A stretch of 64,000 nucleotides of DNA, taken from Gemmatimonadales bacterium. Lineage in GTDB: Bacteria; Gemmatimonadota; Gemmatimonadetes; Gemmatimonadales; GWC2-71-9. Positions 1 to 64,000 of the stretch are shown here, in pieces. The stretch spans positions 1,833-65,832 of the forward strand of contig DATBSO010000043.1 of the NCBI GenBank assembly GCA_036559745.1, read 5' to 3'. Below the pieces are notes generated by a model that was not told where the DNA came from, did not search any database, and saw only the letters and a program-made list of their open reading frames with translations. The translations under genes and the position numbers were made by a program. Positions within the stretch are counted from its first letter, which is position 1. Each line of letters opens with the position of its first letter.

Positions 1-987
1 CACCGCGTCGCCCAGCCCCTCGGCGGGGTCCACCCGGACGACCGGGCGCCACATCTCCCCCAGCGAGCGGCGCGAGAGCACGGTGTCGTAGAGGCGGGCC
101 GTCGCGCTGTCGCCGCGAGTGGCACCTGCGAGGAAGGTGAGATAGAGCGCGAGATCGGAGAGCGGCGCGTTCCATCCGCTGTTCGGCCTGGTGATGCCGG
201 GATCGAAGTCCCGGCCGTTGGCGGTCACCGTCTGTCTCCCGGCGCTGTCCGCGCGCAGGGTGTAGTTGTTGGACCGCCAGCGGGAGAGGTGATACGGCGT
301 TGCGCCGAAGTAGCTGCGGGTCAGTCCCAACGGCGTCCAGATGTTTTTCTGGATGTAGGTCTCGTAGGGGTCGCCCGTGATCTGCTCGATGATCCGCGCG
401 AGATAGATGAAGGCGGGGTTGCTGTAGCCGAATCGCGAGCCGGGGGCGAACAGGAGCTCCTGGTACGGCATCATGGACACGAGCTGTTCCCACCGGGTGG
501 GCTCGAACGGCTCCCACGGCTTGCCGGACGTGTAGGGCCAGGTGGGATTCTGAAAGCCGCTCGAGTGAGAGAGCAGCATCCGGATGGTGACGGCGTCGAT
601 CGAGCCGAAGGCGTCGTGGACCTGACGGAGCTCGGGCACCCATTTGGTGACCCGATCGTCGAGCGACAGCTTGCCCCGGTCGCGAAGCTGCATGATCGCG
701 ATGGCGGTGAGCGTCTTGGTGATCGAGGCCCAGTGAACGATCGTGCGATCGCTCATGGCGTCGTGGCGCTCGCGGTCGGCCTGCCCGTACTCGTGGTGGT
801 CCAGCACTCTTCCATCGCGCATGACCAGTACGGCGCCGCCCACGATGCTGTCGCCCGCGGCGAAGGCGTCGAAGGCAGTGGTGAAGTCCTGCCAGCCGGT
901 AGGAGGAGCCGACGTTCGCTGCGCGAGGATCGACGAGGGCGCCAGGAGTGTCGCAAGGACGGCGGCGGTAAAATGCACTGATGGCAT
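1..987 (-). CDS. serine hydrolase, beta-lactamase/DD-peptidase family (C-terminus runs off the left edge)
   Basis: Minus-strand frame open from ATG at 987 to position 1; it is absent from the ORF track because it has no stop in the window. My translation is MPSVHFTAAVLATLLAPSSILAQ (signal peptide) ... HWASITKT (Ser-x-x-Lys) ... FGYSNPAF (Tyr-Ser-Asn). The 289..981 plus-strand ORF is its mirror frame. Confidence 0.8.
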   Translation of the reverse strand, partial: MPSVHFTAAVLATLLAPSSILAQRTSAPPTGWQDFTTAFDAFAAGDSIVGGAVLVMRDGRVLDHHEYGQADRERHDAMSDRTIVHWASITKTLTAIAIMQLRDRGKLSLDDRVTKWVPELRQVHDAFGSIDAVTIRMLLSHSSGFQNPTWPYTSGKPWEPFEPTRWEQLVSMMPYQELLFAPGSRFGYSNPAFIYLARIIEQITGDPYETYIQKNIWTPLGLTRSYFGATPYHLSRWRSNNYTLRADSAGRQTVTANGRDFDPGITRPNSGWNAPLSDLALYLTFLAGATRGDSATARLYDTVLSRRSLGEMWRPVVRVDPAEGLGDAV

Positions 988-1057
988 GGGTCCCAAATCT
1001 AAAGTGCACCGTAGCGACGCGTTGCCGCCGATCTCACCGAGCCGTACTTTCTTCGCC

Positions 1058-2545
1058 ATGCCCAAACCTCTCCTCGTTGACGGCGCCTGGGTGCCGGCCC
1101 GCGCCACCGCCACCCGCCAGATCCACAACCCCGCCACGCTGGAGCGGCTCGACACCGTGTCCGACGCAGGCGCGGAGGACATCGATGCCGCGGTGAAAGC
1201 GGCGAAGAAAGCCCAGCACGCCTGGTGGAAGACGCCCGGCGTCGAGAAGGGCAAGCTGCTGCACGACATCGCCACCAAGATCCGGGCGCACGAGCGGGCC
1301 CTCTCGACGCTCATGACGAGGGAAACCGGCAAGCCGCTCATCGAGGCGGTGGACTGCATCGACTGGGTGGCGGCGTGCTTCGACTACTACGCCGAGGTCG
1401 GGCGCCGGAGCTGGGGCAACTCGATGCCGCCCGTGCTGCCGCATCAGGTCAACTTCACCGTCAAGGAGCCCTTCGGCGTCGTCGCGGCCATCGTGCCGTT
1501 CAACTTTCCCCTGCTCCTCATGTCGTGGAAGGTGGCACCCGCGCTGATGGCGGGAAACACGCTGGTCTGCAAGCCGCCGCACCAGAACCCGCTCTGCAAC
1601 CTGCTCATGGCCGAGTGCTATGACGGGCTCCCGCCAGGCGTGGTGAACGTCGTGACCGGAGGCCCCGAGACCGGCCGACTGCTGGTGGAGCACCCGGACG
1701 TGGATCTGATCGCATTCACCGGCTCCGTCGCCGCGGGCCGCTCGATCGCCGCCACCGCGGGTGCGCATCTCAAGAAGGTCAATCTCGAGCTCGGCAGCGT
1801 CGATCCGCTCATCGTCTTTGCCGACGCCGACCTCGAGGCGGCCGTCGCCGGTGCGGCGTGGGCCCGGCTCCTCAATGCGGGGCAGGTCTGCACCTCGTCC
1901 AAGCGGATCTACGTCGAGCAGCCGATCGCGGCGGAATTCACCGAGCGGCTGATCGAGCATGTCCGTGGTCTCAGGCTGGGCGACCCGATGGACCCGTCGG
2001 TCGACATCGGACCCCTCATCTCCGACGAGGCCCTCACGACCGTCGAGCGGCAGGTCGAGGAGTCCGTGCGACAAGGCGCCACACTCTCCCTGGGAGGCTG
2101 CCGCGTGCAGCCGAACGGGCTCGGCGGACATTTCCTCGAGCCGGCGGTGCTCACCGGCGTACCCCACGGCTCACTGCCGACTACCGAGGAGATCTTCGGC
2201 CCGGTGGTCTCGATCACCGTGGCCCGGAATGCCGACGACGCGATCGCGCTGGCCAACGATTCCAAGTACGGGCTGGGCGCCAGCATCTTCACCGGCAGCC
2301 TCGCGACGGCCATGAAGGCGATGGAGAACATCAAGGCGGGCACGTTCTGGGTGAACGACCCGCTGACCGACAACGATGCGGGACCGTTCGGCGGCATGCG
2401 CTGGAGCGGAATCGGACGTGAGCTGGGCGAAGAGGGGCTCGACGCGTTCCGCGAGCCCAAGCACGTGCATCTCGACTACATCATGGAGCGGAAGTTCTAC
2501 TGGTACCCCTACCGCGACCGGCCGATCCCGCCGGCCCACTCCTAA
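1058..2545 (+). CDS. NAD(P)-dependent aldehyde dehydrogenase family protein
   Basis: ATG at 1058 inside the 743..2545 ORF (MPKPLLVDGAWVP...). ALDH motifs are KVNLELGSVDP (catalytic Glu region) and NAGQVCTSSKRIYV (catalytic Cys). Confidence 0.9.
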   Translation: MPKPLLVDGAWVPARATATRQIHNPATLERLDTVSDAGAEDIDAAVKAAKKAQHAWWKTPGVEKGKLLHDIATKIRAHERALSTLMTRETGKPLIEAVDCIDWVAACFDYYAEVGRRSWGNSMPPVLPHQVNFTVKEPFGVVAAIVPFNFPLLLMSWKVAPALMAGNTLVCKPPHQNPLCNLLMAECYDGLPPGVVNVVTGGPETGRLLVEHPDVDLIAFTGSVAAGRSIAATAGAHLKKVNLELGSVDPLIVFADADLEAAVAGAAWARLLNAGQVCTSSKRIYVEQPIAAEFTERLIEHVRGLRLGDPMDPSVDIGPLISDEALTTVERQVEESVRQGATLSLGGCRVQPNGLGGHFLEPAVLTGVPHGSLPTTEEIFGPVVSITVARNADDAIALANDSKYGLGASIFTGSLATAMKAMENIKAGTFWVNDPLTDNDAGPFGGMRWSGIGRELGEEGLDAFREPKHVHLDYIMERKFYWYPYRDRPIPPAHS

Positions 2546-2557
2546 CCCACCAGCGCC

Positions 2558-3223
2558 TCAGCGCCGCGTCGAGGCACGACGCCGGCGGGACCCCGGACGA
2601 AGAAAACGCACGCCCACTTCCGGACGACGACCTCGATTATAGGCGAGCTCGGCCACGATCAGGGTGAACGGCTCGAGATACCGAGCCATCTGGAGCACGC
2701 CGCAGTCCACCGGCTCGTAACCGAGTTGTCGAATCAGACGAGCGACGAGCCTGTTGGCCCGCGCGTCATCGCCGCAGTAACAGACGGCGGGCTGCTCGGA
2801 GAGAATTCCCGGGCCTGCGCGAAGCAGCTCCGACGGAATGGTGTTGAACGCCTTGACCACCCGGGCCCCTGGCGCGAGCCGAGCCACGCGCTCTCCCCCG
2901 GAAATGGTGCGGCCCAACACGAGCGCGGTGTCGGACTTGTTCATCGGGAGGGTGCAGTCGATCAGCACCTTGCCGCGAAGCCCGCCCGCGAGGCGCACGA
3001 CATGTGAGACCTTGCTCCAGTGCACCGCGAGCAGCACGGCATCCGCGCCGCGCACCGCCTCCGCCGGCGTCCCCGCGCGCGCCCGGGGTCCCCCGCGCCT
3101 TGCCAGACGCTCGAGCTTGGCGGGATCGCGCGAGTAGCTGAACGTGACCGCGTGCCCAGCCTCGGCGAACAGCTGCCCCAGCGCGGCGCCCATGAGACCC
3201 GATCCCAGAATGCCGATCCGCAT
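2558..3223 (-). CDS. NADP-binding oxidoreductase, F420-dependent NADP reductase / ProC-like fold
   Basis: N-terminal Rossmann motif MRIGILGSGLMGAALG. Length and overall pattern resemble the NADP oxidoreductase coenzyme-F420-dependent family. Start taken at the internal MRIGIL. Confidence 0.7.
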   Translation of the reverse strand: MRIGILGSGLMGAALGQLFAEAGHAVTFSYSRDPAKLERLARRGGPRARAGTPAEAVRGADAVLLAVHWSKVSHVVRLAGGLRGKVLIDCTLPMNKSDTALVLGRTISGGERVARLAPGARVVKAFNTIPSELLRAGPGILSEQPAVCYCGDDARANRLVARLIRQLGYEPVDCGVLQMARYLEPFTLIVAELAYNRGRRPEVGVRFLRPGSRRRRASTRR

Positions 3224-3272
3224 GCCTCGATTGTACACACCTCGGCCGGCGGGTGGGAGACGGGCCGCGACG

Positions 3273-4808
3273 TCAGGTAGCGCCGCGCGGCTTCCGTCCC
3301 AGCCAGGCTTCCCGCAACAGGAGCTGGTCAGGTGTCGGGTTCGAGTCGATCTCGAAGCGCACCGGATTTCCCGTCTCGTCCTCGATCAGGTGGATTCCGA
3401 GCTTCTCGTAGTACTCCTTGATCGGCAGGTGGTGTGACGAGAGCACGTAGTCGTCGAAGAACTGGCGGATGGCGGGATCAGTAAGCGTCACGAGCGTGTC
3501 CACGAAGGTGGACTCGGGAAAGGCGCGGCGTTTGCCATAGCGGTGCGCGAGCTGGACGATGAGATCCTGAAGGCCCCGTTGCCCATGCGACAGCTCGAGC
3601 AGCCGAATGTCGAGCAGGCCCGCCGTGAGCGCCCCGCGCATGTAGATGTTGCCGTACTGCGCCTGACCCGAGTCGCTGTAGGAGGTGAGGGCCAGCTCCT
3701 TCAGGCTATACGTCGAGTCGAACGCACTCTGGTCGAGGTTCATCTTCTGGATCATCCTGGCGAGATACTCCTCCGGCGTCTTGAGTCCGCCGCGAAGCTG
3801 CATCGTGTGCGCCGCCCATTCCGTCGTCCCCTCGTACAACCACAGGTGCTGCGACGGAACCGGAGTGACGAAATTGAAGTGCTCGATGATCTCGCTGTGG
3901 ATGTTGAGCGGCGTGACGATGTGAAAGAATTCGTGCGCCGCGATGTCGGTGACGATCTTGCCGAGTGAATCAGTGAACTCGGCTTCCTTGAGCACGTATT
4001 CCGAGCTGAGCGAATGCTCCCAGGCCCCGTTCGCCGTGTCGGTGAAGGCGTAGAGAAAGGTGTAGTGGGTCACGGGGAGGGTGCCGAGGAACTGTCCGGC
4101 GGCTTCCAGCATGCCATGCATCGCCGTGAGGAGCTGGGGCGACGTGATCTTGTTCGTCTGGCTGTAAGTGTAGATCGCCACCGGAACGCCCGTCACCCGC
4201 GTCTGCGCCGACGTGAGCCGCCCGAGCAGGATCGGCGAATCCACCAGCTCGTCGTAGTCCTTGGCTCCGTAGGTACCGTCCTTCGCGCGGACCAGTGCGG
4301 TCCCCACCCGCCATCGCGCGGGATACGAAAGCCGGAGCCGTACCGGCCTCGCCTGCATCCCCGTCGGATACCCGATCACCGCATGGGGGTTGATGAGGGC
4401 GTGATCGCTCTCGAGCGACGTGCCGCACATGAGATAGATCGGATGGTCGAGCTGGGTGTCCCACGTCTCGGCGATCGAATACCTGATGGTGCGGACCGCC
4501 GGCGCGTTCGACAGCTTCCATTGATTCACCGAGATCTGCTCGACCGGCACCGTCCGCCCCCGCCCGTCGAATGCCTCGAACCTCTTGACGAATCGTCCGA
4601 TGTTCATGACCTGGTAGGTACCCGGCGCCGTCGAGGCGAACTGGTAGACCGCGTTCTCCGGGGTGAGTCCCCTCACGGTCAACGTGACCTTGAACAGGTC
4701 GTCGGCGCGGTCATTCAGGTTGATGGTGTAGGCCAGCGGCGCCTGTTGCGCGGCGGCGGTGGTGGAGAGCACGGCGGCCATCAGGGCCAGCCAGGTGGCA
4801 CGGCGCAT
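3273..4808 (-). CDS. exported zinc metallopeptidase, M61 (glycyl aminopeptidase)-like
   Basis: Signal peptide MRRATWLALMAAVLSTTAAAQQ. Also HEFFH zinc motif followed by LYEGTTEW. Start at the internal ATG 4808. Confidence 0.65.
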   Translation of the reverse strand: MRRATWLALMAAVLSTTAAAQQAPLAYTINLNDRADDLFKVTLTVRGLTPENAVYQFASTAPGTYQVMNIGRFVKRFEAFDGRGRTVPVEQISVNQWKLSNAPAVRTIRYSIAETWDTQLDHPIYLMCGTSLESDHALINPHAVIGYPTGMQARPVRLRLSYPARWRVGTALVRAKDGTYGAKDYDELVDSPILLGRLTSAQTRVTGVPVAIYTYSQTNKITSPQLLTAMHGMLEAAGQFLGTLPVTHYTFLYAFTDTANGAWEHSLSSEYVLKEAEFTDSLGKIVTDIAAHEFFHIVTPLNIHSEIIEHFNFVTPVPSQHLWLYEGTTEWAAHTMQLRGGLKTPEEYLARMIQKMNLDQSAFDSTYSLKELALTSYSDSGQAQYGNIYMRGALTAGLLDIRLLELSHGQRGLQDLIVQLAHRYGKRRAFPESTFVDTLVTLTDPAIRQFFDDYVLSSHHLPIKEYYEKLGIHLIEDETGNPVRFEIDSNPTPDQLLLREAWLGRKPRGAT

Positions 4809-4975
4809 CGGATTCGATCCTGTCGACGTTAACGTGTGCGCAGAGATGGAATGAGCGTCTTCGGTTCTGCTGTGCTGGCAGTTCTCTGTGTCCTCAGCGT
4901 ATCTGTGGTGCAATACTGTCCTGAAAGTGACCCTAACGGGCAGGAGTGGAGCCAGGTTTCAAGCTGGGCTGGACG

Positions 4976-7237
4976 TCATGGGGCGAGATGGAGCCTGGCG
5001 AGGAGAGCCTGGAATCGAGGCGTAGACCTGAGGTCATCGAGGCGGGGATCGACCTTGAGGAACGCCATCTGGTGGGCGCGGTCGCGCTCGGCCTGCTCCA
5101 GCCAGCGCAGCGCCTCATCGGTATCACCCAGCTTCAACGTGATCAGCCCGAGATCGACGGCGGAGATGTACCGGGTGGTCCGCATCTCGAGGAGGCTCTC
5201 GAGCACCCGCTTCGCCTCGGTGGTCCGCCCCGCGCTGGCATATCCGTGGCCCAGGAAGCCCAATATGGTCGGGCTCCGGTTCGCCAGTCGGGCCGACACC
5301 TCGAACTCCGCCACCGCCTCGCCGACATCGCCACGACCCTCCAGCGCCAGTCCGAGCCAGCATCGTGAGACCACGAAGTCCGGATCCAGGGCCACCGCCC
5401 GCCGGCATTCGATCATCGCCTTGTCGAACTCGCGCGCAAAGTAGTAGCTCCACCCCAGCGCCGAGAGCTTGAGCGGAGACAATGGATCGAGCGAGATGGC
5501 GGTGGTGAATTCCGCCCGCGACTCGTCCGCGCGCCCCATGACGGAGAGAAAATTCCCGTACCACTGGTGCGCGGTCGAGTATCCGGGGTTGAGCGCGATC
5601 GCGGTTTGAAATTCGCGCTCGGCAGCCACCCAATCCCAGTCGTGATACATCTCGACATACGCGAGTGCCGGATGCGCCTCGGCCAGGTCCGGCTCGATCG
5701 AGAGCGCGCGATGTGCGGCCGCGCGCGCACGGGGGAAGGCCTCGGTGGGGGGCATCGCGCAATAGAAGCCGAGGATCGCGAAGGAGTCGGCAGCGCCGGC
5801 ATGGGCAAGGGCGTACTGCGGGTCGAGGGCGATGGCCTGCTCGAAGCACTCCAGCCCGCGCCGGAGATCCTGCTCCGTCCGCCGGTTCCAGAACTGCCGG
5901 CCCTTGAGGTAGAGCGTGTACGCCTCGAGATCGTCGGTCGGCGGCTTGACCAGAGTGGTCTGCGGTCCGCCGAAGAGCGTCACCTTGAGCTCGGCGGCGA
6001 TCGCGCGGGAGATCTCGTCCTGAATGGCGAAGACGTCGGTGGCGTCGCGGTCGAAGGTCTCGGACCAGAGGAGGTATCCGTCGGCCACCCCGATGAGCTG
6101 GGCCGAAAGACGGAGGCGGGCGCCCGCCCGACGGACGCTGCCCTCGAGCACCGTGCGCACGCCAAGCCGCGCGCCGATCGCGCGGATGTCCTGCTGCTGT
6201 CCTTTGAAGGCGAAGACGGATGTCCGGGCCACGACATGCAGTCCGGGCACCTTGGCGAGCGCATTGATCAGCTCGTCGGTCATGCCGTCGGCGAAGTATT
6301 CGTTGTCCGGATCGTTGCTCAGATTGGCGAACGGCAACACCGCGATGGAGCGTTCCCTGCTCGCGTCCCGTGCCGGTGCGGATACACCACCGGCCGGCGA
6401 CCCCAGCGCGCCGGCGAACGCGGCCGAGGTCGCAAAGCGATCGGCCGCCGCGGGGGCCAGGGCCCTCGCGATCGCCTCATCCACCGATGGGGGGATCTGT
6501 GGACGGAGCATTCGCACCGAGGGCACGGGGCCGGTGAGCCGCTTGGCGGCGAGCGATTGTGGGGTCGGGCCGGTGAACGGCGGCTCCCCGGCGAGCATCT
6601 CGTACAGCACGCAGCCGAGACTGTAGACGTCGCTCCGGGCGTCGAGCCGCCGGCCTCCGGTGGCCTGTTCCGGGCTCATGTAGGTGGGGGTTCCGAGGGC
6701 GACGCCCACGCCGGTGAGCGAGCCGTGTTCTCCCTCGCCGGTCGCCTCCATCACCGTCCGCGCTATCCCGAAGTCGGCCACGAGCGCGTGCCCGCGGGAG
6801 AGCAGAATGTTCTCGGGCTTGATGTCCCGGTGAATGACCGACTGCCCATGCGCGTAATGGAGCGCTTCGGCGACCTCGCGGGTGATGGCGACCGCGTCAT
6901 CGACCGGAAGCTGCACGTCGCGCCGCAGGCGATCCCGCAGCGATTCCCCGTCCACGAACGGCATGGTGAACCACAGGAGACCGTCGGCCTCGCCCGAGTC
7001 GTGGACCGGCAGGATGTGGGGATGCTGAAGGCGGGCAGCGATCCGGATTTCCCGGAGGAAACGGTCGGGACCGAGGGCGGCGGCCAGGTCGGGGTGCAGC
7101 ACCTTGAGCGCGACGTCCCGGTCGTGCTTGCGGTCGTGTGCCAGGTAGACCGTGGCCATCCCGCCACGTCCGAGCTCCCGGCCGATGACGTACTGTCGGT
7201 CGAGCGCCGACTCGAGACGCGAAATGATCTCTGCCAA
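4976..7237 (-). CDS. Ser/Thr protein kinase with TolB-like middle domain and C-terminal TPR repeats
   Basis: Hanks kinase motifs GRGGMATVY, VALKV, HRDIKPENILL, DFGIA, SPEQ. The middle segment SIAVLPFANLSNDPDNEYFADGMTDELI is followed by multiple TPR-like repeats. The upstream gene stops at 7249, so the start must be at or below 7248; the only in-frame start-like codon is TTG at 7237. Confidence 0.8.
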   Translation of the reverse strand: MAEIISRLESALDRQYVIGRELGRGGMATVYLAHDRKHDRDVALKVLHPDLAAALGPDRFLREIRIAARLQHPHILPVHDSGEADGLLWFTMPFVDGESLRDRLRRDVQLPVDDAVAITREVAEALHYAHGQSVIHRDIKPENILLSRGHALVADFGIARTVMEATGEGEHGSLTGVGVALGTPTYMSPEQATGGRRLDARSDVYSLGCVLYEMLAGEPPFTGPTPQSLAAKRLTGPVPSVRMLRPQIPPSVDEAIARALAPAAADRFATSAAFAGALGSPAGGVSAPARDASRERSIAVLPFANLSNDPDNEYFADGMTDELINALAKVPGLHVVARTSVFAFKGQQQDIRAIGARLGVRTVLEGSVRRAGARLRLSAQLIGVADGYLLWSETFDRDATDVFAIQDEISRAIAAELKVTLFGGPQTTLVKPPTDDLEAYTLYLKGRQFWNRRTEQDLRRGLECFEQAIALDPQYALAHAGAADSFAILGFYCAMPPTEAFPRARAAAHRALSIEPDLAEAHPALAYVEMYHDWDWVAAEREFQTAIALNPGYSTAHQWYGNFLSVMGRADESRAEFTTAISLDPLSPLKLSALGWSYYFAREFDKAMIECRRAVALDPDFVVSRCWLGLALEGRGDVGEAVAEFEVSARLANRSPTILGFLGHGYASAGRTTEAKRVLESLLEMRTTRYISAVDLGLITLKLGDTDEALRWLEQAERDRAHQMAFLKVDPRLDDLRSTPRFQALLARLHLAP

Positions 7238-7248
7238 GGGTCCGCCTC

Positions 7249-8679
7249 TTACCGTTTCCGCATGGCTGATTCGATCTCGGCGATCTCGCGTGGTGCTTTC
7301 GACAGCCACTCCACGCCGGTCGACGTGATCGCGTAGTCGTCCTCGATTCGGATGCCGGTGCTGTTGTACCGCTCGACGGCGGCACGGACCTTGGCGATCA
7401 TCTGCCGGTTCTTCGGCGTGTCCGCCAGCATGTCGAGGAGCCTGGTGCTCACGTAGATTCCCGGCTCGATCGTGAACACGTCGCCGGGCGCGAAGGTCCC
7501 GTTCTCGATCCAGGCGTACGGGTGATCGTGCACGTCGAGGCCGATCCCGTGGCCGAGCCCGTGCGCCATGTAGAGAAAATCCTGCCGGCACCGCGATGCG
7601 TCCTGCTGACAGGTATCCGCCCACGGCGGATCGAACGTCGCATCCCCCCCCTCGGTGAGACCGAGCTGCGCGACCCCTCGCGCGATCACGGCGCGCGCGG
7701 AATCTCGCCACGCCTGATAGGGTGCGCCGGGACCCGCGACCCGCGCGGCGGCTTCCTGCGCGTTGCGGACGATCTGATACACCGCGCGTTGCTCCGGCGT
7801 GAACCGGCCGCTGACGGGCACGGTGCGCGTAACGTCCGCGGCATAACCGCCGAATCCGGCTCCGACGTCCATCACCAGCACATCGCCGGCAGCCATGCGG
7901 CGATCGTTGGCATTGTAGTGGTACTGGGTAGAGTTGGGTCCCGACCCGATGATCGAGACGAACGCCGGACCGTCGCCGCCGGTCCGTCTGAAGGCGGACT
8001 GAAAGAACGCTTCGATCTCGTACTCGAACTTCCCCGGCCGCACCGTCTGCATCGCTTCACGATGGGCGTCGACCGTCAGGCCGATCGCCCGGCGCAGCAT
8101 GGCCAGCTCCGCGGGACTCTTGCGCGCGCGGAGACTGTCGACGACCGGGTGTGCATCGCGCGGTGCAAGGCCCGGGTGGGCTGCGGCCAGGGCGCGCACG
8201 AAGCTGGCCCCCCGGGTGAGCGAGTCTTCGGTGGCGTAATCGGAGTTGGAGAAATCACGCAGTGTATAAAAGGGAAGACCGGCGCCAGCCAGCGAATCGA
8301 GCACGGAGCGCAGCGCGGCGAACGACCGCGCCGCGAGGCCGGTGGTGCGCGCAATGGCGGCCGAGTCGGGCGGGAATCCATCGTACAGCTTGCGGCGCGG
8401 GTCCCGGGCCTGGATGAAGAGGGTGCCGGCGCTCCGGTGGCCCCGGATCACGAGCACGAGCGCGGCGTCGGGCTCGAGAAAGCCGGTGAGATAGCGGAAC
8501 GCCGGCAGCTGCGACGGCCGGGAGAAGCCGGTGGGCGCCGGAGCGCCGAAGGCGACGACGACGGCGCTGTCGAGCCGTCCCGCCAGCGAGTCCCGCCGGG
8601 CGGCGTATTCGGTGGCGGGAATCGACTGGGCGGCGAGCGCGCCCGGGGCCAGGAGAACAAGGAGCGTGGGTATCCGCAT
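7249..8679 (-). CDS. pepP: Xaa-Pro aminopeptidase (M24B), exported
   Basis: Signal peptide MRIPTLLVLLAPGALAAQ. M24 metal-ligand motifs are VLVMDVGAGFGGYAADVTR, HGLGHGIGLDVHD, TIEPGIY and IRIEDD. Confidence 0.85.
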   Translation of the reverse strand: MRIPTLLVLLAPGALAAQSIPATEYAARRDSLAGRLDSAVVVAFGAPAPTGFSRPSQLPAFRYLTGFLEPDAALVLVIRGHRSAGTLFIQARDPRRKLYDGFPPDSAAIARTTGLAARSFAALRSVLDSLAGAGLPFYTLRDFSNSDYATEDSLTRGASFVRALAAAHPGLAPRDAHPVVDSLRARKSPAELAMLRRAIGLTVDAHREAMQTVRPGKFEYEIEAFFQSAFRRTGGDGPAFVSIIGSGPNSTQYHYNANDRRMAAGDVLVMDVGAGFGGYAADVTRTVPVSGRFTPEQRAVYQIVRNAQEAAARVAGPGAPYQAWRDSARAVIARGVAQLGLTEGGDATFDPPWADTCQQDASRCRQDFLYMAHGLGHGIGLDVHDHPYAWIENGTFAPGDVFTIEPGIYVSTRLLDMLADTPKNRQMIAKVRAAVERYNSTGIRIEDDYAITSTGVEWLSKAPREIAEIESAMRKR

Positions 8680-8764
8680 GACGGCTCTCGTCGGGAGTCG
8701 GGTGGACGATAGAGCGACGCGGTGGCTGGAGGAAGGGCGGGTGCCGTTCGATACTTGACATCGG

Positions 8765-8778
8765 CAATCAATTGATTG
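8765..8778. promoter_or_regulatory. perfect 14-bp palindrome CAATCAATTGATTG, candidate MarR operator
   Basis: Read directly in the pepP / MarR-GNAT divergent intergenic region, 11 nt upstream of the MarR-GNAT ATG. It is flanked by TTGACA (8755-8760) and TTGAC (8776-8780). Confidence 0.5.
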
Positions 8779-8788
8779 ACGTTGGCAT

Positions 8789-9724
8789 ATGCCCGAGACT
8801 CTTCCGGTCGATGCCGTCCGGCGCTTCAATCGCTTCTACACCCGCCGCATCGGTGTCCTCAACGAGCGCCTGCTCGGCAGCGGGTTCAGTCTTCCCGAGG
8901 TCCGCCTCCTGTACGAGTTGGCCCACCGCGACGGCCCCACCGCGACCGAGCTGGGCCGGGAGCTGCGACTGGACCCGGGTTATCTGAGCCGTCTGGTCTC
9001 CCGTCTCCGCCGCCGCGGGGTCCTGGAGCGACGGCCCGCCGCCACCGACCGGCGGCAGCGCATACTCCAGCTCACCCGGAAGGGACGTGAGATCTTTGTC
9101 GGACTCGACCGCCGGTCTCACGACGAGATCGCCGCGATGCTCGGCCCGCTCGGGCCAACCGACCGGGGCCGCCTGGTCGAAGCCATGGGCCGGATCGAGA
9201 CACTCCTCGGCGACTCCATTCCGCGCGCGGAGCCGTACCTTCTCCGTCCGCACCACCCCGGCGACATGGGCTGGGTTATCCAGCGTCACGGGGCGATCTA
9301 CGCGGAGGAGTACGGCTGGAACGGGGAGTTCGAGGCTCTCGTCGCGGAGATCGCGGCCCGGTTTCTCCGCCACGTCGACGCGAGCCGCGAGCGCTGCTGG
9401 ATCGCCGAGCGCGACGGCCGGAACGTGGGCAGCGTCTTCCTGGTGAAAAAATCTGCAGCGGTCGCCCAGCTCCGGCTCCTCCTGGTGGAGCCATCGGCCC
9501 GAGGGCTGGGTATCGGCGGGCGGCTAGTGGCCGAGTGCGTCCGGTTCGCCCGGCAGACGCAGTACCGCAAGATCACCCTCTGGACCAACAAGGGGCTCGA
9601 CGCCGCTCGGCACCTCTATGAGGAGGCCGGGTTCCGGCTGGTGGCGGAGAAGCCGCATCACAGTTTCGGCCACGATCTCGTCTCGCAGACCTGGGACCTA
9701 ACGCTCCACTCCCTCGCATCCTGA
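8789..9724 (+). CDS. MarR-family HTH regulator fused to GNAT N-acetyltransferase
   Basis: The N-terminal half has the winged-helix pattern (LPEVRLLYELAHRDGPTATELGRELRLDPGYLSRLVSRL ... DRRQRILQLTRKG). The C-terminal half has the GNAT acetyl-CoA motif LLVEPSARGLGIGGRLV and YEEAGF. Confidence 0.85.
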   Translation: MPETLPVDAVRRFNRFYTRRIGVLNERLLGSGFSLPEVRLLYELAHRDGPTATELGRELRLDPGYLSRLVSRLRRRGVLERRPAATDRRQRILQLTRKGREIFVGLDRRSHDEIAAMLGPLGPTDRGRLVEAMGRIETLLGDSIPRAEPYLLRPHHPGDMGWVIQRHGAIYAEEYGWNGEFEALVAEIAARFLRHVDASRERCWIAERDGRNVGSVFLVKKSAAVAQLRLLLVEPSARGLGIGGRLVAECVRFARQTQYRKITLWTNKGLDAARHLYEEAGFRLVAEKPHHSFGHDLVSQTWDLTLHSLAS

Positions 9725-9819
9725 GAGAACCACCCGGCGCACCAGGTGCGTCGATCATTGTCATCCAATGACTTGCAGCGCGTCACACGGCGGCACATCG
9801 ATTGCCCTTGTGGCGCCGC

Positions 9820-10266
9820 ATGTCTCCCCGCCGGCCGCTGCTCCTTGCTGTTGCCCTGGTATGCCTGGGAGGCTGCGGCTTTGATCCGGCGGGCGATCAG
9901 CCGATGATAGCTCCGGATGAGTACCGGGCGTGGTGGGACAAGACGCAGGCCTGCTCGGGCCTGTCGGCGGACTTCGACCGGATCGAATGGCTGGTCGTGC
10001 CTGGCCACGGCTTCACCTGCTCCAGTGGTCTGTGTGCCGGCCACTGGGAATCCGATCACCGCATCTACATCGCCGCCGACTGGCTCAAGAACGAGATGGT
10101 CGTGCGACACGAGATGCTCCACGATCTCCTGGGGCGCCCAGGCCATCCCAATCCCCCGTTCGGCAAAGGGTGCCCGCTCACCTGGGAAACCTGGACCAAT
10201 CGCGACACGACCGAGGACAGGCCGGCGGCTGACATAGTCCCCGAGCCGTACGTCACCATCGATTAG
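9820..10266 (+). CDS. small lipoprotein with HExxH motif (hypothetical)
   Basis: Lipobox LVCLGGC and an HEMLH motif; third-codon positions are G/C-rich. The overlapping 9658..10344 minus ORF looks like a mirror frame. Confidence 0.55.
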   Translation: MSPRRPLLLAVALVCLGGCGFDPAGDQPMIAPDEYRAWWDKTQACSGLSADFDRIEWLVVPGHGFTCSSGLCAGHWESDHRIYIAADWLKNEMVVRHEMLHDLLGRPGHPNPPFGKGCPLTWETWTNRDTTEDRPAADIVPEPYVTID

Positions 10267-10362
10267 CACGCGACCTCGTCGCTCCGCTCGAATCCTCTCG
10301 CCTCTCTGATCCGTCCATATCGCGTCCCTGTTAGCTTGGGTCACCTCGACCGGAGCTCATCG

Positions 10363-11658
10363 ATGCGTTCGTTGCCGCGTCTCGCCCTCGTGCTGGCGCT
10401 CGCCGCGTGCCACCCGTCCACTCCGCCGGCGCCGGATCCTTCCGCGCTCGACCCGATCGCCCGGCGATATGTGGCGCTGGTCCTGGCGCTGGGCGCGCAC
10501 GACGCCAACTATGTGGACGCCTACTACGGCCCCGACTCGATCCGCCCGCGGGCGCTGTCCGAGTCGCTGAGCGTGGCGCAGATCCGCGGGTCGGCCGACT
10601 CGTTGATCATGCTCCTGGGCGACCGTACTCCGGCGTACGCCGATTCCCTCGTTCGTTACCGGCATGCGTATCTCCGGACACAGCTCGGCGCGATGTCCGC
10701 TCGCGCCCGCATGCTCGGCCGCGAGCGGTTGTCGTTCGATCAGGAGGCGCAGGCGCTCTACGATGTAACGCCGCCCCACTTTTCCGACGCCCACTTCGAC
10801 TCGTTGCTCGCCCGGCTGGATTCGCTCGTCCCCGGGAAGGGTCCGCTGTCGCGACGCTTCCAGCGGTTTCGCGACCGGCTGATGATTCCCTCGGGCAAGG
10901 TGGACACGGTATTCCGTACCGCCATCGCCGCATGCCGGGCGCGCACCCTGGCCCACATACCCTTGCCGCAGGGGGAGCGCTTCGATCTGGAGTATGTGAA
11001 AGGCACGTCCTGGAATGCCTACAACTGGTACAAGGGGAGATTTCGAAGTCTCATCCAGGTGAATCTCGACTTCCCGATTCCCGTGGATCGCGCGGTCGAT
11101 CTGGCTTGTCACGAAGGGTATCCAGGACACCACGTCTACAATGCCAGCCTCGAAGAGTCGCTGGTCAAGGGACGGGGATGGCTCGAGTACTCGGTGTACC
11201 CGTTGTTCAGCCCGCAGTCGCTGATCGCCGAGGGGAGCGCCAACTTCGGGATCGACATGGCCTTCCCCGCTGCCGAACGCACGGCGTACGAGCGAGACTC
11301 GCTGTTCCCGCTCGCGGGACTGGACACTTCATTGGCCGTGCGGAACGGGCAGGTTCGTGAGGTCGTCGAGCGGCTCAACTACGCACGGAACGAAGTGGCG
11401 CGACGATATCTCGACGGAGTCACGGACTCGACCGCGGCGCGGGCGGCGATGGCGCGGTACTGGCTCATCACGCCTGAGGCCGCGGCCAAGACGCTGCGGT
11501 TCATCGACACCTATCGGAGTTACGTCATCAACTACAATCTCGGCCGCGACATGGTGGCCGACTGGGTGTCACGGGTGGGAGGGCAGTCGCCCGACGGGCG
11601 GTGGCGGGTATTCGGCGAGCTGCTGAGCTCACCGCGGCTGCCGCGAGACCTGCAATAG
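10363..11658 (+). CDS. lipoprotein, putative metallopeptidase-like (HEGYPGHH motif, DUF885-like)
   Basis: Lipobox LALAAC and the motif ACHEGYPGHHVYN. The family assignment is from memory of the DUF885 HE..PGHH signature and is tentative. Confidence 0.55.
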   Translation: MRSLPRLALVLALAACHPSTPPAPDPSALDPIARRYVALVLALGAHDANYVDAYYGPDSIRPRALSESLSVAQIRGSADSLIMLLGDRTPAYADSLVRYRHAYLRTQLGAMSARARMLGRERLSFDQEAQALYDVTPPHFSDAHFDSLLARLDSLVPGKGPLSRRFQRFRDRLMIPSGKVDTVFRTAIAACRARTLAHIPLPQGERFDLEYVKGTSWNAYNWYKGRFRSLIQVNLDFPIPVDRAVDLACHEGYPGHHVYNASLEESLVKGRGWLEYSVYPLFSPQSLIAEGSANFGIDMAFPAAERTAYERDSLFPLAGLDTSLAVRNGQVREVVERLNYARNEVARRYLDGVTDSTAARAAMARYWLITPEAAAKTLRFIDTYRSYVINYNLGRDMVADWVSRVGGQSPDGRWRVFGELLSSPRLPRDLQ

Positions 11659-11674
11659 CAGGCGGCCGACGCCG

Positions 11675-13153
11675 CTAATGAGTGGCGGCGCCCAAGGGGT
11701 CTGGGCCGGCCAGCTGTTCGGGCTTGAGATTGAGGACGAGCTTGGCCTGCCCCGACGCAATCACCCGGAGTAGAAGTGCGTCGGGTGCGGCCCGGACCGT
11801 GAGGCCGCGGCCAGACGTGATGTCGGTCACGAGGTGCACACCGTCGGCGAGGTCGCGATTGAGGCTCTTCTCCAGGATGTCCTGACCATCGGCGATGACA
11901 TCACCGAGCTTGATGCGCACCGTGTTTCGCAGGTAATCCTCGACCGTTCCGCTCGCGAGCCACGCGAGGGCGCCGGTCAGGAGGTCCCGGGTTCCCACAT
12001 CGTACTCGAGATCCGGCATCGACAGCTCGGCGGTCGCGGTGTCGAATGCCGGATGCCCCACCACATAGAGCACGCCTTTCGCCGCGCCGTGTACCGCCAG
12101 TCCTACCGCGGCCCTCCCGTCCCCCACGCCGAGAACGTGCAGGCTGTCGATGATCAGCTTCTGCTTGGCCACGTGAATGGTGTCACCGCGCAGCTCCCGG
12201 CTCAGAATGGTGCTGGCCACCTCGTATGGCAGGCGGCCCTCGGTGAGGAGATGGAGCACGGGCGGCCGCGACGACGAATCCTGCGGCGGGGGCAGCGCCT
12301 CTCGCCCCGGCTCGGGCCGCGTGCCTCCGGTGACGCGGGGACGTCCGGACAGCCCGAGGGAGGTGACCAGCGTGTCGCCACGCATCTCGAGGAGCCCGAC
12401 CCGTACCGCCATGGGATGCATGACCAGCCAGAGGCTGTCGGTGAGCTTCTGGGGTGATTGGAGGATCTTCCAGATGCGCCGGGACTCTGCCGGCAGGTCG
12501 AAGGCCGCGAGTCGCGCGTCGAACACGGTGAGCTTCTCTTGGAGCGCCTCTCTCGCCGCGGTCATGACCTTTTTCGTCACGTCCACCGAGAGCATGGTGA
12601 CCTTGCACTTGTCGCGCTCGGTCCCGGTGATAGGTCGCGCGTCCGCTCGCGTGTGGGGCCGGAGCGTCCACGAGTCGGTCAGCTCCACATCGCTCTCGAT
12701 CGTGAGCCGTGCGCGCGGGCGCGCCTCATCGGTCCCGCAGGAGGCGCTCACCTTGGGCAGGACGGGAGGGTCGTACCAGGCTTTCGCGGCGTACTCGATA
12801 TCGGCCTGAAGAACGGCGCGACGGCCTTCGATGGTCAGACGGAACGGTGTGCGGACCGCGGCGAAGGCGTACTCCAGCCGCTTCTTGTCGCGCACCGGTC
12901 GCCGCTCCTCGAGGTCGCCGAAACGCCGCGGCACTTCCGACTCGAGCCAGCGCATCGCGCGCGCCAGGTCATAGCGCACCGGCACGTCGAGGTAAGACGG
13001 CGGCACCGGTGGCAACGTATCCACCCACGCGGTGGTGGCGCGGGGGACCGGCGGCGCGACGCGGTCGCGCCCGCACCCCGGAGCCAGCCAGACGCATGAG
13101 CTTACGGCGCATGCAAGGGAAAGCGACCGCCACGTCATCTCGGGCCTCGTCAA
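11675..13153 (-). CDS. hypothetical lipoprotein
   Basis: Lipobox WLAPGC near the N-terminus with coherent coding composition. No motif was recognised; possibly DUF4403-like, which I could not verify. Confidence 0.55.
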   Translation of the reverse strand: MTRPEMTWRSLSLACAVSSCVWLAPGCGRDRVAPPVPRATTAWVDTLPPVPPSYLDVPVRYDLARAMRWLESEVPRRFGDLEERRPVRDKKRLEYAFAAVRTPFRLTIEGRRAVLQADIEYAAKAWYDPPVLPKVSASCGTDEARPRARLTIESDVELTDSWTLRPHTRADARPITGTERDKCKVTMLSVDVTKKVMTAAREALQEKLTVFDARLAAFDLPAESRRIWKILQSPQKLTDSLWLVMHPMAVRVGLLEMRGDTLVTSLGLSGRPRVTGGTRPEPGREALPPPQDSSSRPPVLHLLTEGRLPYEVASTILSRELRGDTIHVAKQKLIIDSLHVLGVGDGRAAVGLAVHGAAKGVLYVVGHPAFDTATAELSMPDLEYDVGTRDLLTGALAWLASGTVEDYLRNTVRIKLGDVIADGQDILEKSLNRDLADGVHLVTDITSGRGLTVRAAPDALLLRVIASGQAKLVLNLKPEQLAGPDPLGAATH

Positions 13154-13243
13154 GAATGCCCGAAGGTGCCCCTAGTGCGGTCGTTCTCACCATGACCCCG
13201 GTCACACCGAGCTGTTGACCCTGCCTCTGACCGGGTCTCCCGG

Positions 13244-15685
13244 CTATTCCTCGCGCAGCGCCACCGACGGATCGACCCCCGCGGCGCGCAATGCGGGAAC
13301 GGCACAGCCGGCCAGTGCCACCACCACCATGAGGAGAGATACGGTGAGGAAGACCCGGGCGTCGGTGGGGCCGATCTCGTAGAGTAGGCTCGAGAGAAAC
13401 CGGGTGAGCACGAGTGCGCCGGCAACCCCGATGGCGACGCCCGCGCCGACCACCCGCATGCCCTGGCCCACTACCATCCGCGACACCATCCCGGGTGCGC
13501 CGCCGATCGCGATCCGGATGCCGATCTCCTTCACGTGCTGCTCCACGAAGTAGGCCATGACGCCGTAGATACCGATCGTGGAGAGCAGCAGCGCCACGAC
13601 GGCGAAGGCGCCGACGAGCAGCGAGAGATAGCGGGGCATCTCCAGCGAATTGTCCATCAGCTCGTCGACCGTGGCGACCTGAAAGAGCGGAAGGCCGGGG
13701 TCGAGATCACGGACGACTCGGCGGATGGACGGAATCGTCGCGTTGGGGTCACCACTGGTCCGGAGCACGACGTAGCGGAACCGCGAAGAGATCCGGTCGA
13801 AGGCGACGTCGCTTGGCCGCCCCGCCATCGGCCAGTACACCGTCCCCTGGTTGGGCTGGTCGAGGCCGCCGTACTTCACGTCGCTTACGACGCCGATGAT
13901 CGTGGTAACAGGGCAGTCCATGCATCCGCCTTCGTGGAGCCTCCGGCCCACGGGATCACGACCCGGGAAGAACCGGTTGGCCCACGATCGATCCACGATG
14001 ACGACGGGATCCCCTTCGCCGTCATGCCGGTCGAACACCCTTCCCCGCATGGCCGAGATACCCATCAGGCCGAAGTACTCGGGTGTCACCGAAACCCAGA
14101 TCGAGGTCGGTTGTGATTTGCCGGGTAGTGTCGGGTCGTCCTCGAGGTCGAAGTTGTTCACGTTCTGCGCGTCCGCGGGCGGCCGCGAATCGGTGAAGGC
14201 GACCGCCTGAACGCCGGGAACGGCCTCCGCTTTCGCCTTCAACTCGTCCCAGAACCGGGCGATCCGGCTCGAATCCGGGTATTGCTCGCGAGGTAGCTGG
14301 ATCGCGCCGGTGAGCACATTGTGGCGATCGATTCCGACCTCGACGCGCTGCAGGCGGACGAGACTCACGAGCAGCAATCCCGCCGCGGCCAGCAACGGCG
14401 TGGCCACCGCGAACTCGAGAACGACCAGCGCACGCCGCATCAGCCGCGGGCCCACCGCATCGGTCGAGCGTCCCGAGGACATGCCCTGGGTCGATGTCGT
14501 GCCGTGCAGCGATGGAACTAGTCCGAAGAGGAGCGCCGCGCCCGCCGTCGTGGCCGCGAGAAAGAGGAGGACGGGACCGGTAAAGCCGATCTCGGCGCTG
14601 CGGGGAATGAATTGGGCGCCTGCCGTGCGGAGCAGGTCGATGCCCGCCACGGCCACACCCAGTCCCACCATCGCGCCACCCACGGCGAGCAGTGCGCTCT
14701 CGGAGAGCAGGTGCTGGACCAGGCGTCCCCGCGAAGCGCCGAGCGCGCTGCGCACAGCCAGCTCTCGGCGGCGGCGGGTGATTCGAGCCACCAGGAGGTT
14801 TGCGGCGTTGGCGGACGCGATGAGGAGGACGAACGCGACCGCGCCCAGGACCATCGTGAGCGTCGGTCCGACGTCCCGGAGCACGAAGGCTTTGAGATCC
14901 ATCGCTGACCACGTCGCCTTGGTGTCCTGATACGACGACTGCCAGAGCGGGAAGATCGCCCGGTTGATGGCGCGCAGCTCTTCCGTCGCCAGCGCCCTGG
15001 AGGTGTGCTTGCGCAGCCGTCCGAGGGCGACGATGAGGAATGGGCCTCGCCGCGGAGGTGTGTCCCACTGCGCCGCGGTAAAGACCTCGCTCCGCGTCTC
15101 GAGCGGCCCGACGGCGCGGGGCAGCACGCCGACGATGGTGTAATCGAGCCCGTCGAGGCTGATGGTCTTTCCAATAGCCTCGGTATCGCCGCCGAGATGG
15201 CGCTGGGCGAACCCCTCGGTGACGACGACGCTACGCGGCCCCCCGGGAACCCCGTCACCCTGTACGAACGTCCGGCCACGGAGTGGCGTGATGCCGAGGA
15301 GCGAGAAGTATCCCCATGACACGATCCGCGCGTTGATCCGTTCGGCCACGTCGCCCTGGGTGAATGCCATGGTCGCGATGGTGTATCCGGCAACGCGGTC
15401 AAACTTCGTCTGCTGGCGCTCGAGGGCGAGATAGTCCGCAACCGAGAAGTGGAACCGGTTGGGCGGCGCGTCGGTGTAGATCCGTACCAGCCGCTCCGGA
15501 TCGGCATAGGGCAGTGGCTCGATCAGGACGGCATGGATCACGGCGAACATGGCGGTGGTGGCGCCGAGACCCAAGCCGACGGTGAGCACGATGGTCGAGG
15601 TGAGAATCGGCGTGCGTACCAGCGCGCGAAGGCTCTGCCTGACGTCGAGGAGCAGGGCGTCCATGGTCGGTCTTCTCTTCGTCAT
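13244..15685 (-). CDS. ADOP-type duplicated MacB/FtsX-like ABC transporter permease (orphan, no adjacent ATPase)
   Basis: N-terminus MTKRRPTMDALLLDVRQSLRALVRTPILTSTIVLTVGLGLGATTAMFAVIHAVLIEPLPYADPERLVRIY is typical of the Acidobacterial duplicated orphan permease family. There are two MacB-periplasmic/FtsX modules. The 250-aa upstream extension in the track ORF overlaps the divergent radical SAM gene and was rejected. Confidence 0.85.
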   Translation of the reverse strand: MTKRRPTMDALLLDVRQSLRALVRTPILTSTIVLTVGLGLGATTAMFAVIHAVLIEPLPYADPERLVRIYTDAPPNRFHFSVADYLALERQQTKFDRVAGYTIATMAFTQGDVAERINARIVSWGYFSLLGITPLRGRTFVQGDGVPGGPRSVVVTEGFAQRHLGGDTEAIGKTISLDGLDYTIVGVLPRAVGPLETRSEVFTAAQWDTPPRRGPFLIVALGRLRKHTSRALATEELRAINRAIFPLWQSSYQDTKATWSAMDLKAFVLRDVGPTLTMVLGAVAFVLLIASANAANLLVARITRRRRELAVRSALGASRGRLVQHLLSESALLAVGGAMVGLGVAVAGIDLLRTAGAQFIPRSAEIGFTGPVLLFLAATTAGAALLFGLVPSLHGTTSTQGMSSGRSTDAVGPRLMRRALVVLEFAVATPLLAAAGLLLVSLVRLQRVEVGIDRHNVLTGAIQLPREQYPDSSRIARFWDELKAKAEAVPGVQAVAFTDSRPPADAQNVNNFDLEDDPTLPGKSQPTSIWVSVTPEYFGLMGISAMRGRVFDRHDGEGDPVVIVDRSWANRFFPGRDPVGRRLHEGGCMDCPVTTIIGVVSDVKYGGLDQPNQGTVYWPMAGRPSDVAFDRISSRFRYVVLRTSGDPNATIPSIRRVVRDLDPGLPLFQVATVDELMDNSLEMPRYLSLLVGAFAVVALLLSTIGIYGVMAYFVEQHVKEIGIRIAIGGAPGMVSRMVVGQGMRVVGAGVAIGVAGALVLTRFLSSLLYEIGPTDARVFLTVSLLMVVVALAGCAVPALRAAGVDPSVALREE

Positions 15686-15745
15686 CGGAGTGGCGGGCCC
15701 TGGGACCGGGAGCGTGGGAGTGTGACAACGCGAGCGACGAAAGCG

Positions 15746-15774
15746 TTGACTTTCGGTATCTGTTCGGGTATGGT
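15746..15774 (+). promoter_or_regulatory. sigma70-like promoter TTGACT-17 nt-TATGGT
   Basis: Read directly; the -10 element ends 25 nt upstream of the radical SAM start at 15800. Confidence 0.4.
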
Positions 15775-15799
15775 GTGAACGCACCCGCCGGAGGTCGAA

Positions 15800-17059
15800 A
15801 TGCGGTCTGACGGAGAGCTCGAGCACAAACTCGCCACGCTGATGTCGCTTGCCACCGACGATCGGGAGGGCTTGCCGCCACGCCTGCGCCATGCTGGCGC
15901 CGCCGGATCGCTCCGGCCGCTCAACATCCGGTACCTGCGGCCGGCACCTGGAACCCGGATGGCGCTCCTCCGGGTTCTGATGACCAACGCCTGCAGCTAC
16001 AACTGCCACTACTGCCCCATGCGGCGGGATCGCTCGATGCCCCGGACCCTCCTCAAACCCGAGGAGCTGGTGCGGATATTTCTCGGCGCCCACCGGCGCG
16101 GGTGGTGTCAGGGACTCTTCGTCACCACCGGAATTCCAGCGCGCCCGGTCAAGGTCGTGGACGATCTCATCACGGCGCTCGAGCTGCTCCGCGAGCGCCA
16201 TCGATTCACGGGCTACATCCACGTGAAGCTCGTGGCCGGAGCAGAAACGGCGCAGATCGAGCGGCTCACCCAGCTCGCCAGCCGGGTCTCGCTGAACGTC
16301 GAAGCCCCATGTGGCGCGAGCCTGTCGGCTATCGCACCGGAAAAGAGCTTCGCGGTCACCACCGGCGATCTCGAGCAGGTGCGCAACCTGGTGATGGCGG
16401 AGCGCACGGAGCAGGCGTCGGGAAAGCCCCACGATCCGTTGCATCCCGGCGGCCGCTCGGGCATGACGGTGCAGTTCGTCGTCGGCGCCACGCCCGATTC
16501 AGACAAGACCATTCTCGATACATCGGTGCGACTTTCCACGGGCGGCGGCGTCCATCACACGCATTTCAGCGCCTTCCGCCCCATTCGCGACACGCCCATG
16601 GAACAGGTCCCCGCCACCCCGGCCCTGCGGGAGCACCGGTTGTATCAGGCGGACTATCTGCTTCGCAGCTACGGGTTCTCCGCCGATGAGGTCGTGTACG
16701 AATCCAACGGCAACCTGCCCTTGCGGCTCGATCCCAAGAGCGCGTGGGCATTGGCACACCCGGAGCGCTTTCCGATCGAGGTGGGCTCGGCTTCCTATGA
16801 AGAGCTGGTGCGGGTGCCCGGCATCGGTCCCACTGCGGCCACACGCATCGTGGAGCAGCGCGCCACCACGCGATTCGGCGGTCTTCCCGATCTGCGGCGA
16901 CTCGGTGTCGTCACAACTCGGGCCGGCGGTTTTCTCACGCTTCGTGGCCGGCGGCTTCAAACGGAGCGGTGGACCGAGCAGCTCGGCTTCTGGGCGCCGG
17001 AAGAAGATGTCGGCGTGCATCATATGATCTACGAAGTGAGTCCCGGCACGTTCCGATGA
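15800..17059 (+). CDS. putative DNA modification/repair radical SAM protein (TIGR03916-like) with C-terminal helix-hairpin-helix
   Basis: CX3CX2C cluster motif in LMTNACSYNCHYCPMR. The C-terminal motif is YEELVRVPGIGPTAATRIV (HhH). Overall length is about 420 aa. Confidence 0.75.
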   Translation: MRSDGELEHKLATLMSLATDDREGLPPRLRHAGAAGSLRPLNIRYLRPAPGTRMALLRVLMTNACSYNCHYCPMRRDRSMPRTLLKPEELVRIFLGAHRRGWCQGLFVTTGIPARPVKVVDDLITALELLRERHRFTGYIHVKLVAGAETAQIERLTQLASRVSLNVEAPCGASLSAIAPEKSFAVTTGDLEQVRNLVMAERTEQASGKPHDPLHPGGRSGMTVQFVVGATPDSDKTILDTSVRLSTGGGVHHTHFSAFRPIRDTPMEQVPATPALREHRLYQADYLLRSYGFSADEVVYESNGNLPLRLDPKSAWALAHPERFPIEVGSASYEELVRVPGIGPTAATRIVEQRATTRFGGLPDLRRLGVVTTRAGGFLTLRGRRLQTERWTEQLGFWAPEEDVGVHHMIYEVSPGTFR

Positions 17060-17462
17060 GCGGCCCAATTCCCTTCGCGCCAATTGCTGCTCGCCTCCCA
17101 TCACTCGAATGAGCCGCTGCATCTCCTAGCGCCCGCTCGTCGAAAAGTTACCAATTGACAAGCTGAGCGTTCATTCGCATCGTGGAGGCGTCGCGAGCGG
17201 GTTAGAAGACGAGATGGACGCCGGTCGGCGACCATTCCTTCGCGATCTGCCGGTGCATACCGCAGTCAACCCACCGTACTACAACGCAGACAGCGGCGGT
17301 CGACAACCGCCCAATCTCGACGCGAGCCGGCTCAATGGGCCGAGGCTCGGTTTGTAGGCGTACCCCGAGGCGCGGGCCGGAGGCATTTCCGGTTATCCGC
17401 CCAGCCGGGGCCAGCGGAGCGTCTGTCCGCTCGCGTCTCCCTCTAGCGACAGGAGCCTCCCA

Positions 17463-18884
17463 ATGTCGCGTAAGTGGCTTGTGCTCTCGCTTCTGCTGGC
17501 GATCGCGTGCAGCGACCAAACAGACGTGACGGACCCTGAAGCCCCGCAGGAACCCGCGCCGGCCAATGGAGCGTCGGATCAGGAACTCGATTTCAGCTCG
17601 CGCGGGTTCTTCGGGGCCCACACGGCGCTCTCGGGGGGCGCCACCACCGTCTTCGACGCCACCTTGAACGCGTTCTCGCTTCCCGCCGCCAACCTGTCGG
17701 GCAACGATCTCGCGATCCACGACGTGGGTGACGTGCAATTCGAGGTCGAGTTCGAGCCCGAGAACGGCCTCGGACCCGTGTTCGACAACGTCTCCTGCGA
17801 GGAGTGCCACATCGGAGACGGCCGAGGCACACCTCCGGATGACGGCGTGTCGTTTTCCTCGTTCCTCTTCCGCGGCAGTGTGAACGGTGTCGGCCCGCAC
17901 GGCGGTCCCAATCCGATCCCGGGCTTCGGCGGCCAGATCCAGCTCCGCGCGATTCCCGACTTGAAGCCCGAGGCATACGCGAAGATCACCTATACGGACT
18001 CGACCGGGACGTTCGCCGACGGGTCGAAGTTCACCCTTCGCGTGCCCCACTATGCCCTGACCGGCGGCTACGCCGCACTCCCGGCAGGCATCCTGACTTC
18101 ACCCCGCACAGCGCCGGCGGTGTTCGGCCTCGGGTTGCTCGAGGCGGTGCCCGAGTGGGATATCCGCGCCCTGGCGGATCCGTGGGACCGCAATCGTGAC
18201 GGCGTGTCGGGTCGGGCGAATAATGTGTGGAATGGCATCAAGCAACGCACAGAGCTCGGCCGGTTTGGGTGGAAGGCCAATCAACCGAACCTCCTCCAGC
18301 AGGCCGCTGGTGCGTACAACGGCGACATGGGCATTACCTCCACGATCTTCCCTGCGGAAGCGTGCGAAGGTCAGTATCCCGAGTGCGGCGCCCATGCGCC
18401 GGAGATCGACATCAAACTGGTGCAGGCTGTCGCTTTCTATACCCAGACGCTGGGTGTACCGGCGCGCCGAGCGCTCGACGATCGCCAGGCCCAACAGGGT
18501 GAGCGTCTCTTCTACGCGGCGGGTTGCAACGCCTGTCACGCGCCGACGCTCCGGACCGGCGTGCTGCGGGGCGTCCGGGCGGTCTCCGGCCAGGTGATCC
18601 ACCCCTACACCGACCTGCTGCTCCACGACATGGGGGCTGGTCTGGCCGATGGGCGCAGCGATTTCCTCGCGTCGGGTCGCGAATGGCGGACCCCGCCGCT
18701 CTGGGGCGTGGGACTCATCGAGACCGTCAACTCGCACCCCAATCTTCTGCACGACGGGCGGGCGCGCAGCATGATCGAGGCGGTCATGTGGCATGGCGGC
18801 GAGGCGACGAACGCACGCGAACGGGTGCGCCGCATGCCCGCGACCGACCGGGATGCGCTCGTGGCGTTCCTGAAATCACTGTGA
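17463..18884 (+). CDS. di-haem oxidoreductase / putative peroxidase lipoprotein (DUF1111 family)
   Basis: Lipobox LAIAC and two haem-c motifs, CEECH and CNACH. The segment RFGWKANQPNLLQQAAGAYNGDMGITS is typical of DUF1111. Confidence 0.85.
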   Translation: MSRKWLVLSLLLAIACSDQTDVTDPEAPQEPAPANGASDQELDFSSRGFFGAHTALSGGATTVFDATLNAFSLPAANLSGNDLAIHDVGDVQFEVEFEPENGLGPVFDNVSCEECHIGDGRGTPPDDGVSFSSFLFRGSVNGVGPHGGPNPIPGFGGQIQLRAIPDLKPEAYAKITYTDSTGTFADGSKFTLRVPHYALTGGYAALPAGILTSPRTAPAVFGLGLLEAVPEWDIRALADPWDRNRDGVSGRANNVWNGIKQRTELGRFGWKANQPNLLQQAAGAYNGDMGITSTIFPAEACEGQYPECGAHAPEIDIKLVQAVAFYTQTLGVPARRALDDRQAQQGERLFYAAGCNACHAPTLRTGVLRGVRAVSGQVIHPYTDLLLHDMGAGLADGRSDFLASGREWRTPPLWGVGLIETVNSHPNLLHDGRARSMIEAVMWHGGEATNARERVRRMPATDRDALVAFLKSL

Positions 18885-20546
18885 TGGCCGCCTCATCCTT
18901 CGCATGTCGATGAGGATCGCGGCGGGCGTCACCGGGCCGCCGAGAAAGTCGTGCACAACTTCACGGGTGGGCCGCTCGAGTCCGAAGCGGAAGAGGCGCG
19001 ATGCGACCCATCCGTACCAGGTGGAATCGCCCGTGGCAAAGGCGCCGTGCTGCTCAACGGTGCGGGCGCGGATGGCCGCGATGAGGATCGCGCCGGCGGC
19101 GTAGTTCATCATGTAGCCCGGCTCGTCGATCAGCTGTCCGCGCATCGCCCACCACGACACTTCCCGGTGAGGGCGAATGTGCAGGTAGTCGCGCGTGAGA
19201 CCGGCCCAGATCTCGTTCGGGTCGAGCGCCGGGTCTCGGAGAAGGCGCGTCTCGAACAACGCCCACGCGACGTCCATGACGATCGTCGCGTAGCGTCCCC
19301 GTAGTCCCTCCGCGAGCGGGACGGAGTCGCCGAGCCAGCGCTGCTGCCACGCCGGCTCCGCGACATCCAGTGCCACGAAGTCGCCGAGCGCCTCGCTGAA
19401 CGGATCGCTGTTGGGCCAGTCGGCGAACGCGGGGCGGGTGTGGATCGCCGCGATGTGGATCGCGTGCCCGGTCTCGTGGAGCAGCTCGGCGAGGTTGTCG
19501 AGTCCGCCTTCCCGATAGGTCGCGAACACCCATGGTTCCGCCGGACTCCAGCGGCCGTTCTCCAGCCGCGCTCTCCTCCCAAATGTGGTGTACGCCACCG
19601 GCGTCTTGCCCTCGCGTGGGGCGAGATCGAACCGCACGCCGAGAGCCGCCGGATCCGCGCCGAGCGCGGCAAACACCTCGGCGTTGAGGCGCGTGAGCCT
19701 CGACGCTGGAATTCGGGAGCCCAGCGCGCGGCTGGCCTGGCCGGCGGCATGGAACCAGTCCCACGGCTCCACCAACGAGTCATGTGTCGCGTCGCGCCAG
19801 GTCTCGAGGATTCTCGTAAGCCATCGCTCGAGCGAATCGGGCGGAACGCCCGACGCGCGCGCCTGACGTTCGGCGGAGGTCTCCCCCGCCCCGCGGGGGC
19901 GCACCTCGAGGTCGATGAGGCGCCGGTAGGGACTGCCCGGCCCTCCGTCGCCATCCACGCTCCGCCACACCGGCTCAAGCGCGAGGAAGAGACGGCGTCG
20001 TTCCGCCGAATCCGCCGTCTGTCCCATCCTCCCCAGCACCGTCAGCCGATCGAGCGTGTCGCTTCCCGCCACGACGTGATGCTGGGCCCACCCGTAACAG
20101 GCGTAGAGTCGTGCCCGGAGCGAATTGAGCTCAGTTATGGCGGCGGGATCGTACCCGCAGTCCGGCCGGGTCTCCGCCGACGATGCCGATTGCCCACCTC
20201 CGGTCCCCAGTGGACCGATGTCGCGTGCGAGCGTCGCGCGCATCGTCGCGAGGGCGCGAGCATCATCGGGGACGAGCCGGGAGGAATCCACGGCGGCGAG
20301 CCGTGCCACCACGGACGCGCGCAGCTCATCGTGCCGCCGGGCGAGGACATCCAGGGGAACACTGTCCGAGGTCCGGATGAGTCCAGCGGCACCTGTCACG
20401 TCGTACCGGTCACGCAGCTCTCGCAGGTCGGCGTAGGCGGATTCGGCGGCGGCGATGTCCCCGATCGGAGCCGGTCGCGCGGGGGGCGCCGCGGCCGGAG
20501 CGCAGGCGACGAGCACCGCGACACAGGCGATACTACTGTTTCTCAT
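18876..20546 (-). CDS. exported zinc metallopeptidase (HExxH), family unresolved
   Basis: N-terminus MRNSSIACVAVLVACAP is lipoprotein-like, and the zinc motif is LLHETGHAIH. Start at the internal ATG 20546. Confidence 0.6.
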   Translation of the reverse strand: MRNSSIACVAVLVACAPAAAPPARPAPIGDIAAAESAYADLRELRDRYDVTGAAGLIRTSDSVPLDVLARRHDELRASVVARLAAVDSSRLVPDDARALATMRATLARDIGPLGTGGGQSASSAETRPDCGYDPAAITELNSLRARLYACYGWAQHHVVAGSDTLDRLTVLGRMGQTADSAERRRLFLALEPVWRSVDGDGGPGSPYRRLIDLEVRPRGAGETSAERQARASGVPPDSLERWLTRILETWRDATHDSLVEPWDWFHAAGQASRALGSRIPASRLTRLNAEVFAALGADPAALGVRFDLAPREGKTPVAYTTFGRRARLENGRWSPAEPWVFATYREGGLDNLAELLHETGHAIHIAAIHTRPAFADWPNSDPFSEALGDFVALDVAEPAWQQRWLGDSVPLAEGLRGRYATIVMDVAWALFETRLLRDPALDPNEIWAGLTRDYLHIRPHREVSWWAMRGQLIDEPGYMMNYAAGAILIAAIRARTVEQHGAFATGDSTWYGWVASRLFRFGLERPTREVVHDFLGGPVTPAAILIDMRRMRRPSQ

Positions 20547-20650
20547 GCTCCGGCGTATGGAGATCACGCGCCGACTTCTCCTCGAGGCTCCATGGTAGAC
20601 GACGTCGAACCGACAAAGGAGCACCGCGACTCCATGGTGCGGAAGGGCCG

Positions 20651-21853
20651 GTGAGCCGGCGGCCAGGCTGCCTGCTGCTCGTCCTGTCCGGGATGCTGTG
20701 CCTCCTGGCGGTGTGGGTCCTGTTGCCGCCGTTCACCTACCCGGCGCTCGTGCTCGCGGTCGGTGCACCCGAGGTGGGGGTGTGGATCATCCTCGTGAGC
20801 CTCATTATCGTCGGGCTCGCACGGCGGGAGAACGGACGAGCGCGCACCGCCGGACCCACGTGGCTGTTCGCGGCGGCGGCCATCGCCTTCTCGGCGGTCC
20901 CTTTGATTCAATTTCCGTCCACCGCGCGCCGGTTCGATGAAACCATGCGCGCGGTGCTGGGTCCCGGTTATTTCACCGGTCTTCCTGCCGCCACGCGAGC
21001 GCGCATGCGTGCGCGTCCCCTCGATCCTCTCGATCTGTTTGCCGGACTTCGTGCCGGGCCGTCACGCGTGACGCGAGGCATTCCTTTCGCAGTAAACGAC
21101 GGTGTGCGGCTCACGATGGATGTGTATCGTCCCGCCTCGCCGGGCAGTTATCCCGCCGTCGTCCAGGTCTACGGTGGAGCATGGCAGCGAGGAACACCGG
21201 CGGACAACGGGACGTTCGCCTCGTACCTCGCGTCGCACGGGTATGTCGTCTTCGCCATCGACTACCGCCATGCGCCGCGATGGCCGTGGCCGGCACAGCT
21301 CGCCGACGTGCGCGCGGCGCTGAGCTGGATCGGCGAGCACGGGAAGGAGCACGACGCCGACACCGGCCGGTTGGCGATCCTGGGCCGGTCGTCTGGGGCC
21401 CAGATCGCGATGGTGGCGGCGTTCGCGCCGGGCGCGCCGCCGGTCCGCGCCGTCGTGAGCTATTACGGCCCGGTGGATCTGATCGAAGGCTATCGGCGTC
21501 CGCCGCGGCCGGATCCATTGGACGTGCGAATGATCGAAGAAGCGTTCCTGGGCGGGTCTCCCGATGCGGTGAGGGAGCGATATCAGGAGGCATCGCCCAT
21601 TACCTATGTCGTGCGACAGCTTCCGCCGACGCTGCTCATCTATGGCAAGCGCGACCACGTCGTGGAGGCCCGATTTGGCGCCATGCTGCACCGGCGGCTT
21701 CAGGCGACGGGGACTACATCGATCTTTCTCGAGATTCCCTGGGCCGAACACGCGTTCGATGCCGTGAGCGGCGGCCCCAGCGCCCAACTCGCTCTCTTCT
21801 ACACGGAGCGGTTTCTCGCGTGGGCTACCAGTCCCGGGTCTCCCCGACCTTGA
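20651..21853 (+). CDS. membrane-anchored alpha/beta hydrolase (esterase/lipase fold-3 type)
   Basis: GTG start with an upstream GGAAGGG. Three N-terminal TM helices. Also oxyanion-type VYGGAW, nucleophile elbow GRSSGA, and PTLLIYGKRDHVV. Confidence 0.8.
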   Translation: MSRRPGCLLLVLSGMLCLLAVWVLLPPFTYPALVLAVGAPEVGVWIILVSLIIVGLARRENGRARTAGPTWLFAAAAIAFSAVPLIQFPSTARRFDETMRAVLGPGYFTGLPAATRARMRARPLDPLDLFAGLRAGPSRVTRGIPFAVNDGVRLTMDVYRPASPGSYPAVVQVYGGAWQRGTPADNGTFASYLASHGYVVFAIDYRHAPRWPWPAQLADVRAALSWIGEHGKEHDADTGRLAILGRSSGAQIAMVAAFAPGAPPVRAVVSYYGPVDLIEGYRRPPRPDPLDVRMIEEAFLGGSPDAVRERYQEASPITYVVRQLPPTLLIYGKRDHVVEARFGAMLHRRLQATGTTSIFLEIPWAEHAFDAVSGGPSAQLALFYTERFLAWATSPGSPRP

Positions 21854-23117
21854 GGATCCAGGCCCGGTCCGGCCAGAGCCCCAGACGTTCGGCCTCGGCC
21901 TGGAACCGTTGGGGTGGCTCGTCGACCGGCTCGTCCGCGAGATCGAACGTGCCGAAGTGCATGGCCACGAGGCGCCGCGCCCGGGCATCGAGGCCGAGCC
22001 GCACCGCCTCTTCGGGTGTCGTGTGCACGGGGTGCATCATGGCAGCGGGGCGATAGGCGCCGATCGGGACCGTCGCGAGATCGATGGGGCCCAGACGCTC
22101 ACCGATGGTCGCGAAGTCGTCCGAGTAACCCGTGTCGCCCGCGAAATAGAAGCGGCGGCTCGGCCCGCTCACGATCCAGCCTCCCCATCGGCGTCGATTC
22201 CCGTCGAACAGCGACCGGCCGGAGAAATGCCGCGCAGGCACGGCCTGAATCCGCACCCCGTCGCGCTCGAGCGCCTGCCACCAGTCCAGTTCGACCGCCT
22301 CTCCTCCTACCCGATGGACCCACTCGCCGAGGCCCACTGGCACGATGAAGCGAATGCCCCGACGGGCCAGCGCTCTCACGCTCGCCAGATCCGTGTGGTC
22401 GTAGTGATCGTGCGACAGCAGCACGAAGTCCACGGCAGGCAGTGCGTCGAGCGGCACTCCCGGCGGCACCAGGCGAGGCGGACCGGCACAGGCGAGCGGG
22501 CTCGCGCGCTTCGAGAACATCGGGTCGGTGAGAAAGGTCGCCCCGTCCATCCTCACCAGAAATGCCGAATGCCCGATCCACGTGAGGCTGGGACTGCGTG
22601 CCATCGCGGCGGAATCGAAGGGGACCGTTGGCGCGGCTCCCGGACGAGGCGCGAGCGAGACCTTGATGCGGCGGCCGAAGAACCCCAGCGCGCCGAGCAA
22701 CCCCAGGTGTCCGGGCCGCCGATCGTCTGTGGCCGGTGCGGTCTCCCGCCTGGCGCCGACAGTGCGGCGACGCCACCACCACCAGTAGATCGCCGCATTC
22801 AGACCAATGACGAGCGCGCCGAGGGCGAGCTGGATCCCTCGCGTCAGACCCGATGGATAGATCGCGGCGGTGAGATAGTGCTCGATGAAACCGCCTTCGT
22901 ACCCTGCTCCACCTCCCCGCCGCCGCAGATACTGCTCGAGCGGCGTGAGTGGACAGCGGCCCGCGGTGAACTCGATCAGGGCTCCCCACAAGGCGGCTGG
23001 GAGGTGGACGGCGGCGAGCCGCCGCCAGCGGAGCACCAGGAGCCCGCCCAGCGTGACGAACAGGATGAAACACAGATGGAGAACGAGCACCAGATCGGCG
23101 AGCAGGCGATAGGGCAT
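21825..23117 (-). CDS. DUF2784 membrane domain fused to MBL-fold metallo-hydrolase (NAPE-PLD-like)
   Basis: The N-terminal ~115 aa is hydrophobic with a GRCPLTPLEQYLR motif (DUF2784-like). The C-terminal part has LLSHDHYDHTD (HxHxDH-type MBL motif). Confidence 0.7.
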   Translation of the reverse strand: MPYRLLADLVLVLHLCFILFVTLGGLLVLRWRRLAAVHLPAALWGALIEFTAGRCPLTPLEQYLRRRGGGAGYEGGFIEHYLTAAIYPSGLTRGIQLALGALVIGLNAAIYWWWWRRRTVGARRETAPATDDRRPGHLGLLGALGFFGRRIKVSLAPRPGAAPTVPFDSAAMARSPSLTWIGHSAFLVRMDGATFLTDPMFSKRASPLACAGPPRLVPPGVPLDALPAVDFVLLSHDHYDHTDLASVRALARRGIRFIVPVGLGEWVHRVGGEAVELDWWQALERDGVRIQAVPARHFSGRSLFDGNRRRWGGWIVSGPSRRFYFAGDTGYSDDFATIGERLGPIDLATVPIGAYRPAAMMHPVHTTPEEAVRLGLDARARRLVAMHFGTFDLADEPVDEPPQRFQAEAERLGLWPDRAWILKVGETRDW

Positions 23118-23129
23118 GCCCGCAATATG

Positions 23130-24245
23130 TCACGCCTGGCCGCGCACGCCTCTCCATGCCCGCTCGATCAGCACGCGTATGGTGGCCTTCCAGTCTTCGT
23201 CGTCGGGTGACGCCTTCCACGCCGGCGTGGCTGCTCGAATGTCATCGAGGGTGAGTCGCTCCTGAACCTGGTCGAGGGTCTTTCCCTCGAGGGCCATCGC
23301 GGTCGCTCTCGTCGTAGCCGCCTCGAGCAGCGCGCGTACCTGCCTGGTATAGGTGTGATCGTGAAAGACGGGCCCGTGACCGGGGACGAGTGTCGCGAGC
23401 TGCATCGTTTCGATCTTGCGGAGCACATCGATCCACGGAACCGGATTCGAAGCGCCGGTGAAGGGGAACGGGGCCTGCACCAGGATGTCTCCCGCGAAGA
23501 GAATGCGCTCCTCCGGAAGGAACAGGGTCACGTCGTGCGGGCTGTTCGCCCGGCCCCAGTCGTGAAGCACGATGGTCCGGTTGCCCATGCGCAGGATCAG
23601 CTCGTTATCGAATACGAGGTTCGGCTCCACCATCTTGAGCGAGGCGAGCTCCTCGAGCTCGTTCTTCCGCTGCCGCACGTACGTCGCCTTCCTGTTCCGG
23701 TCTTCAGCCGACAGCGCGGTCCCCGCGCTGTCCTTTCCACTCTTCACCTCGGCTTCGAGGGCCGCGAGCGATGCGCGGCGGGCGGACGTGGGTGCGGTGG
23801 ACATCCGGGCCCAGAAGACGGTGTTGAGCGCGATGAAGTCGCGAGTCTGGCGCTCGCTGACGATCGTCACGTCCGGCCACGCTTCGCGGTAGGCAATGCC
23901 GCCATTGTTGTGGTCGAAATGCCAATGGGTATAAGCGAGGTATCGGACCGGCTTGGGGGTCACCGATTTGATGAGGGCGATATCGGCCCGAGCGCGGGAC
24001 GGGAGGTAGGTCGCGTCGAGGACGAAGACGCCGTCGTCCCCCACGATGACGCCGGTATTTCCGTGGGGCCACTCGTCGGTGGCGTTGTCGTGGATGATGA
24101 CGTAGACGCCGGCGGCGATGCGCTCCATGCGGGCGGTGCTGTCCTTGACCTGAGCGTCGGCTGGCGCAGACGAAAACACGAGGGCGAGGGCGAGAGCGGC
24201 CGCACACGGCCGTTCGCCGCCGCGGTGACGGTAGCACAGTTTCAA
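23130..24245 (-). CDS. exported MBL-fold metallo-hydrolase
   Basis: Signal peptide ending ADAQ, plus YTHWHFDHNNGG (HxHxDH). Confidence 0.8.
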   Translation of the reverse strand: MKLCYRHRGGERPCAAALALALVFSSAPADAQVKDSTARMERIAAGVYVIIHDNATDEWPHGNTGVIVGDDGVFVLDATYLPSRARADIALIKSVTPKPVRYLAYTHWHFDHNNGGIAYREAWPDVTIVSERQTRDFIALNTVFWARMSTAPTSARRASLAALEAEVKSGKDSAGTALSAEDRNRKATYVRQRKNELEELASLKMVEPNLVFDNELILRMGNRTIVLHDWGRANSPHDVTLFLPEERILFAGDILVQAPFPFTGASNPVPWIDVLRKIETMQLATLVPGHGPVFHDHTYTRQVRALLEAATTRATAMALEGKTLDQVQERLTLDDIRAATPAWKASPDDEDWKATIRVLIERAWRGVRGQA

Positions 24246-24310
24246 GAGGAGACTCCGTGTGTGGGGCTTCTCTCCCCGTACGGAGTGGGGGCAGCTGGGG
24301 TTCCGGCTCC

Positions 24311-25099
24311 CTAGGGGTGGGGTGCGACCTCGGTGGGCTGCCCTGGTGGAAGCCAGACGAGCCGGTCACCGAGTCCCGCGGCCCTGAATGCCCGGTCGAT
24401 ATCGGCCCGCGACTCCGAGAAGTGTTTCCATCCGGCATAGTGAAGCGGGACGATCCTCGCGCCCTCCAGTGCGTGCGCTGCCTCGACAGCTTCCTCCGCG
24501 GTCATGGTGAGGTTCCACGGTCCCACCGCGTCAACCCGAGCGGCACCCATGAACAGCACGGCGACACCCACGGAGAAGCGCGAGGCCACCTCCGCGATCC
24601 CCTCGTACCACACCGTATCACCCGAGACATACATGGCACGCGGATCGCCCTGGGCCTCGAGAGCAAATCCGATCACCGGGCCGCGATCCATGTGCGCGGG
24701 TCCGTGCCGGGCGGGAGTGCCGGTGACCCGCACCGGTCCTCCGGCGCCTCGGAGCTCGACCGATTGCCACGGAGCGAGCGCCTCAGAACGCCCGTTCAGG
24801 CGCTCGACCGCGGCCGCCGTGGTGAGAACCCGGTCGGCGCTCCCGAGAACCTCACGACCGGCGCGATCCAGATTGTCGAAGTGGTGGTCGTGACTCAGGA
24901 GGACCGCATCAATGTGTCCGAGGTCCGCGGCGGGGATGGCCGGGCCCTCGGTCTTCTCCAGGACATACGTACCGGATCGGATCTCGGCCCCCACGGGATC
25001 GAAAGTCGGATCGGTGAGCAGTCGCAGCCCCGCGACCTCGATGAGCACCGTGGGGCCGCCGATGTACGTGAGACGCAGCGGTGCGCGTGCCGGCGTCAT
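24311..25099 (-). CDS. MBL-fold metallo-hydrolase
   Basis: Start at the internal ATG 25099 (MTPARAPLRLTYIGGPTVLIE), which overlaps the DinB stop as ATGA. MBL-type motif LLSHDHHFDNLD. Confidence 0.75.
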   Translation of the reverse strand: MTPARAPLRLTYIGGPTVLIEVAGLRLLTDPTFDPVGAEIRSGTYVLEKTEGPAIPAADLGHIDAVLLSHDHHFDNLDRAGREVLGSADRVLTTAAAVERLNGRSEALAPWQSVELRGAGGPVRVTGTPARHGPAHMDRGPVIGFALEAQGDPRAMYVSGDTVWYEGIAEVASRFSVGVAVLFMGAARVDAVGPWNLTMTAEEAVEAAHALEGARIVPLHYAGWKHFSESRADIDRAFRAAGLGDRLVWLPPGQPTEVAPHP

Positions 25100-25638
25100 C
25101 CCGATACGGTGGCCCGGATGCGGGACAGCTGGCGAAGGTGTGCCAGATCGTGGCCGGCATGGATGTTTCTCATGAAGCCGAGGCTCTCCTCGCCGCGCTC
25201 GTTGTGGACGCCGACACGACGCAGGTCTGCCTCGGTCAGGCCCGCCCACAGTCGCAGATTGACCCTCCGGATCAGCGCGAATTGCTCGAGCGCGTCGGTG
25301 AACGGTACTTCGCGGTAGCGGAGACGGTCGACCCACACATCCTGATCGTATCCGACCAGCTGCGGCCGGTCCTGGGCCAGGACCATGCGGAGGCGGACGC
25401 CGACCACCATCTCGGCGTCACCCAGGTGCTGGACCACGTCGCGGATCGACCATTTGCCCGGCAGTTCGGGCGTCTCGATCTGCGCTGGAGTGAGGCCGGA
25501 CACGACGACGGAGATCGTGGCCGGCGTGGAGCGAAGCACGTCCAGCGGATCGCGCTTTCCCAGCAGCTCGAGCAGGGCGGCGGTGTAGGCCCCGGCTCCG
25601 GTGACGGCAGAGGTTGCGGTGGCGGAGAGTACGGACAT
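25096..25638 (-). CDS. DinB-superfamily protein
   Basis: WSIRDVVQHLGDAEMV ... HAGHDLAHLRQL is a DinB-like His triad pattern. The start is ambiguous (25644 or 25638); a GAGG sits 7 nt before 25638. Confidence 0.7.
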   Translation of the reverse strand: MSVLSATATSAVTGAGAYTAALLELLGKRDPLDVLRSTPATISVVVSGLTPAQIETPELPGKWSIRDVVQHLGDAEMVVGVRLRMVLAQDRPQLVGYDQDVWVDRLRYREVPFTDALEQFALIRRVNLRLWAGLTEADLRRVGVHNERGEESLGFMRNIHAGHDLAHLRQLSRIRATVSG

Positions 25639-25711
25639 GGACATCCTCGCGAGGGAGATATGACACAACGGTGGAGCCGGAGGGAAAGTTACGCCCTATC
25701 GTCGCCTGGAC

Positions 25712-27433
25712 CTACCGGTCCGGACCGGCGCGGTACACGGTCACACCGCCCAGCAGTGTCCGCAGGACCTTCACGGTGTGAATCTCGTTGACGGGGATCT
25801 CGAAGAGATTCCGATCGAGCACCACGAGATCGGCGAGCTTCCCCACCTCGATGGACCCGGTCTCACGGTCCAGTCGATCGGCGTAGGCCGCGTTGATCGT
25901 GTACATCGCGATCATCGTCGCGAGGTCCACACGCTCCGCCGGATTCCATGGCGCCATCCTGGGACGATCGGGGTCGAGATGCGTCACGCCCATCTCGATC
26001 GCGTCGAGCGGGTTGAGCGACGACACCGACCAGTCGCTCCCTCCCGAGACGACCGCGCCCGTCCGCACCACGCTGGCAATGGGATACAGCCATCGCGATC
26101 GTGCGGGGCCGAGCGCCGGCTCGGTAAGCTTCGTGATGTACTCGTCGCCGTTGGTCCAATACGGCTGGAAGTTGGCCACCACGCCGAGCTGTCCGAACCG
26201 CGGGATATCGGCGGGGTCGATCAGCACGAGGTGCGCGATCGAGTGCCGGCTATCACGAATTCCGTTCGTATGCCGCGCTCGCTCGAACGCATCGAGCGTC
26301 ATCCGGATCGCCCGGTCGCCGATGGCGTGCACGTGGACCTGAAATCCGTCACGGTCGAGATCGGCGACCATGCGGTCGAGCGTCTGGTCGGTGTAGGTGG
26401 GTGTCCCCGCGTCCCCATGACGGTCGAGATAGGGCTTCAGCAGGGCGGCGGTGCCGCTTTCGATGGCCCCGTCGGCGTACAGTTTGACGGCGCTCGGCCG
26501 GACGTGGTTGGAGGCGAATCGCGTCCGCCATTCGCGCAGGCGCGGCAGCAGACTGGCGCTCACGGTATCGCCGCCGATGTCCATCGCCGCGACGACGCGG
26601 ACCGTCAACGTGCCGGCTCTGTCCGCCCGGGCATAGGTCTCGAGATCGGTGAGCCTCTCGTCGGCCGCGAACATGCTGGTGATGCCGAACGCGTTGGCCT
26701 GCTGCACGGCGCTCAGGAGACCCGCCGAGTACTCGGCGGCGGTGTGCTCGGGTACGCTGTCCGCGACCAGGGCGATCGCGTCTTCCCTCAGCGTGCCGCT
26801 CGCCTCTCCGGTCCGGGGGTCACGCTCGATGCGGCCGTTCGGCGGATCCGGTGTGTCGCGGGTAATGCCCGCAAGCGCGAGTGCCCGTGAATTCACCCAC
26901 GCGGAGTGACCGTCGGCCGCGTAGATGAAGGCGGGACGGTCGGGGACCGCGCGATCGAGCAGCGTTTTCGAGGGATTGCCGTTCGGGAACAGCGGCAGCT
27001 CCCAGCCGGCGCCGCGGACCCAGGGAAGATCGGGGTGCGCCGCGGCATATGCGGCGACCGTATCGACGACAGCCTGTGCCGTCGCGGCGCCGTACAGCCG
27101 GACATCGAAAATCTCGACGCCGCTGATGACGGGATGGACGTGCGCGTCCTGGAAGCCCGGCAGGAGCATGGCACCGCGAAGATCGATGACCTCGGTGGCC
27201 GGTCCGATCAGATCTGCGGGAGGGCTCTCCATGCCGACGTACACGATCCGGCCCTTCCGCACGGCAACCGTTCGCGCCCAGCTCCGGGCGGCGTCCACCG
27301 TGTATACGGTGCCTCCCCGAAGCACCAGATCGGCAGGCCCCTCACGGTTGTCGACACCGCCCGGGGAGCGTGAGCACGCGGTGACCCCCACGACACCCGC
27401 GAAAGCGGCCCAAAGCGCCGCACGAGCTACCAC
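25712..27433 (-). CDS. amidohydrolase-family (amidohydrolase_3 type) lipoprotein
   Basis: GTG at 27433 gives (M)VARAALWAAFAGVVGVTAC (lipobox). Motifs LPGFQDAHVHP, HVHAIGDRA and GSDWSV are present. The longer track ORF would run through the GGT gene. Confidence 0.8.
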   Translation of the reverse strand: MVARAALWAAFAGVVGVTACSRSPGGVDNREGPADLVLRGGTVYTVDAARSWARTVAVRKGRIVYVGMESPPADLIGPATEVIDLRGAMLLPGFQDAHVHPVISGVEIFDVRLYGAATAQAVVDTVAAYAAAHPDLPWVRGAGWELPLFPNGNPSKTLLDRAVPDRPAFIYAADGHSAWVNSRALALAGITRDTPDPPNGRIERDPRTGEASGTLREDAIALVADSVPEHTAAEYSAGLLSAVQQANAFGITSMFAADERLTDLETYARADRAGTLTVRVVAAMDIGGDTVSASLLPRLREWRTRFASNHVRPSAVKLYADGAIESGTAALLKPYLDRHGDAGTPTYTDQTLDRMVADLDRDGFQVHVHAIGDRAIRMTLDAFERARHTNGIRDSRHSIAHLVLIDPADIPRFGQLGVVANFQPYWTNGDEYITKLTEPALGPARSRWLYPIASVVRTGAVVSGGSDWSVSSLNPLDAIEMGVTHLDPDRPRMAPWNPAERVDLATMIAMYTINAAYADRLDRETGSIEVGKLADLVVLDRNLFEIPVNEIHTVKVLRTLLGGVTVYRAGPDR

Positions 27434-29292
27434 GCGATTCCGTAGTCTTCGCCGTGGTTGCTCGATGCCCCCCACATCGTGCTGTGTACATGGTCGAACA
27501 GGATCCCGTTGATCGGCCCGGATGTGCGGTTCTGGAACTCCAGTTTGTACCCCATCCGCTCCAGCGCCGTGCGGACGCTGTCCGGGGTGGACGACGCGAG
27601 CAGCAGGCCGCCGGGTCGCGACTCGTGATCGCCGAACGACGACCGCATCTGGTCGCTGTTGATGTTGGGCGCTTCCGCCGCCGCCTGCGGCGTCATGCCG
27701 AACTCGACGATGTCGAGGAACCACTGCAACAGGTTCTGGTCCTGCGCATCGCCACCCTGCACGGCGAATGAGAGGAAAGGACGCTCGTCCTTCATCGCCA
27801 GCGTGGGAGTCAGCGTCACCCGGGGATGCTTCCCCGGCTCGATCACGTTGTAGGGACCATCCTCGGCGCGGGTCACGAAGCTCTGGGCCCGCTGGCTCAG
27901 GCCCACACCCGTCTTTCCCGCGATCACGGCGGGAACCCAGCCGCCGCTCGGCGTCACCGAGACGACCCATCCCTTCTCGTCGGCGGCTTCGATCGAGGTC
28001 GTGCCGGCGTGGAACTGGGCGCGAAATGCCGAGTCGGTGATACCCATCTTGGTCAGCGAGTCGGCGGCTGGAACCGGCGTCCACGACGCGAGAAGTGAAG
28101 CGAAGGGGTTGGTGCCGCCCTGGTAGGGATACGGGTCACCCGGCTTGACGGTGCTGTCGTTGCGAGTCCAGTCGATCTCGGCGTAACGGGCCTTGGCGTA
28201 TTCCTTGGAGAGCAATCCCTTCACCGGCTCCTCCGGCGGGAAGTAGGGATCGCCGTAGTAGAAGTCGCGGTCGGCGTACGCCAGGTTCATCGCCTGATAG
28301 AGCGTGTGGACGTACATCGGCGAGTTGTAACCCATCGCCTTGAGATCGGCCTGCTCCAGAATGTTGAGCGCCTGCAGCATCACCGGACCTTGCTGCCAGA
28401 TGGGAAGCTTGTAGACGGTGATTCCCTTGTACGTCGTGCTGAGCGGCTCTTCGATGTGCACTTTCCAGGCGGCCAGGTCGGCCATCGTGATCAGTCCGCC
28501 CTCCTCTTGCACCCCCCGGACGAGCTCGCGCGCGATGTCTCCCTTATAGAAGCGGTCGTACGCGGCGTAGATGGCCTGTTTCCGGGTCTTCCCCGCCTTG
28601 AGCGCGGCCCGCTCCGCGGCGACCAGCTTCCGAAGCGTCGCGGCGAGATCCGTCTGCACGAACATCTCGCCCGCTTCCGGCGCCTCGCGAGCTTGCCCCG
28701 CGTGCGGCAGAAAGACCGCGCGGGAGTACTTCCACTTCTTGATCTCGTCCTTGTTCCGCTCGATGGAGTTGGCGGTTTCGGCCTCGATGGGGTACCCATC
28801 GGCCATCTGAATCGCCGGCCCCAGAACGTCGGCGAGCGACAACGTTCCGTACTCCGCCAGCATCGTGAGCAGGCCACCCGGCGTCCCCGGTGTGACGGCC
28901 GCGAGCGGGCCATACTCCGGGGGATAGCGATACCCGTGCGAGCGGTAGTACTCGGCGGTCGCCCCGGTTGGGGCCACGCCAAGGGCGTTGATTCCGATGA
29001 CCTTCTTGAGGGTCGGATGGTAGATCAATACCTGAGTCTCGCCGCCCCAGGAGAGGACGTCCCACATGGTGGTGACGGCTCCCAGCATCGCGCACGCGGC
29101 ATCCACGGCGTTCCCACCCTTCGCGTACATCATGGCGCCGGCGGTCGCGCCGAGCGGTTTGCCGGTGATCGCGAGCCAGTGCCTGGCGTGGAGGGGTGGC
29201 TTCTGGGTTTGCTGCGCGGGAAGCGGCGCCGGAGATACGCATAGCAATCCAGCGAGGAGACAGATCGTCATGCGTCTGGACGTCATGGTCAT
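27427..29292 (-). CDS. ggt: gamma-glutamyltransferase
   Basis: Start MTMTSRRMTICLLAGLLCVSPAPLPAQQ (signal). The autoprocessing nucleophile region is HAGTTSIEAADEKGWVVSVTPS. The 1084-aa track ORF is a read-through of an upstream frame. Confidence 0.9.
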   Translation of the reverse strand: MTMTSRRMTICLLAGLLCVSPAPLPAQQTQKPPLHARHWLAITGKPLGATAGAMMYAKGGNAVDAACAMLGAVTTMWDVLSWGGETQVLIYHPTLKKVIGINALGVAPTGATAEYYRSHGYRYPPEYGPLAAVTPGTPGGLLTMLAEYGTLSLADVLGPAIQMADGYPIEAETANSIERNKDEIKKWKYSRAVFLPHAGQAREAPEAGEMFVQTDLAATLRKLVAAERAALKAGKTRKQAIYAAYDRFYKGDIARELVRGVQEEGGLITMADLAAWKVHIEEPLSTTYKGITVYKLPIWQQGPVMLQALNILEQADLKAMGYNSPMYVHTLYQAMNLAYADRDFYYGDPYFPPEEPVKGLLSKEYAKARYAEIDWTRNDSTVKPGDPYPYQGGTNPFASLLASWTPVPAADSLTKMGITDSAFRAQFHAGTTSIEAADEKGWVVSVTPSGGWVPAVIAGKTGVGLSQRAQSFVTRAEDGPYNVIEPGKHPRVTLTPTLAMKDERPFLSFAVQGGDAQDQNLLQWFLDIVEFGMTPQAAAEAPNINSDQMRSSFGDHESRPGGLLLASSTPDSVRTALERMGYKLEFQNRTSGPINGILFDHVHSTMWGASSNHGEDYGIAW

Positions 29293-30548
29293 CTCCCGAC
29301 CAGCGTCTGGATGAGGACGCCGAAGCCACCGAGCAGGATCATCGTACCGATGACGACCGCGACACGGCGGGAGAGCGCTGGAGTACGTCCGACGCGGATC
29401 ACGAGCGGCAGGTGAATCGATGCGCTCGCGAGAGACGCGAGGATCGCCCCGTTCCCGGCGACGTCCGGCGCAATCTGGCCGGCGACGGCGAGGTTGGCCG
29501 CGGACGCGACCGCGCTGGCGCTCGAAATGAAGCCTCCCAGTGCGCTCACCACGTAGAAGCCTGCCTGGCCGAACGCCCGCTGTGCCAGCGTCCCAGCGAC
29601 CGCCAAGAGGAGGAACATCACGCCAAAACGAAGGGCGGAGCTGAGCGAGAAGGGTGAGGTCATCTTCGGAATCTCTCCTCCTCTCGCGTCGGCACGCTCC
29701 CGTCGGAAGAGCGTCGCCGCCGCGGCGCCCGCCAGCATCAGCAGGAGGGTCGGTGCAGCGCTCCAGAGCGCCGAAGGCGCCAAAACCCCGAGAATGACCG
29801 CGTTCCGGACCAGCATGGCGGCGGTCGCGAGGATGACGCCGCGCCTGGTGACTTCCACGAGCTTTCCGCTGGCCTGGTGCACGCGGTCGGCAAGCTCGGT
29901 GACCGTCACCGTACTGTTGATCAGTCCGCCGAGAAACCCGGTCAGCTCCAGTCCGCGAGCGCCGTACATCTTGAGCAGGACGTAGTTGGCGAATCCAAGG
30001 GCAGCGACCAGGATGACCGTGATCCACACCGCCCGCGGACTGATGAGGCTCCAGGGATCTATCGTGCCTTCGGGAAGCACGGGGTACACGATGAACGCAA
30101 GGATGGCGAACAGGATCGCCGAGCGCAGCTCCGATTCCGTGAGCGCTCGGCTGAAGCCGGTGAGCGGCTGCTTCCACGCCAGCAGCGCGGCCGTTACCAC
30201 GCCTAAAGCCGTCGGCGTGAACGTCTGGCCATGTCCGGCCAGGACGCCGGCAAAGGCGATCAGCGCCAGCGCTGCCGAGGTGGTGATCTCGGCGCCCTCG
30301 CCGGTACGGATCGTCTCCATGTTGAGAAGGATGATGAGAATGCCGACCAATCCCAGCGCCACAAGGGAGTAGGACTGCCCCAGCATGCCGCCGACCGCCC
30401 CGAGGACGGAGACGAACGCGAAGGTGCGAAGTCCGGCCTCCTTCTGCCGCCGCTCCCGCTCGATCCCGACGAAGAGGCCGATGGCGAGAGCGAGCGTCAG
30501 CCGGGCCAGCGTGGGGAGATACGGCCATGAGGAGAGGTCGATTTGCAT
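29289..30548 (-). CDS. MgtC/SapB-family membrane protein with DUF4010-type C-terminal half
   Basis: N-terminus MQIDLSSWPYLPTLARLTLALAIGLFVGIERERRQKEAGLRTF is a typical MgtC start. The protein is polytopic. Its stop overlaps the ggt start as ATGA. Confidence 0.8.
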   Translation of the reverse strand: MQIDLSSWPYLPTLARLTLALAIGLFVGIERERRQKEAGLRTFAFVSVLGAVGGMLGQSYSLVALGLVGILIILLNMETIRTGEGAEITTSAALALIAFAGVLAGHGQTFTPTALGVVTAALLAWKQPLTGFSRALTESELRSAILFAILAFIVYPVLPEGTIDPWSLISPRAVWITVILVAALGFANYVLLKMYGARGLELTGFLGGLINSTVTVTELADRVHQASGKLVEVTRRGVILATAAMLVRNAVILGVLAPSALWSAAPTLLLMLAGAAAATLFRRERADARGGEIPKMTSPFSLSSALRFGVMFLLLAVAGTLAQRAFGQAGFYVVSALGGFISSASAVASAANLAVAGQIAPDVAGNGAILASLASASIHLPLVIRVGRTPALSRRVAVVIGTMILLGGFGVLIQTLVGR

Positions 30549-30605
30549 GGGCAGAGTATAGCTCGCGATGCCCCCGGAGCCCAAACCGTGCGGATGCGTT
30601 CCAGG

Positions 30606-31136
30606 CTAGCCCTGCCGCCTCCGGTACAGTCCATCGAACGCGGCCGACCAGGTCTTCCCGTCGTCCGGCGATGTTTCCCAATACTGACGAACGGTGCTGT
30701 CGGGGTTGTGGTGGAAGCTGAGGCGGTTGAGAAGGCGGGTACCATCAGCCTGGGGGGTGGTCCCTTCGAGTGTCAGCGTCGTGCCGTCGAAGTCGCCGGT
30801 AAGGTAGAGCGCATTGCCGCTGTTCGAGACCCACATCTGGTGCCACTTCCCGTCACGGCGGTCGTAAAACGTGAAGCTCTGACCGGTGCCACCTCGCGCG
30901 CCCTTCCAGTGCTCGTGGATGACACATCCCTCCTCTTCCAGTGTCACGAGGTTGTGGCCTGCGGGTTGGCCGCCGCTGGTCACGTCCCAGTCACCCTGCC
31001 AATAGTCGAACCGTCGGAATTCCGGGCTATCGCACTTGGGGAGCTTGGCGCCGCCCTGCGCCGCCGCGACCGTCGTTGCGGCGAGTGTGAGGACGGTGAC
31101 GAGGACCAGGCCGGGGATACGTGAAGGGTACTCCAT
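30606..31136 (-). CDS. hypothetical secreted protein
   Basis: Signal peptide MEYPSRIPGLVLVTVLTLAATTVAAAQG with coherent composition. No family was recognised. Confidence 0.55.
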   Translation of the reverse strand: MEYPSRIPGLVLVTVLTLAATTVAAAQGGAKLPKCDSPEFRRFDYWQGDWDVTSGGQPAGHNLVTLEEEGCVIHEHWKGARGGTGQSFTFYDRRDGKWHQMWVSNSGNALYLTGDFDGTTLTLEGTTPQADGTRLLNRLSFHHNPDSTVRQYWETSPDDGKTWSAAFDGLYRRRQG

Positions 31137-31276
31137 GGCGGCTCCGGAGTGGGTGGATGACGGCGGTCGAGGGGGGGAGACGATGAGGGGGAATCCCTCA
31201 GCACGCCGGGCAGCGTACTGCGCCTTGCAACGCCCGCGACGGGTGATAGACTCCATTGTGTAAGTAAATGATGGAA

Positions 31277-31296
31277 AAGGTGATGCACATCACCTT
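31277..31296. promoter_or_regulatory. perfect 20-bp palindrome AAGGTGATGCACATCACCTT in an AT-rich island
   Basis: Read directly, 43 nt upstream of the hybrid kinase ATG, in the divergent intergenic region. Confidence 0.4.
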
Positions 31297-31338
31297 GCGG
31301 CGCCCACAACCCATACCCGCCTCCCCGCGAAGGCGTTG

Positions 31339-33669
31339 ATGTCTGATGAACTGGTGATGCGAGTCCCCACTCCAGACAGGAAGACGCCGCAACGGGATCT
31401 CCTCGATCTCGTGGCGCGGGCCACCCAGGACCTGATCTGGGACTGGGATCTCCCTGGACAGCGGGTGAGCTGGGCCGGCGTGACCTATCCGTTCTTCGGA
31501 TGCGAGCCCGAGGAAATCGCGAGCACCGAGGGAGACGACTATCGGTCATGGGCGGCCCGGGTCCACCCTGACGATCTCGCGGCGACGGAGGCCGCTTCCA
31601 CCATGGCGCTGCGGGGTGGCGCCGACGCGTGGGAGCATGAATACCGGTTCAGACGCGCCGACGGGACATGGGCTCGCGTGCTCGAGCGCGCGACCATCGT
31701 GCGAGACCCGAGCGGGGAACCGTTCCGGGTCGTCGGCGCGCTGCGGGACATCTCCCGGCAGCTTGAAAACGACGAAGCCAGAACCCGCCTTGCCGCGATC
31801 GTCACCCACTCCAGCGACGCGATCATCGGCAAGACGCTCGAGGGGACGGTAACCAACTGGAACGCGGCAGCGGAGCGCCTGTTCGGATATCCCGCCGCGG
31901 AGATGGTCGGCCAATCGATCTACAAGTTGATTCCCGAAGAGCTCCACCAGGCGGAGCGCGAGCTTCTCGATCAGATACGCCGCGGTGCGCGCGTCGAGAT
32001 CGCCGAGACCGAGCGCATCAGGAAAGACGGCAGCCGCATCTACGTCAACATCAGCGTCTCGCCGATTTGGGATAGCTCGGGTCGACTGGTCGGCGCGTCG
32101 TCCATCAAGCGCGATGTAACGGCCAAGAAGCAGGCCCAGGAGGAGCTCCGGCGTCGCGAGGAGCGTTACCGGGCCCTTGTCACCGCGACATCCTCGCTGG
32201 TGTGGGAGGCCGATCCGGAGGGAAGATTCCTGGCGCCTCAGCGTGCGTGGGAGGAGTACACCGGGCAGTCGTGGACCGAACAGTGCACCTTCGGGTGGCT
32301 CCAGGCATTCCATCCCGACGACCGCGGCCCGGTAGGAGCCTCCTGGGCCGCCGCCTGTGATGCCGGGAGCACGTTCGAGTCGCGCGGGCTCATCTGGAGT
32401 GCTGCACGGCGGGCCTATCGTCATGTTCTGATCCGGGCCGTTCCGATCCTCGACGCCGAAAACCATGTCCGGGAATGGATCGGCACGCTCACGGACATCG
32501 AAGACCACTGGCTTACCGAGGAGCGCCTGCGGCAGGCTGAGCGCATGGAGGTCGTCGGACGCCTCGCCGGCGGGATCGCCCACGAAGTGAACAACCAGAT
32601 GACGGTCGTCCTCGGCGCTGCGGGCTTTCTGGTCCCCGAGGTGCACAGTGATCGCGCGCGCGAAGACGTCGAGTCCATCCGGCGCGCCGCCCAGCGAACG
32701 GCCACCATTACCCGGCAGCTGCTTGCGTACAGCAGGCGGCAGATGCTCCAGCCGCAGCTCGTCGATCTCAATGCGGTCACCGCGAGCCTCCAGCCGATGC
32801 TCCAGCGAGCGCTGAGCGAGACGGTGACGCTCACCCTCGAGCTCGCTCCCGGCCTGGATCGGGTCAATGCGGACCCTGGGCAACTCGAGATGGTCCTTCT
32901 CAATCTCGTGCTCAACGCCCGTGATGCGATGCCGAACGGCGGCGCAGTATGGATCGGGACGTCCACTGCCCAAGTCGATGCGGAATTTGCGGAGTCACAA
33001 GCGTACGACGACGCCGAGCCTGGCACGTATGCGATGTTGACCGTCAGCGATACCGGAGAAGGGATGCCGCCCGAGACGCTCCGCCACGTCTTCGAGCCCT
33101 TCTTCACGACGAAGGATGTCGGGGAAGGCACCGGGTTGGGCCTGGCGACGGTGTACGGAATCGTCAGGCAGAGCGGCGGTTTCATCTCCGTCGCGAGTCA
33201 GCCGGGGCACGGCACCACGTTCCGGATCTATCTCCCGCTGGCCGACACGGCGGCGGTCGCCAATCCCGTGCCCGAGCCCCCGCCTGTAGAAGGTGGCCAC
33301 GAGACGATTCTGGTGGTGGAGGACGAGACGAATGTGCGGGCCTTTCTCGCCCGCGCGCTTCGTGAGTTCGGGTACACGGTGATCGAGGCGGCGGATGGCG
33401 CAGAAGGACTCGATTGCGTCGCCGCTCGCGCCGGTCGCGTCGACCTGATCATCACGGACATCGTCATGCCGGGCGTCGGAGGGCGAGAGTTTGCCGAGCA
33501 GGTGTTGAGCCGTTATCCCTCGGTCCGGGTGCTGCTCATTTCCGGCTACCCGGGCCGCCAGGAGGCCGAGGAAGGTCGCGACCCAGAAGACGGCGTGGAG
33601 TTTCTGCAGAAACCTGTGGCGCCGATGGACCTGGGCCGAAAGGTCCGGGAGATGCTGGACCCGAAATAG
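31339..33669 (+). CDS. PAS-domain hybrid sensor histidine kinase with C-terminal receiver
   Basis: Three PAS-like modules (for example DAIIGKTLEGTVTNWNAAAERLFGY) and the H-box GGIAHEVNNQMTVV. The HATPase G-boxes are DTGEGMPP and GTGLGLATVYGIV. The REC domain shows ILVVEDE ... DLIITDIVMPG ... KP. Confidence 0.9.
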   Translation: MSDELVMRVPTPDRKTPQRDLLDLVARATQDLIWDWDLPGQRVSWAGVTYPFFGCEPEEIASTEGDDYRSWAARVHPDDLAATEAASTMALRGGADAWEHEYRFRRADGTWARVLERATIVRDPSGEPFRVVGALRDISRQLENDEARTRLAAIVTHSSDAIIGKTLEGTVTNWNAAAERLFGYPAAEMVGQSIYKLIPEELHQAERELLDQIRRGARVEIAETERIRKDGSRIYVNISVSPIWDSSGRLVGASSIKRDVTAKKQAQEELRRREERYRALVTATSSLVWEADPEGRFLAPQRAWEEYTGQSWTEQCTFGWLQAFHPDDRGPVGASWAAACDAGSTFESRGLIWSAARRAYRHVLIRAVPILDAENHVREWIGTLTDIEDHWLTEERLRQAERMEVVGRLAGGIAHEVNNQMTVVLGAAGFLVPEVHSDRAREDVESIRRAAQRTATITRQLLAYSRRQMLQPQLVDLNAVTASLQPMLQRALSETVTLTLELAPGLDRVNADPGQLEMVLLNLVLNARDAMPNGGAVWIGTSTAQVDAEFAESQAYDDAEPGTYAMLTVSDTGEGMPPETLRHVFEPFFTTKDVGEGTGLGLATVYGIVRQSGGFISVASQPGHGTTFRIYLPLADTAAVANPVPEPPPVEGGHETILVVEDETNVRAFLARALREFGYTVIEAADGAEGLDCVAARAGRVDLIITDIVMPGVGGREFAEQVLSRYPSVRVLLISGYPGRQEAEEGRDPEDGVEFLQKPVAPMDLGRKVREMLDPK

Positions 33670-33684
33670 GCGCTATGTTCCAAT

Positions 33685-33700
33685 CGAGCCTTCCGGCTCG
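33685..33700 (+). terminator. short hairpin CGAGCC-TTCC-GGCTCG followed by TTCTCCATTC (weak intrinsic-terminator candidate)
   Basis: Read directly, 16 nt after the kinase stop. The stem is only 6 bp and the T-tract is poor. Confidence 0.25.
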
Positions 33701-33732
33701 TTCTCCATTCATCCCGGTGTTGAGAAGAGATC

Positions 33733-35904
33733 ATGCGGCAGACGAGTGACGCCCCACCGCGTCCCAGGCTCGCCTACCGGGTCGGCGTCACGGGCCATCG
33801 CACCCTGTCGGCGGCCATCCGGCGTGACCTGCACGAGGGTATTGCCGCGCTTCTCGAGCACCTGCGCGACACCGTGTTGGACATCCGGAAGCAAAACGCC
33901 GCGGTCTACTCCACCGACCCCGCGTCCCTCGTTCTGGTTTCGCCGCTCGCGCGCGGCGCGGACCGGCTCGTTGCCCGGCGGGCCACCGCGCTCGGCTTCG
34001 AGCTCGATGTTCCCACCCCGTACGACCTGACCGAGACCGACCCCCGCATAGCCGATCCCGAGACCCCGGCCGGAAAGCTCTACCGGTCGGCCCGCGCGCG
34101 CTTCGTGCTCGACGGTCTGCACGGCGACGTCCAATCGTATGTCGAGGTCGGGCGTCGCGTGGTCTGGAACTCCGACCTTCTCATCGCCATCTGGGACGGG
34201 CGACCCGCCGCCGGACCGGGAGGAACGGCGGAGATCGTACGGCTCGCGCGTGAGCACGATGTCCCCGTCGTTCACTTTCACACCGAAAGAGTCGGGACGA
34301 TCACGCTGTACGCCGGGCCCGATCCGGTCGAGGCGTCCAGCGTCGAGGAGCTGTTTCCCAGAATCACGCGGCTGCTCGATCTCGCCCTGGTACCACCTGG
34401 CTCGGAGGACGGCGCCGGCGGTCATCGGGCCTCCAACCTCCTCCACAAGTACTTCGAGGAGACCCCGCCGTGGCTGGTGACGCGTCTCCTGGTGGGCAAG
34501 ACGTACGCGACCGTGACCGGTCTCCTCGGCCTTCCGGCGAGGATCGCTTTCCCCTCGCTGCCCCGGCACTGCGTGGAGGCCAGCCGACGAGCGTGGCGGG
34601 AAGATTGGTCGAAGGCGGACGTGCCGTCGTGGCTCACCAACCAGGTCGAAGACAGGCTGCTCGGGCACTTCGCCTGGGCGAATCATCTCTCGATCCTGTA
34701 TGCGATCCGCTATCGGTCGGTGTTCTTCTGGATCTACTGCCTGGCCGTGCTCGCGGTCGGTTCGGCTGTCGCCGGGCATCTGCACGAGGTGCGTGCAGGC
34801 AAGGTTCGAGCGGCCTGGATGGCCGCCAGATGCGAAGCCGGCCAGGCGAACGCGGGGACGCATGAATGCAATGTTCTCGGGGAGCGCCTCCAGACCGAAA
34901 AACGTGCAGCCCGCGGGTGGAGCGGATGGGAGTTCGCCCTGCTTGCCATCGTGCTCGTGCTGTTCCTCAGAGGAAGACTGGGGAAATACCACGAGAAGTG
35001 GGTCGACTACCGCTCGCTGGCGGAGAGGATCCGGCATCTGACCTTTCTCATGCCGCTCGGCAGTACGTCGCCCGCGATCCGGGTCCCGGTGCCGGCGCAG
35101 CACGCGGATCCCAGCTCCACATGGCTCAATTGGCTCTTCCGGGCCATCGTGCGCCAGGCCGGTCTGTTCGACGCCAGGGTGGATCCGACATACCTCGCGC
35201 ACTGCCGGTCGCTGCTCGTGGACGACGTCGTGCGCGGCCAGGCGGGCTACCACGAGCGTATCAGCCTGCGATTGAGTGCGGTGCATCGCCGTCTGCATCG
35301 CTTCACGATCCTGCTCTTCAGCGTGGCCTTTCTCGTCTCCCTCCTGCACTACTGGGGCATCCACTGGACGAAGAATGCGCAGCTCTCGTTCGCGCTCGCG
35401 GTGCTCCTTCCCGCTATCGCCGCCGCCGTTCACGGATTTCTGAGCCAGGGAGATTTCGAGAACGTTGCGCTGCGGGCGGAGAGCGCCCACCGCCAGTTGA
35501 CCCGGTTGGGCGACGAGGTGAGCGCGCTCTATCTCACCACGCCGTCCCAGCGACGGGAAATGGCGCGGGCCGAGCGCCGCGAGCGACTCGCGGCGCTCGA
35601 CGGCGATGCGCTTCGCGAGCGTGCGGTGCGGGTGGTAGAGGATCGTCTCGATGCCGAATCCGAGCCGGCGCTCGGGATCGCGGTGCCCGACCTCGAGCAG
35701 CGGCAGCTCGAGTGGCGGGAGACCGTCGCGCGTCTCGGCGATCGGGAGCTGCGCGACCTGCTCGACCGGGGCCCGCTCGCCGAATTTCCCGCGGCGGCGA
35801 GCGCGGAGCTGGGACGGTACGCGCGCCATGCCGCCGATATCATGGGCGACGAGCTCATCGGTTGGCGGGCGGATTCCCAGGTGCGGCCGCTGGTGCTGGC
35901 GTGA
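33733..35904 (+). CDS. SLOG-like (DprA/LOG/YpsA-type) nucleotide-binding domain fused to two 2-TM SLATT-like membrane modules and a charged helical tail
   Basis: The N-terminal ~190 aa has YRVGVTGHR, SPLARGADRLVARRA (compare DprA GxARGID) and LLIAIWDG..AGPGGTAEIV (compare LOG PGGxGTxxE). Four TM helices are at about aa 330-348, 398-412, 524-541 and 551-570. Each pair is followed by a conserved amphipathic helix (KWVDYRSLAERIRHL; FENVALRAESAHRQL). SD-like GAGAAGAG precedes the ATG. The domain call rests on motifs only, with no search run. Confidence 0.6.
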   Translation: MRQTSDAPPRPRLAYRVGVTGHRTLSAAIRRDLHEGIAALLEHLRDTVLDIRKQNAAVYSTDPASLVLVSPLARGADRLVARRATALGFELDVPTPYDLTETDPRIADPETPAGKLYRSARARFVLDGLHGDVQSYVEVGRRVVWNSDLLIAIWDGRPAAGPGGTAEIVRLAREHDVPVVHFHTERVGTITLYAGPDPVEASSVEELFPRITRLLDLALVPPGSEDGAGGHRASNLLHKYFEETPPWLVTRLLVGKTYATVTGLLGLPARIAFPSLPRHCVEASRRAWREDWSKADVPSWLTNQVEDRLLGHFAWANHLSILYAIRYRSVFFWIYCLAVLAVGSAVAGHLHEVRAGKVRAAWMAARCEAGQANAGTHECNVLGERLQTEKRAARGWSGWEFALLAIVLVLFLRGRLGKYHEKWVDYRSLAERIRHLTFLMPLGSTSPAIRVPVPAQHADPSSTWLNWLFRAIVRQAGLFDARVDPTYLAHCRSLLVDDVVRGQAGYHERISLRLSAVHRRLHRFTILLFSVAFLVSLLHYWGIHWTKNAQLSFALAVLLPAIAAAVHGFLSQGDFENVALRAESAHRQLTRLGDEVSALYLTTPSQRREMARAERRERLAALDGDALRERAVRVVEDRLDAESEPALGIAVPDLEQRQLEWRETVARLGDRELRDLLDRGPLAEFPAAASAELGRYARHAADIMGDELIGWRADSQVRPLVLA

Positions 35905-37081
35905 GGGCGCCGCCCCGTCCGCGGCCCCCTTCCAGGTTGGGCAGCAGGCCGGTGAGGAGCCCGACGGCGGGCAGGTAGGAACAGAGCCGATAGACGAAGG
36001 CGATATCGGTGTGGTCGGCCAGCCGGCCGAGCACGGCGGCGCCGATGCCGGCGACGCCGAAGGCGAATCCGAAAAAGAGTCCGGAGATGAGTCCGACATT
36101 CCCCGGGACCAGCTCCTGGGCGTACACCAGGATCGCCGAGAAGGCCGACGCCAGTATCACGCCGATGATCACGCTCAACACCCCGGTCCAGAAGAGATTG
36201 ACGTAGGGCAGCGCCAGCGTGAAAGGCAGCACGCCCAGGATCGAGCACCAGATGACGTACTTGCGGCCGATGCGGTCACCCACTGGCCCACCGATGATGG
36301 TGCCCGCCGCGACCGCGCCGAGGAACGCGAACAGATACAGCTGCGCGCTCTGCACGGACACACCGAACTTGTGGATCAGGTAGAAGGTGTAGTAGCTCGT
36401 CAGGCTCGAGAGATAGATGTACTTCGAGAAAATGAGCGCGATCAGCACGGCGAGCGCCATGCGCACCTGTCCAGGCGTCAACCCGTGTCCCGCCTCCGCC
36501 CTCGCCCTCGAGGCGGCCGCGGCCTGATGCCGCCGGTACCAACGCCCCACCCGCCAGAGAATGACACTGCCGACCACGCCGATCACCGCGAACCATGCGA
36601 TGCTCTGCTGGCCGCGCGGCACGACGATGAAAGCCGCGAGCAACGGGCCGATCGCCGAGCCCGCGTTTCCGCCCACCTGAAAGAGCGACTGCGCCATACC
36701 GTGCCGCCCGCCCGACGCCATGCGCGCCACCCGTGACGACTCGGGGTGAAAGACCGACGACCCCAGCCCCACCAGCCCCGCGGAGACCAGGAGCGCCGGA
36801 AAGCTCCCCGCCGACGACAGGACAAGAAGCCCGAGCACGCTGAATCCCATGCCTGCGGCGAGGGAATAGGGTTGCGGCCGGCGGTCGGTGTAGAGCCCGA
36901 CAACCGGCTGCAGGAGCGACGCGGTGGCCTGGAAGGTGAGCGTGATGAGGCCGATCTGCCCGAACGACAAGCCGTAGTTCTGCTTGAGCGTCGGGTAGAT
37001 CGCGGGCAGCAGCGACTGCATCGTGTCGTTCAGGAGATGACAGAACGCGATCGCGCCGAGGATTCTGAACGTCGTATCCAT
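35855..37081 (-). CDS. MFS transporter (Fsr/fosmidomycin-resistance-like)
   Basis: N-terminus MDTTFRILGAIAFCHLLNDTMQSLLPAIYPTLKQNYGLSFGQIGLITLTF and about 12 TM segments. The 3' end overlaps the convergent SLOG-SLATT gene by 50 nt. Confidence 0.85.
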   Translation of the reverse strand: MDTTFRILGAIAFCHLLNDTMQSLLPAIYPTLKQNYGLSFGQIGLITLTFQATASLLQPVVGLYTDRRPQPYSLAAGMGFSVLGLLVLSSAGSFPALLVSAGLVGLGSSVFHPESSRVARMASGGRHGMAQSLFQVGGNAGSAIGPLLAAFIVVPRGQQSIAWFAVIGVVGSVILWRVGRWYRRHQAAAASRARAEAGHGLTPGQVRMALAVLIALIFSKYIYLSSLTSYYTFYLIHKFGVSVQSAQLYLFAFLGAVAAGTIIGGPVGDRIGRKYVIWCSILGVLPFTLALPYVNLFWTGVLSVIIGVILASAFSAILVYAQELVPGNVGLISGLFFGFAFGVAGIGAAVLGRLADHTDIAFVYRLCSYLPAVGLLTGLLPNLEGGRGRGGALTPAPAAAPGNPPANR

Positions 37082-37135
37082 CGGCGGAATCTATCCGGAG
37101 GGGGAAGCCCGGCGGGAACCTCCGATGCCGCGGGA

Positions 37136-37558
37136 TTATTGCGGTGGCGGCGGTGCGATCACCATCGCCACCCGGCTCAGCACGTCCTGACGCTCCTGCT
37201 CGCAGATGGTCGGCGCCTTGTCGAGCATCGGCTCCGCGGAAATCCATCGGCTGTTGGTCTCGATCTCGGCCTCAGTGGGACTTCCCGTCACATCGAGCGC
37301 GAGCTTGACGCGGCACGCCGCAGCCGACCCCATCTGGGCGTTGGCGCTCGGGAATCGCGTGGCCGTCAGGCGTCCGCCTGTGGAATCGAGCACATCGAAC
37401 GTGAATGATTCCGCGATCAGGCCACGGTGGGCTCTGGTATAGGCGGAGTCGCGAGAAACAGGCACCGGCGTTGTCACGGCGACCTCGGGTCCGGCGGTCA
37501 GGCCGCTGCACCCGGTGAGAAGAGCCACACTGCCGAACCACAGGAACCCGCGACGCAT
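37136..37558 (-). CDS. hypothetical lipoprotein
   Basis: Lipobox ALLTGC; small, with coherent composition. Confidence 0.55.
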   Translation of the reverse strand: MRRGFLWFGSVALLTGCSGLTAGPEVAVTTPVPVSRDSAYTRAHRGLIAESFTFDVLDSTGGRLTATRFPSANAQMGSAAACRVKLALDVTGSPTEAEIETNSRWISAEPMLDKAPTICEQERQDVLSRVAMVIAPPPPQ

Positions 37559-37721
37559 GACGATCCTCGTCAGTTGAATGGGACGGCCTCGAACGGAGCC
37601 GCCCTAAGGACTACCAGCAGAGTGTCACGATTGCGTCAAGATCGGCGCGGCGCCGGTTCGTCACAAACACGCCGGGACACGGGCTCAATCAGTAAGCTCA
37701 TTCCCCGTCCCGGAGACCGAC

Positions 37722-38513
37722 ATGTTGCCTCGAGCCATCCCACCCCATCTGATGCTGGCCTTCATGCTCATGACGGCCTGCGACAACCAGGGTCCCACGT
37801 CGCCGCTCGAAACCGTCGTCGCCCGCCCCGTCATGCTGGATGACCATTCGACGAGCTCTCCCCAGCGCGACGTCACAACCCAGGCCATCGCGCCGCTTCC
37901 GAAGTTCGATCCCGGGAACTTCGTGGCGCTGATCGACCATCCGTACTTTCCGCTGCGCCCGGGGACACGCTACCTGTATCACGGATTTGACGGCGACGCG
38001 CCTCTCCGAAACGTCATCGACGTCACCAATCAGGAGAAAACCATTCTGGGTGTGAAGGTGGTGGTAGTCCTGGACCGGGTGTTCGTGGACGGCGTTCTGA
38101 CCGAGAGGACGCTCGACTATTTCGCGCAGGACAAGGAGGGAAACGTCTGGTACCTCGGCGAGGACACGAAGGAATACGAGAACGGCAAGGTCGTGAGCAC
38201 AGCCGGGTCGTTCCTGGCCGGGAAGGAGGGTGCGAAGGCGGGCATCATCCTGCGCGCACATCCCAAGGTTGGTGAGACCACAGAGCAGGAGATCGCCCCC
38301 GGCGTGGCGGAAGACCGAGCCACCGTCGTCTCACTCGACGCCGGAGTGCACACGCCGTATGGGAATTTCGACCACTGCATCAAGACCAGGGACTTCACGC
38401 CACTCGAGCCGGGGGCGGTCGAGGTCAAGTTCTACTGCAAAGGCGTCGGATTCACGCGGGGCCGCGATGTGACCGGCGGAAACGTGCGTCTAGCCCTGAC
38501 CAGAATCGAATAG
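37722..38513 (+). CDS. hypothetical lipoprotein
   Basis: Lipobox FMLMTAC. The competing minus ORF 37698..38261 is Arg-rich and mirror-like. Confidence 0.6.
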   Translation: MLPRAIPPHLMLAFMLMTACDNQGPTSPLETVVARPVMLDDHSTSSPQRDVTTQAIAPLPKFDPGNFVALIDHPYFPLRPGTRYLYHGFDGDAPLRNVIDVTNQEKTILGVKVVVVLDRVFVDGVLTERTLDYFAQDKEGNVWYLGEDTKEYENGKVVSTAGSFLAGKEGAKAGIILRAHPKVGETTEQEIAPGVAEDRATVVSLDAGVHTPYGNFDHCIKTRDFTPLEPGAVEVKFYCKGVGFTRGRDVTGGNVRLALTRIE

Positions 38514-38516
38514 CCG

Positions 38517-40352
38517 CTAGGGCGTGACCGAGACTTCCACGCGGGACGGCAACGCCGGTGTATGCCAGATCCGGTGGGTCTGCGCGCGGTAATCGGATGC
38601 CTTCGCCTTGAAAATGTTGGGCACCCAGGTCTGTGGATTACGATCGTAGACCGGGAACCAGGTGCTCTGAATCTGCACCATGATCCGGTGGCCCTTTCGG
38701 AACTGATAGACCTGCTGATGGAGGTCCACGGTGAAGGCGAGAGGTTTGCCCGGCTCGAGCGGCTCCGGCGCCGAGAAACTCTTTCGATAGCGCCCGCGCA
38801 TGATCTCGTGCGCGACCATGAGCTGATAGCCACCCATCTTCCAGTCGTCAGGCATGCTGTCGGGAAAGACGTCGATCAGCTTGACGACCCAGTCCGCGTC
38901 GCGGCCGGTGGTGGAGGCGACGATCCTGGCGGTCACCCCGCCGGCGATACTGACGTCCTCGCTCAACGGCTCCGACACCCAGCTCACCACGTCGGGGCGG
39001 CCGTCCACGAACCGCTGGTCCTCGGTCTCCCAATTGCGCCAGCGCGAGCCGCGCTGGTCGTAGGTCTGCTCGATCGGCCGGCTCCGGTACGGCACCGGAT
39101 GCGCGGGGTCGGAAACGTACTGGTCGAACGGCGCCTCACCCGGTGCCGGCCGGTCGAAAGAGAGCCGGCCGCCCGCATGCAAGTAGAGGGCACGGGGAGA
39201 CGCACCGTGCGCTGGCCACGCGTCGAACGAGCGCCACTCGTTGGCGCCGGTATCGTAGAGGTAGGCCTCCGGAGCCGACATCGTCCCCTTCCCCTTGAGC
39301 CAGTACGCGAACCACGGGGCTTCGACGTCCCGGAGGTATCCCTCGGCGGTGCCGTGATCGACCACCGGGATGCGGCGGGTCTCACGCCTCCAGCCGCCGT
39401 GGTTCCACGGTCCCATTACGAGGAAGTTGCGGTGCGCGCTGTCGCCGCGCTCGAGCGAGCGGTAGGTGGCAAGCGGACCATACCGGTCTTCCTGATCCCA
39501 CCATCCACCGACCACCAGCGTCGGGACCGCGGGCGCGGTGAGCCCTCGCTGGACTGCGCGCGCCTTCCAGTATTCGTCGTACGCCGGATGGGCGACAAAC
39601 GCCTTCCAGGTCGGTATCCTGCCCCGGAAGTACCTCTCATCCACGTTGGAGAGCGGCCCGAGGTTTCGGTACCAGTCGTAGGTATCCCACGTGCCGATGG
39701 GCAATGGCACCGACTCGTCCTTGCTCAGCTCCATGTCCCCCACGTACTCGAAGCCATAGGAGAGTCGGAACGCTCCCTGGTGAAAGAAATCGTCGCCCAT
39801 CCAGGTGTCGGTCATCGGCGCCTGGGGGGAGACCGCCTTGACCGCGGGGTGGGGGTTGATGCTTGCCATCGTCGCGAGGAACCCGGGATAGGACACGCCG
39901 AGCACGCCGACACGCCCGTTGTTGCCTGGAATGTTGTGGACCAGCCAGTCCACCGTGTCGTAGGCGTCAGTGCTCTCATCCACGCCCGCGCTGTCGGCCC
40001 GATCGTGGAGGGGCCGGTTCATGAGGAACTGGCCCTCGCTGCCGTAACGTCCGCGGATGTCCTGATAGACGAAGACGTATCCGTCGGCGGCAAAGAATCG
40101 GTAGTCGTTCCCCACCACCGTGTCCCCGGCGATGCCGTACGGGGTCCGCGTGAGGAGGACGGGAAGCGAGTCCCGCCGGCTGTTCGGCTGGCAAACGGAC
40201 GTGTTGAGCCGGACCCCGTCCCGCATCGGAACCATCAGGAACCGGCATGTGTACGGCAGGGGGACGGGGGTCTGGGCAACGGCGGGGCGGACGACAGACG
40301 CGAGGAGTACGGCGCCGCCGAAGATCTGAACCATCGACACGAAAGGCTTCAC
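38517..40352 (-). CDS. CocE/NonD-family hydrolase (S15 X-Pro dipeptidyl-peptidase-like), exported
   Basis: Signal peptide present; also LLTRTPYG, nucleophile region GVLGVSYPGFLA, and a C-terminal beta-sandwich-type tail. Confidence 0.85.
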   Translation of the reverse strand: MKPFVSMVQIFGGAVLLASVVRPAVAQTPVPLPYTCRFLMVPMRDGVRLNTSVCQPNSRRDSLPVLLTRTPYGIAGDTVVGNDYRFFAADGYVFVYQDIRGRYGSEGQFLMNRPLHDRADSAGVDESTDAYDTVDWLVHNIPGNNGRVGVLGVSYPGFLATMASINPHPAVKAVSPQAPMTDTWMGDDFFHQGAFRLSYGFEYVGDMELSKDESVPLPIGTWDTYDWYRNLGPLSNVDERYFRGRIPTWKAFVAHPAYDEYWKARAVQRGLTAPAVPTLVVGGWWDQEDRYGPLATYRSLERGDSAHRNFLVMGPWNHGGWRRETRRIPVVDHGTAEGYLRDVEAPWFAYWLKGKGTMSAPEAYLYDTGANEWRSFDAWPAHGASPRALYLHAGGRLSFDRPAPGEAPFDQYVSDPAHPVPYRSRPIEQTYDQRGSRWRNWETEDQRFVDGRPDVVSWVSEPLSEDVSIAGGVTARIVASTTGRDADWVVKLIDVFPDSMPDDWKMGGYQLMVAHEIMRGRYRKSFSAPEPLEPGKPLAFTVDLHQQVYQFRKGHRIMVQIQSTWFPVYDRNPQTWVPNIFKAKASDYRAQTHRIWHTPALPSRVEVSVTP

Positions 40353-40639
40353 CAGCTCCCCTCCATCCTCTCACGGGTCCGTGGCCGAATCACCTCGGTG
40401 CGATCTGGACGCAGTGCTCGCTCAAGACCTGCCAGGTGGATCCGGCGCGCATCCACACCTGTCCGCACCGCTGATCGTCGGTGAAGGCCTCACCCTTGTA
40501 GGTCCCTGCGCCTTTCCACCGACTGCTCATAAGAGGCTCCGCCGTATGTGGTAGGGAACCAAGAACATAACGCGCGCGTCGTGGGACCGCCCCATGCGGG
40601 GAATTTGCCCCGCGGCGGACCCCGCCATAACTTCACGCC

Positions 40640-42094
40640 ATGAAATACCCCGCCGTCCGCAACTACGTGAATGGATCGTTCGTGGTGGACGATCTTCCCG
40701 TCCTCGAGGTCTTCAACCCGAGCGAAGGCAGTCCCATATCCAGCGTGCCGCTCTCGGCCCGGCGGGAGGTTGACCGCGCGGTGGAGACCGCGCGCGCGGC
40801 GTTCCCCGGCTGGTCCTCCACGACCATCAAGGAGCGGGTCCAGGTCTTCTATCGCTATAAGGCGCTGCTCGAGCGGGACATCGACAGCCTGGCGGCGCTC
40901 GTGTCCGAGGAGAACGGGAAGATCCGGAGCGAGGCCCGCGCGGAAGTGCTCAAGTCCGTGGAGCTGACGGAGTTCGCCTGCTCGCTCCCACAGATCACCA
41001 CCGGAGAGGTGCTCGAGGTGAGCCGCGGGGTCGAGTGCCGGGTCGAGCGGTATCCGGTCGGCATCGTCGCGGCCATCACGCCCTTCAACTTTCCGAACAT
41101 GGTGCCGAACTGGTCGATCCCCAACGCGATCGCCCTCGGCAATTGTTTTATCCTCAAGCCCTCGGAGCAGGTGCCCTTGAGCGCCGGGCGGATCGCCGAG
41201 CTGCTGCGGGAGGCGGGGCTTCCGGACGGTGTGATGCAGATCGTGCACGGCGGCAAGGAGGCAGTCGAAGCGATCTGCGATCATCCAGGGATCGAGGCGA
41301 TCAGCTTCGTCGGGTCCACCCAGATCGCGAAGGTGGTGTACCGGCGGGGGACGGCCGCGCTCAAGCGGGTGCTCGCACTCGGCGGCGCGAAGAATCATCT
41401 GATCGTCATGCCCGACGCCGATCTCGAGATGACCGCCAGCAACGTGTTGGCTTCCATGTCCGGCTGCGCCGGGCAGCGGTGCATGGCCGCGTCCGTCATG
41501 GTCGCGGTCTCCAAGACCGATCACATCATCAAGGCCATGGTCGAGCACGCGAAAAAAATGGTCCCGGGCAAGGACATCGGGCCGGTCATCTCTGCCGAGG
41601 CCAAAGCACGGATCGAGCGATACATCGCCGAGGCCGAGGCCGCCGGCGCGGAGGTGCTGGTGGACGGACGCAACGTGAAGGTTCCCGGCCACGAGCAGGG
41701 ATACTATCTGGGGCCCACGATCATCGACCGCGTCACTCCCGACATGCGGATCGCAAAGGAAGAGGTCTTCGGACCCGTGCTCGCGATCGTCCGGAGCCGC
41801 GACGTGGACGAGGCCCTGGCCGTCGAGAACGCCTCACCCTATGGCAACGCCGCCTCGGTCTTCACCGAAAGCGGAGGCACCGCCCGGTATGTGATGGAAC
41901 ATGCGAGCGCCGGCATGGTCGGGGTGAACGTCGGAGTGCCGGTTCCGCGGGAGCCCTTCTCGTTTGGTGGCTGGAATGAATCGAAGTTCGGTGTCGGTGA
42001 CATCACCGGCCGCGGCTCGATCGAGTTCTGGACCAAGTCGAAGAAGATGACCACCAAGTGGAATCGCGAGGCCGGCACGAACTGGATGTCGTGA
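40640..42094 (+). CDS. mmsA: CoA-acylating methylmalonate/malonate-semialdehyde dehydrogenase
   Basis: ALDH fold with FNFPNMVP, LGGAKNHLIVMPDAD and GCAGQRCMA (catalytic Cys). The C-terminal FSFGGWNESKFG is typical of MmsA. Confidence 0.8.
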   Translation: MKYPAVRNYVNGSFVVDDLPVLEVFNPSEGSPISSVPLSARREVDRAVETARAAFPGWSSTTIKERVQVFYRYKALLERDIDSLAALVSEENGKIRSEARAEVLKSVELTEFACSLPQITTGEVLEVSRGVECRVERYPVGIVAAITPFNFPNMVPNWSIPNAIALGNCFILKPSEQVPLSAGRIAELLREAGLPDGVMQIVHGGKEAVEAICDHPGIEAISFVGSTQIAKVVYRRGTAALKRVLALGGAKNHLIVMPDADLEMTASNVLASMSGCAGQRCMAASVMVAVSKTDHIIKAMVEHAKKMVPGKDIGPVISAEAKARIERYIAEAEAAGAEVLVDGRNVKVPGHEQGYYLGPTIIDRVTPDMRIAKEEVFGPVLAIVRSRDVDEALAVENASPYGNAASVFTESGGTARYVMEHASAGMVGVNVGVPVPREPFSFGGWNESKFGVGDITGRGSIEFWTKSKKMTTKWNREAGTNWMS

Positions 42095-43852
42095 TCACGG
42101 CCCTACGGTGACCATCTTCGCCACGGATGGCACGCCGCTCCCGTTGATGAGAAAAAGCATGTACGGACCCGGGGGCGCCAGATTGGCGCTCGCCGGCCCC
42201 ACCGAGGTGAGAGTCGTCGGTCCGGTGGCGGCGAATGTGAGCGGATAGATCAGCTGGCTCTGGTTGAACGCGTGGGTCACCGAGGAGAGCCTGATCAGTG
42301 TGCCCCGGCTCACCGAACCCGCCTCGGGCGTCTCCACCGTAAACGGCTGCGTGTACGAGATCGTTGATACCGCCGACGTAATCGTCGGCCTCGGGGCCAG
42401 TGTGCCATCGGGGTTGAAGAGATAGGGCGGAGTAAACACCTGCGCGGTAAAGTTGCTGTTCTCGTAGAGTACGTCCCCGCCCTCGCCACTTCCACTCGTC
42501 AATACCCGCGCGTCGGGGAGCAGCAGCGCCGCGGAGTGGTACGTCCTGGCGGTGGCCTCGCTCGCCACCGTGGACCACGACTCGGTCGCCGGGTTCCACA
42601 GCTCGGCGGCGCGGATGGAGCTTGTGACGTTGTTGAAACCGGCCCCGCTGGTTCCGTGGGTGACGAGGACCCGTCCATCCGCCAGGATCGTGGCGTTCAG
42701 CTGACGCCGGGCGAAAGCCATTCCGGGCACGGTGCGCCACGAGGGTGACGGCTCGTTGAGATCGATCACCTCCGCGGAGCTCGTCGGCGGATCGCCGCCC
42801 CCCACGTAGAGAATCTTCCCGGGACTGTACATCACGGCGGAGCCCATCGTCCGATCCGCTACCTGCCGGTCCGCGACCGTCGTCCACGCTCCGGTGCCGC
42901 CGACGTCCAAATAGCGGGATGTCTGGGGGAAGCCGGCAAGGAACACCTTACCATTCGGCGCCAGAAACATTGCCGGGTAGTACGGGCTCGGGATCGCCAG
43001 GCTGGCGGTCGTGAGGCGGCGCCATGTGCTGCCGTTTCCGATTTCGGGAATGGCAACGGGAGCTTTGGCCTCGTCGGCGCCGGCCATCGCCAGGACCTCA
43101 CCGTTCGGCAGAACGGTGGTCGTCGGATAGTACCGTCCCTGTGCCATCGATCCGGTAATGGTCCAGCTGCTGGTAGCCGGGTCGTAGACCACCGTACGCG
43201 GAATGCCGCTGGTCCCGACGCTGTGTCCGCCCGTCACCATCAGGCGGCCATCGGATAAGAAGGTGTGGCCGCTGCAGAAGAGTTCGTACGGCGCGGTGAC
43301 CTGGACGAAACCGGCACCCGGGTTTGCCGGGTTCCAGAGCTGGGCCTCGCCCTCGCGGCCCCACAGGAGCACCCTGCCCGTCGGCAGCAGGCTCACATGG
43401 ATGCCGACCACCGGCGACGTGACCGGCGACTCCCAGCGTCCCTTGGTCGCCAACGGGCTCGGGCCCCCTGTGAGAAAGCGGGCGGCGACGGTGCGGTTGA
43501 CCGTCATCGAGACCTTGCAGGTTCCAGTGCCGCTGCACGCGTTGGACCAGGTCTTGAATGTGTGACCAGCCTGCGGCACTTGTGTCAGCGTGACGACCAC
43601 GCCCTTGTTGAATTGAGCCTTGCATCCGGTGGTCGCGGCCACCCCCACCGTGATGGTGCAGTGGATCCCTGCCGGGGTGGAGGTCACGACGCCGCTACCG
43701 CTTCCGCCGTTACCCTTCACCGTCAGCGTCTTCTTCACCACGGTCACCGCGAGGTCAGGCTCCGTCGGCTCAGGCGTATCCTGGCAGGCGTGAAGGACTG
43801 CCAATACGCACGCAGCGGCCACGAGGGTAAGGGGGAGACGGCGAGAATGCAT
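42095..43852 (-). CDS. lipoprotein with Kelch-type beta-propeller and C-terminal DUF1929 (galactose/glyoxal-oxidase-like)
   Basis: Lipobox VLHAC. An N-terminal repeat-like module is ...TSTPAGIHC...GHTFKTWSNACSGTGTC. The C-terminus APPGPYMLFLINGSGVPSVAKMV is typical of DUF1929. Confidence 0.7.
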   Translation of the reverse strand: MHSRRLPLTLVAAACVLAVLHACQDTPEPTEPDLAVTVVKKTLTVKGNGGSGSGVVTSTPAGIHCTITVGVAATTGCKAQFNKGVVVTLTQVPQAGHTFKTWSNACSGTGTCKVSMTVNRTVAARFLTGGPSPLATKGRWESPVTSPVVGIHVSLLPTGRVLLWGREGEAQLWNPANPGAGFVQVTAPYELFCSGHTFLSDGRLMVTGGHSVGTSGIPRTVVYDPATSSWTITGSMAQGRYYPTTTVLPNGEVLAMAGADEAKAPVAIPEIGNGSTWRRLTTASLAIPSPYYPAMFLAPNGKVFLAGFPQTSRYLDVGGTGAWTTVADRQVADRTMGSAVMYSPGKILYVGGGDPPTSSAEVIDLNEPSPSWRTVPGMAFARRQLNATILADGRVLVTHGTSGAGFNNVTSSIRAAELWNPATESWSTVASEATARTYHSAALLLPDARVLTSGSGEGGDVLYENSNFTAQVFTPPYLFNPDGTLAPRPTITSAVSTISYTQPFTVETPEAGSVSRGTLIRLSSVTHAFNQSQLIYPLTFAATGPTTLTSVGPASANLAPPGPYMLFLINGSGVPSVAKMVTVGP

Positions 43853-44000
43853 GAAGCCACCCTAACTCCGGGGCTTCAAGCAATCATCAAGAGGCGTCCA
43901 GAAGCGCCGGCGGGCCGCGTAAGGGATTGCCATCACGGCCGTCGAGGTGACTAGAATTACTGGTAGCTCTCAGTAGATCTGGTTGGCTCCAGGAGCCCAT

Positions 44001-45134
44001 ATGTCCATCGACCGCTCAGTCAGCTTCACCGGCATCCACTTCCACAACCCCTTCCTTCTCTCCTCAGCGCCGCCGACCGAGTCGGAGAGCAACATCCTCC
44101 GCGCGTTCGAGGCGGGATGGGGTGGCGTCGTCACGAAGACGATCGGCCTGCACCCGGTCGTGAACGTGCTCGGAGCCAAGGCCAAGTTCCTGCGCACCTC
44201 GCCCGACGACGCGTACGTCTCCATGAAGAAACGGCCCGGTGCGGCCCTCCATTCCTCGTGGAACTGGGAGCTCATCTCCGACAAGACGCTCGACTGGTGG
44301 CTGCCCCGCATTCGCCGGATCAAGGAGGCGTTTCCCGACCGGGTCCTCATCGCGTCCATCATGGCCGGCTCGGGGAATGACAAGGAGCTGATGAACTGGC
44401 AGCGTCTGGCTCGTGAGTCTCAGGACGCCGGCGCCGACGGCCTCGAGCTCAACTTCTCCTGTCCCCACATGGACCGGCGTGACATGGGCTCGAACATCGG
44501 GAAGGACCAGGGCCTCTGCTCGGTGGTGACCGAAGCGGTGAAGGAAGTCGCGACGGTGCCGGTCTGGTGCAAGCTCACGCCCGCGACGGCCGAGATCGAG
44601 GTCGAGGCGGCGGCGTGCTTCCGCGGCGGCGCCGATGCCATCGTGTCGTCCAACACTTTCCCTTCCCTTCCCGTCATCGACGCCGACACGCTGGAGTTCG
44701 AGATCAACGTGGACGGGCTCGTCTCGAGCGGCGGACTCGGAGGGCCGGCGATCCTTCCCCTTTCTCTCGCGAAGATGGCGCAGATGACCCAGGCGTTTCC
44801 GGACCGCAGCTTCTCGGGAATCGGAGGGATCTCCGACTTCCGGCAGGCGCTCTCCTACATTCTGCTCGGGTGCGGGACCGTACAGGTGTGCACTGCCGCG
44901 ATGCTCGACCAGGCGGTGGGACCCAACGTGATCAAGCGGCTGCTGGAAGGACTCGACGCGTTTCTCGAGCGGCATGCCGCGGACGGCTGGACCAGCATCG
45001 AGGATTTCCGTGGGCTCCGCCGCGACCGGATCGTTGCCCAGTCGGCCATCCGCCGTCCCGACGCCTCGGACTACCACTCCGGATACGACTCGGTCGAGGG
45101 ATACGCGCCCGCGTCCTCCCCGACCGAGGGCTAG
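44001..45134 (+). CDS. dihydropyrimidine dehydrogenase PreA-like / class-1 dihydroorotate dehydrogenase-like flavoprotein
   Basis: FHNPFLLSSAPP, LELNFSCPHM (catalytic Cys loop) and GIGGISDF are present. I could see no C-terminal CxxCxxCxxxC ferredoxin clusters and no PreT-like partner. Confidence 0.75.
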   Translation: MSIDRSVSFTGIHFHNPFLLSSAPPTESESNILRAFEAGWGGVVTKTIGLHPVVNVLGAKAKFLRTSPDDAYVSMKKRPGAALHSSWNWELISDKTLDWWLPRIRRIKEAFPDRVLIASIMAGSGNDKELMNWQRLARESQDAGADGLELNFSCPHMDRRDMGSNIGKDQGLCSVVTEAVKEVATVPVWCKLTPATAEIEVEAAACFRGGADAIVSSNTFPSLPVIDADTLEFEINVDGLVSSGGLGGPAILPLSLAKMAQMTQAFPDRSFSGIGGISDFRQALSYILLGCGTVQVCTAAMLDQAVGPNVIKRLLEGLDAFLERHAADGWTSIEDFRGLRRDRIVAQSAIRRPDASDYHSGYDSVEGYAPASSPTEG

Positions 45135-45973
45135 GATCGGGCGATCACCGCCTCGATCCGTCCATATGGCTCGCTCGTCGCGACGAAGATCTCATTGGGG
45201 TTGGTGAAGCCGAGCGGAGCGAGGTCCACCAGCAAGTGATGCCGGTTGGGTAGGATGAGCCGGATCTCGCTCACCTCTGCACACGCCGCCAGCGCGGCTT
45301 CCCCCATCGCATAGAGCGTATGCTGCACCGACGCCGACCGGTGCCGAGCGAACGTCTCGATGAGCGACCCCTCTATCGCGGTCCACGCGGCCCCGTAACC
45401 ACGGGGCGGACGCGCGTACCTCCAGCGGGCTTCGACGTCGGTCGCCATGATCCGATCGCCGGTCTCCTTGAGGGTCGTGTACTCGTCCCGGAGAAACCCC
45501 TCGAAGGCCGAATCCGTGGTCTTGAGCAGTCCCAGTCCATCGAGCCCCGCCTCCACGCCGGTCCCGCTCTCATCCACGGTCACTACCGCCAGCCGTCGCT
45601 CGGCCGCCCGCCCGATGAACGCATGCGGATGCGGCGCGCCGTCCACCTTCGCACGCGCCCATCGGTGGACCGCTATCGTGATAACCGCTCGGCGCGCGGC
45701 GGGACAGACCGAAAGAAAGCGGCGAGCGAGACGCTCGCCGAATTCTTCCGGTGGATCCACCGGTCCTTTCCGCGCCAGGGCGTACACGGTGTTCTTCATC
45801 GTGTCCGTCGGGAGCACCTGTGCGTTATCGCCTGCGTGGGCCGGCCCGAACTCGCCCTGGAGCTGTGCCTCGACGGTGAGGTCGTGCAGGTCGTGGCTCT
45901 GCGCCTGGCGATCCACCTTGACCAATCTCACCGCCGCCTTGCCATAGCCGTTCCAGGCGAGCCGCGTCGTCAT
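45131..45973 (-). CDS. urate oxidase (factor-independent uricase)
   Basis: YGKAAVRLVKV ... TDTMKNTVYALA are uricase T-fold signatures. Last gene of the purine operon. Confidence 0.85.
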   Translation of the reverse strand: MTTRLAWNGYGKAAVRLVKVDRQAQSHDLHDLTVEAQLQGEFGPAHAGDNAQVLPTDTMKNTVYALARKGPVDPPEEFGERLARRFLSVCPAARRAVITIAVHRWARAKVDGAPHPHAFIGRAAERRLAVVTVDESGTGVEAGLDGLGLLKTTDSAFEGFLRDEYTTLKETGDRIMATDVEARWRYARPPRGYGAAWTAIEGSLIETFARHRSASVQHTLYAMGEAALAACAEVSEIRLILPNRHHLLVDLAPLGFTNPNEIFVATSEPYGRIEAVIARS

Positions 45974-45976
45974 CGA

Positions 45977-46312
45977 TCAGCTCCCGCGGTAGGTGGAGTA
46001 CCCGAACGGTGAGATCAGCAGCGGAAGGTGATAGTGGGTCACGCCGTCGGCCGCCTCGAATTCGACGGCCACCTCCGGATACAGTGTCTTCTGCCCTGCC
46101 GCCTGGTACCAGGCACCGGTCGCGAAGACGAGACGATACCGGCCGGCTGGAACGCCCGAGGGGAGCCACTCGGCGACGCGGCCATCGCTGCCTGTCATAG
46201 CGGAGGCGAGTGGCGCGCCCGGCGCGCCATCGGCGCGCTCCAGGCGTACCGCGAGGCCGGAGGCCGGTTTTCCGGCGCTGGTGTCGAGCACGTGCGTCGT
46301 GATCCGGATCAT
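45977..46312 (-). CDS. uraH: 5-hydroxyisourate hydrolase (transthyretin-like)
   Basis: MIRITTHVLDTSAGKPASGLAV ... HYHLPLLISPFGYSTYRGS, with the diagnostic C-terminal YRGS. 111 aa. Confidence 0.9.
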   Translation of the reverse strand: MIRITTHVLDTSAGKPASGLAVRLERADGAPGAPLASAMTGSDGRVAEWLPSGVPAGRYRLVFATGAWYQAAGQKTLYPEVAVEFEAADGVTHYHLPLLISPFGYSTYRGS

Positions 46313-46827
46313 GGCTCTCGCGCTCCCATCAGTGCCAGCAGCCGAAGGCGTGTGATCTTGCGTTGCTCTTCGGCAGCTACTGCCAGCTCCCGCTCGGCGT
46401 TGTTTTCCAGTCGTGCCTGGATGTCCACCAGAAGCTCCTGCGCGTTCCGGCCCGCGGCACAGACGATATAGATCCGGCCGAAGCGGCGCTCGTACGTCTC
46501 GTTGGCTCGTACCATCGCCTCGCGCGCGGACGCGTCTGCGGCCGCGGCGGACTGTTCCCCCGCCGACCACTCTCGTGACGCCGCGCTCACCGCCGCCGCC
46601 GCTCTGCGCTCGCCGATCCGCGGATGGTGAGCAAACGCCTCATCCCAATCCGAGGGGCTCACCGTCCGCCACATCTCATCGGCGACCGTCAGCAGCTCCT
46701 CGAGGCTTCCGAACGGGCGTCGACCCACCATGGCGTCCACCCAGCGTGACGAGCCGCAACAGTCGCGAAGACGCTCCGCTGCCTCGGCTCGCGGGAGGGT
46801 GTTAAGCCGATCGAGCGTCAGCGTCAC
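46309..46827 (-). CDS. uraD: OHCU decarboxylase
   Basis: Motifs AFAHHPRIGE and RFGRIYIVCAAGR. The GTG start overlaps the allantoicase stop (GTGA), and the stop overlaps the uraH start (ATGA). Confidence 0.8.
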   Translation of the reverse strand: MTLTLDRLNTLPRAEAAERLRDCCGSSRWVDAMVGRRPFGSLEELLTVADEMWRTVSPSDWDEAFAHHPRIGERRAAAAVSAASREWSAGEQSAAAADASAREAMVRANETYERRFGRIYIVCAAGRNAQELLVDIQARLENNAERELAVAAEEQRKITRLRLLALMGAREP

Positions 46828-47813
46828 TCCGCGACGACTCCGAAGAGTCGGAGCCGCGCGATGCCGCCATCGGGATAGATGGCGAGCCGCGCATGCGTTG
46901 CCACCGGCGCCGAGACTTCGAACTGGTGCTGCGCATCGGGCTTGAGCTCGGTTCGAGGAAGCGGCGTGGTCCACGGAAGATCGTTGTTCGCGAGGCGGTC
47001 CAGCGTGAAGTCGGCTGCGTCGCAGGTCTCGAGCGAGCAACTTTCCGGCGCGTTCCCCTTGAAGTGGTCGGTGTCGACCTCGACCAGTCGGATCGCGCCA
47101 CGCGTGGCCAGCCGGACGACGATCCAGTCATGGCCGGGACCACGGCGGCGCTTCGTCTCCCAGCCGTCGCCCATGTGGGTCGAGCGGCCGGGCAGGATCA
47201 GGTTGTGTCGATTGCCGAAGAACATGTCGCTGCACGCGACGACGAGACCGCCGGTCTCGACCGCGGCGAGGTCCGCGGTCATGCCCGGACGCAGCCGGGG
47301 ATCCGGCGCCGGCTCGCCGTAGACGCGAAGCCGGGCGACCCCACCATCGGGATAGATGTTGAAGCGCAGGTGGGTGACCCGGCTCTCGACGTGAACGGCG
47401 AACGTGTTTTCCGCGTCCCCCCGGAGTGGCGTCCGCGCCAGGATCTCGCTCCACACAGCGCCGTTCCCGGCGGCCAGTGCTTGCGGATCCAGCGCGCTGT
47501 CCGCCGCGCACGACTCAAGGGAGCACTCCTCGGGATAGTTGCCCTTGAAGTAGCTCGTATCCACCGTGATGCCGTGCACCACCGCGGGAACACCCAGCCG
47601 GATGATGCACCAGTCGTAGCCCGGCGTTCGGCGCCGGCGCGTCTCCCAGCCATCCATCCACTTCCCGCGGTTGGTGTATTCCCCCTCGCGCCACACCGGC
47701 TTGTCGGCCTTGAGGAGGTTCTCCTTGGGCGCGAAGAAATCGTCGTTGGCGAGCAGCACGGTTCCGCCGAGCCGCGCGGCAGCGACGTCCACGAGATCGG
47801 TGAATGGGATCAT
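46824..47813 (-). CDS. alc: allantoicase
   Basis: Two allantoicase repeats, with GWETRRRR and GWETKRRR motifs. Confidence 0.9.
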   Translation of the reverse strand: MIPFTDLVDVAAARLGGTVLLANDDFFAPKENLLKADKPVWREGEYTNRGKWMDGWETRRRRTPGYDWCIIRLGVPAVVHGITVDTSYFKGNYPEECSLESCAADSALDPQALAAGNGAVWSEILARTPLRGDAENTFAVHVESRVTHLRFNIYPDGGVARLRVYGEPAPDPRLRPGMTADLAAVETGGLVVACSDMFFGNRHNLILPGRSTHMGDGWETKRRRGPGHDWIVVRLATRGAIRLVEVDTDHFKGNAPESCSLETCDAADFTLDRLANNDLPWTTPLPRTELKPDAQHQFEVSAPVATHARLAIYPDGGIARLRLFGVVAE

Positions 47814-49153
47814 GTGTCGAGACGGGTGAGCAACCGGCCGCGCACCGGGAGATCCGGCGACGTACGGTCATGGATCTTGTGACCCCGAAGGTACGTTGCC
47901 TCGACCACGCCCGCGAGTGTGCGTCCCACCCATGGGGTCATCGGATGCCGGTGTCGGATCATGGTAGGGTCCACGACGAATTCTTTCTCGGGATTCCAGA
48001 CGACAAGGTCAGCGTCGTATCCGGGAGCGATGGCTCCCTTCCGGCCGAGGAGCCCGGCGAGACGGGCGGGTCCCTCGCATAGCCACTTCGCGAGTCGTTC
48101 CGGCGGGTGTCCCCGTGCCCGCGCCGCTGTCCACACCGCCGGAAGTCCCAGTTGGAGCGACGCGATCCCGCCCCATGCCCGGACGAAGTCTCCCTCCTCT
48201 CGCAGCTTGAGCGCCGGTGGTGCGGGGGAATGGTCGCTCACCACCGCATCCAGTTCGCCCTGTGCCAGACCATCCCACAATCCTTGCTGGTGGAGAATTT
48301 CCCTGATCGGCGGAGCGCACTTGTACTCGGTGGCGCCGTCCGGAATCTCTTCGGCGGCGAACCCGAGATAGTGCGGGCAGGTCTCGCCCGTCACGCGCAC
48401 ACCTTCCGTGCGCGCGGCGGCGATCAGCGCGACCGTCTCCGCGGCCGACACGTGCACGATGTGTACCCGCAGTCTCGACGCGCGGGCGAGCTCGATCAGA
48501 AACCGCACGGCGCTGGTCTCGACGTCGACCGGGCGGGAAGCGAGCCACGCCGCGTGCGAGCGCGGGTCACCCGTCGGCGGGCCGGCTCGCGCGAGCGCGT
48601 CGGGCCATTCCGCGTGCACCATGAGGAGCGCATCGAGCTTGGCGAGCGCCGGCGCGACCTCGCGGAGATCCTCGGGGGGCATCGGTGGAAACTCGTCCAC
48701 ACCCGAGGGACACAGGAAGCATTTGAATCCGAACACGCCTGCCGAGTAGAGGGCGCCCAGCTCAGTGGCGTTGCCGGGGACGAGGCCGCCGAGGAATCCG
48801 ACATCCACCGCGCATTGCCCCCGCGCCGCTGACCGCTTGGCCTCGAGGGCAGCGACACTGGTTGTCGGGGGAATGCTGTTGAGCGGCATGTCGAGAATGG
48901 TGGTGACGCCGCCCGCTGCCGCCGCGCGCGTCGCCGTCGCGAACCCTTCCCACTCGGTCCGCCCGGGCTCGTTCACGTGCACGTGGGTATCCACCAGCCC
49001 CGGGAAGACGACCGACTCTCCGGCTTCAACGATCTCCACGCCGTGTGGCACGTCGTCGAACCCGGTGACCCGGGCAATCCGCTCGCCGGTGACATGGATC
49101 GCCGCCCGACCGAGACCCTGAGCTGTGAGGACACGGGATCCCCGCATCACCAT
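47810..49153 (-). CDS. allB: allantoinase (cyclic amidohydrolase)
   Basis: GLVDTHVHVNEPGRTEWEGFATATRAAAAGGVTTILDMPLNSIPP is allantoinase-type. Start MVMRGSRVL at 49153. Confidence 0.85.
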   Translation of the reverse strand: MVMRGSRVLTAQGLGRAAIHVTGERIARVTGFDDVPHGVEIVEAGESVVFPGLVDTHVHVNEPGRTEWEGFATATRAAAAGGVTTILDMPLNSIPPTTSVAALEAKRSAARGQCAVDVGFLGGLVPGNATELGALYSAGVFGFKCFLCPSGVDEFPPMPPEDLREVAPALAKLDALLMVHAEWPDALARAGPPTGDPRSHAAWLASRPVDVETSAVRFLIELARASRLRVHIVHVSAAETVALIAAARTEGVRVTGETCPHYLGFAAEEIPDGATEYKCAPPIREILHQQGLWDGLAQGELDAVVSDHSPAPPALKLREEGDFVRAWGGIASLQLGLPAVWTAARARGHPPERLAKWLCEGPARLAGLLGRKGAIAPGYDADLVVWNPEKEFVVDPTMIRHRHPMTPWVGRTLAGVVEATYLRGHKIHDRTSPDLPVRGRLLTRLDT

Positions 49154-49158
49154 CTCGG

Positions 49159-49989
49159 TCACGAGGCTGATTCCGTGTCCACCCAGAATCGCCGGAGGAG
49201 ATTGGACGCGACGTCGCGCCGGTACGCCGCGGTGGACCGGACGTCGTCGATCGGCTGAATGTCCTGGTCGAGGAGTCGAACCGCGTCTTCGATCGCCGCG
49301 CCTCCGGCAAGCGCCTCCTCGATGTGGGGGAGCCGGATGACGGTCGGCGCGACGCTGCCGAGGGCGATGCGCGGGCGGGGGCCGCGCACGGCCGCCATGA
49401 CGACCTTGGAGATGGCCTGCGCGGCCCGGGTGCCAACCTTGCGGAACCACTGGGCTCCGTCGAGCGGGGGAATCTCGAAGGCCACGATGAGCTCGTCCGG
49501 CCGGCGCACGCTCGCGCGATAGCCGGTGTAGAACTGGCCGAACGGGATCCGCCGCTCTTCCTTGGCGCTTCGGAGAACTACCACTGCCTCCGCCACCGCC
49601 AGCACCGGGAGGGCGTCGCCGGCCGGAGAAGCGTTGGCGACGTTGCCGCCCAGCGTGCCTCGATTCTGGATCTGCATGCCCCCCACTTCCCGCGCGGCGC
49701 TCACCAGCATCGGCAGTCGCCGTCGCACCAGCCGCGACCGGATCATCGCCGTGTACGTCGCGAGCGCTCCGATCCGGAGGGAGTCGTCTCGGAGGCTGAT
49801 GGCGCGGAGTGAATCGAGGGCCCAGAGGTTGAGAAACCGGGATGATCCGAGGGTCCCGAAATTCACCGCGACGTACAAATCGGTGGCGCCTGCGATGGGC
49901 GTGAGCGGTCCCTCGTCCCGCAGCATGCGGAGTGCTTCGCCAAGCGACCGGGGCTGCAGGAGATCGAGTGAGGAAGTTGCCGTCCTCAT
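49159..49989 (-). CDS. xanthine dehydrogenase-family FAD-binding subunit
   Basis: IAGATDLYV ... NRGTLGGNVANASPAGD is the CO dehydrogenase flavoprotein-type FAD domain. Confidence 0.85.
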   Translation of the reverse strand: MRTATSSLDLLQPRSLGEALRMLRDEGPLTPIAGATDLYVAVNFGTLGSSRFLNLWALDSLRAISLRDDSLRIGALATYTAMIRSRLVRRRLPMLVSAAREVGGMQIQNRGTLGGNVANASPAGDALPVLAVAEAVVVLRSAKEERRIPFGQFYTGYRASVRRPDELIVAFEIPPLDGAQWFRKVGTRAAQAISKVVMAAVRGPRPRIALGSVAPTVIRLPHIEEALAGGAAIEDAVRLLDQDIQPIDDVRSTAAYRRDVASNLLRRFWVDTESAS

Positions 49990-50411
49990 GATGCCGCGTG
50001 GATCGCCCGGTAGATCGCTTCGTAGCCGGTGCAGCGGCAGAGGTTGCCGGCAAGGCCCTGACGGATCTTCGCCAGGCTCGGCCGGCGACCCAGCGTCGTG
50101 GCCGTCAGGATCATGCCCGGGGTGCAGATGCCGCACTGCGCCCCGACCTCGTCCATGAAGGCGCGCTGGAGCGGATGCTCGGCGCCCAGCCCTTCGATGG
50201 TGGTGACCTCTGTTCCTTCCACCTGGGCCACGGGAATGAGGCAGGAGCAGACGGCTTCGCCATCCACGAGAACGGTGCAGGCGCCGCACTCGCCTTCGCC
50301 ACAGCCCTCCTTGGTGCCGGTGAGCCCGCAGTCTTCCCGCAACACGTCCAGCAGCCGGGCCATCGGAGAGACTTTCAGCTCCACGTCTTGCTCGTTCAGC
50401 CTGAAGCGCAT
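49986..50411 (-). CDS. xanthine dehydrogenase-family [2Fe-2S] subunit
   Basis: Cluster motifs CGEGECGACTV and CGICTPG...CRCTGY. Confidence 0.9.
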   Translation of the reverse strand: MRFRLNEQDVELKVSPMARLLDVLREDCGLTGTKEGCGEGECGACTVLVDGEAVCSCLIPVAQVEGTEVTTIEGLGAEHPLQRAFMDEVGAQCGICTPGMILTATTLGRRPSLAKIRQGLAGNLCRCTGYEAIYRAIHAAS

Positions 50412-52507
50412 GCCGCCTCTCGGATGGTTTCGGGGATGGCCGGGATCGCGCGCACGTCCAGGCCGAGATGGCGGATGGCGTTGATCACGGCGGGTGCCGG
50501 TCCGTCGATCGGCAGCTCGCCCAGACCCTTCGCGCCGAACGGTCCACCCGCGTACGGATGCTCGAGCATCACGACGTCGAGCTTGGGCGTATCCATCGTG
50601 GTCGGAATGATGTAGTTGGTGAGCTGGGCGTTGGCCATCACGCCGCCCTGCATCGCGACCCGCTCGAGGAGCGCATACCCCAGCCCTTGCGCGGTGCCGC
50701 CCTCGACTTGCCCACGGGCCAGCGCCGGATGGATGACCCTGCCGATCTCGTTGACGACAGTCACGCGCAGCGGCCGCACCTCCCAGGTATCGGGATCGAG
50801 CTCGACCTCGGCGACGTCGCAACCCCACGCGTATGCGGCGTACGCGTCCCCGCGATAGTTGACCTCATCCCACTCGATCCAGTCCGGTTGCTCGTACTGG
50901 CTGGTGACCGACAAGGGTCCGTGTCGCTGGTAGTACTCGATGGGCGTGAGGTCGCCCAGCTTCCGGCGGACCTCCTCCGCGGCGCGCTGAAGAATCCGTC
51001 CCACCACCATGCACGTGCGTGAAGCGACGGTCGGTCCGCTGTCCGGGACGATACTGGTGTCGGGAGTGGCCACCTCGATCTGCTCGTAGGGAACGCCGAG
51101 CGTGTCGGCGACGATCTGCGCGTGCATCGTCCGAGTCCCCTGGCCGATCTCCGTGCTCGACGTCAGCACCCGTGCTCCGGTCGGCGTGATCTCGACCGTG
51201 GCACGCGAGGCGAGCTTCAGCTCTCCGCTTCCGGTGAAGCCGGAGCCGTGCCAGTACATCGCCAGTCCGATGCCGCGTCCGGTCCCCGCGTACGCTTTCC
51301 GCTTCCGCCGGTAGCTCGACCGCCGCACGGCCGTGCGCAACACCTCGAGCGCGGCGCAGTCGTCGCCCAGCTTCTGGCCGGTGGCCGTCGTGTCTCCGGC
51401 GCGGAGCAGGTTGCGCTCGCGCAGCCGCACCGGATCGAGTCCGAGCGACTCCGCGATCCGCTCGAGATGGACTTCCACCGCGAATTGGGTCTGTGGCGCC
51501 CCGAAGCCTCGGAACGCGCCGTTGGGTGGCGTATTGGTGAACATCGCCCGCGCGGCGATGCGGACGTTGTCGCAGCGGTACGGCCCGCCGGCGTGAATGG
51601 ATCCGCGGGAAAGCACGACCGGCGACAGCGTGGTGTAGGCGCCCCCGTCGAGGATCACTTCGATATCCATCGCCACCAGGCGTCCGTCGCGGGTCAGCCC
51701 GGTGCGGTGGCGGACGATCGAGGGATGACGCTTCGTGGTGGCGAGCATGTCTTCTACCCGATCATAGACCAGCTTGACCGGCCGGCACGCCTTGAGTGCG
51801 AGCAACGCCGCGTGCGCCGCTATACCGGAGGGATACTCTTCCTTGCCTCCGAACCCGCCACCGGTCTCCGTCTGCACGACGCGCACGCTCGACACCGTGT
51901 CGCCGAGGACGACCGCAAGCGCCCGGTGGGCATAGAAGGGGCACTGAATGGAGCCGTAGACCGTGATCCCGCCATCCTCCGGGACGGCGATCACGCCTTG
52001 CGGCTCGATGTACACGTGCTCCTGGTGTCCGGTGCGGTAGGTGCCTTCGACGATATGATCGGCGGCCGAGAAACCCGCGGTGACATCGCCCTTCTCGATG
52101 AGAATGGTCTTGAAGGCGGTGGGCGACTGCTCCGGATCGAAGATCGGAGTGCCCGGCTGCTCGTCGAGCCCGACCGTGGCACCGAGCAGCGCTTCGCGAC
52201 TCTCGTGCGCCAGCAGCAGCACCGGCTCCGCGGCGTGGCGAATCTCCCGCTCGACCAGACACGGCTGATCGTCCGCGATCAAGGCGACGACGTTGCGGCC
52301 CGGAATGTCGCGGTGGTCTACTACCGTGAAACCGGCGGGGTCGAAGTCGAGGCGGACGCCGGCGACCTGGCCGCAGGCGACGGTGGTACGGATGGTCCGA
52401 CCATGGAGCATGCCCGGAAAGGTGAGATCGTCGGCATAGCGCGCCTGCCCTGTCGCCTTGCCGATGCCATCCTTCCGGGAGACGCTCCGACCCACGGCGT
52501 TGGTCAT
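50396..52507 (-). CDS. xanthine dehydrogenase-family molybdopterin-binding subunit
   Basis: Motifs GGGFGGKE, FRGFGAPQ and a C-terminal GLGELP. First gene of the operon. Confidence 0.9.
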   Translation of the reverse strand: MTNAVGRSVSRKDGIGKATGQARYADDLTFPGMLHGRTIRTTVACGQVAGVRLDFDPAGFTVVDHRDIPGRNVVALIADDQPCLVEREIRHAAEPVLLLAHESREALLGATVGLDEQPGTPIFDPEQSPTAFKTILIEKGDVTAGFSAADHIVEGTYRTGHQEHVYIEPQGVIAVPEDGGITVYGSIQCPFYAHRALAVVLGDTVSSVRVVQTETGGGFGGKEEYPSGIAAHAALLALKACRPVKLVYDRVEDMLATTKRHPSIVRHRTGLTRDGRLVAMDIEVILDGGAYTTLSPVVLSRGSIHAGGPYRCDNVRIAARAMFTNTPPNGAFRGFGAPQTQFAVEVHLERIAESLGLDPVRLRERNLLRAGDTTATGQKLGDDCAALEVLRTAVRRSSYRRKRKAYAGTGRGIGLAMYWHGSGFTGSGELKLASRATVEITPTGARVLTSSTEIGQGTRTMHAQIVADTLGVPYEQIEVATPDTSIVPDSGPTVASRTCMVVGRILQRAAEEVRRKLGDLTPIEYYQRHGPLSVTSQYEQPDWIEWDEVNYRGDAYAAYAWGCDVAEVELDPDTWEVRPLRVTVVNEIGRVIHPALARGQVEGGTAQGLGYALLERVAMQGGVMANAQLTNYIIPTTMDTPKLDVVMLEHPYAGGPFGAKGLGELPIDGPAPAVINAIRHLGLDVRAIPAIPETIREAACASG

Positions 52508-52709
52508 GCGGCGTCCTCGGTCGAGCGATAACGGCAGGGGATGCTGTCAGGAGCGGTCGTAAGCAATTTGAGACGCATGGAGCGGATCAACAAGACGAAG
52601 CATGCAGCGGTCAGGACGTCCCCTCCGGTGCCCTCTCCAGGGTCGTCGAGGCAATGGCGGAACTTCTCGACGGTCAGGGAGGTGCAGGCAGAGCGCTCTC
52701 CATGATTGC

Positions 52710-52822
52710 CGCTAACGACTCGCGCATCAGCCCCGACGGCTAGCATGCAGCGCGGTCGTGGACTTCAACACCGCGTTTGCGACAGGTCCGGCGCGCCCCC
52801 ACGGCGTCGGGATGAAGTAGGT
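52710..52822 (-). repeat. attC-like repeat Z (degenerate)
   Basis: The plus strand reads CGCTAAC-GACTC-GCGCATCAGC ... GTCGGGATGAAGTAGGT. The distal box lacks one T, as in repeat A. Confidence 0.5.
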
Positions 52823-52912
52823 AACGTGGGGCGAGTGAGCCGTGATCGAGCGCGGGGGTGGGGCGTTGGACGCGATTGGAGTGACAGCCACCGGCGATGT
52901 GCGCCTGCGTCC

Positions 52913-53057
52913 GCCTAGCGACCGGCGCATCAGCTGCAGGCGACTCGCTCACGCATGCATCAACTTTACGGTTCGCCGCCCGCCATCGGCAGGTGGCGAC
53001 GCTGGGAACTCATCACTGGGTTGCGCCTTCAATTGGCGTCAGACCATGCAGGTAGGC
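52913..53057 (-). repeat. attC-like repeat A (type 2, degenerate distal arm overlapping the cytochrome c 3' end)
   Basis: GCCTAGC-GACCG-GCGCATCAGCTGCAGGCGACTCGCTCACGCATGC ... CCATCGG ... GTCAGACCATGCAGGTAGGC. Confidence 0.6.
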
Positions 53058-53987
53058 ATACATTGCCTTGAGATCCTCGTCCCTTGCGAAGGTTGAAACT
53101 GCCTTCCACGGCATCCCCTCACCCAGCGTGTGGTTGTAGGGATCTACGCCCGTGCGCAGGGTGTGGATGAAGTCCTCAACACTCCACTTCGGGAGGATCA
53201 GGGTGAGGTTTGGCCCACCGGGGGGACCGGGCCCACCGCTCTTGCGGCCGGCGAGGTTCTCGCCGTGGCATAGCGGGCAACCCAGAATCGAGACTAGGTA
53301 CTTGCCGTAGTCGGCCGAGACGCCTTCAGCTGGCGCGACGATGGGTTGCGTGATGGACGGCTGCGCGCTGGTGGGGGCGAGGCCCGCCCCGATGAAGACC
53401 GCGCCGATGACGTTTAGTTTCGTCGTCGGCGTATTTGGCTCTACTGCTGGCTGCGCGCGCAAATAAGCGACGATGGCCTGGACGTCGACGTCGCTCAGAT
53501 TACGAAAGACCTCCGAGGGCATGATGATCAGGGGACGGCCGGTCTTATGCACACCCTCGCGGATGGCGCGGATGATTTCGCCATCCGACCAATCCTTGAT
53601 CTCGCCGGCAGGCGTAAGGTTGGAGGCATAAAGGGTGCCGACCGGTGGGCCGCCTTTCGAAAAGTTCTGTCCGACTAAGGGGGCTTTCCCGGTCGGCGAA
53701 TGACAGAGAGGACAATACGCACCAAATCTTGCGCCCCGCGCCACTTGGTCGGGGGTGCCGGCTACCTTTATGTCGGTGGCTGTCGGCCGGTGGGGTGGGA
53801 AGTTGAGCCTGTAAAAGCCGACCAGTGCGACGCCGATCATCAGGGAACAGGCCAAGGTCAACAAGCTCGAAAGGACAAGACCAACCCACTTCGCAACCCG
53901 GTTCCTCGCCCGCCTGGCGCGTATGGCGAGCCAAGTCCCCAACGTGGTGAGAGAGAACAGAGCGGTCACGCCGAGGGTGTCGAACAT
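53013..53987 (-). CDS. membrane-anchored di-haem cytochrome c (cassette ORF)
   Basis: Two N-terminal TM helices and two CxxCH motifs (CPLCH twice). A strong SD, GGGAGGA, precedes the ATG at 53987. Confidence 0.8.
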   Translation of the reverse strand: MFDTLGVTALFSLTTLGTWLAIRARRARNRVAKWVGLVLSSLLTLACSLMIGVALVGFYRLNFPPHRPTATDIKVAGTPDQVARGARFGAYCPLCHSPTGKAPLVGQNFSKGGPPVGTLYASNLTPAGEIKDWSDGEIIRAIREGVHKTGRPLIIMPSEVFRNLSDVDVQAIVAYLRAQPAVEPNTPTTKLNVIGAVFIGAGLAPTSAQPSITQPIVAPAEGVSADYGKYLVSILGCPLCHGENLAGRKSGGPGPPGGPNLTLILPKWSVEDFIHTLRTGVDPYNHTLGEGMPWKAVSTFARDEDLKAMYAYLHGLTPIEGATQ

Positions 53988-54104
53988 GATCCTCCCTCTA
54001 CCCTGGAATCGTGGGCATCCATGGCACTGGCTCGCGGGACGCAGGTCTTCTGCCGGCGGCCTCCGACCTGTGAAACAGCGCAGTTGCTCAAAGCGCTAAG
54101 TGCC

Positions 54105-54133
54105 GCCTAACGACCTGCGCGGCTGCGTTAGAA
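54105..54133 (-). repeat. mini attC remnant B (internal-deletion derivative)
   Basis: GCCTAAC-GACCT-GCGCGGCTGC-GTTAGAA. Both terminal boxes and parts of both arms are retained, but about 105 nt of the centre is missing. Confidence 0.5.
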
Positions 54134-54175
54134 CGGAGCAAGTCGGCGACGCCGAGGACCCGGCCTCTCAGCGGC

Positions 54176-54424
54176 CTATGCCTTCTTCTTCAGCATCCCG
54201 ACGATCAAGGGAACAAGGGCTCCCACCACTGCTGAGGCGCCAACTTCGGTAGCAGTGCCGCCGCCAAGTGCCCCGCCGGCCAGCTGTCCGCCTCCTAGGC
54301 CACCCAGAGCACCCAAAATTGTGTTGATCAGTGGGCCAAGGCTCTTGGCCTTATTGGCGAGCCCTGCGACGTTTCCGCCGACGGCACCTGAAATCAGCTG
54401 AATGAGCACGGTGGTCAGATCCAT
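54176..54424 (-). CDS. glycine-rich small membrane protein (hypothetical)
   Basis: MDLTTVLIQLISGAVGGNVAGL...GGLGGGQLAGGALGGG...LVPLIVGMLKKKA, with SD GGAGGAG upstream of the ATG at 54424. Confidence 0.55.
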   Translation of the reverse strand: MDLTTVLIQLISGAVGGNVAGLANKAKSLGPLINTILGALGGLGGGQLAGGALGGGTATEVGASAVVGALVPLIVGMLKKKA

Positions 54425-55089
54425 GGTCTCCTCCGGTCGCGGGGGGTATGAGAGAGGGACACAAGCGAAGACGTCCGCGGAAAGTGTGGGCGCAAGCGGC
54501 CGCCCGAGCGACAACCCAACGGCTTCCCGAAGCTCGCGCCCTCTGGTGGTGTGTCAGGCTGGTCCACGAGCACCATCCTTGCCATGTCGTTGTTGGTGAC
54601 ATCAGGGTTGGGCACAACGTACCAGCCGTCGGGGCCTTGGCGACTGGTCATCACTTCGAGCGTCTCGTGGTGCAGTCGCGCCACGCCGTAACGTGCTCGT
54701 AGTGTAAGGCGGTAGACGAAGTGCCATAGGCCCGCTGCCTCCTGGACCCCGCCAACTAATTCGCGCGATCGGCTCGGGGGCTCGTACTCCGCGCTGGCCG
54801 GGGGTTCCGAGTGCCGCGGCGCCAGCCAGCGCCGCAGCACCTCCTTCGGTGGCAGCGCATCAAGTTCCTCGGGCGAGCCCGCGCCGAACAGCGTGTCGAA
54901 GAGTTGCTGCGTCTCTGGCCGTTGAACGTCCTGATCCTTGACATAGCGTCGGAGGCGCTCGACCTCCTCCTCTCGAAAACGGGCCATGTCCAAGGGGTGG
55001 ACCAGAGCGACGAACCCGTCCCAGTCCTCTACTGCCAGCGAAGCGAATGCAGCGCGAACTGCGGCTTCTGGCGACGCGTAGCCAGCCAT
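54415..55089 (-). CDS. hypothetical protein
   Basis: ATG at 55089 is preceded by GGAG. The composition is coherent for the first ~180 aa, but the C-terminal tail looks low quality. Confidence 0.45.
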   Translation of the reverse strand: MAGYASPEAAVRAAFASLAVEDWDGFVALVHPLDMARFREEEVERLRRYVKDQDVQRPETQQLFDTLFGAGSPEELDALPPKEVLRRWLAPRHSEPPASAEYEPPSRSRELVGGVQEAAGLWHFVYRLTLRARYGVARLHHETLEVMTSRQGPDGWYVVPNPDVTNNDMARMVLVDQPDTPPEGASFGKPLGCRSGGRLRPHFPRTSSLVSLSHTPRDRRRPWI

Positions 55090-55129
55090 GGAGCACTCCG
55101 CAAGTGAAGAACCTGTTCGGTCCTTCTAG

Positions 55130-55484
55130 GGACTCCAGTCGAGCACCTTCTTCAACGAAGCCCACCAGTTTGGCAGTCTCCTCAACAACCACGTGACCGG
55201 GTAGTCCTGGTCAGCTGGGTTGAAAATACGACGTGATCGGTGCGCCAGGGAGGGATGTGGTCGAGGAGCTCGGCGGCGAGATCACCGTGGGGGTCGATGA
55301 CCCCGACTCCCTCGCCGGCCTCGAGGTCTTGGGTTATGAGATTGCGAAGGAGGGTACTCTTGCCGGTGCCGGTCTTGCCGACGAGGTACAGGTGGTGCCG
55401 GCGATCGCTACGGGAAAGGCCGAAGGGAGACTCTCCGCCCCAGCTATGTCGAAACCCCATGTAAATGTGGTGCTCTCTATCCAT
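55130..55484 (-). pseudogene. frameshifted, truncated N-terminal fragment of a TraD/VirD4-like (type IV secretion DNA-binding/coupling) P-loop ATPase
   Basis: HHLYLVGKTGTGKSTLLRNLITQDLEAGEGVGVIDPHGDLAAELLDHIPPWRTDHVV. A -1 shift near 55225 then restores the expected (Y)FNPADQDYPV continuation. The ORF ends about 100 aa in, versus more than 500 aa expected. Confidence 0.55.
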
Positions 55485-55607
55485 GTTCCCAACAAATCTC
55501 TACTGAACCCGAACCTTCCGGCTCGGTTCCTCTTGAGATTATACCGACCAACGGCGCTCACCTGGTTGGCGGTCAGCCCCCCATTGCATGCCGTCACGCC
55601 ATGGTGT

Positions 55608-55631
55608 ATACTGAACCACATGGTTCAGTAT
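55608..55631. promoter_or_regulatory. perfect inverted repeat ATACTGAACC-ACAT-GGTTCAGTAT, candidate ArsR operator
   Basis: Read directly. The palindrome is centred on the ATG (55620) of the ArsR-family gene. Confidence 0.55.
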
Positions 55632-55985
55632 TTCCCAAACCACTTCGATGCCTCGTTCGGCGCGCTCTCGGACGCCACCCGACGCGGCGTTCTGGAGCAA
55701 CTCGGGCGTGCGGACGCTTCGATCACGGCCCTTGCCGAGAGGTTCCACATGACCCTCACGGGCATGAAGAAACATGTAGGCGTCTTGGAGCAAGCGGGGC
55801 TCGTCACCACGGAGAAGGTCGGGCGCGTGCGAACCTGTAGGCTCGGCCGCCGCGGACTGCAAGAAGAGGCGGCATGGATCGAGAGGTACCGCCAGCTCTG
55901 GAGCGCACGCTTCGACGAGTTGGACAACGTTGTCGAGGAATTAACACGGAAGGAGAGAGTCGATGCACGAAAGAAGAGAACGTGA
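55620..55985 (+). CDS. ArsR/SmtB-family transcriptional regulator
   Basis: LSDATRRGVLEQLGRADASITALAERFHMTLTGMKKHVGVLEQAGLVTTEKVGRVRTCRL is a typical ArsR wHTH. Start at the internal ATG 55620. Confidence 0.85.
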   Translation: MVQYFPNHFDASFGALSDATRRGVLEQLGRADASITALAERFHMTLTGMKKHVGVLEQAGLVTTEKVGRVRTCRLGRRGLQEEAAWIERYRQLWSARFDELDNVVEELTRKERVDARKKRT

Positions 55986-56472
55986 GGCCCCCCCCACGAA
56001 GAACGACACGACGGTGGAACGGAAGTCCGAGCTCGAACTCGTCGTCACACGAACCGTAAACGGTCCTGCGCGCCTCGTGTTCGAGGCGTGGACCAAGGCA
56101 GAGCTATTCAGGAGGTGGTGGGTACCAAAGTCGTATGGGCTGACCCTGCTTTCCTGCGAAATGGATGTTCGCGTTGGGGGGCAGTATCGCTTGGTGTTTC
56201 CCCACGAAGATTCGACGATGGAGTTCTTCGGCACGTACCTCGAAGTGACACCGCACTCACGCCTCGTGTGGACCAATGAGGAAGGAGACGACGGCACGAC
56301 CATCACCACGGTGACCTTCGAGGAAAACGCCGGCAAGACGTTGTTGGTCGTGCACGATCTCTATCCCTCGAAGGAAGCGCTTGACTCCGGATCGATGGGC
56401 GCGATGCCCGAGGCGCTCGACCAACTCGACGAGCTTCTCGCCAGCCTGGGATCAAGCAAGGAGACCAGATGA
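55963..56472 (+). CDS. SRPBCC-superfamily protein (Aha1/AHSA1-like)
   Basis: [28 protein letters not shown] ... GGQYRLVF ... [27 protein letters not shown] is present. This is the usual partner of small ArsR regulators. Confidence 0.8.
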
Positions 56473-57362
56473 CGCAGCCAATCCATCACACAAACGCTTC
56501 CGGGCGGCGTTCAGCAGTGCGGAAGACAACTTTCCTTTTAATGACGCTCGTTACGACTGACGTGTCGGCGCAGCAGAAGTCAACGACGGGCTACGCGCCA
56601 GTCAATGGACTCAACATGTACTACGAAGTCCACGGCGCCGGCAAACCGGTGGTGTTGCTTCACGGCGCGTTCATGACCATCACCAACAACTGGGCCGGGT
56701 GGATCAGCGAGCTCTCCAAAACACGGAAAGTCATTGCCGTCGAAATGCAGGGTCACGGCCGCACGGCGGACGTCCCACGAGCTATCACCTACGAAAACCT
56801 CGCCGCCGACGTAGCCGCACTGCTCAATTATCTCAAGATCCCGCGAGCGGACCTTATCGGCTACAGCATGGGCGGAGCCGTGGCGATGCAGTGTGCGATC
56901 CGCCATCCGGACAAAGTGCGAAGGGCAGTCATCATTTCGTCCACGTTCCGCAGTGACGGCATGATCGCGGAAGGGCTCGAAGCTATCCAGAAACTCACGG
57001 CGGACGCTTTCACAGGCTCGCCCATTGAGGCCGAGTACCAGAAGCTGAGTCCGACTCCGGACGACTTTCCGAACTTCGTCCAGCGAATCGTCGCCACGGC
57101 CTCGAACGGGTACGACTTCGGAGCCGACAAGCTTAAGGCCACCACGACGCCCATGTTCTTCATTCACGGCGACGCCGACGGCGTGCGGCTCGCGCACGTC
57201 GCGGAAATGTTTCGCCTAAAGGGTGGCGAGATCCACGGCGACATGAAGCCGCGCTCCGCATCGCGATTGGCCATCTTGCCCAACACCACTCACGTGACAT
57301 TGATGCAGCGCATGCCCATCATCGTCCCAATGGTGAACGACTTTCTCGACGCAAAGCCGTAG
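56469..57362 (+). CDS. alpha/beta hydrolase
   Basis: VVLLHGAF, nucleophile elbow GYSMGG, and IHGDADG. The start overlaps the SRPBCC stop (ATGA). Confidence 0.85.
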
Positions 57363-57407
57363 CCATGCTGCGGTCCCGTGGCAGAAGTGGTCCCGTCTTT
57401 CTGTACG

Positions 57408-57547
57408 GTCTGAGCGGGGGGAAGTCAGCTGCAGGCGATCATACTCGCGCCCGCACAAACTGTCGTTCCTTCGCGCCCTCGACGGAGCGTACCGCCCGAG
57501 CGGAGCCTTGCGCGCTTCGGCCTGTCGGCTGCATTTGCGGGTTAGGC
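57408..57547 (-). repeat. attC-like repeat C (type 1, proximal box degenerate GTCTGAG)
   Basis: ...AAGTCAGCTGCAGGCGATCATACTCGCGCCCGCAC ... CCTGTCGGCTGCATTTGCGGGTTAGGC. Confidence 0.65.
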
Positions 57548-57565
57548 CGCGGCCGGCTCCGGTCT

Positions 57566-57766
57566 TCACGCGCGGCGAGGCGTAGCTCGTATCAGCCTCA
57601 GTGCCCAGACGCTGAGTCCACCAGCCAGAAGGAGGCCGAGCCAGGAGGCCCAAAGGGGCACTGCGTAGCCCGCGAGGTCCACCGGCCAGTGACGGAAGAG
57701 CCGAAGCAGATGACCTACGGCAATCAGCCCAAACAGCGTGCCAGAGATCTGTAAGTAGGTTCGCAT
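57566..57766 (-). CDS. small 2-TM membrane protein (cassette ORF)
   Basis: MRTYLQISGTLFGLIAVGHLLRLF...LWASWLGLLLAGGLSVWAL, with SD GAGGAG upstream of the ATG at 57766. Confidence 0.5.
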   Translation of the reverse strand: MRTYLQISGTLFGLIAVGHLLRLFRHWPVDLAGYAVPLWASWLGLLLAGGLSVWALRLIRATPRRA

Positions 57767-57820
57767 AGCAATCTCCTCTACTCGCCCAATACCACTGCGC
57801 ACTGCACGTCGCTGGGTGCG

Positions 57821-57963
57821 GACTAACGAAGTGCAAATCAGCTGCAGGCGACCATACTGACGCCCACACGAATCAACGCTTCCATTGCTTGGCCGCCGGG
57901 AGCGCAGTGCCCGCTAGGAGGGCCGACCGACGTCGGCCTGTCGGCTCCATTTGCCGGTTAGGC
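57821..57963 (-). repeat. attC-like repeat D (type 1)
   Basis: GACTAAC-GAAGT-GCAAATCAGCTGCAGGCGACCATACTGACGCCCACAC ... CCTGTCGGCTCCATTTGCCGGTTAGGC. The VOC stop codon TAA lies inside the distal box. Confidence 0.7.
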
Positions 57964-58458
57964 GGCGCCCTGCGCGACCCGCGACCACTCAGCCCACGAG
58001 ACCACCCCCAGCTCAGGCCTCGGCGGCCCTGGAAGACGCGCCACCAGCTCCACGACGTGAGCGTCAGGGTCGTCAAAGTAGATCGACGCAGCCGGTATGA
58101 AGCCAAACACCGAGGGCACCGTAGTCCGTTGCTGAAAGAAGTCGCGACACTCGGTGCCTCGCTGGTCGAGCCGTGCTACCAGTGCCGTGAGCTCCGGCAG
58201 TCCCACCTCGAACGCAAAATGCTGCGTGTGAATGCGATGGCGGTCACGCTCCCACAAGCCCAGCAGGGCATGGCCCTGACCACCGACCCAGAGGAAGGCG
58301 AAGCGGCGTGCACCGCGACTGTGCGCATCGACGCGCGCGGCATCCACCTCTCGCCGTAGGGCGAGCGCGAGCCCCAGCTCCGTCCCGTAGAACTCCACGG
58401 AGCGGTCCAGGTCCATGACGTCCACATGAGTTTCGAACACGCCGCGGATCACGCCCAT
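57958..58458 (-). CDS. VOC/glyoxalase-family protein (cassette ORF)
   Basis: THVDVMDLDRSVEFYGTELGL ... HFAFEV ... YFDDPDAHVVEL are the VOC beta-alpha-beta-beta-beta signatures. Confidence 0.8.
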   Translation of the reverse strand: MGVIRGVFETHVDVMDLDRSVEFYGTELGLALALRREVDAARVDAHSRGARRFAFLWVGGQGHALLGLWERDRHRIHTQHFAFEVGLPELTALVARLDQRGTECRDFFQQRTTVPSVFGFIPAASIYFDDPDAHVVELVARLPGPPRPELGVVSWAEWSRVAQGAA

Positions 58459-58523
58459 TCCTGGTTGCGAGATGCTCTGCCCCGACAGACAAGTTCCGCG
58501 ATTACGTGAGCCTCGTGGTGTCG

Positions 58524-58661
58524 GCTTAACGAAATGCGCATCAGCGGCGGGCGATCATGGTAGCGCCCGCACTACCTACGTGCCGCTGACCTCCAACGGG
58601 GGTCAGCGCCCGAATGGAGTTCGGGACGGTCCCGCCCGTCGGCTGCATGCGCTTGTTAGAC
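58524..58661 (-). repeat. attC-like repeat E (type 1)
   Basis: GCTTAAC-GAAAT-GCGCATCAGCGGCGGGCGATCATGGTAGCGCCCGCAC ... CCGTCGGCTGCATGCGCTTGTTAGAC. The internal hairpin is GCTGACC/GGTCAGC. Confidence 0.7.
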
Positions 58662-58675
58662 TGCGTCCTGCACGA

Positions 58676-58906
58676 TCACCGAAAAAGGTGACCTAGCTCC
58701 CGCTTGAACTCCGCCTTCCGGGCCTCAGGAGTGCCGTCCTCCAGACCCTTGCACTTATGAGCTGCATGCGCGTCCCAGCCCTCCGGCCACATCGTGAACT
58801 CCTTCTCCATACAGGCTGGGCACAGCACACGCTTGTGTGCCAAGTCTGAGGGAGTGAGCACCGCGGCGTTCAGAATTGTGCCGTTTCTGCTGAGTTGCGG
58901 CTTCAT
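58676..58906 (-). CDS. small Cys/His-containing hypothetical protein (cassette ORF)
   Basis: 76 aa with CPAC ... HAAHKC spacing, possibly a zinc-binding knuckle. No family was recognised. Confidence 0.45.
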   Translation of the reverse strand: MKPQLSRNGTILNAAVLTPSDLAHKRVLCPACMEKEFTMWPEGWDAHAAHKCKGLEDGTPEARKAEFKRELGHLFR

Positions 58907-58940
58907 TCGGCGACTAGCCTCTCAGGGATCCTTTGGCGCT

Positions 58941-58968
58941 GTCTAACGCACCGCGCGCGATGTTCGCC
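58941..58968 (-). repeat. mini attC remnant K
   Basis: GTCTAAC-GCACC-GCGCGCGAT-GTTCGCC, starting 2 nt downstream of the DUF4440 gene stop. Same architecture as remnant B. Confidence 0.4.
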
Positions 58969-58969
58969 C

Positions 58970-59377
58970 TCAGGAGTCGGCGGCAGTCGCATGCGACCAC
59001 ACCACCTGCCATTGCATCCCGTGCCGCTCGTATAGATCGGTATGCCAATACCGCTGACGCGGAATGTGGCGGACCTGCACGATGATTTCGAGCTCTGACC
59101 GGTACCGGATCACCGCGACATTTCCGTAGAGGCGAACCGCGATCGATTCAGGCTCCCAGTACAGGTAATGAATCTGCCCGGCGCTGATGCCACCTAGGTA
59201 CTGCTCTCTCGAGAGCGCCCCGCCCAGAGGGTTGATGAGTTGAAAGTCCTCGGAGTGCAGCTGTTCCGCTCGACCAACATCACCAGTGACCAGCGCATGG
59301 AGTCGCTCGCGCTCGGTCGAGCGGAGGAGCTCCATGTCCCGATCCTCGGCAACCGGGGTCCGATCCGAGCTGGTCAT
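58970..59377 (-). CDS. DUF4440/SnoaL-like (NTF2-fold) protein (cassette ORF)
   Basis: LHALVTGDVGRAEQLHSEDFQLINPLGGALSREQYL ... WHTDLYERHGMQWQVVWSHAT. SD GGGAGG is present. Confidence 0.75.
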   Translation of the reverse strand: MTSSDRTPVAEDRDMELLRSTERERLHALVTGDVGRAEQLHSEDFQLINPLGGALSREQYLGGISAGQIHYLYWEPESIAVRLYGNVAVIRYRSELEIIVQVRHIPRQRYWHTDLYERHGMQWQVVWSHATAADS

Positions 59378-59409
59378 GATGGCACCTCCCGGAACTCAAT
59401 AGCGAGGCT

Positions 59410-59533
59410 GCCTAACCTGCAAATCAGCTGCAAGCGACTTGTGAGAACCTACGTTCCTTAGCGCGCCATCGGAGCGTCGTGTGACCAGGAGCCCAAACGC
59501 TTCGCGCTTGTCGGCTGCATGTGCGGGTTAGGC
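59410..59533 (-). repeat. attC-like repeat F (type 2)
   Basis: GCCTAAC-CTGCAAATCAGCTGCAAGCGACTTGTGAGAACCTACGTTCC ... CCATCGG ... GCGCTTGTCGGCTGCATGTGCGGGTTAGGC (124 nt, counted). Confidence 0.7.
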
Positions 59534-59946
59534 AGCACGCGCGACGAGCCCACCCGTTTTGCCGGCTCCACGCTTTGCGCGCTGAGGCGTACGGCACCGG
59601 GTGACGAGCGCTGGGCAGCCCTTGACCATCAATGCACTGCCGTGAAAGGACAGCGGCAACACCTCCAAGCTGGAGGACCATTGCTTGAAATGAAAGCGCC
59701 CCCAGGAACGGCCGTGAATCGCTTGAGTCGGGGCGAGATGAATGGCACAGAGCGCGGATCATAGGTACCCTGGGTGGCTCTCCGAGGTGATCCGCGAGGT
59801 CCATGAGGATCTCTTAACGGCCGACTCACGGTCCGTTCGTGCATTGGGGTGCAATTTCTCTGTGTCCGCCACAAGCCTACGAAAGCCGGTGCTGCTATTT
59901 GGCTTGTGGGTGGCGCTCTGACGTACTTTCCCGGATCCGAGGACGT

Positions 59947-60999
59947 ATGAGATACCATTTCCTATTGCCCGGCCTGCTGACACTCGGCGCGTTTGGGCTG
60001 GCTGGCTGCGGTGAAGAGACCACCCAGCCGAACACGGCGGTGGATCAACCGAGCGCCCCACAGCTCGCCGTCACCTCGAACACTTGGCTCGACCGGCGCG
60101 AAATGCCTTTTGACCTAATATCCCAGGCCGCTGCTGTTGTGCCCAACGCAGCAGGCCAATCCATGCTCTACGCCATTGGGGGGCAAAAGCCAGACCGCGC
60201 GCCCGAGGGGGACGTGCCGATGGGCGAGGTGCGGGCCTACAATGTTGCGACCGACACCTGGACCAGCAAACGGGACATGCCTGCTGCCCGCTATGGGATG
60301 AGCGTCGGGGTCATTGGCGGGAAGATCTATGTAGCCGGAGGGTTTGCCAACGGGTACCGACCGAGCGCGTCGGTCTTCGTCTATGATCCCGCGTCCAATG
60401 CCTGGACCCGGAAGCGAGACATGCCGGAAGCTAGCCGCGGTGGCCCGACGGGAGTCATCGAAGGCAAACTCTACGTGGTCACGTTCAATCGGATCCTGGA
60501 AGCGGTCCCCCACTTCTTCCGGTACAATCCGACCACGGATTCCTGGACCAAGCTCCCGAGCCCTACCAATTACCCCCTGCTGGGAGGGGGCGGGGGCGTA
60601 ATCAACAAGAAGTTGTATCTCATCGGTGCCGACCGGCAGTCCAATCAGTCCAAGGTACTGGAGTACGACCCGATCACCAACAAGTGGACGAAGAAGCAAT
60701 CGTGGCCTGGCCCGTCCTGTCTGCCCTACTCCTGTTACCTCGAGGGTCCGACGGTGGTCATGCTCTCTCACCTGTACGTGTTCGGCAGGGAGTGGAGGTA
60801 TGGGGGGTGGAGGGACTCTTTTGGCATCTTCATCTATGACCCGGTCAGCAATACCTGGGCAAGAAAGCCTGGGGTCATCCCGTTGGCCTACCCGAACGTA
60901 AGCGACTTTGCGGCAGCCCGCGTGTCTCTGAATGGAGAACCTCGGGTCGAGCTGATCGGGGGCTACCGTCCCTACAACAATGTGCAGTACATCCCATAG
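59947..60999 (+). CDS. Kelch-repeat beta-propeller lipoprotein (reverse-oriented relative to the array)
   Basis: Lipobox GLAGC at the start MRYHFLLPGLLTLGAFGLAGC. Repeated units follow the pattern ...GGKIYVAGG...VYDPASNAWT... Confidence 0.75.
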   Translation: MRYHFLLPGLLTLGAFGLAGCGEETTQPNTAVDQPSAPQLAVTSNTWLDRREMPFDLISQAAAVVPNAAGQSMLYAIGGQKPDRAPEGDVPMGEVRAYNVATDTWTSKRDMPAARYGMSVGVIGGKIYVAGGFANGYRPSASVFVYDPASNAWTRKRDMPEASRGGPTGVIEGKLYVVTFNRILEAVPHFFRYNPTTDSWTKLPSPTNYPLLGGGGGVINKKLYLIGADRQSNQSKVLEYDPITNKWTKKQSWPGPSCLPYSCYLEGPTVVMLSHLYVFGREWRYGGWRDSFGIFIYDPVSNTWARKPGVIPLAYPNVSDFAAARVSLNGEPRVELIGGYRPYNNVQYIP

Positions 61000-61049
61000 C
61001 GTGCGCATGGGCTGTTCGTGTGGGCCTGGTCATGACGCCGTTTGCCCAG

Positions 61050-61075
61050 GCCTAGCGACTCGCACGATACTGCTC
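61050..61075 (-). repeat. isolated attC arm remnant G-prime
   Basis: GCCTAGC-GACTC-GCACGATACTGC matches only the proximal arm. No partner arm is present, and it lies 57 nt from repeat G. Confidence 0.35.
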
Positions 61076-61131
61076 CCGACTGTCGTCTCCTACCCATGGG
61101 GCTCCACGAATCGGCGGGGTGGTGGCGTGCC

Positions 61132-61271
61132 GCCTAACGACCTGCGCATCAGCTGCAGGCGATCATGGTTCCGCCCGCACAATTCTACGTGGCACTGATC
61201 GCCACCGGCGATCAGTGCCCGCACGAAAGGTTCCGCCCCATCGGCCTGTCGGCTGCATGCGCGGGTTAGGC
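61132..61271 (-). repeat. attC-like repeat G (type 1, best-preserved; 140 nt)
   Basis: GCCTAAC-GACCT-GCGCATCAGCTGCAGGCGATCATGGTTCCGCCCGCAC ... GCACTGATCGCC-ACC-GGCGATCAGTGC (internal 12-bp hairpin) ... CCTGTCGGCTGCATGCGCGGGTTAGGC. The methyltransferase stop TAA lies inside the distal box. Confidence 0.75.
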
Positions 61272-61916
61272 GGCAGCGGCTCGGGTGTAGACGCCTGCGT
61301 ACCAGACCGCGCTCTGGGCTTGAAAGATCCGGTCGAATCCAGCGGCTCGCACAAGCGCCTCCATTCGATCCGGCGAATGCACAAACACCCTGAACTGGCT
61401 TCCGCGGAGTTCTCGCACCGCATTCTGCAGCGTGGTCACGGCACGGATGCCCCAGCGCGCGCGGGGGTAGCTGTACGCGAAGAGTCGCTGCGCCTTCCCC
61501 AAGGCGATCTGCAGCAGGCCCTCGTACTCAGGATCACAACAGACCACCCGATCCATCGTGACCACATCGACGACCGGCAAACTGTCAGCCGCGTGGCGCA
61601 CTTCGGCGTTGATGAACTCGACCCGTCCCGTGTGACCTCGGCGCTCGGCCTCCTCGGCGGCTGCCTGCAGAAACGCGCCGGAGGGCTCCACCTCCCACGC
61701 GCGGCTCACTCCGCGAGCCAACAGCTCGTGATGGAGCACGCCGACCCCCCCGCCGATGTCCAAGAGCGTCGCTGCGGCTGGAAGGCTCGCCTCCAGCCCG
61801 CGGAGCATGAGCGCAGTCGCCGGGAGCGGTCCTCGCCGACGGTAGCGGCGGAGATCGGCTGCGGCCCGTTTACGGCCAAACTGCTGGTCGAGCACCGGGG
61901 CCCCACAGCAGTCCAT
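61266..61916 (-). CDS. class I SAM-dependent methyltransferase (cassette ORF)
   Basis: Motif I is LLDIGGGVGVLHHELL. Start at ATG 61916 with SD GGAGGG; the longer track ORF runs into attC H. Confidence 0.8.
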   Translation of the reverse strand: MDCCGAPVLDQQFGRKRAAADLRRYRRRGPLPATALMLRGLEASLPAAATLLDIGGGVGVLHHELLARGVSRAWEVEPSGAFLQAAAEEAERRGHTGRVEFINAEVRHAADSLPVVDVVTMDRVVCCDPEYEGLLQIALGKAQRLFAYSYPRARWGIRAVTTLQNAVRELRGSQFRVFVHSPDRMEALVRAAGFDRIFQAQSAVWYAGVYTRAAAA

Positions 61917-61943
61917 TGCGCCCTCCACAATGCTGGTGCTGCC

Positions 61944-62081
61944 GCCTAACGCACTGCGCATTAGCTGCAAGCGCCTCGCTCGCTTATGCACTCCCCTACG
62001 TTCCTTTGAACTGCCATCGGAGCGTGGCAATCGACTGACCTGCGTGTGGACGTGCTTGTCGGCTGCATGAGCTTGTTAGGC
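61944..62081 (-). repeat. attC-like repeat H (type 2)
   Basis: GCCTAAC-GCACT-GCGCATTAGCTGCAAGCGCCTCGCTCGCTTATGC ... CTACGTTCC ... CCATCGG ... GTGCTTGTCGGCTGCATGAGCTTGTTAGGC. The DUF998 stop TAA lies inside the distal box. Confidence 0.75.
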
Positions 62082-62741
62082 GGCAGCTTGGGGCGCCGGT
62101 CTCTGGCCCGCTACGGCAGCACCGAAACCAAGCAGGCGTATAGCCATCATCTCTATCCAAACAAACAGCAACAGGAGCCAGAGCCGCTGCCGTAGCGGTC
62201 CCGACATTCCGATTCCGCTGAGTTCGGAGATCAGCCATGCGGAAGCTGGAAGCACGAGGGTTGCCGCCGCTAATGACCGCCAAGCAGGATCCCTTACCAT
62301 GCGAGGATAAAGCGTGAACGGGCCAAGTACCGCCGCCAGGAAAATCACATCGCCCAGGAGCAAGTGCATTCGATGGTGCAGGGATGGCGTCGCCGCTTGG
62401 CATCCAGGATCGCATGAGGCAAACGCCAGGGCAATGTAGGCCAAGCCGTACACGACGAGAACGCTCGGGCCGAGCCATCCTCCTACATCTGAACGGATTC
62501 CTCGGTGCACTGCCAGCGCAAATGCCACCATCAGGACGCCGTACGGGAGGAAACCCGCAAAGTTCATGATCGTCGCACTAGGAGCATCGGTCGCACCCAG
62601 TTCGCTGATGGCGTTCTTGAGATGGTGGTACCCTGGGTACTTCAGGCTCGCAGCAATCGCGGCCGCCGCATACACAAAGGGCGCCACCATGCCGCATGCT
62701 GCGAGTAATACCGACCGACTCTGGGGAACGGTGCTGGCCAT
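62076..62741 (-). CDS. DUF998-like polytopic membrane protein (cassette ORF)
   Basis: About 6 TM helices (MASTVPQSRSVLLAACGMVAPFVYAAAAIAASLKYPGYHHLKNAISELG...). SD GGGAGG precedes the ATG at 62741. The family call is tentative. Confidence 0.6.
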   Translation of the reverse strand: MASTVPQSRSVLLAACGMVAPFVYAAAAIAASLKYPGYHHLKNAISELGATDAPSATIMNFAGFLPYGVLMVAFALAVHRGIRSDVGGWLGPSVLVVYGLAYIALAFASCDPGCQAATPSLHHRMHLLLGDVIFLAAVLGPFTLYPRMVRDPAWRSLAAATLVLPASAWLISELSGIGMSGPLRQRLWLLLLFVWIEMMAIRLLGFGAAVAGQRPAPQAAA

Positions 62742-62762
62742 AGCAGCCTCCCGGGTGCTTCC

Positions 62763-62900
62763 GCCTAACGACTTGCGCATCATCTGCAAGCGACTCGCTC
62801 GCGCATGCAGCAACCCTACGTTCCGCCGCCGCCATCGGCGGGTGGCGGCGCTGGAAAACTCAACCCGGAAGCGCTTGTCGGCCGCATGCGCTCGTTAGGT
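62763..62900 (-). repeat. attC-like repeat I (type 2)
   Basis: GCCTAAC-GACTT-GCGCATCATCTGCAAGCGACTCGCTCGCGCATGC ... CTACGTTCC ... CCATCGG ... GCGCTTGTCGGCCGCATGCGCTCGTTAGGT. Confidence 0.75.
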
Positions 62901-62902
62901 AG

Positions 62903-63015
62903 CGCCGGATTAGGTTCCGAAATGAAGCTTCCACAACCGTTATCTCCACGACGTACGACCGCCACTATCGGAGTTCAGTTCGGACGCGCTTGTCGGCTGC
63001 ATACGCTGGTTAGGC
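62903..63015 (-). repeat. attC-like repeat J (type 2, one arm degenerate or lost)
   Basis: ...CGTACGACCGCCACTATCGG ... GCGCTTGTCGGCTGCATACGCTGGTTAGGC. It abuts repeat I with no ORF between them. Confidence 0.55.
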
Positions 63016-63038
63016 GGCAGTTGGCGCGTGGGCGAAAA

Positions 63039-63177
63039 CTACCATTCGTGCTCAAGAGTATTGATGAGCTTGCCGAACGGGTCATGGACGTAGAACCGCC
63101 TTATCGAGGCCGAGGATGTCTTGGTAGAACTGTTTGGCTACCGCGATATCGGCGGCCGCGATGGATGCGAGCCTGTC
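63039..63177 (-). pseudogene. internally deleted VOC/glyoxalase remnant
   Basis: My minus-strand translation in one frame is DRLASIAAADIAVAKQFYQDILGL (VOC N-terminus, no start codon). A second frame gives RFYVHDPFGKLINTLEHEW-stop (VOC C-terminus). The two frames are joined out of frame and about 90 aa are missing. Confidence 0.4.
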
Positions 63178-63184
63178 ACGTAGT

Positions 63185-64000
63185 CTACCTTCGGCCCGGC
63201 AGTTCGCGGAGCGCGCCGGTCAGTGTGTCCACGACTTGGTCGGCGTCGGCAAGCGAGAGCGGCATCGGGCCGCGGATCTTGATGACGTTGTGGTACGGCC
63301 CGTCGGTGCCTACGAGCACGCCGCGCTGGCGCATGCGATCGACCACGAAGGTCGCTTCGTCTGGTGCCGGCTCGAGGGTGTGCCGGTCACGCACGAGCTC
63401 GACGCCGAGGAAGAGGCCCGATCCACGCACATCCCCGACGATCTCGAACTCACCCATCAAGGGCGTCATTCCGCTCAACAACCGCTCGCCCACAAGGAGT
63501 GCGTTCCGCTGGAGCTCCTCGTCGAGGGTCACCTGCAGCGTCATGCGGCCGGCCACGCACGCAGCCGTGCTGCCGCCGAAGGTACTGAAGAACTCCATGC
63601 CGTTGTCGAAGCTGTCGGCGATGGCGCGCGTGGTGATCACCGCCCCCATCGGATAGCCATTGGCAATCGGCTTGCCGAGAACGACGATGTCGGGCGTGAC
63701 GTCGTGGGCCTGGAAGGCCCAGAAGTGGGTGCCCAGACGGCCGAAGCCCGTCTGGACCTCGTCCGCGATGCAGATCCCGCCGGCCGCGCGCACGCGCGAG
63801 TACACGTCGGCCAGGAAACCCGTCGGAAGCATGATCTGCCCGCCCACGCTCGGGCAGGTCTCGGCGATGTAGCCCGAGAGACGTCGTCCCTTCGCGGCGA
63901 GATCGTCAATCACCTCCCCGACCCGCGACGCGAACCACGAGCCGGGGTCAGCGTGAGCACCGCGCGCGCGGAAAACGTCGGGGAGCGGCGACCTGTGCAC
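63185..64000 (-). CDS. class-III (PLP) aminotransferase, N-terminus beyond the right edge
   Basis: ADEVQTGFGRLG and the PLP-lysine context DIVVLGKPIANGYPMGAV. It is similar in pattern to AGXT2 / beta-alanine-pyruvate or omega-aminotransferases. Confidence 0.85.
   Translation of the reverse strand: MHRSPLPDVFRARGAHADPGSWFASRVGEVIDDLAAKGRRLSGYIAETCPSVGGQIMLPTGFLADVYSRVRAAGGICIADEVQTGFGRLGTHFWAFQAHDVTPDIVVLGKPIANGYPMGAVITTRAIADSFDNGMEFFSTFGGSTAACVAGRMTLQVTLDEELQRNALLVGERLLSGMTPLMGEFEIVGDVRGSGLFLGVELVRDRHTLEPAPDEATFVVDRMRQRGVLVGTDGPYHNVIKIRGPMPLSLADADQVVDTLTGALRELPGRR

Follow-up and report, generated by a model that had tools for sequence, protein, structure and literature searches.

A predicted SLOG–SLATT membrane effector without an adjacent TIR gene in a Gemmatimonadales lineage

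The 723-aa protein described here, encoded in a 64,000-nt stretch of Gemmatimonadales DNA (the window), is a new, TIR-unlinked member of a predicted effector family that joins a SLOG-fold domain to two SLATT-class membrane modules on one chain. Within this lineage it is probably a ligand-gated inner-membrane effector, most likely triggered in trans. The annotation of the gene is well supported and does not define a new kind of system; an identical protein from a Gemmatimonadales MAG has already been deposited, annotated as hypothetical. ORF calling placed the start at an ATG, and a search with the full-length protein found 139 homologues, with the same domain order in all 120 that were listed (Table 1). 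An antisense ORF of 796 aa (33709..36099, − strand) spanning the effector gene was rejected as a high-GC artefact.

Table 1 Features of the SLOG–SLATT gene and its flanks in the window (AF2, AlphaFold2).
Feature	Coordinates	Strand	Basis
Complete gene: SLOG + SLATT_3/DUF4231-like module + SLATT_1-like module + C-terminal helices	33733..35904	+	ORF, homologues, AF2
SLOG-fold domain, aa ~10-220, predicted cytoplasmic ligand sensor	33760..34392	+	Foldseek, AF2, conserved motifs
SLATT module 1, aa ~299-442: pre-TM helix, TM1 (327-350), TM2 (396-414), WHERWxxYRxLAExxR helix	34627..35058	+	profiles
TM1-TM2 loop insertion, clade-specific, aa ~351-395, Cys pair C367/C379	34783..34917	+	alignment, AF2
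SLATT module 2, aa ~485-598: QxxYH helix (Q503, H507), TM3 (522-543), short loop, TM4 (549-572), amphipathic helix (575-598)	35185..35526	+	profiles
Arg/Glu-rich helical insertion, clade-specific, aa ~603-688 (~85 aa)	35539..35796	+	alignment, AF2
C-terminal helix, family-conserved, aa 689-715, W711	35797..35877	+	alignment; W711 at least 90% conserved
PAS/HisKA/HATPase/REC hybrid histidine kinase, context only	31336..33669	+	Pfam labels
Hairpin CGAGCC-TTCC-GGCTCG + T-rich tail in 63-nt spacer	33685..33709	+	read from sequence
MFS_1 transporter gene, convergent, context only	35855..37081	−	3′ end overlaps effector gene by 50 nt; clade-conserved synteny

The motifs on which the original prediction was built are all present: VGVTGHR (aa 17-23), SPLARGADRLVARRA (aa 70-84), LLIAIWDG (aa 149-156) and AGPGGTAEIV (aa 160-169) towards the N-terminus, then KWVDYRSLAERIRHL (aa 422-436), GQAGYHERISLRL (aa 502-514) and FENVALRAESAHRQL (aa 575-589). 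They are more than chance resemblances: in an alignment of 118 homologues they coincide with positions that are invariant or conserved to at least 90% (G18, T20, G21, R23, S70, L72, A73, G75, D77, D148, W154, D155, G161, G163, G164, T165, E400, R427, E431, R434, Q503 and W711). The four TM helices also lie where they had been placed, with hydrophobic segments at about 327-350, 396-414, 522-543 and 549-572; the first and second pairs each form a hairpin inside long modelled helices.

The N-terminal domain is recognised as SLOG at the level of the fold. No Pfam or NCBIfam SLOG model (YpsA, DprA, LOG, YAcAr, LD-cluster) was matched by the whole protein or by the N-terminal domain, and the 48 relatives gave only stray matches to DprA (3e-4, one member) and YAcAr (0.069, one member). 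The AF2 model of the full-length protein (pLDDT 94.1, pTM 0.91) has strands and helices alternating at aa 14-201 in a Rossmannoid three-layer alpha/beta pattern, and the top specific Foldseek matches are all SLOG proteins at probability 1.00 (YpsA, DprA, ShosA and Moco carrier protein), the best being YpsA 2nx2 (TM-score by target 0.68, 191 columns), as expected from the SLOG assignment made from motifs. The domain carries GxTGxR (17-23), SPLAxGxD (70-77), IAIWDG (151-156) and GxGGTAE (161-167), of which G18-x-T20-G21-x-R23 forms a Gly-rich loop after strand 1 and G161-x-G163-G164-T165-x-E167 a GGxGT-type loop with an acidic residue, the Glu lying closer by one residue than it does in LOG. YpsA and DprA have the Gly-rich loop after strand 1 and the GG-T loop in common with this domain, but are soluble proteins of cell division or DNA uptake, are only 12-17% identical to it, and their Pfam models do not match the window protein at threshold.

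Each TM hairpin independently matches SLATT profiles, consistent with the two SLATT-class 2TM modules that had been proposed. Module 1 alone, with conserved residues E400, R427, E431 and R434, matches NCBIfam SLATT_1 (E 5.6e-5) and SLATT_3 (0.056); module 2 alone matches SLATT_1 (E 9.1e-6) and SLATT_4 (4e-4). Searched as a whole, the protein matches NCBIfam SLATT_1 at aa 499-602 (E 1.1e-8; 35.1 bits, cut-off 41) and Pfam DUF4231 at aa 399-438 (E 0.018), and it reaches the curated cut-off of no SLATT model searched (Pfam, NCBIfam). Relatives P0016, P0067, P0074 and P0115 do pass Pfam thresholds, module 1 as DUF4231 and/or SLATT_3 and module 2 as SLATT_1, while P0103 passes SLATT_1 only (SLATT_3, 24.6 bits versus a cut-off of 26.3); DUF4231 is present in 35 of 48 family members. 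Aligning the module 1 and module 2 profiles with hhalign put 111 columns in equivalent register, as a weak match (E 0.0088, probability 4.6%).

Two insertions distinguish the clade of the window protein. The 45-aa segment in the TM1-TM2 loop, presumably on the periplasmic side, is modelled as a lengthened helical hairpin (helices 299-364 and 377-417); it is found only in P0001-4, P0008-10 and P0012, is lacking in P0005-7 and all distant relatives, and keeps the Cys pair wherever it occurs. Behind TM4, the ~130-aa Arg/Glu-rich tail of the original prediction is helical, as described, but is not one unit: a ~85-aa insertion, found only in P0001-P0013, is followed by a helix conserved throughout the family, and in distant relatives the post-TM helix runs directly into this C-terminal helix. 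No family match for the ~85-aa insertion was found in Pfam or NCBIfam. PDB sequence searches with the protein and with the family profile returned only a weak match of the tail to GroES (8wuc, E 6e-4) and matches to designed coiled coils; these were set aside, the region being all-helical in the AF2 model.

Among predicted nucleotide-gated membrane effectors, proteins that join SLOG to SLATT form one of the largest classes. At E<=1e-30 the family has at least 5,600 representatives (50%-identity clusters), with end-to-end matches for almost all of the best 150, and relatives of the protein occur in at least 537 species genomes, with a range covering Acidobacteriota, Gemmatimonadota, Alphaproteobacteria, Nitrospirota and other phyla. 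Two SLATT modules in tandem, taken at first to be an unusual duplication, are the defining architecture of a large family.

The trigger, which the original prediction had left blank, is suggested by the usual neighbour in this family, a TIR-domain protein: a TIR ORF lies within 6 kb in 52 of 81 related loci, and within 2 kb in 42. TIR density per 100 kb falls from 14.3 at 0-2 kb to 0.46 at 6-8 kb and 0 at 8-10 kb (81 loci), an enrichment of about 30-fold within 2 kb relative to 6-10 kb. Pfam verified TIR_2 neighbours, and one further locus has a TIR-like DUF4062 STAND neighbour. C-terminal domains of the TIR partners are diverse (DUF4189, TPR, FGE-sulfatase, SIR2), and PADLOC, run on the protein, four relatives and TIR partners, gave only generic TIR matches for the partners; it has no effector model for the family and returned no match for the window protein. 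CD-NTase/SMODS was not among the annotated recurrent neighbour clusters of the 81 loci. The survey provides a quantitative basis for treating the family as Thoeris-type effectors and, with a TIR protein as the usual neighbour, implies an NAD+-derived (ADPR-type) signal, as in Thoeris. The nucleotide-triggered membrane effector with abortive-infection logic that had been proposed fits this strong genomic association; its ligand, gating and role in defence we infer only.

SLOG and SLATT were reportedly defined by Burroughs et al. in NAR in 2015. Later papers from the Burroughs et al. group link a YpsA-like SLOG clade to cADPR sensing and predict that SLATT is a permeability effector regulated by ADPR derivatives. 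Several known systems combine related parts. In type I Thoeris, the SLOG domain of ThsA (SIR2-SLOG) binds 3′cADPR (literature) and, on receiving a cyclic ADPR isomer made by a TIR, turns on a toxic domain, with the same class of TIR neighbour; however, the output there is a SIR2 NADase instead of a pair of SLATT membrane modules, and ThsA is outside the top 50 fold matches of the window protein, while YpsA and DprA are within them. Type VII Thoeris pairs a TIR with a SLATT effector using cADPR (literature), and both its effector ThsH and the 2TM-SLATT effectors of CBASS respond to a nucleotide signal by killing the cell through a SLATT membrane module. ThsH, which responds to canonical TIR-made cADPR, is annotated with SLATT only, with ligand pockets predicted between SLATT protomers, whereas the window protein combines a SLOG sensor of its own with two SLATT modules of different type in a single polypeptide, and has no CD-NTase/SMODS nearby. 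Type II Thoeris (TM-Macro) likewise fuses a domain binding a TIR product to membrane-breaching TM helices, but with a Macro rather than a SLOG sensor, a His-ADPR signal and an unrelated TM module.

Closest by description is a 'SLOG and 4TM' effector next to a TIR, which Yirmiya et al. (bioRxiv 10.64898/2025.12.03.692087, Tables S1/S2) include among candidate Thoeris configurations. It resembles the family of the window gene in having SLOG plus four TM helices and, typically, an adjacent TIR; the window gene, likened to it by architecture description alone, differs in having no adjacent TIR and two extra insertions. No defence was seen in E. coli with either of the two such operons tested (from Streptomyces sp. 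GKU 895 and Ca. Nitrospira nitrosa), and the type is unnamed (bioRxiv 10.64898/2025.12.03.692087). Published TIR-domain sequences of the '4TM SLOG' systems of that preprint are only 28-29% identical to one TIR in the surveyed loci. When the Nitrospira nitrosa TIR was searched against a database, the protein itself was not among the matches. Of the relatives on a usable contig, the best (59% identity) is flanked by unrelated genes, with no member of the family there. Judged by the features of a Thoeris-type system, the window has the sensor and predicted toxic output on one chain, but neither an adjacent TIR nor a defence-gene setting.

As had been noted, no TIR or SMODS/CD-NTase gene lies near the window gene: a TIR HMM found no TIR ORF in the 64-kb window down to E<=1, and no SMODS/CD-NTase Pfam label occurs among the genes called within about 10 kb. 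In the loci of four close relatives, covered to 8-10 kb, the same HMM (down to E<=1) likewise found no TIR, and neither SMODS nor any further signal generator occurs; no TIR or defence genes were found in any of five surveyed close-clade loci (at least 60% identity). Window neighbours encode MgtC, GGT, amidohydrolase, MFS, peptidase S15, aldehyde dehydrogenase, DHODH and uricase (Pfam labels), a housekeeping synteny common to all five surveyed close-clade loci (60-100% identity) and not a defence island. Homologues confined to housekeeping operons, named in advance as an argument against an effector, are thus found in the close clade (five loci, at least 60% identity) but not in the wider family. 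In a NJ tree the window clade is nested among TIR-adjacent Gemmatimonadota relatives, and P0001-P0012 have all family-invariant residues intact. One MAG assembly, ERZ25039539, contains both an orphan-clade copy (P0008) and a TIR-adjacent paralogue (P0024). This vertically inherited, TIR-unlinked subclade with intact signatures offers a natural test of action in trans versus non-immune roles.

In the mechanism we favour, the protein would have three parts at the inner membrane: a cytoplasmic SLOG ligand-binding domain, a DUF4231/SLATT_3-like followed by a SLATT_1-like module, and the C-terminal helix. After infection or stress, by analogy with Thoeris, a TIR enzyme would convert NAD+ to an ADP-ribose-derived signal; its binding by the SLOG domain would alter packing or oligomerisation of the four TM helices and make the membrane permeable, and growth arrest or cell death (abortive infection) may follow. 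The Gemmatimonadales subclade would have lost physical TIR linkage, been inherited in a fixed housekeeping neighbourhood, and gained the Cys-pair helical loop between TM1 and TM2 and a ~85-aa cytoplasmic helical segment. Because ligand-site and SLATT signature residues are intact, we infer that the window protein is still a ligand-gated membrane effector, most likely triggered in trans by a signal whose source lies elsewhere in the genome. Counting against an effector are the absence of a signal generator from the window, the housekeeping neighbourhood, sub-cut-off SLATT scores, the lack of a SLOG model match, and the two 'SLOG and 4TM' operons of Yirmiya et al. without defence in E. coli.

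The same neighbourhood and insertions could reflect a ligand-gated housekeeping channel or sensor, domesticated in the Gemmatimonadales clade and no longer immune, that adjusts membrane permeability or ion flux; this is unlikely, though plausible, and its cue would be an endogenous nucleotide or NAD metabolite or a periplasmic/redox signal read by the Cys-pair loop. It would account for the fixed position between MgtC/GGT and MFS/peptidase S15 in five relatives (60-100% identity) with no defence genes, for strong conservation of the C-terminal insertion within the clade and retention of the Cys pair, and, as expected after subfunctionalisation, for the separate TIR-linked paralogue in that one MAG. 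However, TIR-linked relatives share all of the ligand-site and SLATT signature residues of the clade, with no change of specificity visible, and the loop insertion appears dispensable, as P0005-7 (69-74% identical) lack it. Loci lacking a TIR are also dispersed across the family tree, making up 15 of the 67 that have full flanks or a TIR; linkage loss is therefore common and need not signal a new role. A more speculative and distinctly unlikely extension is that a once TIR-dependent immune effector was captured into the core genome and repurposed as a stand-alone ligand-gated channel, with the insertions as new inputs and the canonical TIR-linked paralogue persisting elsewhere in the same genome. 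If true, bacteria would offer a case of an immune pore effector taken over for physiology, loosely paralleled by the SLOG-containing TRPM channels of animals. It is improbable that the protein is instead a membrane-anchored enzyme, catalytic like LOG N-glycosidases, that degrades or makes a nucleotide-derived signal with SLATT as anchor or regulator. Some SLOG clades do act on N-glycosidic bonds and SLOG processing of ADPR derivatives has been proposed (literature), the GGT-x-E loop resembles LOG PGGxGTxxE, and the Moco carrier/LOG-like protein 2iz6 is among the fold matches; but the closest structures, YpsA and DprA, are binding, non-hydrolytic SLOG proteins, the motif spacing differs from LOG (T-A-E versus T-x-x-E), and fusion to a pore-type SLATT next to a TIR signal generator suits a sensor better.

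Decay of a former TIR-effector pair into a functionless remnant would explain why no partner gene is nearby, and the more distant P0013 is indeed substituted at several invariant SLOG positions (G75D, Y136G, W154S, G164D). Yet at least 12 relatives (60-73% identity) have an intact frame, a full-length protein and all of the family-invariant residues, and the AF2 model is very confident, making this reading very improbable. Control by the PAS hybrid histidine kinase, with the co-oriented genes forming an operon and the membrane protein as kinase output, is equally hard to credit. The kinase gene does lie on the same strand directly upstream, as originally described, ending 63 nt before the effector gene; arrangement and spacing are kept in the P0002 locus, and hybrid kinases occur near some alphaproteobacterial relatives too. 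In those loci, however, about 1.7 kb and a further gene separate the two, and the kinase is mostly encoded on the opposite strand, which looks like lineage synteny; the protein has no receiver (REC) or HPt domain. Present upstream in the P0001 and P0002 loci, the kinase is missing in P0009, has a divergent LytTR two-component pair in its place in P0008, and in P0012 is matched only by a truncated 209-aa HATPase_c/REC gene call; absence from P0008 and P0009 rules it out as a conserved partner. The conserved hairpin with its T-rich tail between the two genes also argues against an operon. A promoter/terminator scan of the 63-nt spacer called nothing and the fold z-score was not significant; L004 retains the hairpin stem with a single compensatory change (A-T to G-C), and the hairpin is possibly a weak terminator separating kinase and effector genes.

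The effector gene encodes a protein in which all motifs quoted in the original prediction were found, together with four TM-like segments at the predicted positions (hydropathy scan), and a database search with this protein returned an identical record, a hypothetical protein of a Gemmatimonadales MAG. An ATG-initiated antisense ORF spanning the whole gene is most likely an artefact of the kind usual in high-GC DNA: it is the + strand product that has homologues (139), matches profiles and yields a very confident structure model. In an alignment of 118 homologues the order of parts is common to all 118: N-domain, TM hairpin 1 with a WHERWxxYRxLAExxR helix, linker, QxxYH helix, TM hairpin 2 and a C-terminal helix with a conserved Trp. 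Invariant or ≥90% conserved columns lie both within the N-domain (G18, T20, G21, R23, S70, L72, A73, G75, D77, D148, W154, D155, G161, G163, G164 and T165) and outside it (E400, R427, E431, R434, Q503 and W711). The predicted motifs fall on conserved columns and are therefore not chance patterns; the family-invariant residues are all kept in P0001–P0012 (P numbers, homologues of the window protein).

Neither the whole effector protein nor the N-domain alone reached any Pfam or NCBIfam SLOG model, and stray sequence matches in 48 relatives were confined to one member each (DprA, 3e-4; YAcAr, 0.069; nucleoside deoxyribosyltransferase, 0.086). The AlphaFold2 model from the 118-sequence alignment was very confident (pLDDT 94.1, pTM 0.91), and specific Foldseek matches in the PDB were SLOG-superfamily proteins only: YpsA (2nx2; probability 1.00, target-normalised TM-score 0.68, 191 columns), several DprA structures, DprA-like ShosA and a LOG-like Moco carrier protein. 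TRPM channels, which have a SLOG-related N-terminal domain, appeared at low probability only. Model and matches together show the SLOG assignment of the N-terminus to be correct at the fold level and place the modelled domain nearest to the YpsA/DprA side of the superfamily. The YpsA-like SLOG clade has been tied to sensing of cyclic ADPR variants (Iyer, Burroughs and Aravind).

The proposed tandem SLATT modules are supported by profile matches of both. NCBIfam SLATT_1 matched two stretches of the whole protein (E 1.1e-8; 35 bits, below the cut-off of 41); scanned alone, module 1 matched SLATT_1 (E 5.6e-5) and SLATT_3 (E 0.056), and module 2 SLATT_1 (E 9.1e-6) and SLATT_4 (E 4e-4). Both module regions exceed Pfam gathering thresholds within one protein in four relatives (P0016, P0067, P0074 and P0115), module 1 with DUF4231 and/or SLATT_3 and module 2 with SLATT_1, and DUF4231 was matched in 35/48 family members. 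Profile-profile comparison aligned the two modules over 111 columns in equivalent register (a weak match, E 0.0088), and a common origin is plausible, not proven. The SLOG domain, inter-module linker and C-terminus are predicted to be cytoplasmic, with the Cys-pair loop of insertion 1 and the five-residue TM3-TM4 loop facing the periplasm.

Features of the effector gene, its product and related loci (aa, residues of the effector product; L numbers, genome loci around family members)
Feature	Position	Strand	Remark
Effector gene	33733-35904	+	ATG start; 723 aa
VGVTGHR	aa 17-23		SLOG motif
SPLARGADRLVARRA	aa 70-84		motif
LLIAIWDG	aa 149-156		motif
AGPGGTAEIV	aa 160-169		motif
SLATT module 1	aa 274-453 (region scanned)
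TM-like segments	aa about 327-350, 396-414, 522-543, 549-572
Insertion 1	aa ~351-395		45-aa TM1-TM2 loop; clade-specific by family comparison
KWVDYRSLAERIRHL	aa 422-436		motif
SLATT module 2	aa 461-612 (region scanned)
GQAGYHERISLRL	aa 502-514		motif
FENVALRAESAHRQL	aa 575-589		motif
Insertion 2	aa ~603-688		~85-aa Arg/Glu-rich helical segment; clade-specific by family comparison
Hairpin CGAGCC-TTCC-GGCTCG with TTCTCCATT T-rich tail	33685-33709 (hairpin 33685-33700)		in 63-nt kinase-effector spacer
Antisense ORF	33709-36099	-	796 aa
MFS gene	35855-37081	-	convergent; overlap 35855-35904
TIR-partner examples and DUF4062 STAND locus	L009:5559-6923, L071:6820-8727, L058:12028-14061, L008:9949-11334, L035:12099-15182
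TrkA_N protein	L023:11807-13774, L048:11786-13837, L049:11786-13837, L078:11791-13761, L087:11791-13794
Alphaproteobacterial hybrid kinase	L060:6351-8222 and 12 other loci
P0013 gene	L091:2962-4947

A profile run against 1.84 billion cluster representatives matched 16,203 proteins (E≤1e-3), 5,600 of them still at E≤1e-30; among the 150 top matches (554-816 aa) nearly all aligned end to end. Scanning one genome per GTDB species gave at least 537 genomes with a relative, mostly of Acidobacteriota, Gemmatimonadota, Alphaproteobacteria, Dadabacteria, Nitrospirales and others. A duplicated SLATT module, originally regarded as unusual, is therefore what members of this very large family normally have.

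A TIR-domain gene adjoins both distant relatives looked up first (2/2). For a wider partner survey (80 genome loci plus one more, n=81), ORFs were called, neighbours clustered and representatives verified with Pfam, giving three verified TIR neighbour types (TIR_2 + DUF4189, TIR_2 + TPR and SIR2_2 + TIR_2) and an FGE-sulfatase type with a weak TIR_2 match only (E 0.006, below threshold). An HMM built from the Pfam-annotated TIR regions of these neighbours and run over all loci found a TIR ORF within 6 kb in 52/81 and within about 1.5 kb in 42/81; of the loci without one, 14 have truncated flanks and 15 have full flanks. Counted outwards from the gene as an internal control, TIR ORFs per 100 kb fell from 14.3 (0-2 kb) to 3.8 (2-4 kb), 2.5 (4-6 kb), 0.46 (6-8 kb) and 0 (8-10 kb). 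Linkage and decay thus define a TIR-associated effector family, for which the trigger, initially described as unknown, would be tied to TIR signalling. The extra domains of the TIR partners vary (DUF4189, TPR, FGE-sulfatase, or SIR2_2 followed by an nSTAND1 NTPase gene), and many different infection sensors are suggested to feed one effector type. One TIR-less locus has instead a STAND NTPase whose DUF4062 domain is TIR-like; TrkA_N+RyR proteins occur in several, and the remainder look housekeeping. In Acidobacteriaceae and at some alphaproteobacterial loci, the gene directly downstream of the SLOG-SLATT gene encodes the TrkA_N (NAD-binding) protein (~655-685 aa, with RyR in some copies). A TIR gene follows it at some loci and not at others, and the protein may represent one more component or a different partner.

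As originally noted, no signal-generating partner lies near the window copy: the HMM, run down to E≤1, detected no TIR ORF in the whole 64-kb window or at four close relatives' loci, and Pfam labels of called genes within about 10 kb include no SMODS/CD-NTase. The neighbours are MgtC, gamma-glutamyltranspeptidase (GGT), amidohydrolase, MFS transporter, peptidase S15, aldehyde dehydrogenase, DHODH and uricase genes, of which a core is shared with relatives of 60-73% identity: GGT/MgtC on the upstream side, and MFS with peptidase S15 on the downstream side. In a neighbour-joining tree this orphan clade is nested inside Gemmatimonadota relatives that are mostly TIR-adjacent, and loss of TIR linkage is therefore derived; similar losses are scattered across the tree. 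The PAS hybrid kinase 63 nt upstream was rejected as a functional partner, being confined to the two closest loci and separated by a spacer with a hairpin. Its position is taken by a short HATPase_c/REC gene call at the P0012 locus and a divergent LytTR two-component pair at that of P0008, with no kinase at the P0009 locus. At the P0002 locus the hairpin stem is retained, with a single compensatory change; a terminator scan did not pick the hairpin up, and its fold z-score is not significant. At 13 alphaproteobacterial loci, too, a PAS/HisKA/HATPase/REC hybrid kinase lies ~1.7 kb away from the effector gene, typically on the opposite strand and at some loci with a ComM/Mg-chelatase-like gene in between; this recurrence looks like lineage synteny, though it echoes the window's kinase neighbour.

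The best-supported model for the family, drawn by analogy with characterised Thoeris systems, is one in which a TIR enzyme would produce an ADPR-derived signal upon infection, the SLOG domain would bind it, the SLATT helices would be rearranged or oligomerised, and the membrane would be breached; the parts list and genomic association are what the present analysis shows, and the rest we infer. Thoeris systems offer precedents for the sensor step (ThsA, whose SLOG domain binds 3'cADPR and turns on SIR2), for the SLATT output (type VII, with TIR-made cADPR and a SLATT effector) and for a Macro-TM effector (type II). The window copy must either depend on a signal source encoded at another place in its genome (trans-activation) or have taken over a different role, and this latter reading is kept alive by its conserved housekeeping neighbourhood and by both insertions. 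One genome can hold both kinds, since orphan-clade P0008 (L089) and TIR-adjacent P0024 (L007/L018), 33% identical, share ENA assembly ERZ25039539 (MAG MFD05442.bin.2.33 for the second contig); a TIR-adjacent and a TIR-less copy (L030 and L017) also coexist in MAG palsa_1248.

The family name 'SMODS- and SLOG-associating 2TM' is itself a record of what Burroughs, Aravind and colleagues predicted, and in later papers from their group SLATT figures as a pore-forming effector predicted to respond to nucleotides or ADPR derivatives. A TIR gene beside 'SLOG and 4TM', an arrangement that resembles our family by description rather than by comparison of effector sequences, is among 29 putative Thoeris configurations; two such operons tested in E. 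coli gave no defence, so the type is unnamed (Yirmiya et al., bioRxiv 2025.12.03.692087). The SLOG-SLATT family is not represented among the PADLOC v2 models. The original domain interpretation holds, but the architecture is common, had been predicted before and, across the family, goes with TIR signalling. The window gene adds a new member, one that is not linked to TIR and has insertions specific to its lineage. The value of the finding lies in a very large family still without experimental validation, in which the orphan clade can serve to examine whether effectors act in trans or have been domesticated.

Insertion 1, modelled as both helices prolonged past the membrane, is carried by P0001-4, P0008-10 and P0012 and is missing from P0005-7 despite 69-74% identity; its Cys pair (C367, C379) is kept wherever the insertion exists. 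Insertion 2 is shared by every relative at 47% identity or above and by no others. The supposed 130-aa tail does include this Arg/Glu-rich helical segment; it is not a single tail, consisting of insertion 2 and then the C-terminal helix usual in the family. A weak GroES sequence match of the tail is spurious, because the region is all-helical in the model. P0013 (47% identical) keeps insertion 2 and is substituted at otherwise invariant positions (G75D, Y136G, W154S, G164D, Q503E and W711T); it may be a degenerating or re-purposed copy. Its gene lies in a different context, adjoining two unannotated ~305-aa genes. The 3' end of the effector gene overlaps the MFS gene by 50 nt, an overlap retained at the P0002 and P0008 (50 nt), P0009 (30 nt) and P0012 (14 nt) loci. 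Within the clade, the effector's final ~13 residues (ADSQVRPLVLA) hardly vary, possibly because both strands code there.

Follow-up and report, generated by a model that had tools for sequence, protein, structure and literature searches.

The tract at 52.7-63.0 kb of the window (the whole stretch of DNA analysed, 64,000 nt) is, we are confident, an integron gene-cassette array on the chromosome of a soil Gemmatimonadales bacterium. An earlier note had read it so from the letters alone, and the reading is borne out by attC anatomy, covariation, the TIGR02249 integrases of relatives, cassette variation and the clustering of the repeats. The note's statement that the window holds no integrase was also upheld, tblastn with IntI1 and five Gemmatimonadales IntIs giving no match there; nor was an attI found in the window. 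Because the window lacks both, the array is very probably a partly decayed segment, of the CALIN type, from a chromosomal integron system. It is a well-formed but ordinary case of a known element type. Gemmatimonadota integrons are already on record (PMC8618304); they had been listed previously, without detailed description.

Repeat survey and array content

A direct-repeat search, and a motif scan of both strands of the 64 kb, placed the arm motifs at 52.9-63.0 kb only, always on the plus strand; the sole motif match outside the array (position 2384, four mismatches) is a chance one. We trained a covariance model on 91 copies (seven from the window and 84 from other genomes) and ran it unfiltered over the whole window, where it found eight full sites and three weak remnants, and nothing convincing outside the array. 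Seven of the eight strong matches belong to the training set and score 89-122 bits; the eighth, at 52913-53057, lies outside that set and has E 5e-6. Two further attC remnants, at about 58943-58967 and 61051-61075, were recognised by eye only, the latter, near a Kelch gene, being a possible arm remnant. The 13 attC-like repeats first counted therefore comprise eight solid sites and about five degenerate ones, while the repeat termini and lengths (124-145 nt, with GCCTAAC/GTTAGGC boxes) and the central hairpin of copy 61132-61271 were as described. G+C is 0.624 in the array versus 0.669 in the rest of the window.

Features of the array follow in window coordinates; bit scores and E values are from the covariance model.

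52710-52760, minus: distal-end attC, short and degenerate, with its top strand on minus, reading GCTAAC-GACTC-GCGCATCAGCC...GGCTAGCATGCAGCGC; E 0.39
52913-53057, minus: attC belonging to the cytochrome c cassette; the R''/L'' arm overlaps the ORF 3' end; 28.7 bits
53013-53987, minus: membrane-anchored di-haem cytochrome c, 324 aa; Pfam PF13442, PF00034
54105-54133, minus: miniature attC remnant, R' and R'' boxes with nearly all between deleted; exact GCCTAAC box; E 1.1, not significant
54176-57407, both strands: 3.3-kb multi-gene unit between two attCs, with six ORFs (ORF list and Pfam), namely the next six
54179-54424, minus: Gly-rich peptide with two transmembrane segments
54415-55089, minus: 224-aa ORF, function unknown
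55182-55484, minus: truncated P-loop NTPase
55620-55985, plus: ArsR/HTH_20
55963-56472, plus: AHSA1/SRPBCC
56469-57362, plus: alpha/beta hydrolase
57408-57547, minus: attC, R' box degenerate (GTCTGAG); 92.8 bits, training copy
57566-57766, minus: 66-aa peptide with two transmembrane segments (ORF list, translation)
57821-57963, minus: attC; 101.7 bits
57958-58458, minus: VOC/glyoxalase-family cassette ORF, stop TAA inside the R'' box; Pfam PF00903
58524-58661, minus: attC; 112.2 bits
58676-59377, minus: two ORFs (the next two) now on one attC, with the attC remnant of about 25 nt at ~58943-58967 between them
58676-58906, minus: 76-aa Cys/His protein
58970-59377, minus: DUF4440 protein; Pfam PF14534
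59410-59533, minus: attC, 124 nt, short centre; 89.3 bits; fold z-score -3.5
59947-60999, plus: Kelch-repeat lipoprotein gene, against the array orientation, in the unit at 59.5-61.1 kb; Pfam PF01344 and related families
61132-61271, minus: attC with a perfect central hairpin; 121.9 bits; DNA fold z-score about -6 on both strands
61266-61916, minus: SAM-dependent methyltransferase, stop TAA inside the R'' box; Pfam PF13649 and related families
61944-62081, minus: attC; 95.6 bits
62076-62741, minus: DUF998 membrane protein, stop TAA inside the R'' box; Pfam PF06197
62763-62900, minus: attC; 94.1 bits
62901-63015, minus: 115-bp ORF-less unit ending in a partial attC (62961-63015, E 0.63), of which the R''/L'' arm alone is recognisable
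63040-63180, minus: proximal-edge remnant of a VOC-family cassette gene, internally deleted (by eye)
63185-64000, minus: class III aminotransferase, 3' part, running off the window; upstream of the array on the cassette strand; Pfam PF00202; G+C 0.68

Pfam confirmed the cytochrome c, VOC, DUF4440, methyltransferase and DUF998 identities proposed earlier, and gave no match for the 66-aa peptide at 57566-57766. The claim of one small ORF per unit fails for the six-ORF unit, the unit with the reverse Kelch gene and the ORF-less units at about 62.9-63.0 kb. The ArsR, AHSA1 and hydrolase genes form a plus-strand operon within the 3.3-kb unit; window positions 55576-57422 are 94-96% identical to a locus in a Gemmatimonadales MAG (L111), and the homology stops at the R' box of the next attC. 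Other array genes also recur: the same di-haem cytochrome c gene is called in a JGI contig (L119), homologues of the DUF4440 and 76-aa Cys/His proteins are present in three loci (L043, L065 and L128), and a DUF998 homologue of 72% identity lies between two attCs of the integrase-bearing locus L013. Toxin-antitoxin cassettes were not seen in the 10-kb array.

attC structure and polarity

Full repeats show attC anatomy: GCCTAAC/GTTAGGC boxes, an asymmetric 5/2-nt spacer, a paired stem and compensatory changes. Two extrahelical bases (C and T) fall on the 3' arm of the window plus strand, which is therefore taken as the recombining bottom strand. Folded as a single strand, it would have outermost the 7-bp R box GCCTAAC/GTTAGGC, then an unpaired spacer that is 5 nt long on the 5' side and 2 nt long on the 3' side, a 6-bp helix GCGCAT/ATGCGC, the extrahelical C, a second 6-bp helix CAGCTG/CGGCTG, the extrahelical T and, innermost, 4-6 bp more before a variable centre. 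Across the 91 copies, which come from many genomes, 94.6% of cells pair in this structure versus 21-35% with the partners slid. In 125 cells both partners have changed and still pair (compensatory double changes); most of these cells fall at five pairs, among them two positions of the first helix, where GC becomes AU or UA, and pairs of the third, where AU becomes GC and GC becomes AU. Of 500 shuffles, 0 reached the observed pairing and covariation values. Conservation, which unlike covariation is inflated by our having picked copies by arm similarity, is high: 91/91 copies have C as the proximal extrahelical base and 84/91 have T as the distal one, one arm carries a 5-nt spacer in 87/91 and the other a 2-nt spacer in 91/91, and the R boxes match RYYYAAC/GTTRRRY. 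Full pairing, the two extrahelical bases and undamaged R boxes are all retained at eight sites in the window.

Minus is the sense strand of the cassettes, with each attC after its ORF, which puts the proximal end of the array at 63.0 kb and the distal end at 52.7 kb. A cognate intI, if there is one, would be expected to the right of the array, on minus and directed towards the cassettes, as in the 'inverted integrase' layout. In 13 loci the predicted top strand carries the longest inter-attC ORF in 49 of 63 spacers, and the TAA of the R'' box is the stop codon of three window ORFs (VOC, methyltransferase and DUF998). Under the accepted integron model, the folded bottom strand would be bound by an integron integrase whose gene lies elsewhere; by cutting the 5' GCCTAA|C box between its A and C (top strand G|TTAGGC), the enzyme would excise, insert and reshuffle cassettes. 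Cassettes would rely for expression on read-through from the co-oriented upstream aminotransferase gene or on cassette-internal promoters.

Integrases and cassette turnover in relatives

Dense co-oriented arrays of the same repeat family adjoin full-length integrases in five MAG loci (L013, L040, L052, L103 and L118); with the NCBIfam model TIGR02249, 'integron integrase', the scores are 414-437 bits (cut-off 265). Integrase-bearing relatives have intI, then a candidate attI, then ORF-attC units, all on one strand, the layout of the 'inverted integrase' integrons of Boucher et al.; the likeness is one of layout, seen in the relatives and not in the window. Downstream of each such integrase is a lone GTTAGGC box without attC arms, where GTCCAyTTAyTAGTTAGGC is conserved in L052, L040 and L103; the box, preceded by this conserved sequence, is therefore a candidate attI. 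Another MAG (L026) carries a 352-bp cassette in two tandem copies, one following the attI and one following an attC, and identity between the duplicates begins exactly at G|TTAGGT. On one 3.7-Mb Gemmatimonadales contig an array linked to an integrase coexists with a distant cluster lacking one, which makes integrase supply in trans plausible. Related arrays include integrase genes with apparent frameshifts, and integrase fragments.

A comparison across relatives, suggested beforehand, showed cassette content to vary at the same chromosomal site. In ten metagenome loci whose aminotransferase flank has 93-96% DNA identity to the window, similarity is lost just past the stop codon, and most of them then carry attCs with different cassettes. 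At least six arrangements beside so similar a flank point to recent turnover. Window positions 62983-63101 match, at 91-92% identity, the cassette that comes first behind the aminotransferase in L123, L124, L125 and L134. L124 and L125 have two more attCs 4-5 kb upstream of the aminotransferase, then none further, beside a LysR gene, and integrase-like sequence was not found in the 10 kb upstream of the aminotransferase in either; the L124 orthologue, 1053 aa long and flanked on each side by attCs, is an APH-M23-aminotransferase fusion. The flank had been taken for core genome, and its G+C of 0.68 is indeed core-like, but with attCs upstream in two relatives the array may not stop at the aminotransferase.

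For the window's own array a single structural variant was seen, in L001, a contig of 99.8% identity that comes from a public sequencing run. L001 lacks 115 bp at about 62.87-62.99 kb, between 12-nt direct repeats GCGCTTGTCGGC; the indel overlaps the ORF-less unit at 62901-63015 and its ends are off the expected crossover box.

Alternative explanations

Counting against the array reading are the lack of intI and attI in the window, the degenerate state of about five of the 13 sites, and two units that, with several genes or a reverse-oriented gene, are atypical for simple cassettes. GC-rich imperfect palindromes between genes, whose terminal heptamers are themselves inverted repeats, could also be REP/BIME-type or MITE-type extragenic elements that resemble attC. 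Such elements would be scattered, but the repeats are clustered, the remaining 53 kb of the window being free of them. On long contigs they form strict single-orientation arrays adjoining integron integrases, the asymmetric spacer and two one-sided bulged bases are conserved, the L026 duplication junction is exactly at G|TT, and neither target-site duplications nor a transposase were seen with the repeats. We consider a REP/BIME/MITE identity extremely improbable and effectively refuted.

Decay is evident in about five degenerate sites and two gene remnants, and it is conceivable, if rather unlikely, that the array is a fossil which no integrase in the genome recombines, the cassette differences among relatives predating integrase loss. 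The miniature and degenerate attCs, the VOC remnant, the truncated P-loop NTPase, the fused two-ORF units, the lack of an integrase in view within the window and the integrase fragments and apparently frameshifted integrase genes of related arrays fit that history; the eight intact sites, the several arrangements beside a flank of 93-96% DNA identity and the plausible supply of integrase in trans argue against it. We think it improbable that the array instead belongs to a complete integron with integrase and attI just past 64000, the amine-oxidase/aminotransferase unit being a large insert or cassette. Related complete integrons have their integrase on that side (minus strand in window orientation), and the upstream attCs of L124 and L125 suggest that the array continues beyond the gene, but those attCs end after two copies beside the LysR gene, no integrase-like sequence accompanies them over the 10 kb, and the proximal array edge is a decayed cassette with no attI.

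Comparison with known systems

For the CALIN-type reading, PMC8618304 describes CALINs as at least two attCs with cassettes and no intI nearby, and proposes intI loss, rearrangement or off-target insertion as origins. These origins fit the decayed proximal edge and the attCs that flank a core-like gene in relatives; the absence of intI covers the window, with 0.8 kb visible past the proximal edge, and two relatives, not this genome.

The array shares with sedentary chromosomal integrons (the Vibrio cholerae VCR superintegron and those of Xanthomonas and Pseudomonas) long attCs of about 100-145 nt that are alike within a lineage, numerous small cassettes, co-oriented and for the most part uncharacterised, with no evident promoters, a chromosomal location, G+C below that of the host and content differing between close relatives. 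It differs from them in its host phylum, Gemmatimonadota, in the lineage-specific arms GCGCAT-CAGCTG / CGGCTG-C-ATGCGC with a 5/2-nt spacer, in the co-orientation of intI with the cassettes in related complete Gemmatimonadales elements, and in that the window segment is without integrase, attI and toxin-antitoxin cassettes.

The aadA7 attC of a class 1 mobile integron is the reference folded bottom-strand substrate; it is about 60 nt long, with the extrahelical stretch T-CGGCTT-G and a 5/6-nt spacer. Our comparison with it is offered as a lead. Both appear to have an R box, an unpaired spacer and an L box, to cross over at G|TT of R' and to carry two extrahelical bases 6 bp apart on the bottom-strand 3' arm (here T-CGGCTG-C). 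They would differ in length (100-145 nt in the Gemmatimonadales repeats), in the proximal extrahelical base (G in aadA7 versus C here) and in the spacer, which is 2/5 nt here.

attC sites in the window

Both arm motifs, GCGCATCAGCTGCAGGCGA and CTTGTCGGCTGCATGCGC, as well as the heptamers GCCTAAC and GTTAGGC, are confined to 52.9-63.0 kb, according to a repeat search and a both-strand motif scan of the whole window. The polarity of the arm motifs is constant across the array, and the sole exception in the whole-window scan is a 4-mismatch chance match at 2384. We built a home-made covariance model from 91 copies (seven window copies and 84 taken from other genomes) and applied it without filters to the full 64 kb. 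The seven window training copies score 89-122 bits, and a copy outside the training set (52913-53057) scores 28.7 bits (E 5e-6). Weak remnants were called by the model at 52710-52760, 62961-63015 and 54105-54133; two further remnants, at ~58943 and ~61051, were seen by eye only. The model gave no convincing attC elsewhere in the 64-kb window, and an Rfam scan of the window at gathering thresholds returned zero matches. G+C is 0.624 in the array tract; the remainder of the window has 0.669.

The earlier note had proposed an array of 13 attC-like repeats at this locus. The repeat search and the motif scan bear out the array, and the count of 13 has to be divided: eight sites are solid, and the remaining five or so are decayed.

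Array contents. In minus-strand reading, starting at 63.0 kb and ending at 52.7 kb, the array is ordered as follows.

Order of features in the array, minus strand
1. Aminotransferase stop codon, 63185
2. VOC gene remnant with an internal deletion
3. Partial attC, 63015-62961
4. attC without an ORF, 62900-62763
5. DUF998 gene and attC
6. Methyltransferase gene and attC
7. Kelch lipoprotein unit, reverse-oriented, and attC
8. DUF4440 gene, attC remnant, Cys/His miniprotein gene, then attC
9. VOC gene and attC
10. 2-TM peptide gene and attC
11. 3.3-kb unit, then a miniature attC; on the opposite strand of the unit, alpha/beta hydrolase, AHSA1 and ArsR genes (Pfam); also in the unit, a truncated P-loop NTPase, an unknown 224-aa ORF and a Gly-rich 2-TM peptide
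12. Di-haem cytochrome c gene and attC
13. Short terminal attC, 52760-52710, ~200 nt upstream of a xanthine-dehydrogenase gene

The 100-aa ORF at 55182-55484 (minus strand) comprises just the Walker-A region of a HerA/TraD/FtsK-like P-loop NTPase. Its best PADLOC match is mad8 (E 3e-9), and it probably represents a fragment of a gene in the 3.3-kb unit. PADLOC found nothing on the cassette proteins beyond P-loop-level and methyltransferase-level similarities.

Site structure and strand polarity

An attC site is made up of an R box, an unpaired central spacer and an L box, has a pair of extrahelical bases carried on the 3′ arm of one strand, and includes a terminal structure that varies; the core sites R″ (RYYYAAC) and R′ (GTTRRRY) are at opposite ends. 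The repeats have this architecture. The outer part reads, on the plus strand, GCCTAAC, five unpaired nt, GCGCAT, CAGCTG and CAGG(CC), followed by the variable centre and then by (GG)CCTG, a bulged T, CGGCTG, a bulged C, ATGCGC, two unpaired nt and GTTAGGC. In the 91-copy alignment the core boxes are GCCTAAC in 66 copies and GTTAGGC in 76, and the variants fit RYYYAAC and GTTRRRY. The arms pair in 94.6% of cells, against 21-35% when partners are slid by 1-3 columns, in an alignment whose copies were themselves chosen by arm similarity. Compensatory double changes occupy 125 cells and involve 10 of the 25 pairs, mostly two pairs of the first helix and three of the third; none of 500 shuffles matched the pairing and covariation values. 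The C bulge is present in 91/91 copies and the T bulge in 84/91, both on the 3′ arm of the window plus strand, and almost every copy has the unequal spacer, 5 nt on one arm and 2 nt on the other.

Extrahelical bases, which lie on the ″ arm of the bottom strand, give an attC its strand polarity. Since the bulges here are on the 3′ arm of the plus strand, plus is the recombining bottom strand, and the sense (top) strand of the cassettes is therefore minus. There are nine small minus-strand ORFs in the array, and those for VOC, methyltransferase and DUF998 end at the TAA within GCCTAAC. Of 63 spacers between neighbouring sites in 13 loci, 49 have their longest ORF on the strand predicted to be top. 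The bulge-derived polarity thus agrees with ORF direction, and in relatives it agrees also with the side on which integrase and attI lie.

A register pairing GCGCAT, a 5-nt bulge and GCAG/CTGC would make the cassettes inverted, with ORFs opposite to the attC polarity. This register puts the extra bases on the wrong arm and is ruled out by shorter variants in two related loci (L052 and L103), where CAGCTG pairs with CAGCTG. The correct register has two single bulged bases on the other arm, and the covariation supports it.

The centres of most 130-145-nt copies are constrained, and a motif near CGCCCGCACAAACCTACGTTCC is conserved across many genomes (columns ~40-70 of alignment A1; e.g. window 61172-61192). 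The 5/2-nt spacers, the C and T bulges and the conserved centre motif make up a lineage-specific attC consensus.

Integrase-linked arrays in related genomes

A scan of one genome per species for GTCGGCTGCATNNGCNNGTTAGGC gave at least 117 stretches. Among the matches listed, nearly all are from Gemmatimonadales MAGs, and the density is often 4-9 matches per 8 kb in a single orientation. An IntI1 sequence was used, as a probe only, in tblastn searches of these loci. Full-length homologues at 51-56% identity were found at five of them (L013, L040, L052, L103 and L118; in L052 at 3761-4753), and partial or frameshifted ones at four (L018, L026, L037 and L056). The five full-length proteins reach 414-437 bits with the NCBIfam model TIGR02249, 'integron integrase' (cut-off 265), far above their own XerC/XerD scores; the IntI-specific segment (…KYPxAGxSWPWQWVFP…) and the catalytic motifs are present by eye.

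Dense co-oriented attC arrays adjoin all five integrases, as called by the covariance model, and so the repeat family is linked to integron integrases. The geometry is constant, with the array on the 3′ side of intI and the cassettes in the intI sense, an 'inverted integrase' layout already known (PMC13323075, PMC3575428). Past the stop codon of each intI comes a GTTAGGC box that stands alone, with no attC arms, and the sequence just 5′ of it is conserved in L052, L040 and L103 (GTCCAyTTAyTAGTTAGGC). This box is our candidate attI.

Crossover at G|TT of R′ sets cassette boundaries in integrons. The L026 locus has a 352-bp cassette twice in tandem (6435-7142, contig CAVWRM010000001.1) directly after the candidate attI. 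One copy is preceded by attI and the other by attC L′/spacer, and the two become identical exactly at G|TTAGGT. This junction, the evidence for crossover being from this related locus only, bears the mark of an integron crossover at G|TT in R′ and fixes the polarity independently.

REP/BIME or MITE repeats are dispersed, mostly solitary intergenic copies in either orientation, independent of an integrase. The copies described here are clustered, in one orientation and integrase-linked, which effectively rules out such repeats. The integron interpretation of the earlier note is supported by site structure, covariation, polarity, integrase linkage in relatives and cassette turnover, and the window array is a sedentary-chromosomal or CALIN type of integron cassette array.

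Several tentative side observations concern the wider distribution of these elements. On the 3.7-Mb contig CAVWRM010000001.1, attC sites cluster a second time at 1.04-1.056 Mb (L006, L115), a long way from the intI at ~3.70 Mb, so that one contig holds both an integrase-linked array and a remote integrase-less cluster. On CAVSPJ010000003.1, at ~131-189 kb, four 8-kb blocks (L056, L069, L080 and L066) have attC matches in the same orientation over ~56 kb, following an IntI-like gene with apparent frameshifts (L056 3276-4206). With sampling limited to these blocks, the stretch is a possible very large array, of 55 kb or more, in the chromosome; errors of long-read sequencing could account for the frameshifts. 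Short IntI-like fragments lie in or beside arrays (C-terminal at L091 2515-2640 and L019 7907-7999, internal at L017 7139-7267) and suggest past integrase decay or rearrangement. A related attC array with seven matches is present in a 1.47-Mb long-read Acidobacteriota contig, and others are in contigs assigned to bins of Competibacteraceae, Planctomycetota, Eisenbacteria, Anaerolineales and other groups (loci L044 1845-7164, L070, L100 and L107). L107, in an Acidobacteriaceae bin, is apparently the same sequence as L045, in a Gemmatimonadales bin. The spread of attC arrays across bins points to either cross-phylum sharing or binning errors.

Integrase and attI

A complete integron has intI, encoding a tyrosine recombinase with an IntI-specific insertion, adjoining the array, and attI at the proximal end of the array. 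Both features are missing from the window; intI is present in related loci. No IntI-like sequence was found by tblastn in the whole 64 kb, in agreement with the earlier note, which had seen no integrase. The proximal edge (63016-63185) has no attI and no lone box of the GTCCAyTTAyTAGTTAGGC type; it is a VOC cassette in decay, and after it comes the stop codon of the aminotransferase gene.

A CALIN is a cluster of at least two attC sites without an integron integrase nearby, for which IntegronFinder uses a distance of a few kb. For the window array, there is no integrase on the distal side or in the 0.98 kb visible proximally, and in two related loci (L124 and L125) there is none in the 10 kb upstream of the aminotransferase.

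If the integron model as established applies, the plus strand of the window sites would be folded and recombined by an IntI whose gene lies elsewhere in the genome. On the same model the cassettes, mostly without evident promoters, would depend on read-through or internal promoters. Consensus scans for sigma-70 promoters and terminators gave sites no more frequent than in shuffled sequence.

Cassette turnover at the aminotransferase site

A metagenome scan with the aminotransferase fragment gave ten loci with a flank 93-96% identical in DNA. In all ten, similarity to the window ends at 63103-63183, within ~80 nt of the stop codon, and in eight attC sites are then present. The first 3 kb past the flanking gene show at least six unrelated arrangements among these relatives. 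The cassette presence/absence polymorphism that had been suggested as a check is thus found, and cassettes turn over at this chromosomal site.

Some cassettes recur elsewhere. The ArsR-AHSA1-hydrolase unit is found in L111 at 94-96%, and homology stops at the R′ box of the next attC. DUF998 recurs at 72% between two attCs of the integrase-bearing L013, and DUF4440 at 75% in L128. The attC centres, compared among the window, L013 and L107 to tell which neighbouring attC moves with the DUF998 gene, are 55-68% identical in all pairs, which is the background level.

L124 and L125 have two extra attCs 4-5 kb upstream of the aminotransferase, so that the pair of amine-oxidase and APH-M23-aminotransferase genes sits between attCs. 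The orthologue of the right-end gene (L124 6210-10816) encodes a 1053-aa fusion of phosphotransferase (APH), peptidase M23 and class III aminotransferase, and is preceded by a flavin amine oxidase gene. The aminotransferase gene has a core-like G+C of 0.68. More distant orthologous loci (~71-77% identity) have no attCs. We infer from these comparisons that, in this sublineage, a core gene has come to be flanked on either side by attC clusters. Such clusters fit the origins proposed for CALINs, namely rearrangement, integrase loss or off-target insertion (PMC8618304; attG sites, Loot et al. 2024, as cited in PMC13323075).

Known and new elements

Earlier work records integrons from Gemmatimonadota (PMC8618304), and reviews list the phylum as an integron host. 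A full-text literature search (integron, attC, Gemmatimonad*) found no paper describing these elements. The locus provides a clean, structurally annotated integron cassette array in the phylum; it leaves the general understanding of integrons unchanged. Reusable outputs are the lineage-specific attC consensus, the strand polarity of the sites, the candidate attI and the integrase-bearing reference loci, which may serve in assigning soil cassette amplicons to this lineage and in choosing a non-proteobacterial IntI/attC pair for recombination work.

More tentatively, and with some doubt on our part, soil Gemmatimonadales might have very large, actively turning-over chromosomal integron systems, with one lineage-specific and highly conserved attC family, inverted intI, and arrays fragmented and spread round core genes as in the window. 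If true, the 'unknown' cassettes in soil surveys would have a major and hitherto uncharacterised source in this lineage.

Near-identical contigs

Protein-database searches for the right flank gave only partial proteins, at no more than 86% identity with near-full query coverage, and the only exact protein match for DUF998 is on a 1.5-kb contig; for the methyltransferase no record was found. At the DNA level, a Logan contig (L001, SRR11673299) is 99.8% identical to window 61594-63211. It lacks 115 bp within window 62870-62990; the missing segment is bounded by 12-nt direct repeats GCGCTTGTCGGC located in the arms of two adjacent attCs. The difference is not counted as integrase-mediated excision, as its ends are in R″/L″ arm repeats and not in the R′ crossover box; it is a population variant or a slippage event. 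A contig from a JGI soil metagenome (L119, 3300035168), reached through the xanthine-dehydrogenase subunit, matches window 40396-57154 at 99.93% identity and stops within the array. Its gene table shows, directly downstream of the array on the minus strand (window 40396-52507), a complete-looking urate/purine catabolism cluster of xanthine dehydrogenase subunits, amidohydrolase, allantoicase, OHCU decarboxylase, transthyretin-like HIU hydrolase and uricase.

Follow-up and report, generated by a model that had tools for sequence, protein, structure and literature searches.

The array described here carries seven complete attC sites between 57.4 and 62.9 kb of the window (the whole 64,000-nt stretch of DNA that was analysed), with remnants further left to 52.7 kb, and the top strand of these sites, which is also the coding strand of the cassettes, is the window's minus strand. 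Very probably we are dealing with the promoter-distal portion of an integron-type cassette array that lacks an integrase and continues rightwards onto another contig (C158) of the same genome (G000). As such it would belong to the CALINs (clusters of attC sites lacking an integron integrase). Its cassettes could then move only with IntI supplied in trans, and would depend for their transcription on upstream genes of the same direction or on promoters of their own.

The window contains 11 copies of the motif GTTAGGC where 3.0 would be expected, a count that none of 100 shuffles attained, and all copies lie within 54.1-63.0 kb. A GCCTAAC/GTTAGGC pair bounds sites D to I at both ends, and the sites of the window are 124-143 nt long. 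Scores were obtained with R1, a covariance model for which 81 intI-adjacent attCs of four relatives served as input. From right to left, site I is located at 62763-62900 (59.5 bits on the minus strand, 9.0 on the plus strand), site H at 61944-62081 (69.6 and 8.4 bits), site G at 61132-61271 (70.1 and 14.6 bits; also folded as DNA, see below), site F at 59410-59533 (62.9 and 18.4 bits) and site E at 58524-58661 (63.4 and 10.0 bits), followed by site D at 57821-57963 (63.5 bits on the minus strand) and site C at 57408-57547, the R' end of which is degenerate (37.9 bits on the minus strand). Products of decay are also found in the array, namely mini-attCs, an orphan arm and gutted genes. Reading of the minus-strand sequence revealed a mini-attC at 58941-58968 that retains two boxes around a deleted centre, with no significant match to the model, and another without its centre at 54105-54133 (a weak R1 match of 12 bits), while a degenerate attC (A) at 52913-53007 scores 16 bits on the minus strand and keeps the left-arm motif with two mismatches. 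At 62901-63015 an orphan R''-L'' arm with its centre (J; minus strand, right-arm motif at 62991-63015) is fused to site I. In alignment, two metagenome loci (L172 and L173) show one complete attC in this region, and the window has about 116 extra bases.

Each cassette of this array reads, from right to left, as an R' box, a leader of 20-70 nt with a Shine-Dalgarno sequence, the gene, and a stop codon within or just before R''. The preliminary description, made from the bare sequence, had pointed to three minus-strand genes that stop inside GCCTAAC boxes, and all three were recovered: a DUF998 gene at 62076-62741 (PF06197, 9.4e-26), a methyltransferase gene at 61266-61919 (Methyltransf_25/11) and a VOC/glyoxalase gene at 57958-58458 (PF00903, 3.8e-8), whose TAA codons lie within the R'' boxes of sites H (62075-62081), G (61265-61271) and D (57957-57963), respectively. 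The remaining minus-strand ORFs end shortly before repeats, as had also been noted, here at 1-42 nt before a repeat or mini-repeat (at 57566, 58676, 58970, 54176 and 53013). These include a DUF4440 gene (58970-59377; PF14534, 2.4e-17), a 76-aa ORF (58676-58906) and a 78-aa membrane-like ORF (57566-57802), both without Pfam match, and a di-haem cytochrome c gene (53013-53987; Cytochrome_CBB3 and Cytochrom_C). Four plus-strand genes run opposite to the array and thereby speak against minus-strand polarity. One, a reversed cassette gene, encodes a Kelch-repeat lipoprotein (59947-60999; Kelch_1, 4.5e-30), and the others form an operon of an HTH regulator, an AHSA1/SRPBCC gene and an alpha/beta-hydrolase, within a 3.3-kb stretch without a full attC (54134-57407), where the minus-strand ORFs include a P-loop remnant.

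At the right end, a VOC remnant had been reported beyond 63.0 kb, and it holds up: the gene (63040-63177, minus strand), read from its frames as internally deleted, consists of N- and C-terminal pieces that match both ends of an intact VOC cassette in another locus, L113 (tblastx, 1e-5). The aminotransferase gene next to it had been taken as what adjoins the array in place of intI, which did not stand. What the window contains (63185-64000, minus strand) is the 3' portion of a gene fusing APH, peptidase M23 and class III aminotransferase. This fusion gene is cut by the contig end 141 bases beyond the window (window-equivalent position 64141 on contig C43, at a distance of 1.1 kb from the last repeat), and it would belong to a composite cassette of about 5 kb. 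We considered it as a conserved chromosomal flank, since the same gene lies beside attCs in another genome (G026), and rejected this because the gene is 96% identical where core DNA is 64-79% identical, and because attCs flank it on both sides in L172 and L173. Copies of the fusion gene in G026 and in contigs from soil metagenomes are 95-96% identical to it, and L172 and L173, at 96% identity, span from the right end of C43 to the left end of C158. Continuation of the array on C158 is thus the most likely arrangement, a link carried by these 96%-identical metagenome contigs and not by the G000 assembly; the bridging contigs depart from C158 in the part upstream of the amine oxidase gene. The array would pass the contig end through the composite cassette, comprising a flavin amine oxidase, the fusion gene, the VOC remnant and one attC, and reach C158, which holds five further attCs and then ordinary metabolic genes. 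Between genomes, the composite cassette is 95-96% identical where the identity of the core genes is no more than 64-79%. Tentatively, the array might still be active with IntI acting in trans, and this might be a metabolic cassette of several genes that passed recently from one Gemmatimonadales lineage to another, a scenario that we regard as possible but rather doubtful.

The integrase itself was sought throughout G000 (3.75 Mb). No match to TIGR02249 over the cut-off and no IntI remnant by tblastn were found there, the attI core motif of the relatives (GTCTAATyCnnGTTAGGC) is absent, and blastn with the attI regions of G139 and G135 gave no match. To the left of the array lies a xanthine dehydrogenase operon (molybdopterin subunit gene at 50396-52507, minus strand; MoCoBD_1, 4.4e-88) as the distal chromosomal flank. 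An intI or attI immediately left of 52.7 kb, named beforehand as the observation that would overturn the proposed polarity, was not encountered, and the contig holds no IntI match. The expectation of a cognate intI and attI to the right of 63.0 kb is borne out as to the side, which is the one they occupy in relatives, while none was found in G000. The genome has neither intI beside the array nor attI at its upstream end in an assembly that is 93% complete; it has seven full sites and remnants on C43 and five sites on C158, all on one strand, with intI on neither contig, and the repeats occur on four of its contigs only. The array resembles the CALINs (2016, as summarised in PMC8618304) in having several co-oriented attCs and cassette genes without a nearby intI, and differs in that it appears split over two contigs and that its status depends on a fragmented MAG.

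The same polarity would also be expected of a complete integron whose intI-attI platform was lost during assembly or binning, the missing integrase then being an artefact. G000 is a soil MAG of 188 contigs in which an intI may have gone unassembled, contig breaks occur at or near attC arrays, and IntI exceeds the cut-off in 87 of 151 genomes of the order and in 4 of 10 other genomes of the genus. Against this, the 3.75 Mb hold neither an IntI fragment nor an attI-like core. On C158, the putative upstream end adjoins genes for BKACE, an amidohydrolase and a purine/allantoin permease, with no integrase in 5 kb more, and a search of that end for an attI remnant gave four GTCTCC(C)T direct repeats and nothing like the relatives' attI core. 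Furthermore, G026, the sole other genome sharing the composite cassette, has only a 91-residue intI remnant, on a contig without a syntenic counterpart in G000. An unassembled platform is thus unlikely, though it keeps a real share of the probability, and an array truly without integrase is preferred. Since the missing integrase is either a genuine feature or an assembly gap, it is not evidence against the polarity.

The polarity was established with the help of relatives in which the integrase is present. In many of them, arrays of the window's repeat family start right after bona fide IntI genes (TIGR02249, 410-470 bits; IntI identity is 61% between G139 and Gemmatirosa and 52% to IntI1). 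Nine such arrays in the Gemmatimonadales, including that of the cultured Gemmatirosa kalamazoonensis, start at attI beside the integrase, with the bulge-bearing arm facing intI. The gene lies upstream of the array in G139, G135, G059, G062, G033, G002, G012 and plasmid 1 of Gemmatirosa kalamazoonensis, on the strand on which each attC starts with the bulge-bearing arm, which is the published 'inverted integrase' layout (PMC13323075). Plasmid 1 of strain KBS708 (NZ_CP007129.1) shares the attC sequence family and the arm geometry with the window, and its bulge-bearing arm relates to the upstream end in the same way; the 'inverted integrase' integrons have an intact intI and attI core, while the window's genome has neither. 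R1 gave 38-70 bits to the seven full sites on the minus strand and at most 18.4 bits on the plus strand, scores which, the model having been built from homologous sites, carry the orientation over by homology and are no independent test of structure; better scores on the opposite strand, named beforehand as a refuting outcome, were not obtained. According to the bulge rule, which is also stated in published work (PMC2727003), the direction is read from a bulge that the R''-L'' arm carries at position 16. This rule is right for 9 of 9 class 1 attCs of known direction and for all 81 attCs of the relatives, and it reads minus for all seven sites of the window. G·T wobble pairs number eight on the plus strand and one on the minus strand. 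Of 64 ORFs in the arrays of the relatives, 55 follow the top strand and 9 are reversed (bottom strand), and 17 of the 55 top-strand ORFs have their stop inside R''. The placement of the top strand on the minus strand, first argued from stops and bulges, therefore agrees with R1, intI synteny, the bulge rule, wobbles and gene direction, and the plus strand is taken as the recombinogenic bottom strand because every test puts the top strand on the minus.

The opposite polarity, in which the plus strand would be the top strand, the plus-strand genes would be correctly oriented and intI would lie left of 52.7 kb, could draw on the four plus-strand genes, on the GCCTAAC...GTTAGGC reading that is possible on both strands and on folding energies that are about equal. 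It is already contradicted, and we consider it highly improbable, by the R1 scores, by the other orientation in the nine intI-anchored arrays, by the bulge rule and by the xanthine dehydrogenase operon in the place of intI. Folding energies and z-scores were tried as a strand discriminator and rejected, as the strands are alike (for site G, -42.8 vs. -44.7 kcal/mol) and only the bulge side discriminates. GC skew in the window was too weak and noisy to tell the leading-strand template.

Minus-strand polarity thus leaves the plus strand as the one that, as single-stranded DNA, would fold into the hairpin recombined by integron integrases. This hairpin consists of an R box (GCCTAAC/GTTAGGC), an unpaired spacer (GACCT opposite GG) and a 6-bp L helix, and the extra bases on its 3' (R''-L'') arm are a C and, six base pairs further in, a T. 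The DNA fold of the plus strand at 61132-61271 gives GCGCAT/ATGCGC, one bulged C on the 3' arm and then CAGC/GCTG. Of the pairing first drawn for site G, the GCGCAT helix, the bulge and CAGC were reproduced, while the supposed 2x3 loop is better read as a T·G wobble, a G-C pair and one bulged T, so that the arm has two single extra bases 6 bp apart. Structure prediction on both strands hence placed the bulges on the plus-strand 3' arm, as anticipated. As in attCs, the terminal RYYYAAC (R'') and GTTRRRY (R') boxes pair (in 81 related sites, pairing of the R helix reaches 99.3%), the inner L''/L' repeats are imperfect, with extra bases (the first of them at position 16) on the minus-strand 5' arm, and GTTAGGC is invariably preceded on the top strand by a C, equal to a G after the AAC of R' on the bottom strand. 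According to published work, the R''-L'' arm bears the extra bases, strand choice depends on the first of them, and a G follows the AAC of R' on the bottom strand (PMC2727003), features which all hold when the plus strand is read as bottom strand. In the helices 99.4% of cells are paired and six pairs show compensatory (double) changes, and the covariation score of 0.253 (0.082 in shuffles; reached by 0 of 500) is supportive and not proof, the sequences being related. Recombination of the window repeats by IntI as a folded bottom strand is predicted.

Comparison with class 1 attCs (aadA1, cmlA1, estX and others) revealed the same RYYYAAC...GTTRRRY boxes, extra bases at positions 16 and 23 of the R''-L'' arm, the ...GCCGAC L'' motif and the bottom-strand G after AAC, and the extra-base geometry is the same as in the aadA1 attC. 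The class 1 sites are shorter (about 60-114 nt), and their L helix has 3 bp with 5 nt of spacer instead of the 6 bp with a 2-nt spacer on the R'' side seen in the window. The class 1 arm cited earlier for comparison, GTCGGCTTGAAC-GAATT-GTTAGAC, is real, being the reverse complement of the aadA1 attC start on plasmid NZ_CP045846.1 and of a printed attC oligonucleotide (PMC2117344), but its attribution to 'aadA7' was not confirmed; such sites have been called 'attCaadA1/7' (PMC2727003). The first bottom-strand extra base is C in the window, the commoner class 1 base being G, and was considered as a novelty of the lineage; this was rejected, as estX, cmlA1 and dfrA15 share the C and G-to-C changes have little effect (PMC2727003). 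The VCRs of the Vibrio cholerae superintegron are likewise long (about 130 nt), homogeneous within one genome and branched at the centre, and are recombined as bottom strand with extra bases on the R''-L'' arm (PMC2727003), like the arm of the window; they have three extra bases (G16, T20, T24) where the window has two, and their intI is divergent from the array, unlike the co-directional intI of the Gemmatimonadales. That the repeats are a lineage-specific palindromic intergenic element (REP- or terminator-like) merely resembling attC would suit hairpins that are intergenic, lie downstream of genes and have no match in Rfam (which holds no attC family), yet its probability is negligible given that the family forms arrays beginning after bona fide IntI genes in many relatives and agrees with class 1 attCs in boxes, bulge positions and spacing.

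The locus is one more integrase-less array beside the many already known. Its polarity matters for the annotation of cassettes, for the choice of the recombinogenic strand and for where an integrase is to be sought, and the argument from the bare sequence (stops inside R'' and bulge side) gives the right answer for long, lineage-specific attCs as well. Finally, the locus documents the integrons of Gemmatimonadales as being of the co-directional ('inverted integrase') type, with an attC geometry identical to that of class 1.

The rightmost 11 kb of the window are composed of short genes alternating with hairpin-forming repeats, whose plus-strand sequence is GCCTAACGACCTGCGCATCAGCTGCAGGCGA ... 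TGTCGGCTGCATGCGCGGGTTAGGC. The box GTTAGGC occurs 11 times in the window against 3 expected, always within 54.1-63.0 kb, and Rfam contained no family matching such sites. Three stop codons, placed inside these boxes by the preliminary description, were confirmed at 57957-63, 61265-71 and 62075-81; they belong to genes for a VOC/glyoxalase, a methyltransferase and a DUF998 protein, respectively. Folding also regained the pairing described for site G (61132-61271), in which one C bulges out of the 3' arm on the plus strand. The minus-strand genes start 20-70 nt past the R' box, with a GGAGG-like motif ahead of the start. The sites show the anatomy that defines attCs and the cassettes have the classical layout. 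The best reading of the array is a CALIN, an attC cluster without an integron integrase, of the Gemmatimonadales attC family; CALINs are well described (PMC8618304).

The attC polarity of the window is the minus strand. A lineage covariance model was built from 81 distinct attCs aligned in top-strand orientation, taken from four intI-anchored arrays of relatives (G139, G135, G059 and G062). The helices of this alignment are paired in 99.4% of cells with double changes at six pairs, and its covariation score is 0.253 vs 0.082 in shuffles. Applied unfiltered to the whole window, the model found seven sites with 38-70 bits on the minus strand, the plus strand giving no more than 18.4 bits at these sites; the scores reflect sequence homology besides structure. 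The polarity proposed earlier therefore survives the comparison named for its refutation, namely better covariance-model scores on the opposite strand.

Bulge position gave the same strand. [quoted passage not shown] In a calibration set of nine class 1 integron attCs of known direction, from three plasmids, numbering from the outer edge of R'' puts the first extra base at nucleotide 16 in 9/9 and the second at nucleotide 23 in aadA-type sites. The window minus strand reads GCCTAAC-CC-GCGCAT-G(16)-CAGCCG-A(23)-CAGGC. A "bulge at 16" score chose the correct strand for all nine class 1 and all 81 intI-anchored Gemmatimonadales sites; in the window it picked the minus strand at each of the seven sites. 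The arm GTCGGCTTGAAC-GAATT-GTTAGAC, cited in the preliminary description, is the exact reverse complement of the aadA1 attC start and appears in PMC2117344 as well. Its spacing equals that of the window's GTCGGCTG-C-ATGCGC-GG-GTTAGGC (T, six paired bases, extra base, eight bases, box), and some class 1 cassettes, like the window sites, have C as the first bottom-strand extra base. The class 1 cmlA1 attC (NZ_CP045846.1) and the Gemmatimonadales sites have a common arm core, G-CAGCCGAC ... GTCGGCTG; the likeness probably reflects a constraint on the L box and not common descent.

Helix pairs other than Watson-Crick take the G·T form when the plus strand is read and the C·A form on the minus (8 vs 1 for the opposite in the window, 26 vs 1 in G139), an asymmetry that is mostly one inherited column and serves as supporting evidence only. 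Gene direction is consistent with this polarity: ORFs in the relatives' arrays lie on the top strand in 55 cases and on the bottom in 9, and the stop-inside-R'' pattern, on which the preliminary description relied, recurs in 17 of the 55. Folding energies and GC skew did not discriminate the strands.

Synteny was studied at the intI neighborhoods of same-genus G139 and G135 and same-family G059 and G062. At all four loci, long arrays of the window's repeat family start just past the intI 3' end, and in every case it is the arm that terminates in GTTAGGC when the window's plus strand is read that faces intI. Outward from intI in G139, the stop is followed by an attI-like GTCTAATTCTAGTTAGGC, then by a pair of small co-directional ORFs and then by GCCTAAC-CT-CGCTAAT-G-CAGCCG-A-CAAACG ... 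GTTAGGC. The arrangement recurs at the IntI loci of G033, G002 and G012, picked by integrase alone, and on plasmid 1 of the cultured Gemmatirosa kalamazoonensis, where all 21 attCs are on the intI strand. Integrase and cassettes are co-directional in these Gemmatimonadales arrays, the published "inverted integrase" layout (PMC13323075; PMC3575428). Carried over to the window, this arrangement gives the minus strand as top strand and an intI expected on the right. An attI-like core, GTCTAATyCnnGTTAG(G/C)C, is common to three Gemmatimonadales integrons 100-280 nt past the intI stop (L017 18760-18790; L023 ~1125-1150; L169 ~13210-13235) and could be a lineage attI signature.

On that right-hand side, the preliminary description had seen a VOC remnant, which is real, and an aminotransferase gene in the expected place of attI/intI; the latter is cargo. 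The contig (C43) stops 141 bases past the window, inside this gene (63185-64000, minus strand); where the gene is complete, its product is an APH-peptidase M23-class III aminotransferase fusion. That the fusion gene is a core flank was rejected: it is 94-96% identical in same-genus G026 as well as in some ten contigs from soil metagenomes, whereas ordinary DNA of the host and G026 is just 64-79% identical, and in two metagenome loci (L172 and L173) attCs lie upstream and downstream on its strand, with a flavin amine oxidase gene ahead of it. A composite cassette of ~5 kb (window 63185-64000 plus host contig C158:1-2000, locus L163), comprising flavin amine oxidase, fusion gene, VOC remnant and one attC, is 95-96% identical in the same genome and contigs; against the core divergence, sequence identity suggests a multi-gene cassette spread horizontally and recently. 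Homology with G026 ends exactly after ...CCGAAGG at the fusion gene's 3' end (63185-63190 vs L030 14109-14160), resulting in unlike protein C-termini, GRR-stop vs 18 more residues; no GTT crossover motif was found at this junction.

L172 and L173 also bridge C43, at its right end, and contig C158, at its left (96% identity, gap of about 2.9 kb), an inferred scaffold that draws on related contigs rather than on the host assembly. Besides a class I/II aminotransferase gene, C158 bears five further attCs, all on the strand continuing the window's minus. Past these attCs come genes of the BKACE, amidohydrolase and purine/allantoin permease types, and this stretch has no integrase. Four GTCTCC(C)T direct repeats within about 90 nt (L163 5050-5140), just after the BKACE gene and directly upstream of the first attC (R'' degenerate), differ from the relatives' attI core. 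With a xanthine dehydrogenase operon on the window's left flank, the ~21-kb array seems to be sited among purine-catabolism genes.

The attC arm motif occurs mainly in Gemmatimonadales soil MAGs. IntI exceeds the cut-off in 87 of the 151 genomes sampled from the order. The host assembly (3.75 Mb, 188 contigs, 93% complete) contained no integron integrase, its best TIGR02249 matches being Xer-like (89 bits vs a cut-off of 265), and tblastn of relatives' IntI found no remnant. More attCs of the family at C105:2012-2114 and C55:10811-11405, including 43-nt short forms (37-44 bits), show that its cassette complement exceeds the window's. In G026, intI is reduced to a 91-residue C-terminal remnant (C82 42189-42461; L031 10190-10462), with attCs after it on the same strand; this is a decaying integron platform, and G026 is the sole other genome sharing the fusion-gene cassette.

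Decay products in the window include two ~28-nt mini-attCs, a gutted VOC gene and an orphan R''-L'' arm (62901-63015) fused to site I (62763-62900). Arm and site I together correspond to one intact attC in L172/L173, relative to which the window is longer by about 116 bases, a second diverged R''-L'' arm inserted into one attC. The single-stranded plus strand would fold into the integrase substrate, and excision or shuffling of cassettes would need IntI in trans, since the genome has no intI. Cassettes may be expressed by read-through from co-directional upstream genes or from internal promoters. The polarity first proposed is correct and was carefully reasoned. Integrons are already known in Gemmatimonadota, and the array is an ordinary one, co-directional integrases and C as the first bottom-strand extra base both being known already.
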